A stretch of 52,899 nucleotides of DNA, counting the filler, from Bipalium vagum (taxonomy: Eukaryota), in the NCBI GenBank assembly GCA_037834085.1. It is 3 parts of 3 records of this genome, joined end to end, with 100 filler letters (N's around TTAATTAATTAA, not from the genome) between each part and the next. Parts side by side here need not be neighbours in the genome. Positions count along the whole stretch, not along the records: positions 1 to 16,501 come from JBBMKC010107973.1; 2 more parts are not named here. One strand, written 5' to 3'. The stretch's first letter is position 1; each line of letters starts with the position of its first letter. Positions 1-52,899 of this stretch are shown here, piece after piece. A program made the position numbers and the translations under genes. Below the pieces are notes generated by a model. The model had not been told where the DNA came from. It did not search any database and saw only the letters and a program-made list of their open reading frames with translations.

Positions 1-245
1 AATAATAATTGGTTATTATCCAATTCCACCAATACTATGTATCAATACTCCAATGTGACATGAACTTTTTCATTTTGTAAATATTTTTCCATATTATTAT
101 TTTGAAATATATTTATATTTATTACTTTATATTAGTAATAAAATAGTCTATATTAACGAATAACCATATATAGCCTTATTAGACCATTTCTCGTGTATAT
201 GAAGGAATTCGTTGATTATAATATCATTTGCTTATTTGTATATTA

Positions 246-600
246 TTAGGTGTAAAGTTGAAAATGACGTTCTTATAAACGATAATCCCATTTATTAATA
301 TAAATCATTTTAATATTGATGTAAAACATTTGTTTATATAATACTTTTCACGCGCTATCCTTGAAAATATGTCTGAGATCATAAAAGTAAGTATAATGTA
401 TAAGTTTTGTCAATTAATGTGTCTTAATTTCAGCTAAATAAATATCATTTGCGGTACGCAATATTTCTTATCGTTCTGGTTACAAGCGGATTCCACTGAC
501 AAAGAAGTCCGAGTCTTTTGACACAAACCAATCATTTTTCAACATCTTCACTGAAAGTAAAGCATTCTCCAGAGAGAGTTAAAATATTTTGTAGAGACAA
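246..600 (-). mobile_element. Mariner remnants (terminal repeat plus transposase C-terminus)
   Basis: Mos1-like TIR ta|ttaggtgtaaagttgaaaatgacgtt at 246; the minus strand reads EDVEK..DWFVSKDSDFFVSGIRL..PER. Confidence 0.6.
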
Positions 601-969
601 AAGTTCTTCAGATTTTGTTTAAAACTTTTGTTATTTTGAATAATTTTTTTAAACATATTATCGAGATATTGAGACTTTAACTTCGTGAAAAAGGGAGTAG
701 TCATAGCTGTACAGCTAATATATTATTTAGTTATTGTTTATATTTTGTTGATGTAGTTTGAAATCAATTAATTCTGGCCTGTAGCTATATACATTCCTAT
801 AATACTTTCCCTTTATCAACAAATTTTATTTCTTTAATATTCTGTAACCTCTTTTCGATGTACAAAGTTTCAATGTATTTTATATAATTGGTATTTATCT
901 CTCATTTTCATTCACGCTGGACTCTTCAGGCTAACGATTTCAACGAGATTAAAGAGAGAACAATGTGTA

Positions 970-1255
970 AATATAAAAACCTTTGGTTGTTTGTTAAGGT
1001 TTTCCATAACATAAAGTTATTATGACCGTTTCAGTAAGCCAATAATTAGAATGGAAATATTTCCGTAAGAATTATGGAGATAAAAGGCAAATCCTTCAAA
1101 GAAAAGATATATTTGTTAAGAAAATCATTTCCAAAGTGACAAGTGTTCACACTAATCTTCCTTCATCTATGGCGTCAATATAATAGTTCTTTTTTGCATA
1201 CTGCTCGTCAGACAGCTCTTGAGATCTGAAATTAAGAGCTAACTTGAAGCACATG
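970..1255. repeat. About 285-bp direct duplication, copy 1 (partner 7012-7295); covers the peptide exon and its 3' UTR
   Basis: Base-by-base near identity (over 90% by eye) with 7012-7295. Confidence 0.95.
1147..1225 (-). CDS. Paralogous prepropeptide terminal exon, SQELSDEQYAKK-NYYIDAIDEGRLV-stop (may be an orphan or pseudo-exon)
   Basis: Four nucleotide differences from 7187-7265, frame and acceptor intact, same mature peptide; a repeat element is inserted about 50 nt upstream. Confidence 0.6.
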
Positions 1256-1274
1256 GTTATTTATTTGTTATCAA

Positions 1275-1545
1275 TATAAGGATTGGTTCGAACAATTAGT
1301 TTGCTTTAATTTTTTAAAATAAGGATCTCACCCCTAAATTAACGATTATAAATGTTTTTAATTTAAAGTTTTAAAAATTATTAAGTTACGGTTTTGTAAA
1401 TATTTTTAGTTAAAATTTTAAATAAAAATGGCACAAAAGATTTTGATAGATTTTTATAAAGTAAATAATTTAGTTTTAAAAGATAGTGAGATCCATTTTT
1501 GAAAAGTTGGTTTAAGTGATCGGATTTAATGAAATATTTTATTAT
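1275..1545. mobile_element. Non-autonomous interspersed repeat (MITE-like), related copy at 49938-50225
   Basis: Shared blocks tataagga.tggttcgaa.aattagt, ctcac.cctaaattaacg, gtgag.tccatttt.gaaaagtt.gtttaa...atcggattta.tgaaata. Confidence 0.65.
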
Positions 1546-2091
1546 TGATTTGATATCCCATATATATATATTATTTTAAATGACAACACAAGAATATAAC
1601 TACCGATATAACGATAATAATGATAATAAAAAATAAAATAAAAATAATTTTAATAATAATAATAAAAATAAAAAAATCAATATACTTTGCAGCATACGAT
1701 AAAAAGGTAGAAAGACTAAAAATATGAATTATGAAAAATAAAAATTAATTGATCAACTAATTGCTAAATGTACCCTCAGTTTATAAATCGCAAAAATCTG
1801 AAAAATTAATAATTTTATTAATGACTGTTGATTGAGCACAAGTACTAAGCTTTAATTAATAACAGAGGTTGTAAATTATAATTTTTATTTACATTTTATA
1901 ATTATTAATTATCTGGAAATTCTCTAATTGTCGGTATTGTATTTTTAGATTCTTTATTTTGTTAATCTTTATTCAATATTTAATTTATTATTATTTTTAT
2001 AGTAAAAATTTTTAAAAATAAATTAAAATTATAATAAATAATCTTTTTTCATAATTTTTAACATTTCATCAGATTTTAATCATCTAACGAA

Positions 2092-2251
2092 NNNNNNNNN
2101 NNNNNNNNNNNNNNNNNNNNNNNNNNNNNNNNNNNNNNNNNNNNNNNNNNNNNNNNNNNNNNNNNNNNNNNNNNNNNNNNNNNNNNNNNNNNNNNNNNNN
2201 NNNNNNNNNNNNNNNNNNNNNNNNNNNNNNNNNNNNNNNNNNNNNNNNNNN
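2092..2251. other. Assembly gap (160 N)
   Basis: Run of N. Confidence 1.
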
Positions 2252-2984
2252 TACTTTTCAATGTCAGATTTTCATTTCATTTTTGTTTGCTAAGCAAATC
2301 TTTCGCCAAATCATTTTCAATAGACAAAAGTTTCCTTTGAAGAATTATATTTAACAAATAATGTAATCAGTTTTCGTTTTTTCATCTTATAATAAGTTTT
2401 TTGTTAAATTTAAATCTTTTAATGCTTCATAAAAATAGTTTCATTTTCATGTGCAAGTCTGACCTTTTACAATTAAATCACAAAAGAAAACAAAACAATT
2501 TTGTTTTAATTATTCAAAAAATTACATAATTTACAAAAATAAAATTGAGTAAATTGACATTTTTTTTGTATCGAAAACAAATAATTATTGATTTTTTTAT
2601 AAAAATTTAACTTTTATTAATTAACATTGATTGATTTTAACATTTTAATTTCCTTTCAAAGCATCTGACGGTAATTTTCTAGTCATGTAATATTTTTTAC
2701 AATCAATTTAAGTTACTGTGTTAACTGATATTTGTATTACATCAATTACAGTACGAGGAGAACCACAGATTCGGATCACTGGTAAATGTCCTTGATCGAA
2801 AGGTCAGTGGCACATTCGAGAGATTAAGGTTGGCTAAAGTATTTCGTGCACTCAACTTTACTTTGAGAATTTGAAGCATTTAGGCGCAGGGAAACAACAT
2901 GTGCCAATCATAGGAAATATATTAGCATACAGACAGGTTCTATTTTCGAGAAATATCGATTTCATTTAAGTACTGGTTTGAAGT

Positions 2985-3990
2985 TATTAGGTGAGTCAGA
3001 AAGTAACCGCGTTTTCCTAATTTTTAAAATTACCGTATTTTCAGGTACATAATACGCACATGTGTATCATAAGCACGTGGTTTTTAAAAATTTTATTTCA
3101 CGCCTTAAAAAACATTTGTATAATACGCTTTAATATATAATACGCATGAATTGGATCTGTTATATCACAATATTTTAAATGTTTAAATATACCATTTTTA
3201 TATTATATAATATTCTTATATTAAAATATAGAAAATATTTGTTTTAATATTAAAATTAAGTATTTCAAATTTATTAATGTTATTATAATTCTTACTATTA
3301 AAACAATTTAAATTATTATTTTTTAAAATACTTTTTCATAAGTAACTCATTAATAACTCATAAGTAGCGACTGAGCATATGTAAAAAATCCTCGACTGTA
3401 GTCCTACTACAGTTAAGACCTACTTACATATGATTGGAAAGTCATATAAGGCGGGTGACTGAGTACCCCATGAATCTACCGAAAAAAATTAAGCTGTTTG
3501 ACTATCTTTTTGTCAATCACTGATTCTGAAGAACAACAGTGATCCGTTTCAAATCAGACAATTGATGGCAACAAAAACTGTGATCAATTTGACAAATTAA
3601 ATAACTTGATTAAAATTTGTCCATCTTCATTAAACAGAAAAGGTGTCATTTTTCATCAGGAAAATGCCCGGCCACACATCTTGAAGATCACATCTAAAAA
3701 AATTAAAGACTTAGGATGGAAAGTTATCGCTCAGCCATCATATAGCCCAGACATTGCTCCACCAGATTTTCACCTCTTCAGATCTTTGCAGCACTTCTTG
3801 CTTGGAAAAAGATTTCAAAATGAAGATCATATCAAAAAGGAGATCCAATCATTTATTTATCCAGATCCATTTATTATTGACCCTAAATATTCCTCGTCAT
3901 TTGAAAAACGGATGAAATGCTTGGTTGACAAGTGGCAGACTATAGTAAAAAATATATTTTATTGTTTTATTGTATTATTATTTATTGGTG
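2985..3990 (+). mobile_element. Decayed mariner transposon, interrupted at about 3031 by a Tc2/pogo-like end
   Basis: TIR-like ttaggtgagtcagaaagtaaccgcg; *VPHES (WVPHEL), HQENARPH, YSPDIAPPDFHLFRSLQ; stops and an internal deletion; taccgtattttc...taatacgcac end at 3031. Confidence 0.9.
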
Positions 3991-5169
3991 TAATATTGGT
4001 ATTTTTTATTGGAGGAAAAAAGGTAAAAGATCCGAATTTAAGTACAAAAGATAAACAATTTTAATAATTTTAAAGATTTACACAAGTAAATTGTAAAGAT
4101 AGGCGCACTTTTAAACAAACCGCAATGAAAAACATTTTAAAGAATAATAAATGTGAATACACAAAAATACACTTTAAATACAAAAGTTGTTTTTAATTTT
4201 ATATTATTATTTATAAATATTGGCCAGGCTTAATGCTATCAAATATATAAAACAAAAAATATGCAAAAAAAATAATATCATTTTTTGTTATTAAAAAGTT
4301 GGAAAATATTGATAAAAAAATCGACTTTTTTTTATTGATAAATTTTATAATTTATTTTTTATTTTTAAAAAATTTTTTAAATAAAATTTTTGGCTACCAG
4401 CACCGTAGATTACTGTGATGAGGGAATTTTATTTATATTTTAAAATACTTTATATTTTTGAATAATCAGATTACGAATTGAAGATAAGGCGGAATAACGT
4501 AAACTGAGAAAGAAATAAAATAATAATTGATATTATCAAGTATTATTTGATAATTGATGAACGTTGAGCAAGGCAACAAAACGAGTCGTTGTTCGTAGTC
4601 TCAATTAAAGTTGGTAATTAGAATCGGTTCTCACTCCTGGTCTTCGCTTGCCGGGGCAACCCGACCCATCGATCGGGGTAAAAGAAGCTGAGTACAATGT
4701 AAACGAAGAACAAAATGTTTTCAGATGCATCAGAAACATTTGGGGATTTTAATTACATCAGTTTTCTCTTAAATACCAATGGTATATTATTGAAAAACCA
4801 TGAAAAAAGGTCAAATGTACACAGACCATTAAAACAAGCAAGCTTCACGACTAAACACATTTTCATCTTTAATTAAAAATATGCGGAAGAAATAAAAAAA
4901 AACTTAAGAATGTGTGGGGAGACTAATGATAAATAAGTGAAAAAACATTTTTAAAAAGTAAATCACCGCCAATGAAATGAAGAAATAAATATATAAAATG
5001 TTTTCGTAGGATTTGTTTAAATTTTTAAATTATTTATTTATTTATTTCACAATAATAAAATACAAAATCTTTTAATTTAACTTTATGTTTGTGAGGGCGT
5101 TTAGAAACGTTTTGAAAGCGACGGGATTGGTTTGACAATACAGCAAAACTGTAGAGGTCATTTTAATAT

Positions 5170-6250
5170 TCATTTCGAAACAAAAAAAATTATTCAAAAT
5201 AATGGACATTGTTTCACACATTTCTTCCATTTTCCAGTCAATGTTTGGATGCCATCCCAAAAAAAAACTTTTCTGGTTTCGAGGCGAACTATCCAGAGAT
5301 CTCAGTGTTGTTTAGCAAATCTATGTGCCATTGAACGGAACAGGTGAAAATCAGAAGGATCACGATCTGGTAAATACACCGGGTGGGTGAGTACTTCCTA
5401 TTTCATATCTTTTAACATACTTTTAACTGCTTTAGAATTGTGAGGCGCTGCGTTGTCATGTAGAAGAATTACTATTAACTATTAAAGACTGATTCAGCCG
5501 GGCTATTTGGTTTTTGTATCTCTCCGAACTAACACTTTCACTTGGTTGAGAAGCTCATGGTACACAACACCTTGATGAACCCATGCTTTGGGATTTTCAA
5601 AATAGATTCACTTTTCATCTCCTGTCAATAGTCGATGAAAGAAAAACTTTCTTTCGTGTCGTTGTAAGATCATGTCACTGACTACTTTTCTGTTTTCTAG
5701 TTGTCTTTAATTCAGTAGATGAAACAACCATTTTCCTACCTTTAAAATCCTACCAATATCATGTAGAGTACCCGATAATTGCTTGCTGAGTAACACATAT
5801 TCTTATGGCAAGTTGATTTTGCGATTGACAGGTATCTTCATCCAATAACTTTTGTAAATTTTGGTTTTCAAATTTGGAAGTACGGCCTGAGCGTTCTTTA
5901 TCCTTTACACTGAAATCATTACTTCTGAAGCGGTGAAACCAAAGTTCGTGTGTGTCCTGAGATACTACATATTTTCCATAAACATCGTATAATATCCTGC
6001 AGCTTTCTGCGGCAGTTATGTTCATCATGAAGTAATGAAAGAGAACTAGTGTTCTTTGCTTGGCTTAAGTGATGACATATTTAGATCTAAAAAATTTGAA
6101 ATTTTTAACATATTATGAACATATCAATGATTGCCCTATAATCAGATATTATTCAAACAAATTGATTTATATTTCATTTCGCAATTATATTTCGATATCT
6201 CACTAAATCTATTTTAAATAAATCCGCATTATTTATTTTATCTCTTATAT
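5170..6250 (-). mobile_element. Decayed mariner, Mos1/mauritiana-like
   Basis: AESCRILYDVYG..WFHRFRSNDF..KERSGR, TGDEK*IYFENP, LLHDNAAPH, PSDFHLFRSMAH; several stops and frameshifts. Confidence 0.9.
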
Positions 6251-6372
6251 AAATGTTTGAACTTGAACGTTGAAAAACGACATTTATTTCTGACCAACCA
6301 ATATCATTTCCATAAATAAACTTATTTTTTTAACTAGACATATTTATTTGACTTGACGGGATTAATTGTAAA

Positions 6373-7013
6373 ATGGAAAAAATTGAATATCGAGGAATTA
6401 TAAAATTGTTTGTCCTGGAAGTGATCCACAAGGTGGGCTTTGAAACTTAAACAAGTTCATACGGTGATTAAAGCTGATCCACTGACATCAAAAATCATTC
6501 AAGAAATCCATGATATAGGGTTGGATGATCGATGGATAAAAGTGAGAAAAATATGTTCTGCCACAGGCATTTCAGTAGAACGCTTAAGGTATTATTTGCA
6601 TGAAAACTTAAAGAAGGAAAATCCTTGTACAAGATGGGTACCGCATCTGCTTACAATCGCTTGCGATAAGGATAAGTGTAAAGAACTTGGATGAGAAATC
6701 GTATCTCGTCCACCATATTCGTCAGACACGGCGCCATTTGATTTCCATTTATTTAGATCGATGGTACATGGACTGTCAAAACGGAGCTTTTGCAAATATT
6801 TTGTAATATATGAAATTCTATTTTGGCTTGATGAATGAATTTTATCTAAAGAAAAAAATTTCTTTTACAATGGCATTCACAAGTTACCAGAAATTTAGAC
6901 CAATGTTATTGCTCACAATAGGAAATATGTATAAGATAATTACATGTTGTGTCTTTAAAATAAATGCATTTATTTTTTTAAAAAACTTCCGCAGAATTAA
7001 CTGCTACACCTAA
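6373..7013 (+). mobile_element. Chimeric or deleted mariner (Himar1/irritans-like N-half joined to a mauritiana-like C-terminus)
   Basis: MEKIEYRGIIKLF, DDRWIKVRKI, RWVPHLLT, then PPYSSDTAPFDFHLFRSMVHGL, FFYNGIHKLPE and TIR ...ctgctacacctaa|ta. Confidence 0.8.
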
Positions 7014-7295
7014 TATAAAAACCTTTGGCTGTTTGTTAAGGTTTTCCATAATATAAAGTTATTATGACCGTTACAGTAAACCAATAATTAGAATGGAAAT
7101 ATTTCCGTAAGAATTATGGAGATAAAAGTCAAATCCTTTAAAGAAAAGATATTTGTTCAGAAAATCATTTTCAAATTGACAAGTGTTCACACTAATCTTC
7201 CTTCATCTATGGCATCAATATAATAGTTCTTTTTTGCATACTGCTTGTCATAGAGCTCTTGAGATCTGAAGTTAAGTGCTAACTTGAAGCTCATG
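7012..7295. repeat. About 285-bp direct duplication, copy 2 (partner 970-1255)
   Basis: As above; the left edge abuts a mariner terminal repeat at a TA. Confidence 0.95.
7187..7265 (-). CDS. Paralogous prepropeptide terminal exon, SQELYDKQYAKK-NYYIDAIDEGRLV-stop
   Basis: ttcag|A phase-2 acceptor, TGA stop; mature peptide 10/13 identical to that of the 13.6 kb gene; upstream exon(s) uncertain. Confidence 0.72.
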
Positions 7296-7528
7296 TTAAC
7301 TGTCTATTTTTTAAAAATATTATCGATATAATAGTTAGCAAATTGAAGTGAAAGTACATGGTCACTTCTTTTGAGAAATAGTGAAATTATCACTTCTGTT
7401 ACCTGATATCAAATTGATCAAATACATATTGCAGAAAGTGGTCAGAAAGTGTATTCAGCTAGTACGAGACTACATTGAAAAATAAATTGTTTTTATCTTT
7501 TGATTTTGTTGTTTTTATATTTATTCAC

Positions 7529-7651
7529 CGTACTTTTCAACCCACTCTCATCCATGTCATCCACATAATTTTTATTGATGGAATAATGGATAGGTTTTCT
7601 TCTAAGAGAATTCTGTCTGAAAATCTTTTGGATTCGTCTATTCAAATAGAA
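7529..7651 (-). CDS. Candidate diverged prepropeptide exon FYLNRRIQKIFRQNSLRRKPIHYSINKNYVDDMDESGLKST
   Basis: Pyrimidine-rich ttttctcctag acceptor, plus an internal phase-2 ttttcag|A acceptor at 7617; gtgaat donor. SLRR and NYVDDMDESGL echo ALRR and NYYIDAIDEGRL of the paralogs. Confidence 0.45.
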
Positions 7652-8559
7652 CTAGGAGAAAATGTGATATTTCTTGTGTTATTTTAAAAAATATTAAAAC
7701 ATTAATATTTCCTAATATTTTATATTATATAATCATATAATTTTAAATCTGTTTATAAATGTAATGAGATCATTTCAACGTTACTTATTTCAAAATATGA
7801 TTACACTTCACACAGTCATCTTAAATTAAACATTTTAATGTTGTCCGGGTTTTTGTTTCCTACATTGTATGGGGTGACTAAGAAAGTCCTCCAAGTATAT
7901 TCAAGCCAAAACCTTTGTATCCTTAGTCTATTGATCTGATATGATCATTCATTCCTAAACTAAAAGGAATACTCTCCAAAATGTTAAATGGAAATTGGAC
8001 GAAAAATTTACAAATAAAAATTGAAAACAATTTCCAAAAATAAACACGGAAACTTTATTAAAATTTATCAAAAAACGAAATAAATTAGAAAAAAACCCAA
8101 AACCAAAATTGGTTTTATCTAAGCAAGATAAATTCAATCGGAATTCAATTACAGAGGTCAGGATTCGGTTTAGGTTTTATTAATCTGGGTCGATATCAAT
8201 TGTCCCCGTTCCTTCCATTGTAAATTATTTCGTGGGCAGATAGATTAGCTTACGTTAATTAAAATGAGGAAATTGATAAAGCCCACCATGTTTCTGTGAT
8301 AAAAGTGAATTAGAGGTTTGAGGATTTATTATGAAAACCCATCAAATAATAAATGGATCAAAGTACTTTACTCAACGTCGAATATTTTCTGGGAGGATCT
8401 TTTGAAAACTTTAATTAAATTAAAAAGTATTCACTAGATCCGAATATGTACATAATGAAGCAGGGGAAAGTTTACTTCAGTTACCCCAAGCCTCTGGGAG
8501 ACATTGATTTTGAACAAAGTTTTGATAAATTATTAGCGGTATGCATAAGTTTCCATCGT

Positions 8560-9707
8560 TTAAAGACAAAATTTTTATTGATATTTTGATTTGTTCAATA
8601 AGTCAATACGTTTTTATTGAACAATTTAGGATCATTTATTTAATATAACAAAGTCTGTGGTAGCTTCATTATTCCTCACAGATACAAGTCTCTCTCTGCA
8701 AACAACCTCTCAAGATCTTGTTTATAAACGTATACCAATAAATTAGTTCTGAAGGGAGCTAAACAAATGTAAATCGGAATACACATGGTCTGGATTATAA
8801 AGGTGACTGTGACAATGCATCCCACTCAAGCTCGAGAAATATTTGGCGAAACAAATTGTGGGGAAGACCACCATTTTTCAGTTGACCAGCTCAAGATTTT
8901 TTTGTTGGATGGAAACAGTAGATTTCTGAATTTATATTTTTATTCGTAAGGATTTTCTTGTAGTAGACAAGTCCCTTCCAATCCTATCAGATTGAAAGCA
9001 TAGCCTTCTTCTGGTGAATATCTACTTTTGCTTGCGTCTCCTGTGTTTTATCTTCTTTTAGACGAGCTTCTTTTTCTGTAGAAATTATTGTAAACTATCC
9101 ACTTTTCTTCCCCCTTAATCATGCGCCTGAGAAATGGGTCGCCTTCTTTGAGTTTCATGAGTTGATTGCAAATATCAATTCGATTGACTTTGAATTTCTT
9201 TCAATTCGTACGGAACCCAGACATTCAATTTTTTGATGAAATTAGCTGACTTTTTATGACCGTGAATGGTTCCAACGGATAAATTTAGAGCACTCACAAT
9301 TTCTTTGACCGTCGAATGACTATTTACTTTGATGACAATCGTAACAGGTGTGCCAGGCCGATGAAAATCGACGAAGGAAAACTTTTCAGCCACGGAACCA
9401 CTTCTGGTATTGTCTTTATTCACATTTTCGACATAAACTTTCATTATTTTTTCTGGCCTCAGTGGTTCCTTTTCCTATTTTGAAGTAAAAGAACAAAATT
9501 TTCAGTATATGCTCGTCAAAGTTCTCCATTTAAAATCACTATAAAAACACAAAAATTTTAAAAAATGAGGGTCAAAATGTACTTACATTTCTGTTTTTAA
9601 TGTAAATTATGATGTACTGTAGTATAATGACACATTAACACTAAAAATAATTGGAACCATTTACACTTCTAAAAATAACGGACTGACTTATTGAAAAATC
9701 CAATATA
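8560..9707 (-). mobile_element. Decayed near-full-length mariner
   Basis: HILKILFFYFKIG, WVPYEL, EKWIVYNN, HQKKAMLSI..DWKG, SDLHLFSSLQN; TIR-like end at about 9680-9707. Confidence 0.85.
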
Positions 9708-9714
9708 AATAACA

Positions 9715-9855
9715 TGGTACATTTAATCAAAATATTTCCCATCATGATTAACTAATTTTCCCATCTTTCTAGCCAAAGATTAAAATATTCGGTGAAAAAC
9801 TTTTTTGGGCATGGTTTAAGTAAAATCGACTGATTTTCTGCACCTCTTCAAAACT
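9715..9855 (-). mobile_element. Mariner C-terminal fragment
   Basis: FEEVQK...KLVNHDGKYFD. Confidence 0.5.
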
Positions 9856-12800
9856 ATAATGTACAACAGAAAAACTATGTGGCCTGGTAAATTATGGATA
9901 CCTTTAATACTTCTACTAAAACCTACCTAGTCAATCTAAAGGGACTGACTGTTTTCTTGACATTGTGTAGTTAAGTGTTGTTCAATTCCTCACTTTAAAT
10001 TCTTAATTAAAAATTCAACTAATTTTAGTTCTGTTGAGATGACAAATATTGTGTCGGTATCATTGCAAATATAAACTTATGTCAGTTAGGAGAAATGAGA
10101 AAGATGCAGTTATATATTTAAATGCTGCAGACCTCATATGTGGAATAATGCACATAATGTCTTAAGTCTCATAACACCGTTATTAGAAATAATTTACTCT
10201 ATCGTCATCTGTGTGCGTAAAAATCAAAATTTGATCCATATGCTTATTTTCATACACGTGTTGTTATAATGTCATTCTTACCAATAAGTAGTAAAATAAT
10301 ATTTTTTAAAAGAATACCAATAAGTCAGGTCTGAAGTGGTAAAGTTATTAACAAAATAGAAAAACTAGTACGCAACGGTTCACTCACAATATAACACTAA
10401 TCTTATTTATCAGTAAAACGTTTATCAAATAACATCATATGAACTTGTTGAACAAGTAAGAGTCGGAGGAAGGGGTTCCTTAAAACAAATCCCAAATAGA
10501 TTGTAAGAAAATATTTTAACCAGTACCTGAAATTTCCAAAACTCATAGGTCTTTCTGGTTTTAGAATTACTTATGTTTTATTGCTTATTAAATCTTAGGG
10601 TCTGTTAAGTAGTAGTGAAGTTATCAATTATCGGAGGGATACAATGGGAATTTATTCAAAGTCTTAGTTCAAAAGTGAAAGCAAAAAGACGTTATATTTT
10701 ACAAAAGACAAAAATTAAAGGTAACAAAGGACTTTTATTCAGTTGAAAAAAAAATTATTATAATAGTCATATATGGTGATCTTTTTTGAATAAGCAAACC
10801 ATAACAAAAAGATATGGAACAATTAAACAGATTTGTATTTTATTCGACCAAAGATTTTCTCCTCAAAAAATCAATTTGGACATGATGGGCACCTTTTTAA
10901 TTATTAATTTTTTTTGTTTGAACCTGCCAATGTTAGCATTATGCTAATTCTGAGTATGATTCCCTCATTTAAACAGGCTCCTATTAACATAATAAATGTC
11001 ACTTGAGGTATTCTATGGTACATAGGATGGATAAAACGTTCCCTAAATACATAATTATCCATAAAAGTTTTCTCCCTGGTTTCCCTTCGTTGAGGTCTAA
11101 AGTTTTGTTTTATTGATATTTCTTGCTTTATAAAAATCTTTTATTAAACCAATCTGGAAATTTACCTTTGCAAAAAAAAATTCGAAATAATAATAATATT
11201 AAAATGAAAATGAATTTTTTGCAACATATTTTCATTTTATTCAAATTTAATCAAATTATGATAAAAAAAAGAAAAAAGAAAATTCAATATTAAATTATCA
11301 ATAAAAGAAAAAGAAAAATATTCTGCTGGATAAAGAGTAATGAAATTTCAAAGACATTGTCAAAAATATAAAAGAAAGGATAAGTAATATTTTAAACGAA
11401 TATATTTAAAAATAATATAATAAATTTTGTTTTGCAGCAAAGAGAAAAATGCCTTTGGTTAGCGTCAAGTCTGAGATTTCCATTAATAAATGTTTTAATG
11501 AAATGAAATGCTCACCAAACATGCAAATGATATGGAAATAATTCTTAATATTCGAAAATTCTATTCAAATCATACTATCATCCGCATTATTAAATCAGTT
11601 ATTTTTTCTCCATCATTAATAATATTTTGTTTAAATAAATTAAAAAATATTTTTTATATTTTTCTTGTACTAATCACAGTTGACAATATGGATTTTTTTT
11701 CTGAAAATTATGTTGATTAATTAATTGAAAATTAAATTAAAAAAATAATTTTATTAAAAAAAAAATTTTTTAATTTAATTTAATTTAATTTTTTTAAAAA
11801 ATATTTTTGTTAAAATATATTTTATTTAAAATAAAATAACCAATTAAAAAGTTGAATAATGTGGGTAGTATTATAAATTAAATAAAATAAATTAAAACAT
11901 AAAACAAATAAAATTGTAAACAAAAATAAATAAATAAAATTATTGATTTTTTCAAAAAAAAGAGAAAAATGTCTTTTTATTTAGGAAAAACAATTATTAA
12001 TTAAAATATTAAAATAAATATAAATATAAATACCCCTTAGTTATATTTATATTTATGGAAATAAAATAATAAAATAAAAATAATTCTTCCATTTTAATTT
12101 ATTTTTCTACTGAAAATTTCTATGTTTTGATTTTTTCTATTTTTAAAAATCTTATCAAATATTCATAATTTAATACAAAACTATTTTACATATAAATGAA
12201 TTTAATGAGAGAAAAATTGAGCCTTTTTATTCATTATATGATCCCATTTCGATTTTTCTTAGTGTTCGATCAGAAATTAAATTTTGTTTTTCTGCGAAAA
12301 AGTACATTTTTAAATTTTTTATATTTTTCGTTTCTCTGTAAATAAAATAAATCTAATCTAAATAAATATAATAAATCTTCTTTGGGCTGACACGCCTATT
12401 TTTAATTTAATATTTATCCATTTGTAAATCCTTCATTATATACAAAAATAATAAAACAAGATCATTAAATAAATGGATAATCTAAATAATTTATAATAAA
12501 GGAAATCAATATGTTTAAATCAGATAAAAAAGATCACGTGAATACAGAAATAATAATATTAATAAATTATTTTCGTATTGTATGTATTAACCTAATAAAG
12601 AAATTAATATAAAATAAAACTATATAAATTAAAATAATTATTATATGAATTAAAAAAAATATAATAATTTTAAAAATAAAAATATTTTCAAATTATTGAA
12701 ATGATGTATATAAAATTAAATTAAAATTTTTTAAAAAATTGATTTTTTTTATTGGTTTTAAAATATTTAATCACACTTTGTTTTTTGGGAAAATGAAAAT

Positions 12801-13563
12801 TATTTCATTTTGTTGTAACCTTCATTTGTTTTAATATTCAAATTTAGAATTACTCTGAATATTTTGATCATATAAAGATTTAAATCGAATTAATTAAAAA
12901 TCAAACTTAACAAAATCAACTTTTCGAAACGATTTATAAAAAAAATTTTAAATTGTTAAATTAACCTGACAAGTAAAAAAATAAATAATTTTAAAAAATA
13001 TGTATAATTATATTTAATAATAATAATTCATAGTAAAATTAATGATATTTTAATTTAAATCTCTTATTTATTTTTCAATTATATTAGAGTAGATTTCAAA
13101 ATATAGAAGATGAATTTCCTGGAGATTTTAAATTTTAAATTCTTTTTTTTGTTTAAACTAAATTAACTTTATGTTCATTTTCTTTAGTCCAAAAATATTC
13201 TATTTTTTCATATTAAATTTTCATTCAGCAGTAGAGTCGACTTTCTTGTCGACCTTTACGTATCTCATACGAAAAGTGATTTATAAAGACGTTTACTGTT
13301 TAAAGTAAAATAGTCTACCAATGTTGACGGATATTTCCATCTTTAACCTTTCAAATGAAGCATTTAAACAAAATTTTGAAAAATGTCATAATCAATTAAA
13401 AAATGTTACACATTCCAAAACATACTCTAACATAAATATTAACAAAAACCAAATTATCCATTTTATGCAGTAAAATAGAAACGCCTACTTTTTCTTTAAT
13501 TAATAAAGAAAAAGGAAAGTTTAAACAACAAAATGATCTTGAAAAAACAATTGGTGACGAGTG

Positions 13564-13771
13564 TTACCTTTTAATCAGTCTTCCAGCGTCTATTGCGTCT
13601 ATATAATATGTCCTTTTGGGAGCCGTCTTGACGTAATCTCTTCTCAGGGCATACGGCTGAGCTTTTCTGAATTGAATATACTCATTTTTATGTCACTCAA
13701 TCAATCAGCACTCACTGGAAAATAAAAGAAATCGTCAACATGATCAGTGAAAACCGGAAAAATATGTTCAT
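13564..13771 (-). CDS. Small secreted prepropeptide (putative neuropeptide precursor), 52 aa, complement(join(13564..13666,13716..13771))
   Basis: ATG at 13771; 49-nt gtgagt...ttcag intron (13667-13715); TAA at 13564-13566. Protein MNIFFRFSLIMLTISFIFQKAQPYALRRDYVKTAPKRTYYIDAIDAGRLIKR has a hydrophobic signal peptide and RR/KR sites. The peptide is conserved, with synonymous changes, in paralogous exons at 7187-7265 and 1147-1225. Confidence 0.85.
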
Positions 13772-14124
13772 CTTTATCTTTAATTTTTTGTTTTTATTAA
13801 TAGAATTTATAAGGTGGCTAAAATAATGAAATTCTATTTATTAATGAAATAGAAATAATAATCCGCCAATGAAAAGCTGTCCATTTATTTCAGGATATTT
13901 AGTGGTCAAATGTCATTTCTGCTCATGGGGGACTTTAGCTTTTGGACTTAAATGGGATATTAAGTATCTATAGAAGAAAATTGTGTCAATAAAAATTGTT
14001 TCAATGTTTTCAGATTTATTTTTTATATTTATATTTTTATGTAATTTTATTAATTATCAAAATTTAAATATTATTTATTATATTTTTTGCATTACTTACT
14101 TTATTAATATTTTTTTAAAATTAC

Positions 14125-14790
14125 CATGTAGTGGTTAATTCCCACAAAATTTGACAGATGAAGAAAATGGGTTAAATGTTTCCAAAAATGTTACAGAAAT
14201 TTAACAGACCTCGTTCAAATTTAATTTACAACATATCGGTTGATAAATGTGGGTTTGTTCGTTTGACCCTAAAAGTAAACAAAAATTCACTGGTTGGGTA
14301 TTTGAAGACATATCTCAATAAACAAAAGTTGTTTGGTTCCACAGAGATAAATAGGAAATTATTGAATATTTCCTCGTTTTTAAGAGACACTTGGAAACGA
14401 TAACTTAAGCGAATCAAAGGACCATCAAGGCTTAATGGTATTTAGAAGTTTGCTTACCTCATGTGATTTCCAAAATTAGAAGCAATAATCGAAATCTATA
14501 AATTATTCGTCATCAAGACATACAAATCTCATACAGTCCGTCAAACCATAGATATCACAGCCATTAGAATCTGTAATTAATGGCACAGCCTGTATTCACC
14601 TGACTTATGACTTCTTTATCTCTAAACTATCAAAAAGAAATTACGGGGTAAGCAGTTCTCGTCACTTGAAACAGCTTTTAAAAAATTCAAGGTTTTCGTA
14701 TCTAAACTTAAGAATAAAAAAAAATTCGAAACGAAAATTTGTTCGATCGCATACAAAGGTATGTTAACGTTTATTGGATTGGTTATTTTG
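14125..14790 (+). mobile_element. Decayed mariner transposase fragment
   Basis: IP..LTDEE, KMLQKFNRPRSNLIYNI, WVCSFDPKSKQK..WVFE, YSPDL, KKKLRGKQFSSLE. Confidence 0.75.
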
Positions 14791-15199
14791 CGTTGCTCTG
14801 CAGCAGAATAAGTTAATGTTGGAAAAAAGCTGGTAATTTTCTTTTTTCTTAACACAAGTATTACCTTCTACGATTGTCCTGGGAGATTTATTTCTTACAA
14901 TATATTACAATTTCGTTAACACTTAAACACCAATCAAATGAATTTAAGTTAAGTTGGTGTCGAACTGGGTGGAAACGTCCCATTATTTTACATGATTTTT
15001 CGACAGTTATACATCAAATATTATAAATAATTTAACGTTTGTTTAAATTTGAGCATTTTTAGCTTTTTTTAAAAAAATTTTAATATCAGAAAGTTTTGGT
15101 TCTAGTACTGAATCCGATATTAGTATATCGGATGCTAATTTGAACAGTTTGGTCGTGGTTTGTCATCTATTTGTGACAATGAAAATGAAATTATGTCTA

Positions 15200-16400
15200 C
15201 CTTTACGGAACCATTTGGCAGGTTAAATCTATGTAAGTAGACGCAGAAAAGCATTAAATGCGACGAGAACACATTGATGGATTAAGTGTTCATGGTCGTT
15301 GCAATTGTCGTAATAATGCTACCAGAATATATTTTTTGATTAGACTGCCTTGGAAATTATCCTGGAATGTATCAAAAATAAAACAAATAGTATGCAGTTG
15401 AACTAGTTAGATATATTGGATTGACTATTTTAGTAGGTCTGTACAAATATCGAGAAGAGTCGATAAAATCTATATGATCAAAAGCAGAATGGCGAAAATG
15501 CATAAGCCAGCTTATTATTTGATACAGATTTGAATTAATTACCAAATATATCAGATTTGACTTATGTGGAACCATACAGAGAAGACCTCTTGTCTGTGAA
15601 AGTTCCCATCGATGGGATGTTCTATAAATGGGACCAAAAGTTTTCTAATCACTTTTAATATGTCACTGTTGATGAAACGATTGTGCAGTTCTGAGTACGG
15701 AGTTTCAAGCAGTATATACCTAAAAACCTTCAAAACATGGTATATAGTTCTAGCTCCTTGTGATGAATCAATTGAATAATGTCTTCGAATAATGCATTGT
15801 CTCGGAAAAAATAATGAAACAAATCGACCTCCAGCCAACAGTTCAGAAGAACAAATGTTTTTGGCATTTACGATCGACCTTGTCACAGACATTTTTTTAC
15901 TTCACAGAATCTCTTACGAAAACTAGGTGTTCATAACTTGGGTTTCGAAGGAGTAATATGAAATAATCACTAAGAACCTCCGAAAGAGTTTGTCTACAGA
16001 AAAAATAGGGCTGGTTCATAGATTTTTGGTGTCAGTGCAAATGCAACTTTGATTTCTTATGCGCCTGAAGATAACAGACAGTGGCACTACTGTCAAGTGT
16101 TTATTGATAATTTGACAAAGCAATCATTGATAATATTGGTAAATATTGGGATGATCATTTGGATCAAATGTTGAGAATGCGAAATTAAAACATCAAGATG
16201 GCCAAAATATGTATTTTAACCAATGATTGGTGTCACATCGTTCAACTCAATTTTTCTTTGGCACGAGATCAATGGGCATAAAAACGGAAATCGAAGACAA
16301 TTTCTAAATATACTTGGAGCCGAACTATGTGAAAGTGAATAAGATGATCACGGTTGTATGTACTTTACAAACGCACTTCCTCAATGTAGAACTCCTAATA
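15200..16400 (+). mobile_element. Decayed piggyBac-family transposon
   Basis: YVTVDETIVQF*VRSFKQYIPK.PSKHGI, VTD.FFTS, ATLISYAPEDNR.VALLSS, DHLDQM, SRWPKYVF; many frameshifts. Confidence 0.85.
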
Positions 16401-16501
16401 AAGGGTGGTCAAGGTTTTATTTCCCGATGTTCAAAGGTAAATAAAATTTGAACTGAATGAAATTTTTTAAAACTTTCTTTGGAAATACAAAGAACACAAA
16501 T

Positions 16502-16601
16502 NNNNNNNNNNNNNNNNNNNNNNNNNNNNNNNNNNNNNNNNNNNNTTAATTAATTAANNNNNNNNNNNNNNNNNNNNNNNNNNNNNNNNNNNNNNNNNNN
16601 N
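16502..16601. other. Scaffolding gap: 44 N + TTAATTAATTAA + 44 N (artificial spacer)
   Basis: Exactly 100 nt, six-frame stop linker, identical to 33714-33813. Confidence 0.98.
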
Positions 16602-16810
16602 GTAGAATTGCGGAAGAAAATCCACTTTTCGTCCCCTGTAACAATTCTTTTCCAAAATCGAATGTCTTGTGGATTTGTAAGTAGTTTATGGAAAACTTCA
16701 ATTCGATGCTTACTTTGATTTTCTGTTAAAATGTGTGGAACTCATACTCAAACAACATAATACATTGAATAATTTATCTAAAAGTGATCGGCAGCCGAAA
16801 AATATAAAAT
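16602..16810 (-). mobile_element. Mariner fragment truncated by the gap
   Basis: *VPHILTENQSKHRIEVFHKLLTNPQDIRFWKRIVTGDEKWIFFRNS. Confidence 0.85.
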
Positions 16811-17689
16811 GATCTAAAAGATTATTTATTCGTATATCAATTTAAAATCACAAAAAACAGCAATTTGGTTTTTAGCTTGTTTGCAGCTAAGAAATCCTTA
16901 TTAAATGAATTAAATTAATAATCCCTTACAGTAGTTCAAAGACTATGTAAAGCTGTATCCTTTTTTTAAAAATGTCATATTTTTCAATGAATGTAGGATA
17001 GAACTGTTCTACAGAAGAAGAAAATACATCCGCAGACAACAAAGATCCAGATATGATCCTAAAGAACCCTCAGAAATTTGGTACTGTTTACGTTTAATTG
17101 TTTGGGAAGACATTGATTTTATTTCTCATCTTGCCAAAATAGACATTTACTTTCTGAGATCTATTTAGTAAGAATTGTTTATTTTCTACTTCAGGAGAAT
17201 CAACCTGTCTGGTCGTTATTTATGAATTCAATTCATTAACTCATTTAATAGATAATTGACTTGCATTTGATTTGATTAGCTTGTTTTATATTTGATTAAA
17301 ATTATTATTATTCTCATTTGCTTTGTGCTGCCATTTCCATAGTGAATATTTTATTTATTTACAACAATTTACAATAACATAATCAATAATCTCAGAGACT
17401 ACAATAAATGTTCAAAGGTCACAGAAAATATTAACATATCTTTCAAATATCAATAAGATCAAATGTCAAAATGTTAATGAAAAGTTAATAAAAACAAACA
17501 AGAATAAATTTTTAATTAAATAAATGTCAATAAAATTAAAGTTAAGGTTAACTCAAAAAATTAAAGAGCCCTCTCATCCTAAGCGACAATGAGGCCAAGG
17601 ATCGTCCGCCTACGGATTCCCAAACTCGATAGGTTCCATTGTAAAATCCTATTTTAAATTGGCCATAATATTAATAATGTTTACAAAAA

Positions 17690-17830
17690 ATTCTTTGGAT
17701 AATCTTCTTCCTTGTCCTGGTCTCAGAAAAACAAAATTTTCTTCTTATTGATTAGATAAAACAAAACCAAAAATATTTGAGCTATCTTTTTTTGTGCGAA
17801 TTTCTTGATTGAAATCTTCACCTTATATGA
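17690..17830 (-). mobile_element. Tc1-like N-terminal (HTH) fragment
   Basis: KKIAQIF...RPGQGRRLS motif. Confidence 0.4.
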
Positions 17831-18025
17831 TCTTAGAGATTGGTCTATGACTGCTAATCTCGAAGTTTGAAAAGCTATTTCCTATAATAGCCCATTAATT
17901 CCAATATGTGTCAGCTACTTAAAGACAAAAATTGATATTAAAGATAAGTAATTTTTTTAATGAAAAGAATGTATATTTTTAAGCAATATTAGAAACTTTA
18001 TTTGTTTTAAGTACACAAGTTTTAT

Positions 18026-18210
18026 TTATTCAATAAAATCGTCTTCAATGTCAAATACAGCTTCAAGACGGCTTCTGAAAAGCTTAAAAGCCATGATCAA
18101 ATGGTTTTTGTTCATATTTATTATAGCAGAACTTATAGAAGCCCGTAATGAATCTTTGGTATTATGAGGATGTTTGTTCGTCTTCTTCTCTACGGCGCCC
18201 CATACGATAC
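18026..18210 (-). mobile_element. maT/DD37D-type transposase C-terminal fragment
   Basis: VWGAVEKKTNKHPHNTKDSLRASI...FRSRLEAVFDIEDDFIE. Confidence 0.75.
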
Positions 18211-21031
18211 ATACACTCTTTGACAAAATTATTTGCCCATTGTATATTAGAATGAATATTTTTTTATATTTTGTCATCATTATGCGTCATAATAAAACAA
18301 GGATATTTAACACAAAAATACTTTATTTAATCAAATAAACATTATGACATTACGAACATTCCAATGCATCCCCATTTGACTGAAATATCGACCTTCATTA
18401 ACATCAAAATTTAATCAATTACAATAATATATATAATATACAGATATATGTAATGGGCAAATAATTATGTCAAAGAGTATATATATATATTTATATTTAC
18501 TTAAAATATTTATTTATTTTTATAAATGAAAATTATAATTTGATATTGTTTTATTATTTAAAACATTTTAGTTTTATTTTTCATATATTGAGTAAAGAAA
18601 TGATTTCTTATCTTATTGATCTAAATTCGGATATTTCAATTATCCCAATGATGGGGAATCTTTAAGATTCTTTCATATTTTGTACGATATTGACAAATAA
18701 AAGTTATGGTAAGACTTTAATGTGATGCTGTATAATTATTTAATATAATTACTTCTGCTATAAATCATAAATAAATGTCATCATATTCGATTGAAACATT
18801 GTGATTTATTAGATCCAGCTTTGCTTATGAATATTAATAGTTGTCAAACGTAATATTTGATAGTTTTTCTTGTAAAAGTAATTTTAACATATTTTTTAAT
18901 AATTTTTGAAACAATAATAAATCTTTTCACTTGAATCTATTAATTGGTTACGGGTTTCTTTTATTAATAATAAGTGAAGATATATATTTTTAATTTTTGG
19001 AAACTTCCTTTTTATAAATCTGATATAATTATTAATAATACGCTCTGTTAAGCTCATATTAAGCCTTTATAAGAATAAATCGCAAAAATAAAATATAATT
19101 AATTTTACTTATCTTATTTTTATTTATAAAAAAATTTTATTTTTATTATATATAAAAAATTTTATGAGTAATATAGAAAATCTAAATTTGTGAATTTCTT
19201 TACTTAAATAATAACTGTTAAAACCTTTTAGAAAATCAAATAACATTTTTTTTGGAACTTAATATATTATTTATCTATATTCTTTACATTTTGTATTTTT
19301 AAATTTTATAATTTCTGGTTTAATTAATGGGTATAAAATTCTCAAAAAGGATAAATTAACCCATTTCATTCCAGAATTCAAAAGGACAAAGAAATTTGAT
19401 TTACTTAGTGTATAATAGTTTATAGTGACCTATTAAGTTTCATAAAATTAAAAAAAATGAGATGAAATTTGAAAAGAAAATTGCAAAGTAAAGTGTATTA
19501 ATGCGCAATTAAAATATATTGCCTCTGTAGTGATTTAAATTAAGTTATATTTAGTAAAATCTTCAAATAATGTGTAAATTTCAAATATTAGTTTGAAAAA
19601 TGGGATCAATAATCATTTTACTTGGAACTTCCATTTAAAAAAATTTAAAACAGGTATTTTATAATCAAACAAACATTTTTTATTCAATTATCCAATTCCG
19701 TGAGGGTTGATGATGATCTAAACACAGTTTTTGTATTTTTTCACCATTCTTCAAACATATTACTCATTTAACTATAGGTATTGTTTTAATGCTTTCTTAT
19801 ACTTTTAAAATTCTTTTTAAATTCTCACAAATTTGTTTAAATGAAAGTGAAATTGTACAAATACCTGTTTCAATAATATTTATATTATTCATAGTTTACA
19901 ATGTGAATAAATAATTGTTTAAACTGCTCTAATTTTTTTAAAAAAATAAAAAAAAATTTACAAAACAAGAAATAACTTGGGACTAGACTTTCCGGAAAAA
20001 TAAAAAGGAAATATCAGAGCTTAAAAAAGATCCCACGTAATTAACTTTGAACTGAATAAAAATGAAAATACGGTAGCTTTTTTCTCGTTAAATGTACACT
20101 TTTAAAACTTTATATATTATAATAGTTACATATTTTTATTAATGTAAATATTATTTAACCTTCATATTTCTATTTAAACTTATCATTAAAAAATTAAAGA
20201 TTAAATATATAAAAACTATAATTAATAATTTATTTGTGAAACAAAGTATGTCAACATCTCTATTAAAACAATGACAATTAATTCTTCACATTGGAAATGT
20301 AATTATAAAATATATGATTTATTTTATGTATGATAATAACTTTGTAATAATAACAAAAAATATAAACCCTATAAAATCAATTTAGATAACAATAGTAAAA
20401 AGTTCGAGATTAATTGATAGATTAAGACGAGTAGATAATAAAAATATAAATAATTAATAGTTACAACAAGTTTTACTTTTGTCTTTATTGACCTTTATTT
20501 TTAATATTTATTACTTTATTATTTTCAGTACTCCTTATAAATCAGTGTATTAAGATTGATGTTTGAAAGGTAAAAGCAAGTGGCAATATATATTTGCACT
20601 ATAAATTCAATTGAGAAATAAATAGTAAACATTATGTCTACATTAAATAACAAAGAGTTTTTTCACAGAATGTTGTTTCAACAAATATAATATAAATATT
20701 TTCACAATTAAAATATTTTGAAATAAATAAAAATGTTTACAGGTACAACGGACAAAATTGTCAATAAAAGCTGTTTGCACTGTCAATTTTCAAATAAAAA
20801 ACGAAAGTAATCAAAATATTTCACATTTATTCTGAATAAAAAATTCATAAAATATTTTTATCTAACTAGGTTTCTTTTAATTTTTTATTATAAAAATCTA
20901 CGAAGGGTACGAAGTCTTTTATAAACCTTCTTAATTGAATATTGGTATGAAGGAGTTAATAGGATTATAATTAAATGATGATTAAATGATCATTATAACA
21001 ATGCTTATTGCCTTTGAGTATTTAATTTATA

Positions 21032-22111
21032 CTACCTCTATTCAGAAATGATTGTCCGTTTTTATGCTTTAGTTAGCATAAGAACATTAATTATTAACTT
21101 ATCTTTTTTTACTTTATTTTATTTATTATGATCATAGCAAGCTGTGCATTAATTTATATTCTCTTAAGTCACGTTTTCTTTGCATAATATGGTCTAAAAA
21201 TTTCACATTTTGAAAAATTTAAAATATGTTTTTATTATTGAATTATCAATTTTTTAAAAAATTCAAATTTGAAAAGATGGAATCATGTCAACGAAAGAAA
21301 AACCTGTCTGATGATCAAAGAAATGGTATTATACAATCTCTCCGTAGACTAGAATAGAAAATTTGATGGTAAGATTGGTATTTGGCCTCTTGTAGAATAT
21401 GTACCTGCAGTACGTAGCTCAAAGAACCGGTCAAAAGGGACAATTGTAACAAAACCAATTGAAGTAAATAGAGAGATTTACACTAAACTTATAACTGAAA
21501 AAGTAATTCCTGCAATCAAAAGCAAATGGCCAGAGAACAACAAATCCATTCAAAAATAGATTCAACAAGACAATGCTCGTTTTCATGCGAAAGTTGATGA
21601 TGACAAAATCCAAGAAGCCGGCCACATAGATGGGTGGAATATTTCCTTAATGTGTCAATCTCCTAATAGTCCTGATTTTAATGTACTGAATTTGGGATAT
21701 TTTAATTCTATTCAATCTCTTCAATACCAACACTCTCCAAAGAATATCGATGAGCTCATTGATATAGTTCAACGTTCCTGGGAAGAGCAACCGGTGGAAA
21801 AAATTGAGAATATATTTTTGTCGTTCCAAACAGCATTAGAATCATCAATGCTAGTTGAAGGTGACAATACTTATAAATTACAACACATTGGCAAAGTTGA
21901 GAAGAGAAATGTTGGACGATTTCCTGTAATGTTAAACTGCAGCAGAGGCGATCAAAACTGCCCAAAATTGTTTAAATACAAATTTATTAATTTATTATTT
22001 ATCACTTTATTTATTATTATTACAAATTAATTTATTATTAATTTATTATTATTACAAATTTATTATTATTTTTTTTTATCAAAACGGACAATCATTTCTG
22101 AACAGAGGTAT
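21032..22111 (+). mobile_element. Internally deleted DD39D ('plant-type' mariner) element with both TIRs and a TA target duplication
   Basis: 31-bp TIRs ctacctctattcagaaatgattgtccgtttt (2 mismatches) flanked by TA; FDGKIGIWP, SSKNR, VIPAIKSKWP, QQD-39aa-N(D)LGYF..IQSLQ. Confidence 0.92.
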
Positions 22112-22259
22112 TAATATATTCAAAAGAAACTTAATAACTTTAATGTAATATTAGAATTGTTTAAATGACACATTTTAACTTATTAAATTAATCACGATCT
22201 TTAAAATGATATTTATAAGTAAGATAAACATATCAGTATTATTACTTTATTTACATTTT

Positions 22260-23150
22260 CAGAAATGTCTCTCAAGAATCGTTGCAAATTTTTACAATAG
22301 AAACATACATTTAAAGAAAACTGTTATTGCTGTGCCTTTCATAAAGGTATACCCAAATCAAATGTTTACCGGCTAATATCATGGGCTGAAAACGGTGAAA
22401 GAAAAAACCCAACCCAAAATTGCGACGAAATCCAACCTGAAATTGTTAGAAAAAAATGAACAATATTTGTGGAATTAACCAAAATCCGGTACCAAGAATA
22501 TGAAATGTTCTGAGCCAAAGTTTTAATGATGTTAAAGAGACATACAGATATCCAATGTTTTAAGAAAAGTAAAAAATTGAAACGATCACTATTACACCTG
22601 AAACAAATGAGGCTGAATACCGAAATTTTTACAATACATACAATATTTTTATTTAGATGATGAATCTTATTTACGTTATTCAACAGTACAAAACCTGGAA
22701 ATTTCCACTATTATTCGAATGATGTGAAAATTACTGCGGATCATGTTAAACATCAATTAAAGTCCAAATGTGAACAAAAAGTATTGATTTGGATATCTTT
22801 TTCATCTTTAAGTGTTTCCAATTCATTTTTTGTGAAACCAAAGCAAACAATTAACCAAGATGTGTACTTTAATGAATCAAGAAACACAATAATTACGTAT
22901 TTTAGCCTGATCTGGTTTTATCTCACTACGCAAAAAAGGTCGAGAAGTAGCTCACATATAAAGATGTGAATTTTGTTGAAAAATTGGATAGCTCGGCAAA
23001 TGTTCCTGAAGAATAGCCAATTGACGACTTTTGGGTAGATTGGAAGCGAGCTATATATAATAAGGAGCCCAAAATTCTCGGAAACTTAAATAATGAATAT
23101 CTTATTGTTTAAAAAATGGATATGAAGAGTATACAATATAGTCAAAAGTT
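22260..23150 (+). mobile_element. Decayed DD37E (ITmD37E-type) Tc1/mariner element
   Basis: LDDESY, KVLIWISFS, INQDVY, PDLVLSHYAK-...-ANVPEE*PID(E)DFW with 37-residue spacing. Confidence 0.8.
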
Positions 23151-23432
23151 AGACTATATATAAGAATTATAAATGTGAGTATTTGAACATATTTTGGAAT
23201 TTTAAAATTTTTATAAAGTGTCTTTTTTAAAATCCGATATGAATATTCATTAATTTAATGTATTAGTTAATTTTAAAATTTTATTTTAATTTTAAAATAT
23301 CTTTTTAAAAAATAATAAGAGACACTTTATTTAAATTTATTAATTTACGCAAATTTGTTTAAGTATTTTTATTTTTATTAGATTAATAAAATTTTTGAAA
23401 TTATGTCTGAATTTATTAAAATAGCTGCTAAC

Positions 23433-23665
23433 ATGGCGACCACAGCCAGAGAAATTTTAGCCAATTCTCTCAGGCCGGAAATTTTTAGAAGATCAGACGA
23501 TGTCGAGAAATTCCTTATCAAGTGTAAGGACTATTTCGATATGTTAGGTCTCCCAAAGAATATAAGAGGGCTTGCAGTGATAGTTTTGATTGAAAACGAC
23601 CTCAGAGAAAAATATGAGGTAACGGATCTGAAAGCCGATTATGAAGATCGACTAAGAAACGCTTT
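23433..23665 (+). mobile_element. gag-like N-terminal fragment, probably from an LTR (Ty3/gypsy-type) retrotransposon
   Basis: LRPEIFRRSDDVEKFLIKCKDYF...YEDRLRNA resembles the 'PEIF..GDDI..F...E.YF' start of gag proteins; ends abruptly at a TA run. Confidence 0.5.
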
Positions 23666-26600
23666 AATATATATAAATGGTCTAATTTTATCGGATTTCT
23701 CCTAAAATCAATTTATTTTTTTTAAACAAGAAAACTATTCATATGCAATATTATCAAACATTTTATGCATGTGGCGGAATCATATCATGGATGTATGAAG
23801 CTTTGAATGAAAGAAGTAACTATTACATATCTTTACAAAAAAAGGATTTATTTATTTATTCTTGTCTATCTTTAATGATCTGCAAATTTAAAATGTTACT
23901 TTTAATTAATATTTAATATTAAAATTTCAAAATTGGGACTATCAGTAAGTCAGGTCTAATATTATTTAAATCACATTTAATTAATAATTTTTTATTTAAT
24001 AAATCATTTATAAACTTACATTTAATATATTTGATGGAAATATTTTTAAAATTATTTTTATAATTCGAGATATTATTTTAAACTTAAATATAAAAATAAA
24101 AAGTAAAAGAATTTGTAAAAACAGGGAAAATATTATAACTAAATTTAAAATATTTCAAGGATAAAATGTAAATAGAATAAAAGAATATTATTGTGTTGAA
24201 TAAAATGGGAAAGAAAATATTTTGTATTTTTCCTCAAAAGAATTTTTCTTCAATATACTTTTTTTAAAATAAAATACTGGTTGAAAATAAGGAGAATAAT
24301 TTAAGAGTTATACCCGTCACCTTTGAGTTATCATTCATTTCATATTATAAAATAATTTATAAAGTAAAGCCTTCACTTTGCAATATGTTTGGGGAAGGAA
24401 GAATCAATCAGTGACATTTTGTGATTAGATTAATCCAATATTTCATTTGATGGTCATATTTATATTCTGCTTTACAATTGTCAATTCACTTTGGTAACTT
24501 TGTGTGCTGTCCCGATAAAAAATGATATTTAAACAAATTAATCGTAGTTCACTGTAGTACTTTCCTCAATGTAATATATCATTAACATACCTATCGACGT
24601 CCCTTATCTTTCCCGCCAATCGCTCTTTCTTTAACTACAATGGAGGGGAAGATCTAGTTTTTGACCAGAGCAACCTTTCCTGTTTTAATTTACCATCATG
24701 ATAATAAAATAATGTCTCATTGACAGTTATGAAACGGGAATAAAATTTGTTTTATTCTGTTCAAAAATTTTAATTAGTTTTCAAAAAATTATTTTCTAGG
24801 GCTGTCGGAAATATTTTTCCAATTCTTTTATATATGCAATATGTGTTTCAAAATATTACGTACACGTTCAAAGAAGATTAAAATTATCTGATCTTTTTCA
24901 GAAGTAGGTTTACTTGGTATTCCATTAGAAATATCATGGATTTCATCAAAGATTTTGTTGTTTACAAAAATTCTGAGCCATCACTGCATAGATCATCCTC
25001 AAATGTGTTGTCAACACATTTAAATGCAGTGAAACAAGATATCACTTAGACGTACTGAGGACTCCATGTACCCAAGAAATTTAACATATCCGTATGAATT
25101 TCTTTCTTTTTTAATTCTTTATAAAATAAGTCCACAAATTCTTTATTTTAAAATTGTAAAAAAGTTAAATTAACTTATACAGATATTCAATTATAAATTT
25201 ATTTGAAATTTGAGTCACATAAAAGATGGACCATTTGATTAAACACAAGTTTTTCAGATAATGCAGTTTAATTTGAAGGACCCAACACTTTAATGAAACC
25301 TAGTAAAATAATATTTGAAGAATGAAAATTAGTTTATGAAAGCATAATTGCCTGTCATTTAAAATAATCACTGATGAAAAGTTTTTTTTTAATTTTCACC
25401 AATAATAGTGATTTTATTTAATTTTTCTACTAATATAATAAAAATTATAATCGGTTTAAAATGACTAAGAATTTTTATTTAACTTTTATATATTATATAA
25501 TATATTTTATATAATAGTTTTGTAAAGATAACAAAAAATATTTGTTACTTTTTTCTATTTTAATTTTATCAATTTATAAATTTTGATTTAAAGTTATATT
25601 CTAAATTTTTAATTCTTAATAAATTTTTAAAATTTTTATATTATATTTTTATTATATTAATAATTTATCTTTATTTTATTTTATGTTGTTCTTGCCTATT
25701 CAAATAAATAATTTGATAAAAAGATACAATTTTTCAAAACATAAATTCCAAATAAATATTTAATTTAAAATTATGAATTTTTAAATTTTTTTTACGTTTT
25801 TTAAATTATTACAAAAGAAATGCTTTTTATATTAAATATATTTCAAAATATATTTTTCACTGAAATTTTGAAAAACATTGTTACCCCTTCTTTTATTAAA
25901 ATATATAAAATATACTATATTAATACTGTAAAGCCTTCTAATGAGTAATTGGGGTTTTGAATTCAACATGATAATGGCATTTTTCATTCTATCCAGAAAA
26001 AAATAAAAAAAGATTAGACTTAGAAGTAATGGTAAATCGACATAATTCCTTTAAATATCTTATCTTTGAAATCTAAATGAAAGATTAAAGTGAAAGACTT
26101 TGGATTGAAATAAATGCTTCCACAGTATATAAGAGATAAGGAAAAAAGTTTACGAAATATAAAGACGAATATAAATACCAAGGATGTCATTTAATCTCTT
26201 AAATATCCATATTGTTTTATTGCTACATCTGTACGGCTGTTTGAAATTTTATATATATTTTTATTTATTTATTTATGTGATATACAGTAATTCTCTCGGA
26301 TGATTGTATTTTTCATTTCTTATGATATTTCACATTTTTACGGAAAGGTCTTTTATAAATACAAAATATTATATAAAAAATATTATATATATTATTATAT
26401 ATATAAAATACACATAAGGGTACTAATGAATATTAGAATACAAATTAAAAGGAGAAATCAAACATGAGCAAACAAGAATTATATTTTTATTATCATTTAT
26501 AAATAAAAGTTTAAGTACTTTTATATAATAACATAACAGGAAATAGAACTGTTATTCCTTTCTCAATACATAATTAAAAAATCTAAGGAAATTACTTTTT

Positions 26601-26999
26601 GTAAAAATGTAATCTGCTTGGATAAATGTTGGCTGCAATTATCAAAATAAACCTGGAAATGTTATTTGGATAATGTTCACTCTGAACATTTGGAAATACA
26701 TCAGAAGCTTAAAGTAAATATTTAACGACAATTTCACTTTCCTCACTGATTTAATTCGAAAACTTTGGGCTTTCATTCAATAACATAGGCTTTCATAAAT
26801 TTATTTTGAAAAAAGATATATTGCTTTATAAATTAATCATGAATTTTTTGAAATAAATAAATAAACTAAAAGGTTGACTAAATAAAAATGGTATCTTATG
26901 AATATTAAAAGATCCTCGTGGGGACAGGTTTTATAATTATTAACAGTATTTGGTAAGCAATTCAACGTGATTCGAAGTAATTAGAAGATTGTATGCGTA

Positions 27000-27265
27000 G
27001 AAGAATATATTGATTGAAATTTGATTCTCAATTTAGCTACTAGAAAATTTCAGTTTAGAGATGTCTAGAAATACAGTTTCTAAAGGCTGTCAAAGACTGG
27101 AAAAAAATTATTAACCCGAGCAGTGTATAGGATCATAATGCTGAAACAACAAATCAAAAGTGAGCAAGATGAAAGTCGTATTGTATGAAATTGTAAAGTT
27201 GGTGTATTTAGAAATTTTTTCAAAATACAAAAGGAATTTATCCCTAATATTTCTCAATGAACTGA
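27000..27265 (+). mobile_element. Tc1-like N-terminal fragment
   Basis: MSRNTVSK, SEQDESRIV..KVG, IQKEFIPNIS. Confidence 0.45.
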
Positions 27266-27999
27266 AAGTATATGACTTTGTCCGTAATCATTAGGCTAAA
27301 TTGGAGTATAAAAATTCGTTCGTTATTAAGCTGTAGTTCGTTAAATAGAGGTTTACCTGTAAAACGAATTAGAATCATAAACTGTATATTTATTTTCTTA
27401 CTCGATTTCCAGTTCATTATTTATTTTATTTACTATGTCATTATCACCACATACAAAGATGGACCACGAAAAAAATTTTCTACGTGAAAAAATTTTAAAT
27501 GATAAATAATTTTTCAACGTTTAAAATGGAAATATAAAATTTTTTTTTCATTTTAAAATAGCATATCAAATCTCATCTAAATGATTCGCCTCGATGAATA
27601 CATTCAAAAGGAATAAAATAAAACAGACCTGGCTGATGTTATATTTGAACATTTTTAAAATGAATTCTCCTATAGATACAGGAGAAAATGGAATAAGGAT
27701 ATTTATTTATTAAATGCGAATAGATTTAGCAGCCAACTTGACGATATTGGCATTATAAAACGTTTTTCAAGGATTTTTATGTGAATAATTATTTGAAATC
27801 TGTTGGTCAAATATTATTTTGTATTTTACTTTTCATTAATCATTTAATCTTTTTAATAAATATCATAAAAATTATTTATATTAATATGAATCCTATTATA
27901 AAAAAATTAGTTTTATATGTACTGAGTGACCTAAAGGTTTAAGTAAAAGAGCTATTTTTTTCATAGAACAAATAAACTTTTGATCACCTATAGTTTAAC

Positions 28000-28480
28000 T
28001 GATATACATTTCATCATTCTCTCCAAACAACATTGAAACTCAAGTTCTAGAAGCTCAAAATTTACGATTCCTTTCAATTTTCAGAAAACAAACAATATCA
28101 TCTTTCTTGAAGACAATCTTCGCTTTTCAGTCGTTTATGAAACTTTCTATCTTTTGACCCCTACCTTCGGTTCAGTATTATGATACGTGATGTACGTTTT
28201 ATCTCGGATGATTATATTTTTAATATTGGTTCAAGTTCATTATTTCCTGTAAAGATTTTAAAAAAACTTCTTCTGCTAAAATTCTTTTCTGATAAATTAT
28301 GAGGGACTCAAGTAATAGTTTTTTTTTGTAACCAAGCGTTTCCCGATAGTTAGAAACCGTTTGACGAAAAATTTAAAAATCCTTATCAATGACATAAATA
28401 CTTAAAATGTGAGGGTTTTGCTTTATCATTTTCATGATATCGTATCTATTGTTTGCAATGATCGGCCAAAATGAATGACA
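28000..28480 (-). mobile_element. Mariner-like fragment
   Basis: TVSNYRETLGYKKK..*VPHNLSEKN. Confidence 0.45.
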
Positions 28481-28579
28481 CCTTTCAACTCAAAAGTAAA
28501 AGGAAAGTTATTTCAATCCCAGAGAGAAATGATCTGTGCATATTTCAATTTCTATTGTGAGCCAACTCTAGTGTTTTGA

Positions 28580-28850
28580 ATATGGAGGTGATAATTTCAC
28601 TTTCTAGCAAGATTATCCTACAGATTGAAATTCACTTTGTACTGAAAAGAAGAGAGAAACATTGGTCCTCATTTTCACCAGACATTTTCCGATAGAGATG
28701 TTTAGAGAATTGCCTGTCCGTAAAATTTGTAAAGATGGAAGACAATTACAGTTCAATAAAGAGGTAAAATCTGCCATCCTCCTTTCTTGGGAGAACATGG
28801 AAAAGAGAACACTGAAAACCTGGTGAACTCTATGTCAAATAGATTTTTTC
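28580..28850 (+). mobile_element. Tc3/Tc1-like transposase C-terminal fragment
   Basis: FTF*QD, WSSFSPD..PIE, VRKICKDGRQ, VKSAILLSWENM, NLVNSMSNRF. Confidence 0.75.
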
Positions 28851-31419
28851 CAAGTTTTTATTTTTTCTGTAAGTTTAAGTGTACATTTAACACTATTATG
28901 TACTCATGTGATCTAAATTTATCCTATTTTAGTTACTTAGAAAAATTATTTATTTATGTATGCAATATGATATCTTATCGTATTTGTAGGTGTAGGGATA
29001 AATTTGAAATTTGCTTCGCACTATACATTATAATAATAAAAATAATTAGCTTATCTAATAAACTAATTTTTACACAATAGATTTTGTTGTACATAAAAAT
29101 GATATTGTAGTGTAAAAAGTTAACTACGCATAAAAATTTGTAAGAAGTACCTAAATTTAATATTCTTTGTATTTTCAGGAATGGTCAAGGGGTTGATATC
29201 TTTAACATATTTAAATAGTGGAGAGTAATTTTCTTTTTTTTCTCTTTCACATTAATTTTCATATAATATGTTTACTATCTACACGTGCTTTTACTTTTTT
29301 GAAGTTATGTAATGCAATTGTTTTCCTAAGGAAGGCTAAATTTTGATCATCATGAGATGAAAGGAAATTATCAAAATAAAGTCGAATATAAATTCTCAAA
29401 AGAAAAAAATGATATTGAGCATCACATGCGATACTCTGCAGTTTGAAAAATATTAATATTTTACTTTCGATTTTTAAACATTTTCTCATAGGTAGGGAAT
29501 TCTTTTAAGAATCTTTGTTTTAATTAAACCTCGGATTATCATCTTGACAGAAGCAAAATATTGCAAGAGAACCGTTGTAATTCTTCTAAATCAATAATTT
29601 TTAAAATACAATATTAATTTTTGAAGACTTCAGTGGAAAGGAAATTAGTTTGAAATTATTCGACTTCGAAATTAAATCAATTTTTTCAATTGGATTTGTA
29701 AAAAAATATTATTATTATTTAAGTTATAATTTTTTATATTGTTTGAAGTTTGATAACAGTACAAAGTATTAAAGGAATAAAAAAGAAATAATTCCCCAAT
29801 TATATCATGATCCTGTCATATATGTAAGGATTAAATAAAAATTAAATATAATTTAAAAACTGAAAATTAAAAATGTTAAAGTTATATATTACATATATGT
29901 GTGTAAATGTCGAATTATTGAATTTTAAAAACTTTTATATTTAAAACAAATTATAACTTATTTAAAATAAATATTTTAATTAATCTCAGTAAAATGTTTA
30001 TTAAAATATTTTTCTATAATTAATTTTTTTAAATATTAAATAAAGGCTTAGCACTACTTTCAACGACTCAAATATTTTCTTGACACAATTATTATTTTCA
30101 ATTTTGACTTAATGAGTTCAAACAATACCGATATTGTGGCAGTATTTATATACATATAAAAATCTTATTTAACAAACCGATTGCTTTTACATAAGTTTAA
30201 TTAATAATGACAAGCAGATTTATTAAATGTACTACATTTTTAAAAACTTTTTATTTAAAGTATACTTTTAAAGACAATCATGAGATATTGTATAAAGGTA
30301 AAAAATATTTCCAAAAGTCCGCAATATGTTATTAAAGATATTGTTTGACAATTGTCTCCAAAACTGTCTTTTTATAATAAATAATAAATTTTTAAAACCA
30401 TTCATACACAAGTCATACTGTAAGTTTTAAAATGAAATGACATAAATTTTATATTATTTCTGTCAAATATGAGAGATATTTCTCAGATAATTGCGACATG
30501 TTTCATTTTATAACATTTTATTCTTGTTTCATTAAACATCTTTTATGTTCAAGAAATCATTATTTATATAAAGATTTATGAACAATATGATTTACAACCC
30601 AAATATGTGGGGTTCATTTGGGCTTTAATTAATAAATTGTTTTCATATTTTTAAAGATATTTCATTTAGCGAAATCTAGGAAATTAATTTTATAATTCAA
30701 TTTGATTCAAATAATATAAATAAAATATATCTTGCCAGGAATGGTACAATGAAAACTATTCAATTTATCAATGTTGCAAATTGTTTGAGATTTCGTTATT
30801 GGCGCACGATACTAAGATTTTGATACAAGAATAATATAATTAATATTTGAATATCTAAACCTTTCAACTGCTCAAAGTTCTCTTTCATTTGAATCTTATA
30901 TATTTTATCTGTATCGGGAGGTTTCATTGAGATTTAGTTCGTATTTACTAAATGTTTGGTCTATCAAAAACTCATCTTTAGTTTGCAGTTGAACGCTATT
31001 CCTTATCGTAATTGAAAATCAATACCGATTAAGAGTTAACCTTCCTATTCGACACTGGCAATATAAATCGCACTCCAAAAGATTTATACGTTAAATAAAA
31101 TACGGTTCAATCTAAAAATAAAAACATTAAACCAAGACTCTAAACAGAATACAACTAAATTATTATCTTATAAAAATACAACCTTATTTACTTTAATCAA
31201 AGTCAAGAATAATCAATTATTTCAAAGTAAGTAAAAATTCCTGTGAATTAGAAGCCAAAACTCTAAAATATGTAATATCCTATACGTTGTTTGTTTCAAA
31301 AATTGTTTTATAAATGGGGTCTCAAAATAATTTTTATACAAATAAAATAATTATAAATCCGAAGTTTAATGAAATGCATTTTATTTCAAAATTGAATACA
31401 ATCTACAAATATAATCTTT

Positions 31420-31600
31420 TGAGATTCCTAGCTTAAGACTTGCTTGTCTCATTGATGTTTGTGGGCTTCGATTAAACAATTCCAGTATTCTTTCTTCCTT
31501 TGTGGTACAATTCTCCGTTTTCCAGAAAGGTGTTATTAAAAGTTATCTTTTTCGAATTATTCTTTATTTGACTGATTTTCAGTCTTGTTGAGGGATCTAT
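31420..31600 (-). mobile_element. Tc1/mariner-superfamily HTH fragment
   Basis: TKEERILELFNRSPQTSMRQASLKLGISK. Confidence 0.55.
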
Positions 31601-33654
31601 CTAAAGTTCTTTCTTGAACAGGGTCTGTTTTTATGTTTTATGTTTTCAAACTTGGAATAATTTTGATATTAAATTTTTGTTGCTCAAAGTTCAACCTATC
31701 TTTCATGATTCAACCTTTAAGAATAAATATATGGGTTTAAAATAGCGGTAATTTCTTACTAAATATTGGAGTATTTAAAAAAACTATAAAACAAATAATC
31801 AGGACTTATAATTACTTGATAATTTATATTTAAAATGTGTATACAGTTTTTTGAGACACTGTATTTTGATTCAAAATTTTTGGCACTTTTTTATCTTGAC
31901 AGTATTTTCTGGCTGCAAATACCTTTTGTAAGAAATCTTCGAACTTATCGTAGAAATACATTTCCTTACACCCTTTAAAATTATAATTCGTCAACCTAAT
32001 TATCACAAAAATCAATTTAAGCTTCAAAATGTTTCTATTTATTGTAGCCTCTTTATCTTTCTTTTGTTCTGTTTCATAATAATTTCAATAATGAAATATA
32101 AATTTACGGATGTTACATCTTTTTTTATAAGGAAAATCACTATAAAAATGGAATAGAAATGTTTTACATAATAAAAATAATTTTAAAACCATAAATTAAA
32201 ATAAAAATAATGGTGATATCATTATAAATTAGCTCACTTTATGTTTTAATAAGCTGAAATAACTGATTGTTATTTAACAAATATCGAAAAAATATAAAAT
32301 AATTTTGTAACATTTTCAAACATAAAAATGATCAATTTCGGACGGACTATCTTAAAAATATATCAAAAATAAAAATAATATTAAATTCAAGTAAAGTATA
32401 AATTATTAATGTTCCTTTACCTACAGAAAATAATTTTTTAAAAAATTATTAAGTCGTTAATTTTTCTTTTTTTTCTTATTTTTTCTTTATAAGAGATTAA
32501 AATAAAATTCGATTAAGAAGAAAACATAAATTATTTTTTCCAATTTTATTCGATATTACTTGTTATGAACAAAGAAAAATTTTAAAAGAGAATAAAAAAA
32601 GAGGACCCTTTTTGTTTTAAAAATTATTTATTAAAGCAATGAGCAAACCTTCTGAACTTGTTTTAATTTTTCAAAATTAAATATTTTTTTTATCAATTTA
32701 AATGTCTCGTAATTGATCACAGAGAATGTTCGAGTTAAATCCGGAAAATGTTTACTTTGATCTTTCATAATTTTTCCTTTTATTCAATTCAATTGATGAA
32801 AATAAAATAATCCTCTCTCATTATGTTAATGTGAATATGTCTAGGATCATGTTTATGAAAACGAATCCTTTCAGTGACGAAACGAAAAAAAACAACACTT
32901 TCAAGATGAAATGTTTAAATTTAAATCTTTAATAAAATATAAAATATTAAAAAAATGAAATATTTTTGTTTAAATTTTCTAATAAAATATAAATGAAAAA
33001 TTAATTAAATAACACCCAATGTGGCATTTATGAAAAAAATAAAATGATTTTTTAACATTATTATTTTATAAATAAAATCTATTTAAATAAACATTCTTTT
33101 ATATTAATTATTTCCATTTTATTAAGTAATTTGATCATGTCCATTACAATGTTTAGCCGAAAATCATTAAAGATGAGGCTGTAATAAAAAAAAGATAATT
33201 TTATTGATAAACTCATCCATTCAATACATCATTAAAATTTGAGAAATATAAAATTGAAATGAAAATTTTGTCAATATTTAAATAATCGATTTTTGTCAAT
33301 TAAATAACTGTAAATATTACGTTTTCCGATCAATATTGTGATAATTTTTCATTTGTTAATAAAAAAATAAAAAATTTTTATATAATGTATGATTGAAATT
33401 AAAATTTGGCAACTGCAAACTGATTAGACAAAGTTCTGAATATTGTCAGCAACCAACGAATAATCTTCATTTTCTGATTACAATTGTGATTTATTAATGT
33501 TTTAATTAACAACTCAATAATTTGGAAAATTTTGCTCAAAAAATAAATAGGAAATAATAATGAAATTACTAATTATATGAATAATAATAAAAAAATAAAA
33601 TAAACTTAAAAAGTAAAGTAAATAAAACATAATAATGATAATAATAATAAAATA

Positions 33655-33713
33655 TAAATAAATAAAATATTAAATAAAATATTAAATAAAATATTAAATA
33701 AAATATTAAATAA
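33655..33713. repeat. 12-bp tandem repeat (TAAATAAAATAT)n running into the gap
   Basis: At least 4 perfect units. Confidence 0.9.
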
Positions 33714-33813
33714 NNNNNNNNNNNNNNNNNNNNNNNNNNNNNNNNNNNNNNNNNNNNTTAATTAATTAANNNNNNNNNNNNNNNNNNNNNNNNNNNNNNN
33801 NNNNNNNNNNNNN
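33714..33813. other. Scaffolding gap: 44 N + TTAATTAATTAA + 44 N
   Basis: Same structure as 16502-16601. Confidence 0.98.

Positions 33814-33885
<72 letters not shown>
33814..33885. repeat. (AAT)n microsatellite
   Basis: Perfect AAT run after the gap. Confidence 0.98.
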
Positions 33886-33963
33886 TGAAACTAGTATTTA
33901 GAAGTGATTTAAGAGATATCTTTTTTAATTTCTTTTTATAATATTTTTAATTATTTTAACCAG

Positions 33964-52719
<18,756 letters not shown>

Positions 52720-52899
52720 GTGAGAAATTGATTAAAACAATTTAAATAATATTGAAAATAATTATATTAAATGCTAAAAAATAATTTATTTATTTGATTA
52801 GTGATATATGGACAGGGAAAATATTTTTTAAATTTTAAATTAAATTGTTTTTATTTTTTGAAATTATATAAAATTTATTAAATATTATTTAAATATATA

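What the first reader, a model, noticed from the sequence alone, without database searches (positions are those of the whole stretch)
1150..13611. Purifying-selection signature concentrated in the mature peptide
Seen: between 13573-13611 and 1150-1188 the peptides are 10/13 identical. Four of the identical residues use different codons (ATA/ATT, GCA/GCC, GAC/GAT, CTG/TTA), while the pro-regions barely align. Between the two young copies the peptide has one change, which is synonymous (GAC/GAT), and both amino-acid changes (S/Y, E/K) fall in the spacer. A motif cact[c/t]gtca follows the stop in all three. Inference: the peptide, rather than the DNA, is what is conserved, as expected for a receptor ligand.
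Basis: seen in the sequence. Interest (0 to 1): 0.7.

Follow-up and report, generated by a model that had tools for sequence, protein, structure and literature searches.

The report
Tandem one-peptide pedal-peptide-like genes
Three neighbouring copies of a tiny gene in a probable flatworm encode a 13-residue peptide that likely belongs to the pedal peptide/orcokinin neuropeptides; the oldest pair keeps the peptide through mostly silent DNA changes, which is ordinary for a neuropeptide, and one copy has lost its own start.

Summary
The counts are right; the inference holds only in part. Three minus-strand copies encode TYYIDAIDAGRLI (13573-13611) and NYYIDAIDEGRLV (7190-7228, 1150-1188) behind dibasic sites. 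Between old copies, selection on the peptide is supported: pS 0.77-0.88 against pN 0.15; random placement of the same 11 changes keeps 10 of 13 residues in at most 0.3% of trials; the six alignable pro-region codons look neutral. The young pair adds nothing: one change in 39 nt fits the 3' flank's rate (P=0.38). 'Peptide, not DNA' overstates, since the non-coding motif after the stop (10 of 11) is better kept than the peptide's DNA (72%).

Copy 3 is a complete two-exon precursor gene. Copy 2 has a plausible but weak first exon. Copy 1 has a dispersed repeat where its first exon should be and is likely truncated. The neighbouring CaMKII groups with Dugesia. The peptide resembles spiralian pedal peptide 2 and planarian PPP peptides, with orcokinin-B spacing. 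Single-peptide precursors are unusual for this family. No ortholog or receptor was found, and my look-ups found no earlier scan note of this gene on other DNA. Modest interest.

The parts
13716..13771 (-). Copy 3 exon 1: ATG plus 18 codons with a hydrophobic signal-peptide-like stretch, phase-2 donor CA|GTGAGT
   Evidence: signal peptide judged by hydropathy only (best 9-residue mean 2.7)
13667..13715 (-). Copy 3 intron, 49 nt, GT-AG (predicted)
   Evidence: short CaMKII introns in the window measure 52, 54 and 48 nt
13564..13666 (-). Copy 3 exon 2: pro-region with RR and KR sites, peptide, KR, stop; the spliced precursor is 52 aa
13573..13611 (-). Copy 3 predicted mature peptide TYYIDAIDAGRLI, no amidation glycine
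7301..7359 (-). Copy 2 candidate exon 1 (model A): ATG plus 19 codons, hydrophobic, phase-2 but weak donor CA|GTTAAC, followed by a 35-nt intron (7266-7300)
   Evidence: likeness to copy 3 exon 1 is not significant (p 0.17 protein, 0.43 DNA)
7403..7427 (-). Copy 2 alternative exon 1 (model C): 8 codons, strong phase-1 donor, 124-nt intron to an acceptor at 7279
7187..7265 (-). Copy 2 exon 2: spacer, KK, peptide NYYIDAIDEGRLV (7190-7228), stop
1147..1225 (-). Copy 1 exon 2, frame intact, same peptide (1150-1188) as copy 2; no first exon of its own found
1266..1590 (.). Dispersed repeat (77% over 292 nt to 49939-50227) abutting copy 1 where its likeness to copy 2 ends
970..1277 (.). Segment shared by copies 1 and 2 (91% to 7012-7320)
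13555..13565 (-). Conserved 3' motif AACACTYGTCA at the stop (also 7177-7187 and 1137-1147)
6900..7017 (.). End of a high-copy repeat (mariner-like by its neighbouring ORF remnants) that cuts copy 2's 3' flank about 170 nt after the stop; a second high-copy repeat begins at about 7446
   Evidence: mariner likeness of this stretch is recalled from motifs, Pfam gave no transposase match for 6425-6691

Best explanation
This is a small tandem cluster of three gene copies that likely encode single-peptide neuropeptide precursors of the pedal peptide/orcokinin kind in a probable flatworm, and the mature peptide shows an excess of silent over amino-acid changes between the old copies. Copy 3 would be spliced across a 49-nt intron, enter the secretory pathway by its signal peptide, be cut at Lys-Arg on both sides and release a non-amidated 13-mer that likely acts on a G-protein-coupled receptor, by analogy most likely on muscle or locomotor circuits (inferred). 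An old duplication separated copy 3 from the ancestor of copies 1 and 2 (synonymous sites saturated), and both lineages kept the peptide. A younger duplication (about 5% divergence) made copies 1 and 2; repeats then likely removed copy 1's first exon and cut copy 2's distal 3' flank, so copy 2 is probably a working gene and copy 1 probably a truncated one. Shown: sequences, frames, substitution pattern, repeat positions. Inferred: splicing, secretion, cleavage, family, receptor, function, host.
For: Copy 3 anatomy: ATG, hydrophobic stretch, GTGAGT donor, 49-nt intron like the window's CaMKII introns, in-frame exon 2, KR on both sides, stop. Selection: pS 0.77-0.88 against pN 0.15; P(10 or more of 13 identical) 0.0004-0.003 over 6 settings of 40,000 trials; third-position excess P 0.017 and 0.005; pro-region pN 0.42-0.57. 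Family: nemertean pedal peptide 2 precursors hold peptides such as YIDALGSDLL, FMDPIDEGLL and MLDRVGGRLL (PMC8557429 supplement part 21); planarian PPP-1 holds YSYYDSIGSGLL (PMC2953531 Table S5); Tribolium SLDGIGGGNLVG has the same four-residue spacing (PMC4237046). A loose pedal-peptide pattern hits only the three copies in the window, and 6 of 200 shuffles once (pattern written after seeing the peptides). Host: the CaMKII exons group with Dugesia, support 96/95. Letters specific to each young copy occur in the one sequencing run's contigs.
Against: No homologue found in any protein search and no Pfam family at cut-off, so the family call rests on a by-eye motif comparison, not a profile score. 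The pedal peptide 2 and PPP peptides I read have three residues between the core aliphatic residue and the terminal pair, and complete precursors carry several copies; here there are four residues and one copy. PPP-1/2 peptides mostly have Ile-Gly where these have Ile-Asp. Copy 2's donor is weak and its 35-nt intron is shorter than the other four measured (48-54 nt); hydrophobic ATG-to-GT stretches are common in this DNA (12 phase-2 candidates on the control strand). Only 1 of 39 tree rows is a named flatworm and it is a long branch. Copy 1's frame and acceptor are intact, which a dead copy need not keep, though at 5% divergence this is not significant (P 0.37).
Confidence: 0.68

Rival explanations
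1. One alternatively spliced gene: the signal exon of copy 3 (or of copy 2) is spliced to the downstream peptide exons as alternative last exons, so copy 1 is a working exon and not a pseudogene, as insect orcokinin genes make A and B transcripts.
For: All three peptide exons lie on one strand downstream of copy 3 exon 1, each with a phase-2 TTCAG acceptor, and the joins are in frame. Distances of 6.5 and 12.5 kb compare with CaMKII introns of several kb. Copy 1 keeps its acceptor and frame and has poly(A)-like signals at 838 and 830. Alternative splicing of orcokinin genes: PMC4237046 passages.
Against: Shared phase and acceptor follow from duplication alone. Copy 2 has a candidate first exon of its own. 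Copy 3's 49-nt intron with a perfect donor should splice locally. No selection is measurable on copy 1 since the young duplication.
Confidence: 0.1
2. A real neuropeptide family under selection, but lineage-specific and unrelated to pedal peptides; the likeness is convergence on a short acidic-aliphatic pattern.
For: No database homologue; spacing and copy number differ from pedal peptide 2 and PPP; none of the peptides in Schmidtea Table S5 matches closely. Short motifs recur by chance: the peptide's 11-residue core also sits inside an unrelated long ORF in one metagenome contig.
Against: Aromatic-aliphatic-Asp start, Asp-x-Ile core, terminal aliphatic pair directly before a dibasic site and lack of amidation all match pedal peptide 2; nearly every position is attested in some nemertean variant.
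Confidence: 0.17
3. Copies 1 and 2 are two haplotypes of one locus placed in tandem across the assembly gap at 2092-2251, or all young-copy features are relics of a dead duplicate.
For: A 160-N gap lies between them; they are 91% alike; only one sequencing run holds the stretch and it may be the assembly's own source.
Against: Their flanks beyond the 308-nt shared segment do not match anywhere in the window. Contigs with each copy's letters have depths of 19-31, like other contigs laid (21-29), though the tool warns that depth is no copy number.
Confidence: 0.05

Closest known systems
Spiralian pedal peptide 2 (nemerteans, brachiopods, phoronids; PMC8557429 supplement)
   Same: Dibasic-flanked, mostly non-amidated 9-12-mers of pattern hydrophobic-hydrophobic-Asp-x-aliphatic ... 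aliphatic pair; variants with YIDA, IDEG and GRLL occur.
   Different: Three spacer residues against four here; complete precursors carry several copies in one long chain against one copy in 45-52 aa here.
Schmidtea mediterranea PPP-1 and PPP-2 (PMC2953531 Table S5)
   Same: Flatworm precursors; N-terminal tyrosines, Asp-x-Ile core, terminal aliphatic pair, KR/KK processing, no amide.
   Different: Eight and five copies per precursor; Ile-Gly core and three-residue spacer; not a close sequence match.
Insect orcokinin B / orcomyotropin-like peptides (PMC4237046, PMC6585902)
   Same: Same four-residue spacing, so the peptide aligns without gaps to SLDGIGGGNLVG.
   Different: Gly-rich spacer, large copy numbers, often single-Arg cleavage, arthropod.
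Planarins spp-6/7/8/9/17 of Schmidtea (PMC2953531)
   Same: Family of short (about 60-aa) prohormone genes expanded by local duplication, peptide at the C-terminal end.
   Different: Unrelated peptide sequence; an architectural precedent only.

Membership tests
Neuropeptide precursor (general) | N-terminal signal peptide | tested here: inconclusive
   Hydropathy only: best 9-residue mean 2.7 (copy 3) and 3.0 (copy 2 model A); none for copy 1. No signal-peptide predictor was run.
Neuropeptide precursor (general) | Peptide flanked by dibasic sites or by the stop | tested here: met
   KR...KR-stop in copy 3; KK...stop in copies 1 and 2.
Neuropeptide precursor (general) | Expression in neurons and processing to the mature peptide | not testable with these tools
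   Needs RNA or peptidomics.
Pedal peptide/orcokinin superfamily | Hydrophobic residues at or near both termini (PMC5069636, PMC5814872 passages) | tested here: met
   Tyr-Tyr-Ile at the N-terminus, Leu-Ile/Val at the C-terminus; not phenylalanine as is typical.
Pedal peptide/orcokinin superfamily | No C-terminal amide (stated for starfish members, PMC5814872) | tested here: met
   No glycine before the KR or stop.
Pedal peptide/orcokinin superfamily | Precursor with multiple related peptide copies | tested here: not met
   One copy per gene; a loose pattern finds 3 hits in the window, one per copy.
Pedal peptide 2 / planarian PPP | Asp-x-aliphatic followed by three residues and an aliphatic pair | tested here: not met
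   Four residues here (DAGR, DEGR); three in the peptides read by eye (not counted by script).
Pedal peptide/orcokinin superfamily | Profile or cluster-level similarity to family members | not tested
   No family member was among the fetched proteins, so no profile was built; Pfam gave no match at cut-off for 3 of 3 queries.
Pedal peptide/orcokinin superfamily | Shared receptor | not testable with these tools
   PMC5814872 (2017) says the receptors remained to be discovered; one later search listed 1 paper, not on this point by its abstract.

The most novel reading that the evidence does not exclude
A flatworm branch of the pedal peptide/orcokinin family that has traded the many-copy precursor for one peptide per exon, with a single signal-peptide exon spliced to alternative, tandemly duplicated last exons, so that the 'headless' copy 1 is a working cassette and ligand variants are chosen by splicing.
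Probability: 0.1. Interest if true: 0.55.

Novelty: new variant of a known kind. Interest (0 to 1): 0.3.

Why it matters
Purifying selection on a mature neuropeptide with a drifting pro-region is textbook (established knowledge), so the signature itself is not surprising. What is of some use: a peptide not found in my searches, in one-copy mini-precursors, in a family whose precursors are normally many-copy and whose receptor was still unknown in the 2017 paper read. Two natural variants that kept 10 of 13 residues through saturated silent change mark the residues worth testing in receptor or muscle assays. The conserved 11-nt motif at the stop is a small unexplained extra.

Tried and rejected
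Homologue searches: copy 3 exon-2 frame among 23-74 aa proteins gave no candidate; the three-copy alignment among longer proteins gave 0 of 89 candidates at E 10 or better; a profile over 1.84 billion representatives gave 1 hit at E 0.001, a repetitive protein matching only the spacer, rejected. These searches are weak for a 13-residue motif. Pfam: no match at cut-off. Rfam on 1-20000: 0. Metagenome DNA pattern: 1 match, inside a long ORF with no dibasic sites, taken as chance. Literature search for four peptide strings: 0 papers; main texts only, so supplements could hold them; Thiel 2021's supplement lacked IDAID, DAIDAG, AIDEG and GRLIKR. No RNA holder listed. No remnant of copy 2's exon 1 beyond the repeat upstream of copy 1 (the 160-N gap could hide one). 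Unspliced 35-codon ORFs from an ATG in copies 1 and 2 lack a hydrophobic stretch (means 1.3 and 1.0) and were rejected as precursors, although silent changes are in excess over that ORF (4 against 3, post-hoc p 0.019), which gives weak support to model C. A microRNA site in the 3' motif was considered from recalled seed lists and not supported; no call tested it.
Full report
Observation. The window holds three minus-strand copies of a short reading frame and no fourth within four substitutions. Copy 3 (13573-13611) reads TYYIDAIDAGRLI; copies 2 (7190-7228) and 1 (1150-1188) read NYYIDAIDEGRLV.

Selection between the old copies. Copy 1 and copy 3 differ at 11 of 39 nucleotides, 7 of them at third positions (8 of 12 for copy 2; hypergeometric P 0.017 and 0.005). 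Nei-Gojobori counts give pS 0.77 and 0.88 against pN 0.148. dS is saturated, so dN/dS cannot be given for the peptide alone; with the dibasic pair included it is about 0.09. Placing 11 changes at random keeps 10 or more residues in 0.04-0.3% of trials (six settings, 40,000 trials each). The other five frames give 5-7 identities. In the six pro-region codons that align without gaps, pN is 0.57 and 0.42 and pS about 0.5, and pN exceeds the peptide's (Fisher p 0.004 and 0.039). The test is small and anchored on the peptide, but the frame is fixed independently by the splice sites and dibasic sites. Purifying selection on the peptide after the old duplication is supported.

The young pair carries no signal. 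Their 3' flanks differ at 9 of 170 sites. At that rate one change or fewer in 39 nt has P 0.38, and no replacement change has P 0.18. The motif after the stop matches at 10 of 11 positions, reached by 0.7% of shuffles, and occurs exactly only at the three stops. It is non-coding and better kept than the peptide's DNA (72%), so it is no evidence for 'peptide rather than DNA'; I infer a constrained 3' element or a relic of common descent and cannot say which.

Gene anatomy. Copy 3 is a complete two-exon gene by prediction: ATG at 13771, a hydrophobic 18-codon exon, a 49-nt phase-2 intron with a GTGAGT donor, then pro-region, KR, peptide, KR, stop, 52 aa in all. Short CaMKII introns in the window are 48-54 nt. 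Copy 2 has a candidate exon (7359-7301) in the same phase, but with a weak donor and a 35-nt intron; flukes have an intron peak at 37 nt (PMC6530080, passages), so this is possible in flatworms. An alternative (7427-7403, phase 1, 124-nt intron) has a better donor and a poorer signal stretch, and copy 3's intron end aligns somewhat better to that acceptor (p 0.002 against 0.019). Copy 1 shares only 970-1277 with copy 2; from about 1270 to 1590 lies a dispersed repeat with a second copy at 49939-50227. The donor seen in copy 2 is absent, and no remnant of the first exon was found upstream. Copy 2's 3' flank is cut at about 7017 by a high-copy repeat. Letters specific to both young copies occur in the one run that holds the stretch, which may be the assembly's own source.

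Host. A CaMKII gene lies at 33965-49371 on the plus strand. Over 220 residues its highest identity is to gastropods (88%; Dugesia 86%), but it shares 13 minority residues with Dugesia against 9 or fewer for the ten other rows checked, and the tree joins the two at 96/95 (39 distinct rows from the 81 of 120 hits that covered all exons; Dugesia is a long branch and the only named flatworm). A flatworm host is likely, not proven. Earlier scan notes on other pieces of this genome say the same, which is not independent proof.

What the peptide resembles. Database searches found nothing. The literature gave the lead. Schmidtea PPP-1 and PPP-2 release non-amidated peptides such as YSYYDSIGSGLL (PMC2953531, Table S5 read whole and passages). 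Nemertean pedal peptide 2 precursors hold YIDALGSDLL, FMDPIDEGLL and MLDRVGGRLL (PMC8557429, passages, supplement searches and part 21 of 387). The window's peptides have one residue more between the core and the terminal pair, the spacing of Tribolium SLDGIGGGNLVG (PMC4237046, passages). Family reviews stress hydrophobic residues at both ends, and for starfish no amidation (PMC5069636, PMC5814872, passages); both are met. The many-copy precursor and the three-residue spacer are not. I therefore call it pedal peptide/orcokinin-like (about 0.7-0.75), not a member of pedal peptide 2 or PPP. A loose pattern for the family hits only these three copies, and 6 of 200 shuffled windows once, but it was written after seeing the peptides.

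Mechanism. Most likely copy 3, and probably copy 2, make short prepropeptides that are cut at dibasic sites to release non-amidated 13-mers acting on a GPCR; a role in muscle or locomotion is inferred from molluscan, arthropod and echinoderm members and was suggested for planarian PPP (PMC4825013, passages). Copy 1 is probably a truncated duplicate. The rival is that the peptide exons serve as alternative last exons of one gene: the joins are in frame and insect orcokinin genes are alternatively spliced, but duplication alone explains the shared phase.

Novelty. The selection pattern is ordinary. The peptide strings were in none of the main texts searched; catalogues of parasitic-flatworm peptides that I recall (McVeigh 2009, Koziol 2016) were not seen, nor the supplements of PMC4825013, and they could list a relative. 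Short prohormone genes expanded by local duplication are known in planarians (Planarins). Verdict: real feature, new variant of a known kind, interest 0.3.

Noticed in passing
window 33965-49371 (+): CaMKII gene, at least 8 exons of the kinase and regulatory region; divergent, groups with Dugesia; the N-terminal and association-domain exons were not found in the window by tblastn.
   Followed up: partly
window 13618-13638 (-): A second possible peptide, DYVKTAP, lies between RR and KR in copy 3; copies 1 and 2 lack the upstream RR.
   Followed up: no
window 3543-4064, 5759-6064, 6425-6864, 9175-9474, 18026-18286, 21560-22030, 22664-22969: Many broken Tc1/mariner-like ORFs; only 5762-6064 matched Pfam (HTH_48, Mos1 transposase), the rest are judged from recalled motifs.
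   Followed up: partly
window 1266-1590 and 49930-50264: A roughly 320-nt AT-rich dispersed repeat, 77% alike between copies, with no terminal inverted repeat found.
   Followed up: partly
window 16502-16601 and 33714-33813: Two gaps have the same odd form: 44 N, a 12-nt palindromic AT filler, 44 N; probably a scaffolding artefact.
   Followed up: no
window 23382-23705 (+): 107-codon ORF that looks like a gag-type remnant by eye; no Pfam match.
   Followed up: partly
L001 1501-1532 (-): The 11-residue core YYIDAIDEGRF occurs inside an unrelated long ORF in a metagenome contig; taken as chance.
   Followed up: yes

What the first reader, a model, noticed from the sequence alone, without database searches (positions are those of the whole stretch)
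1147..13771. Array of peptide-encoding terminal exons that could all splice to one signal-peptide exon (cassette prohormone locus)
Seen: four minus-strand exons begin at a phase-2 'ttcag|A' acceptor (exon starts 13666, 7616, 7265, 1225). Each restores the same CA|A Gln codon and reading frame when joined to the exon at 13716-13771, the only convincing signal-peptide exon I found. The predicted isoforms end in TYYIDAIDAGRLI, NYVDDMDESGL.., and NYYIDAIDEGRLV (twice). Established: the insect orcokinin gene makes A and B precursors by alternative splicing after a shared signal-peptide exon. Inference: this is either one gene with mutually exclusive last exons produced by exon duplication, or a tandem family of separate mini-genes whose first exons are diverged or lost in the 2092-2251 gap.
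Basis: partly seen in the sequence, partly recalled or inferred. Interest (0 to 1): 0.85.

Follow-up and report, generated by a model that had tools for sequence, protein, structure and literature searches.

The report
Small secreted-peptide gene with duplicated exons

Summary
Three of the four minus-strand exons are real homologues. They start at 13666, 7265 and 1225 and encode a 13-residue peptide ([TN]YY[IL]DAID[AE]GRL[IV]) preceded by a dibasic site. The whole 440-Mb genome holds only five such exons. Two pairs of copies differ at 10 to 12 bases but at only one residue, which shows strong purifying selection.

The fourth exon (7616, NYVDDMDESGL) lies entirely in two transposon fragments that recur at least 205 times in the genome. 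I treat it as a chance ORF.

The exon at 13666-13568 is 99 nt with phase 2 at both ends, and it ends in AAAAG|GTAACA, an ordinary donor for this genome. Its paralogue on contig C54588 has the same signal-peptide exon, a 50-nt intron and the same 99-nt exon, but no stop codon after the donor. The exon is therefore probably internal.

The best model is a linear gene: signal exon, then an exon for peptide 1 (flanked by KR), then a terminal exon for peptide 2 (preceded by KK, followed by the stop). The terminal exon sits in a 285-bp unit that was duplicated 6 kb away, and mariner-type insertions fill intron 2.

No homologue turned up in any database or paper. Interest is moderate to low.

The parts
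13805..13811 (-). TATAAAT, a possible TATA box 34-40 nt upstream of the start codon
   Evidence: Read directly from the sequence. Its function is inferred only.
13716..13771 (-). Exon 1: start codon plus signal peptide MNIFFRFSLIMLTISFIF and the first two bases (CA) of a Gln codon. Donor is CA|GTGAGT, phase 2.
   Evidence: The paralogue on C54588 has an exon 1 of the same length and phase (MNLAFPVSWVLFLASLMP plus CA|GTTAGT).
13667..13715 (-). Intron 1, 49 nt (GTGAGT...TTCAG)
   Evidence: The paralogue's intron is 50 nt. Verified introns of this genome are 41-329 nt.
13568..13666 (-). Exon 2 (type a), 99 nt, phase 2 at both ends. It encodes a spacer (with an RR site), KR, peptide 1 TYYIDAIDAGRLI, then K and two bases of an Arg codon. 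It ends AAAAG|GTAACA. If left unspliced, AGG then TAA follow at once.
   Evidence: 67 bits. Against the paralogue's core there are 10 nt differences but only 1 aa difference, matched by 0 of 20,000 random mutation sets.
7266..13567 (-). Proposed intron 2 (about 6.3 kb), loaded with transposon fragments. It includes a high-copy element at 8569-9710.
   Evidence: 1222 first-look candidates; mariner-like ORF remnants. Use of this stretch as an intron is inferred, not shown.
7493..7616 (-). Not a member of the peptide family.
   Evidence: no profile match.
7566..7673 (-). Fragment of a dispersed repeat (repeat A). It contains the TTCAG|A 'acceptor' at 7616.
   Evidence: Other copies are 87-91% identical and continue on both sides.
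7446..7551 (-). Truncated terminal fragment of a mariner-type element. Other copies begin TA|CGAGAGTGGGTTGAAAAGT. It encodes the 'ESGLKSTVNKYKNNKIKR*' tail.
7301..7359 (-). Signal-peptide-like ORF (MYFHFNLLTIISIIFLKNR plus CA|GTTAAC). It would join the 7265 exon across a 35-nt intron. Probably chance.
   Evidence: It is not conserved upstream of the 1225 or C249877 exons. The shortest verified intron is 41 nt.
7187..7265 (-). Exon 3 (type b, terminal), copy 1: spacer SQELYDKQYA, KK, peptide 2 NYYIDAIDEGRLV, then TGA
   Evidence: 58 bits. Against the C249877 core there are 12 nt differences but only 1 aa difference.
7012..7295 (-). Duplicated unit, copy 1: 30 nt of intron end, exon 3 and about 175 nt of 3' flank
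1147..1225 (-). Exon 3 copy 2: spacer SQELSDEQYA, KK, NYYIDAIDEGRLV, then TGA. It differs from copy 1 at 4 nt (2 synonymous, 2 in the spacer).
   Evidence: 57 bits.
970..1255 (-). Duplicated unit, copy 2 (92-96% identical to copy 1; only these two copies exist in the genome)
2092..2251 (.). Assembly gap. It lies in non-coding sequence between the two exon-3 copies. Its continuity was not tested.

Best explanation
The window carries one of two paralogous genes of a small family that encodes a secreted precursor for two acidic, non-amidated 13-residue peptides.

Proposed structure on the minus strand:
- Exon 1 (13771-13716) gives the signal peptide.
- After a 49-nt intron, exon 2 (13666-13568, 99 nt, phase 2 at both ends) gives a spacer and peptide 1, TYYIDAIDAGRLI. 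It is preceded by KR and followed by a KR whose Arg codon the next exon completes.
- Exon 2 is spliced from AAAAG|GTAACA, across a transposon-filled intron of about 6.3 kb, to terminal exon 3 (7265-7187).
- Exon 3 completes that Arg codon (AG|A) and gives a spacer, KK and peptide 2, NYYIDAIDEGRLV, followed by the stop codon.

Prohormone convertase and carboxypeptidase would then release the two peptides.

Exon 3, with its acceptor and 3' flank, was recently duplicated as a 285-bp unit 6 kb further downstream (1225-1147). That copy may serve as an alternative last exon yielding the same mature peptide, or it may be idle. Exons 2 and 3 are themselves old duplicates of one peptide exon. That common origin is why every acceptor has the same phase and also fits the exon-1 donor. 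The 7616 'exon' is not part of the gene.

Shown here: the homology, copy number, selection, splice-signal fit and transposon origin of 7616. Inferred: the splicing order, secretion, peptide processing and signalling function.
For: - **Copy number.** There are five copies of the peptide exon in 440 Mb. Two are type-a copies, each directly behind a signal-peptide exon with a 49- or 50-nt intron. Three are type-b terminal copies, two of which are a recent duplicate.
- **Type-specific characters are conserved across the two genes**. Type a has KR before and after the peptide, T first and I last. Type b has KK before the peptide, N first, V last and a stop codon. In addition, the type-a exon ends in AAAAG|GT in both genes and is 99 nt in both.
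- **Exon 2 must splice in the paralogue.** Its exon 2 has no stop after the donor, and read-through would add 24 junk residues.
- **The exon-2 donors are normal here.** GTAACA and GTATTC lie within the range of 11 verified donors of this genome, which include GTAAAC, GTATTA and GTAATA.
- **Purifying selection.** The cores differ at 10 or 12 nt but only 1 aa, and 0 of 20,000 random mutation sets do as well. The spacers diverge freely, as in neuropeptide precursors.
- **The duplicated unit is not a transposon.** It occurs only twice in the genome.
- **7616 is transposon sequence**.
- **Intron 2 holds high-copy elements**.
Against: - There is no transcript evidence.
- In the window's own gene a TAA follows the exon-2 donor at once. 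A two-exon product ending after peptide 1 is therefore equally possible.
- The paralogue's exon 2 and its type-b exon lie on different contigs that do not overlap. Their linkage is assumed.
- The paralogue's type-b exon has a very different codon bias (GC3 0.93, against 0.07 for its supposed exon 2).
- All five peptide-exon acceptors are CAG, whereas 8 of 11 verified acceptors of this genome are TAG.
- A local signal-like ORF exists upstream of the 7265 exon.
Confidence: 0.5

Rival explanations
1. Exon 1 splices alternatively and directly to exon 2, to the 7265 exon or to the 1225 exon, so each transcript carries one peptide. This may happen alongside the linear form through skipping of the symmetric 99-nt exon 2.
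For: All three homologous acceptors are in phase 2 and restore CAA (Gln) after the exon-1 donor. Exon 2 is 99 nt, so skipping it keeps the frame. The window's exon 2 has an immediate TAA if unspliced, so it can act as a last exon. Insect orcokinin genes give A and B transcripts (PMC4237046; PMC6585902).
Against: The phase match follows from common descent of the exons and needs no selection for cassette use. The paralogue's exon 2 cannot be a last exon. One of the four proposed cassettes is transposon sequence. No transcripts were available.
Confidence: 0.2
2. A cluster of separate mini-genes. The 7265 exon uses its own first exon (7359-7301, 35-nt intron). The 1225 copy has lost its first exon, or that exon is hidden in the 2092-2251 gap.
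For: The ORF MYFHFNLLTIISIIFLKNR has a strong hydrophobic core, ends in the same CA|GT phase-2 configuration and lies in single-copy sequence.
Against: It is not conserved upstream of the 1225 copy or of the C249877 type-b exon, and it shows no DNA similarity to exon 1. Comparable signal-like phase-2 ORFs start at about a dozen places on this strand. The 35-nt intron is shorter than the 41-nt minimum among 11 verified introns. Only two signal-exon-plus-type-a units exist for three type-b exons.
Confidence: 0.12
3. The gene is only exons 1 and 2, stopping after peptide 1. The type-b copies at 7.2 kb and 1.2 kb are untranscribed relics of old duplications.
For: A TAA follows the KR codons directly, and an ATTAAA lies about 55 nt downstream. 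The two type-b copies differ about equally in coding and flanking sequence (about 5%), so recent constraint cannot be demonstrated.
Against: The type-b core differs from the paralogue's at 12 nt but only 1 residue, and it keeps its acceptor, KK site and stop codon. That requires long-term selection on at least one copy.
Confidence: 0.08

Closest known systems
Pedal peptide / orcokinin (PP/OK) type neuropeptides, especially peptides from insect orcokinin genes that resemble orcokinin B (for example SLDGIGGGNLVG and NLDGLGGGHLLRQT; PMC4237046) and crayfish orcokinin NFDEIDRSGFGFN (PMC5656890)
   Same: These are short, acidic, non-amidated peptides released at basic sites from a secreted precursor. 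The motif is shared: hydrophobic residue, D, x, [IL], x, x, G, x, L, [IV]. IDAIDEGRLV and LDGIGGGNLV are identical at five of ten positions.
   Different: No statistically significant sequence match could be obtained. There are only two peptide copies, one per exon, instead of many copies in one exon. A Tyr-Tyr lies ahead of the motif and the glycine run is replaced by D-[AE]-G. The host genome gave no hit for arthropod cuticle proteins and has tandem-DBD nuclear receptors, so it is probably not an arthropod.
Insect orcokinin gene with A and B transcripts made by alternative splicing after shared 5' exons
   Same: A signal-peptide exon is followed by several phase-compatible exons that encode related peptides.
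   Different: In this window the downstream exons encode near-identical peptides, not two classes. The supposed 'A-like' exon (7616) is transposon sequence. Alternative splicing is not shown.
Tandem exon duplication giving either additive or mutually exclusive exons
   Same: Exons 2 and 3 are paralogous and share their acceptor phase. Exon 3 was duplicated again as a 285-bp unit that includes its splice acceptor.
   Different: The duplicated exon is the terminal, stop-containing exon and lies 6 kb away. Classical mutually exclusive pairs are internal exons that lie close together.

Membership tests
Neuropeptide / peptide-hormone precursor (generic) | N-terminal signal peptide | tested here: inconclusive
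   Exon 1 encodes Met plus a hydrophobic core (9-residue Kyte-Doolittle mean of 2.7), and the paralogue has the same layout. No dedicated signal-peptide predictor was available.
Neuropeptide / peptide-hormone precursor (generic) | Conserved short peptide bounded by dibasic cleavage sites, with poorly conserved spacers | tested here: met
   KR or KK precedes the peptide in all five copies, and KR or a stop codon follows it. Ten invariant columns fall in or beside the 13-residue core, while the spacers diverge. Selection test.
Neuropeptide / peptide-hormone precursor (generic) | Expression in neurons or endocrine cells, and detection of the mature peptide | not testable with these tools
PP/orcokinin-type neuropeptides | Sequence motif of the family (as in NFDEIDRSGFGFN and xLDG[IL]GGGxL[LV]) | tested here: inconclusive
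   There is only a motif-level resemblance, compared by eye with peptides quoted in PMC4237046 and PMC5656890. No profile or database search gave a hit.
PP/orcokinin-type neuropeptides | Non-amidated C-terminus (no Gly before the cleavage site) | tested here: met
   Peptide 1 ends in Ile before KR. Peptide 2 ends in Val before the stop codon.
PP/orcokinin-type neuropeptides | Many tandem peptide copies in one precursor | tested here: not met
   There are at most two copies per gene, one per exon. Only five copies exist in the genome.
   Frame compatibility is confirmed, but no RNA data were available.
   The 7616 cassette is made of transposon fragments with at least 205 candidate copies genome-wide, and it does not match the family profile.

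The most novel reading that the evidence does not exclude
This is a lineage-restricted, orcokinin-like peptide gene in a probably spiralian animal. Exon duplication has produced a set of interchangeable peptide exons. The signal exon, the symmetric 99-nt exon and two copies of the terminal exon would be combined by exon skipping and alternative last-exon choice. That would yield one-peptide and two-peptide prohormones from one promoter, paralleling the insect orcokinin A/B splicing logic outside arthropods.
Probability: 0.15. Interest if true: 0.6.

Novelty: new member of a known kind. Interest (0 to 1): 0.35.

Why it matters
If the peptides are expressed, this is an unannotated signalling-peptide family. 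It has no hit among 1.84 billion protein representatives and none in the searchable literature. It comes from a poorly assembled animal genome and has an unusually clear exon-by-exon record of how a peptide precursor grows by exon duplication. It would give neuropeptide researchers two candidate ligands to synthesise and test. It is also a small case study of whether duplicated terminal exons are used alternatively. The finding also carries a caution: an orcokinin-A-like string (NYVDDMDESGL) arose by chance across a transposon junction.

Tried and rejected
- **RNA evidence.** The look-up of sequencing runs with 6950-13800 returned only one DNA-like holder. The long query may have hidden small RNAs, and the cap is one search.
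- **Read laying.** The gap and the assembly therefore stay unchecked, and those places were sent to no later search.
- **Profile search.** The five exons, searched as a profile against 1.84 billion representatives, gave 0 hits.
- **Word-based homologue search.** The paralogue's open frame gave no candidates.
- **ESM Atlas and Pfam.** Nothing usable.
- **Metagenome scan.** A degenerate-pattern scan gave one hit inside a long unrelated ORF without basic flanks. I took it as chance.
- **Literature.** String searches for the peptides found nothing relevant.
- **Rfam and tRNA scans of 4400-16501.** Nothing.
- **Host phylum.** Nuclear-receptor DBDs are present, but there were no hits for arthropod Chitin_bind_4 or nematode Col_cuticle_N. 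The controls for those two were silent everywhere, so the negatives are weak.
- **Contig overlap.** I tested whether C54588 and C249877 overlap. They do not.
- **7359-7301 as an exon-1 relic.** DNA alignment showed no similarity to exon 1.
- **Joined (spliced) protein.** All searches were exon by exon, by reference.
Full report
**Observation**

- An ATG at 13771 opens MNIFFRFSLIMLTISFIF. This is followed by CA|GTGAGT, a phase-2 donor after 13716.
- TTCAG|A acceptors lie at 13666, 7616, 7265 and 1225. Each completes a CAA codon and opens a frame.
- The frames encode TYYIDAIDAGRLI, NYVDDMDESGL and NYYIDAIDEGRLV (twice).

The acceptor string itself is not rare. It occurs 12 times on this strand, and other copies are followed by phase-2 open frames of 32 to 54 codons. 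The case therefore rests on homology, not on the splice string.

**Which exons are real**

A search of the whole 440-Mb assembly with the 7265 exon, and then with a profile of all copies, found exactly five places.
- Three are in the window: 13665-13573, 7261-7190 and 1221-1150.
- One is on contig C54588 and one is on contig C249877.

The five fall into two types. Type a comprises window 13666 and C54588. Type b comprises window 7265, window 1225 and C249877.

| Feature | Type a | Type b |
|---|---|---|
| Site before the peptide | KR | KK |
| First residue | T | N |
| Last residue | I | V |
| After the peptide | KR | stop codon |

In both genes the type-a exon ends in AAAAG|GT.

Selection on the peptide core is strong. 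The core is the 15 codons of the dibasic site plus the peptide.
- The two type-a cores differ at 10 of 45 bases but at one residue.
- The window's type-b core differs from the C249877 core at 12 bases but at one residue.
- In 20,000 random mutation sets of the same size, none kept the protein that well.
- The spacers ahead of the cleavage sites are barely alignable.

This pattern of a conserved peptide with free spacers is typical of a processed peptide precursor.

**The 7616 exon is transposon sequence**

The 7616 exon is different in kind.
- Its protein search returned 54 places, nearly all matching only the lysine- and asparagine-rich tail.
- A DNA search of 7300-7700 gave at least 205 first-look candidates. 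They fall into two sharply bounded blocks, 7673-7566 and 7551-7446.
- Other copies of the second block begin just after a TA with CGAGAGTGGGTTGAAAAGT and continue well beyond 7446. It is therefore the truncated terminal end of a mariner-type element.
- Other copies of the first block continue on both sides, so it is an internal fragment of another repeat.
- The homology runs through and past the stop codon of the supposed exon.
- The frame does not match the family profile.

The acceptor, the body and the stop codon of this 'exon' are all transposon debris. The orcokinin-A-like string NYVDDMDESGL straddles the junction of the two fragments. I regard it as chance.

**Gene structure**

It runs to 13568 and ends in AAAAG|GTAACA.
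- It is 99 nt long with phase 2 at both ends.
- The paralogue on C54588 has the same architecture: a 56-nt signal exon (MNLAFPVSWVLFLASLMP plus CA|GTTAGT), a 50-nt intron, and a 99-nt exon ending in AAAAG|GTATTC.
- In the paralogue there is no stop after the donor. Read-through would add 24 unrelated residues, so splicing onward is the natural reading.

To judge the donors I recovered 11 introns from nuclear-receptor DNA-binding domains of this genome. I chose the GT...AG pair that restores the conserved domain.
- The introns are 41-329 nt long.
- The donors are loose and AT-rich: GTAAAC, GTAAAT, GTAATA, GTATTA, GTGAGT, GTTGAG and others.

GTAACA and GTATTC are ordinary in this company.

Every type-b exon starts with A in phase 2. 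Joining the type-a donor to it makes AGA. That completes the KR site after peptide 1, and the frame then runs into spacer, KK, peptide 2 and the stop codon.

The genome thus holds two 'signal exon plus type-a' units and two independent type-b exons, plus one recent duplicate. This fits two three-exon genes.
- In the window's gene, intron 2 would be about 6.3 kb.
- In the paralogue it would be at least 6 kb. There are 4 kb of contig after exon 2 and 2 kb before the type-b exon, with neither a type-b exon nor a signal exon in them.

Intron 2 of the window contains a high-copy element at 8569-9710 and other mariner remnants.

I did not build or search the joined protein. All searches were done exon by exon, by reference.

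**The duplicate terminal exon**

- 7012-7295 and 970-1255 are 92-96% identical.
- The unit covers the last 30 nt or so of the intron, the exon and about 175 nt of 3' flank.
- It occurs only at these two places in the genome, so it is not a mobile element.
- The two exons differ at four bases. Two changes are synonymous (one inside the mature peptide) and two change spacer residues.

The mature peptide is identical in both copies, and constraint since the duplication cannot be measured. The downstream copy could be an alternative last exon or could be idle.

**Local first exons**

- An ORF at 7359-7301 (MYFHFNLLTIISIIFLKNR plus CA|GTTAAC) would join the 7265 exon across 35 nt.
- A simple scan for ATG-initiated hydrophobic ORFs ending in a phase-2 GT finds about a dozen distinct starts on this strand.
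- This ORF is not conserved upstream of the 1225 copy or the C249877 exon, and it shows no DNA similarity to exon 1.
- The 35-nt intron is shorter than any of the 11 verified ones.

I give this model about 0.12.

**The gap**

- 2092-2251 lies between the two exon-3 copies, 866 nt upstream of the 1225 exon.
- No frame of the finding crosses it. The 61-codon 'ORF' listed there is made of unread letters.
- I could not test continuity.
The later scans were restricted to 4400-16501 or to stretches above 6950.
- The linkage and orientation of 1-2091 therefore rest on the scaffold alone.
- Homology between that segment and the 7-kb region is limited to the 285-bp unit. It is therefore not simply a misplaced second haplotype.

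**Expression**

No run on record as RNA holds the stretch. My query was long, which the tool warns can hide a small RNA. Splicing order, alternative exon use and expression are all unverified.

**What it resembles**

- The peptides are acidic, 13 residues long and not amidated.
- The core, IDAID[AE]GRL[IV], resembles peptides predicted from insect orcokinin genes, such as SLDGIGGGNLVG and NLDGLGGGHLLRQT (PMC4237046). It resembles crayfish orcokinin NFDEIDRSGFGFN more loosely (PMC5656890).
- Pedal peptides and orcokinins are regarded as one bilaterian family (PMC5656890). In termite and locust, A and B orcokinin transcripts were found (PMC4237046), and the orcokinin gene's exon organisation is described as similar across insects (PMC6585902).

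The resemblance here is at motif level only, and every search came back empty.
- A profile search of 1.84 billion representatives gave no hit.
- A word-based search found no candidate.
- Pfam and the ESM Atlas gave nothing.
- A metagenome pattern scan gave one chance hit inside a long ORF.
- The peptide strings are absent from the searchable literature.

On the host:
- It is an animal, with 69 nuclear-receptor DBD matches.
- It has tandem-DBD receptors.
- It gave no hits for arthropod or nematode cuticle families. These negatives are weak because the controls were silent everywhere.
- By my own reading these points suggest a spiralian.

Membership in the PP/OK family therefore stays open. The many-copies-per-precursor feature is not met.

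**Verdict**

- The locus is real and under selection.
- The four-way cassette shrinks to one gene with two old paralogous peptide exons and one recent copy of the last exon.
- The most likely product is a linear two-peptide precursor (about 0.5).
- Cassette-type alternative use remains possible (about 0.2).
- The family appears unannotated, but it is a new member of a familiar kind. Interest is 0.35.

Noticed in passing
window 5759-6028 (-), 3606-4064 (+), 8569-9710, 9175-9444 (-): Mariner-type transposon remnants. One ORF matches the Mos1 transposase HTH domain (HTH_48, E 1.8e-8). Another carries a DDE-like C-terminal stretch by eye but has no Pfam hit. The 8569-9710 block has 1222 first-look candidates in the genome.
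   Followed up: partly
L041 (G000:C203944:450-1150) and L042 (G000:C197840:1-650): Nuclear receptors with two DNA-binding domains in tandem, with 41-47-nt introns. From my own knowledge this architecture is typical of flatworms, molluscs and some other spiralians, which hints at the host phylum.
   Followed up: partly
L018 (G000:C249877) 2060-2152 against L017 (G000:C54588) 3401-3499: The paralogue's terminal peptide exon uses almost only G/C-ending codons (GC3 0.93). Its presumed exon 2 uses almost none (GC3 0.07), and the flanks of both are AT-rich. This is unexplained and is a mild argument against their being one gene.
   Followed up: no
L036-L047 (nuclear-receptor loci) against the peptide exons: Eight of 11 verified acceptors in this genome are TAG and only one is CAG. 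All five peptide-exon acceptors are CAG.
   Followed up: no
Nothing was laid. The stretch was left alone afterwards.
   Followed up: no
L017 3449-3490 against window 7233-7193: The paralogue's type-a core and the window's type-b core have no synonymous codon differences (88% DNA identity over 42 nt), although they differ at five residues. This could be shared AT-biased codon choice or old gene conversion between exon types.
   Followed up: no
L035 (SDBT01008927.1) 966-998 (-): A metagenome contig encodes AYYIDAIDEGRF inside a long ORF without basic flanks. I take it as a chance match to the degenerate pattern, not a relative.
   Followed up: yes

Follow-up and report, generated by a model that had tools for sequence, protein, structure and literature searches.

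A small family of short, split genes in the planarian Bipalium vagum with the layout of peptide prohormones

Does a short, AT-rich locus in the genome of the planarian Bipalium vagum hold a genuine prohormone gene that a search for open reading frames (ORFs) passed over, and, if it does, what kind of peptide would be released from it? Planarians are a main model of regeneration, and peptide signaling acts in them on the germline, behavior and regeneration. The stretch of DNA analyzed here (the window) comprises 52,899 nucleotides, filler included, of assembly GCA_037834085.1, and consists of three parts of three records joined end to end. The locus lies in the first part (positions 1 to 16,501, from JBBMKC010107973.1), on the minus strand at 13564-13771, and it had been predicted from the sequence to encode a neuropeptide-like precursor split over two exons. 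We call it copy A, because relatives of it were found elsewhere in the genome. On the minus strand, every base and coordinate of the proposed exon/intron/exon model of 56, 49 and 103 nt agrees with the genomic sequence, as follows.

13806-13811, minus strand: TATAAA box, 40 nt upstream of the copy A ATG, start to start
13771-13769, minus strand: ATG of copy A, read from the minus strand
13716-13771, minus strand: exon 1 of copy A, 56 nt, Met and hydrophobic leader, whose 3' end (CA) begins a split Gln codon
13667-13715, minus strand: intron of copy A, 49 nt, phase 2, GTGAGT...TTCAG
13564-13666, minus strand: exon 2 of copy A, 103 nt including TAA, with spacer, KR, 13-mer, KR and stop
13573-13611, minus strand: predicted mature 13-residue peptide of copy A (the 13-mer), flanked by KR at 13612-13617 and KR at 13567-13572
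13566-13564, minus strand: stop codon TAA of copy A

Local translation of the joined exons of copy A gives a 52-residue product, and the gene is complete: the ATG, the leader, the canonical donor and acceptor, the open frame, two dibasic sites and the stop are all intact. The 13-mer has a predicted [M+H]+ of 1483.78 and a net charge of -1. Without splicing, exon 1 meets a TGA at the donor, which closes its frame; copy A is absent from the plain ORF list for this reason, in agreement with the proposal that the gene is invisible to an ORF track. The predicted TATAAA box is present upstream of the ATG and is weak evidence by itself in AT-rich DNA. The length of the intron fits that of genuine introns of this genome, which were read as 49, 52 and 58 nt, plus longer ones, in Arp-like genes, and as 50 nt in a gene of the Planarin family described below. 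Downstream of the KR-GT junction, no conserved third exon was found in copies A or C. The 451-bp segment that contains copy A occurs once as DNA in the 440.8-Mb assembly of 272,664 contigs; it is single-copy DNA and therefore no dispersed repeat, so that a high-copy dispersed fragment of a transposable element (TE), which the original prediction had named as a possible refutation, is excluded.

The surroundings of copy A are of a different kind. Just downstream of it, 11000-13500 has a GC content of 15-18% and consists of low-complexity direct and inverted repeats. Relics of mariner/Tc1-type transposases (3606-4064 and 6440-6691 on the plus strand, 5762-6028 and 9178-9444 on the minus strand) occupy the approximately 6-kb gaps among the three peptide-gene copies of this contig; at 5762-6028 there is a match to HTH_48, the ORF at 3606-4064 is DDE-like, and tblastx gave a match to contig C54588. 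A 71-residue ORF at 5132-5344 (plus strand) was considered as a glycoprotein hormone alpha subunit and rejected as the relic of a dispersed repeat: its match to Pfam Hormone_6 (E 0.0034) is below the cut-off, six PDB alpha chains gave E values of about 0.4, and the repeat has at least 150 copies, mostly ridden with stops, so that the hormone matches are matches by chance. Elsewhere in the genome, cytoplasmic actin and at least ten HSP70-family genes have intronless full-length frames, while Arp-like genes have many short introns, and the HSP110-like gene, an intronless ORF, has 74% identity to its counterpart in Dugesia japonica, with the next best match at 47% or less. This identifies the genome as that of a triclad planarian, apparently distinct from D. 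japonica; actin was too conserved to serve for placement.

The genome of B. vagum was searched for paralogues with exon 2 of copy A alone (33 residues) as query; the exons were searched separately and were joined for the translation check only. This protein search found paralogues on two other contigs, namely copy C on contig C54588 (70% identity, E 7e-5) and copy D on contig C249877, as well as copy B on the same contig and strand as copy A (match 7190-7264), 6.3 kb downstream of it. A profile search added a fifth copy, copy E (match 1150-1224, E 1.3e-10). When a degenerate DNA pattern of the motif core was run against the genome, it gave five matches, which are copies A-E, and its reversed control gave none. 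Three copies (A, B and E) stand in tandem on JBBMKC010107973.1. A high-copy repeat with similarity in the flanks is ruled out, there being one DNA copy and five copies of the motif.

All five copies have in common a dibasic site, KR or KK with an invariant first Lys, followed by [TN]YY[IL]DAID[AE]GRL[IV], and each precursor (A, B, C, D and E) holds one 13-mer. A stop follows the 13-mer directly in copies B, D and E and after KR in copy A, while in copy C the 13-mer is followed by KR and then by a non-conserved tail of 24 codons. The 13-mers have a net charge of -1 to -2 and no Gly at the cleavage end, and that of copy C has the same predicted [M+H]+ (1483.78) as that of copy A, or 1370.70 if one residue shorter; the predicted values are 1482.76 for copy D and 1540.76 for copies B and E. 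Exon 1 of copy C is ATG-led and hydrophobic, is exactly 56 nt long, and has the same phase and the same split Gln codon as in copy A; it is followed by an intron of 50 nt (GTTAGT..GCAG). The parts of the other two copies on the copy A contig are as follows.

7301-7359, minus strand: candidate exon 1 of copy B, 59 nt, hydrophobic leader, same split Gln codon; best upstream candidate
7266-7300, minus strand: candidate intron of copy B, 35 nt, phase 2, GTTAAC...TTCAG; uncertain
7187-7265, minus strand: exon 2 of copy B, with short spacer, KK, 13-mer (7190-7228) and TGA
1147-1225, minus strand: exon 2 of copy E, with spacer, KK, 13-mer (1150-1188) and TGA
970-1277, strand not assigned: arm of a 311-bp duplication, 91% identical to 7012-7320, holding exon 2, about 170 nt of 3' flank and the 3' part of the intron

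Exon 1 of copy B is less certain than that of copy A because the implied intron has only 35 nt, shorter than every intron verified in this analysis, and for copy D the sole leader exon is a candidate that lies 1.08 kb upstream. The 13-mers of copies B and E are identical in protein, and upstream of copy E neither an intact exon 1 nor a donor was found. Copy E is probably a partial recent duplicate of copy B whose donor and leader have been lost, and so a dead copy. Farther upstream there is an assembly gap (a run of Ns at about 2090-2250), in which a displaced first exon of copy E could hide. An in-frame ATG is present inside or just before the putative intron in copies B (7254-7291, minus strand), E (1225-1254, minus strand) and D; the unspliced ORFs that start from these ATGs have 35-38 residues and no credible leader, and over this stretch copies B and E differ by three changes, two of them synonymous and one non-synonymous.

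The differences among the copies are of the coding type. Across the 15-codon core, which spans the dibasic site and the 13-mer, variable columns number 4, 3 and 14 at the first, second and third codon positions, respectively. Synonymous differences outnumber non-synonymous ones in the core by 9 to 1 between copies A and C, by 10.5 to 1.5 between D and B, and by 9 to 4 between A and D; pN lies at 0.03-0.20, and in most pairs of old copies pS approaches saturation. Copy D has G/C-ending codons where those of copy A are A/T-ending, and the two peptides are almost identical. Stop codons occur in the window at 0.072 per codon. The coding exon recurs four times with coding-type substitutions and is therefore more than a chance ORF. 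Outside the core, the spacers of copies A and C share 4 of 16 residues and 50% of their nucleotides; the spacers, introns and flanks of copies A, C and D gave no alignment, with the introns aligning no better than unrelated AT-rich DNA and the flanks compared with 11760-11811 masked, and the only similarity in the flanks of any copies is the local 311-bp duplication of B and E. Purifying selection is thus limited to the dibasic site and the 13-mer, the pattern expected of a prohormone with a constrained cleavage site and mature peptide. This confinement, seen in five paralogues, favors the proposal that the product is the 13-mer following KR. A second peptide, DYVKTAP, had been proposed between RR and KR; it falls in the unconserved spacer, where 4 of 16 residues agree with the nearest paralogue, and is therefore probably not bioactive.

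The leader was judged by a hydropathy heuristic only, as the maximum over 10 residues. The maxima were 2.71 in copy A (with an uncharged run of 12), 3.07 in copy B and 2.19 in copy C, as compared with 3.59 in a Planarin control. Among background ATG-led ORFs, 4.8% reach a hydropathy of 2.5 and 10.8% reach 2.0, and the leaders of A, B and C rank in approximately the top 4%, 2% and 9%, respectively, of ATG-led open frames in all DNA examined; AT-rich DNA gives hydrophobic ORFs fairly often, which weakens the leader evidence. In each of copies A, B and C, no phase-compatible Met-led exon within 2.5 kb is more hydrophobic than the one immediately upstream. A hydrophobic Met-led exon 1 in three copies, judged by hydropathy only, and KR or KK in all five agree with the predicted layout of a signal peptide plus dibasic sites. 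The string TTTTCCGGT is present in exon 1 of copy A (13750-13761) and of copy C, with a one-base offset relative to the frame; the frames of the two exons rejoin by a Ser codon at nucleotides 22-24, and this looks like a compensated frameshift in the leader. Taken together, the copies very probably constitute a small planarian-lineage family of preprohormones of 45-52 residues, of which copy A is a functional member.

A peptide of this class has been recorded in another planarian. Ong et al. (2016, J Biol Chem 291:8109, PMC4825013) listed in their Table S2 the de novo MS/MS tag TYYLDAIDDGRL, with an average local confidence of 97% and a match to transcript dd_Smed_v4_3151_0_1, from a sample of whole regenerating Schmidtea mediterranea animals. 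The only description of this transcript was that it has a signal peptide, with no BLAST match, and the authors named spp-20 only; TYYLDAIDDGRL was neither named nor studied (PMC4825013). The tag is identical to copy C at 11 of 12 residues and to copy A at 10 of 12, with Asp where the B. vagum copies have Ala or Glu. It starts at the Thr that is predicted to follow the dibasic site here, and thus points to the same cleavage, and its 12 residues end one short of the 13-residue end predicted in B. vagum. The transcript is presumed, from the peptide alone, to be an orthologue of the B. vagum family. Since TYYLDAIDDGRL was seen by MS in S. mediterranea, the peptide class appears to be made in vivo in that species, and a near-identical peptide with the same first Thr supports the 13-mer as the predicted product. 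An amidated product, TYYIDAIDA, cut at the internal G-R, had been offered as an alternative; it is disfavored because none of the copies departs from G-R-L and because GRL is retained in the MS tag, with the internal G-R uncut and no amidation.

The peptide had also been suggested to be undescribed, which holds insofar as it is unnamed and fails insofar as a presumed orthologue stands in the 2016 supplementary table. The motif is not among the 51 prohormones of Collins et al. (2010), text and supplements (PMC2953531); motif strings were not found in the searchable main texts of the literature, nor was the transcript id dd_3151 in any of them. The peptide class has already been seen by MS, yet it has never been named, annotated or studied. 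In large protein libraries, the 42-codon open frame had no homologue; phmmer against 1.84 billion representatives gave a single match, a spurious low-complexity repeat protein, the ESM Atlas gave no usable match, and of 69 pattern matches in a metagenome scan none was confirmed. Such nulls are expected of large libraries, because the gene is unannotated and encodes about 50 residues.

How would these genes work? The signal peptide encoded by exon 1 would direct import into the endoplasmic reticulum once the short phase-2 intron is spliced out, and a PC2-type convertase may then cut after the KR or KK that precedes the 13-mer. In copies A and C, the trailing KR would be trimmed by a carboxypeptidase-E-type enzyme. 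The acidic, non-amidated peptide would be secreted to act as a neuropeptide or peptide hormone, presumably via a G-protein-coupled receptor. It is moderately probable that the genes represent a previously unrecognised planarian neuropeptide system, either a divergent offshoot of the pedal-peptide/orcokinin type or a flatworm-specific peptide with its own receptor. In the offshoot form, a precursor with many peptide copies would have given way to several tandem genes with a single copy each.

The family may instead be real and secreted but originate from non-neuronal cells (parenchymal, epidermal or gland), the product being an exocrine or paracrine peptide. We regard this as rather unlikely. 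For several prohormone genes of planarians, expression has been reported outside the central nervous system (Collins 2010, PMC2953531), and TYYLDAIDDGRL came from whole regenerating animals. Against such a source, a short conserved peptide with a conserved dibasic site immediately ahead of it has the layout of convertase processing in regulated secretion; with a net charge of -1 to -2, the peptide is acidic, unlike cationic antimicrobial peptides; and its closest likeness in sequence is to pedal-peptide-like neuropeptides. It is more improbable that the family is real while copy A itself is silent or decaying, with other members as the expressed genes. Decay does occur in the cluster, where neighboring copy E has lost exon 1, and the one read run found to contain the copy A stretch is non-RNA, with no RNA run among those found; the ATG, leader, splice sites, frame, dibasic sites and stop of copy A are nonetheless all intact, and 9 synonymous versus 1 non-synonymous differences against copy C mean that both lineages have long been under constraint. 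That the locus is a chance ORF of AT-rich intergenic DNA or a fragment of a TE is highly improbable and is already contradicted by the paralogue analysis: the window does have a GC content of 15-34% and is full of mariner relics, and hydrophobic ORFs are common in AT-rich DNA, but the DNA is single-copy, the five protein-level copies have saturated synonymous sites and rare non-synonymous changes, the intron phase is conserved, and a presumably orthologous peptide was seen by MS.

A preprint of 2026 puts the number of known neuropeptide genes in planarians at 52 and anticipates that further short transcripts encoding a signal peptide and dibasic sites will come to light (bioRxiv 10.64898/2026.10.10.758126). 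The peptide class described here is not one of the 52. If the interpretation as an unrecognised neuropeptide system is true, the present family would be the 53rd named planarian neuropeptide gene family. An orphan MS tag is now linked to genes whose structure, copy number and conserved peptide are defined, so that RNAi, in situ hybridisation and receptor deorphanisation can be undertaken directly. Prohormone genes that are split and very short and that ORF annotation misses can, furthermore, be recovered from the genome alone, by a paralogue search within the same genome together with the codon-position pattern of the differences.

With regard to known planarian peptides, a resemblance to the pedal peptide/orcokinin family had been pointed out from the sequence of the 13-mer; the comparison is of the pedal-peptide type, with which arthropod orcokinin is grouped. 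The pedal-peptide-like peptides (Smed-ppp-1 and ppp-2) are likewise acidic, non-amidated and 11-13 residues long, with an aromatic pair near the N-terminus, Asp, Ile three residues on, Gly and a Leu-hydrophobic end. Compared with them, the 13-mer has one residue more following the Tyr pair, and it also has a second Asp and, ahead of the final Leu, an Arg. The B. vagum genome contains an unannotated pedal-peptide-like ppp-1 gene and two ppp-2-like genes (contigs C186329, C15379 and C200772), and their peptides differ slightly from the S. mediterranea sequences. In global BLOSUM62 alignment over 5000 shuffles, the 13-mers scored z 2.6-3.0 against the B. vagum ppp peptides, and a fraction of 0.007-0.018 of the shuffles reached the ppp score; this significance is overstated because the comparison was picked post hoc among about 15 families, after the family table had been viewed. 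A profile search with the 13-mer family gave no link to the ppp families. The ppp precursors carry 5-8 tandem copies of the peptide (2 to 7 visible in B. vagum), whereas each 13-mer precursor carries one. Kinship with pedal peptide/orcokinin is thus possible but doubtful, and is kept as a lead because of the post hoc choice and the contrast of one versus many copies: the resemblance in sequence stands as suggestive, and the profile search did not extend it.

The Planarin family (Smed-spp-6, -7, -8, -9 and -17; Collins et al. 2010, PMC2953531) provides the closer comparison in gene build. Its precursors have 57-62 residues and yield a non-amidated C-terminal peptide of 13-14 residues after KR or KK, confirmed by MS, and the family grew by local duplication (PMC2953531). 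A tiny precursor, a non-amidated C-terminal peptide after a dibasic site and local duplication are shared with the 13-mer family. Unannotated orthologues of the Planarin family are present in the B. vagum genome, including those on contigs C257744 and C97444, with peptides slightly different from their S. mediterranea counterparts (82% identity), which sets the genome apart from that species. In sequence, the Planarin peptides are unrelated to the 13-mers (z of about 0.3, the level of shuffles); membership of the 13-mer family in Planarin was rejected, as the match is no better than shuffles and the Planarin orthologues lie at other loci. In one B. vagum Planarin gene, a TATAAAA lies 39 nt upstream of the ATG, followed by a signal-peptide exon of 75 nt and a peptide exon, separated by a 50-nt intron that ends in AATTCAG; this gene shares the build of copy A, including the spacing of the TATA box. 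Planarin is an architectural analogue of the 13-mer family, not its kin.
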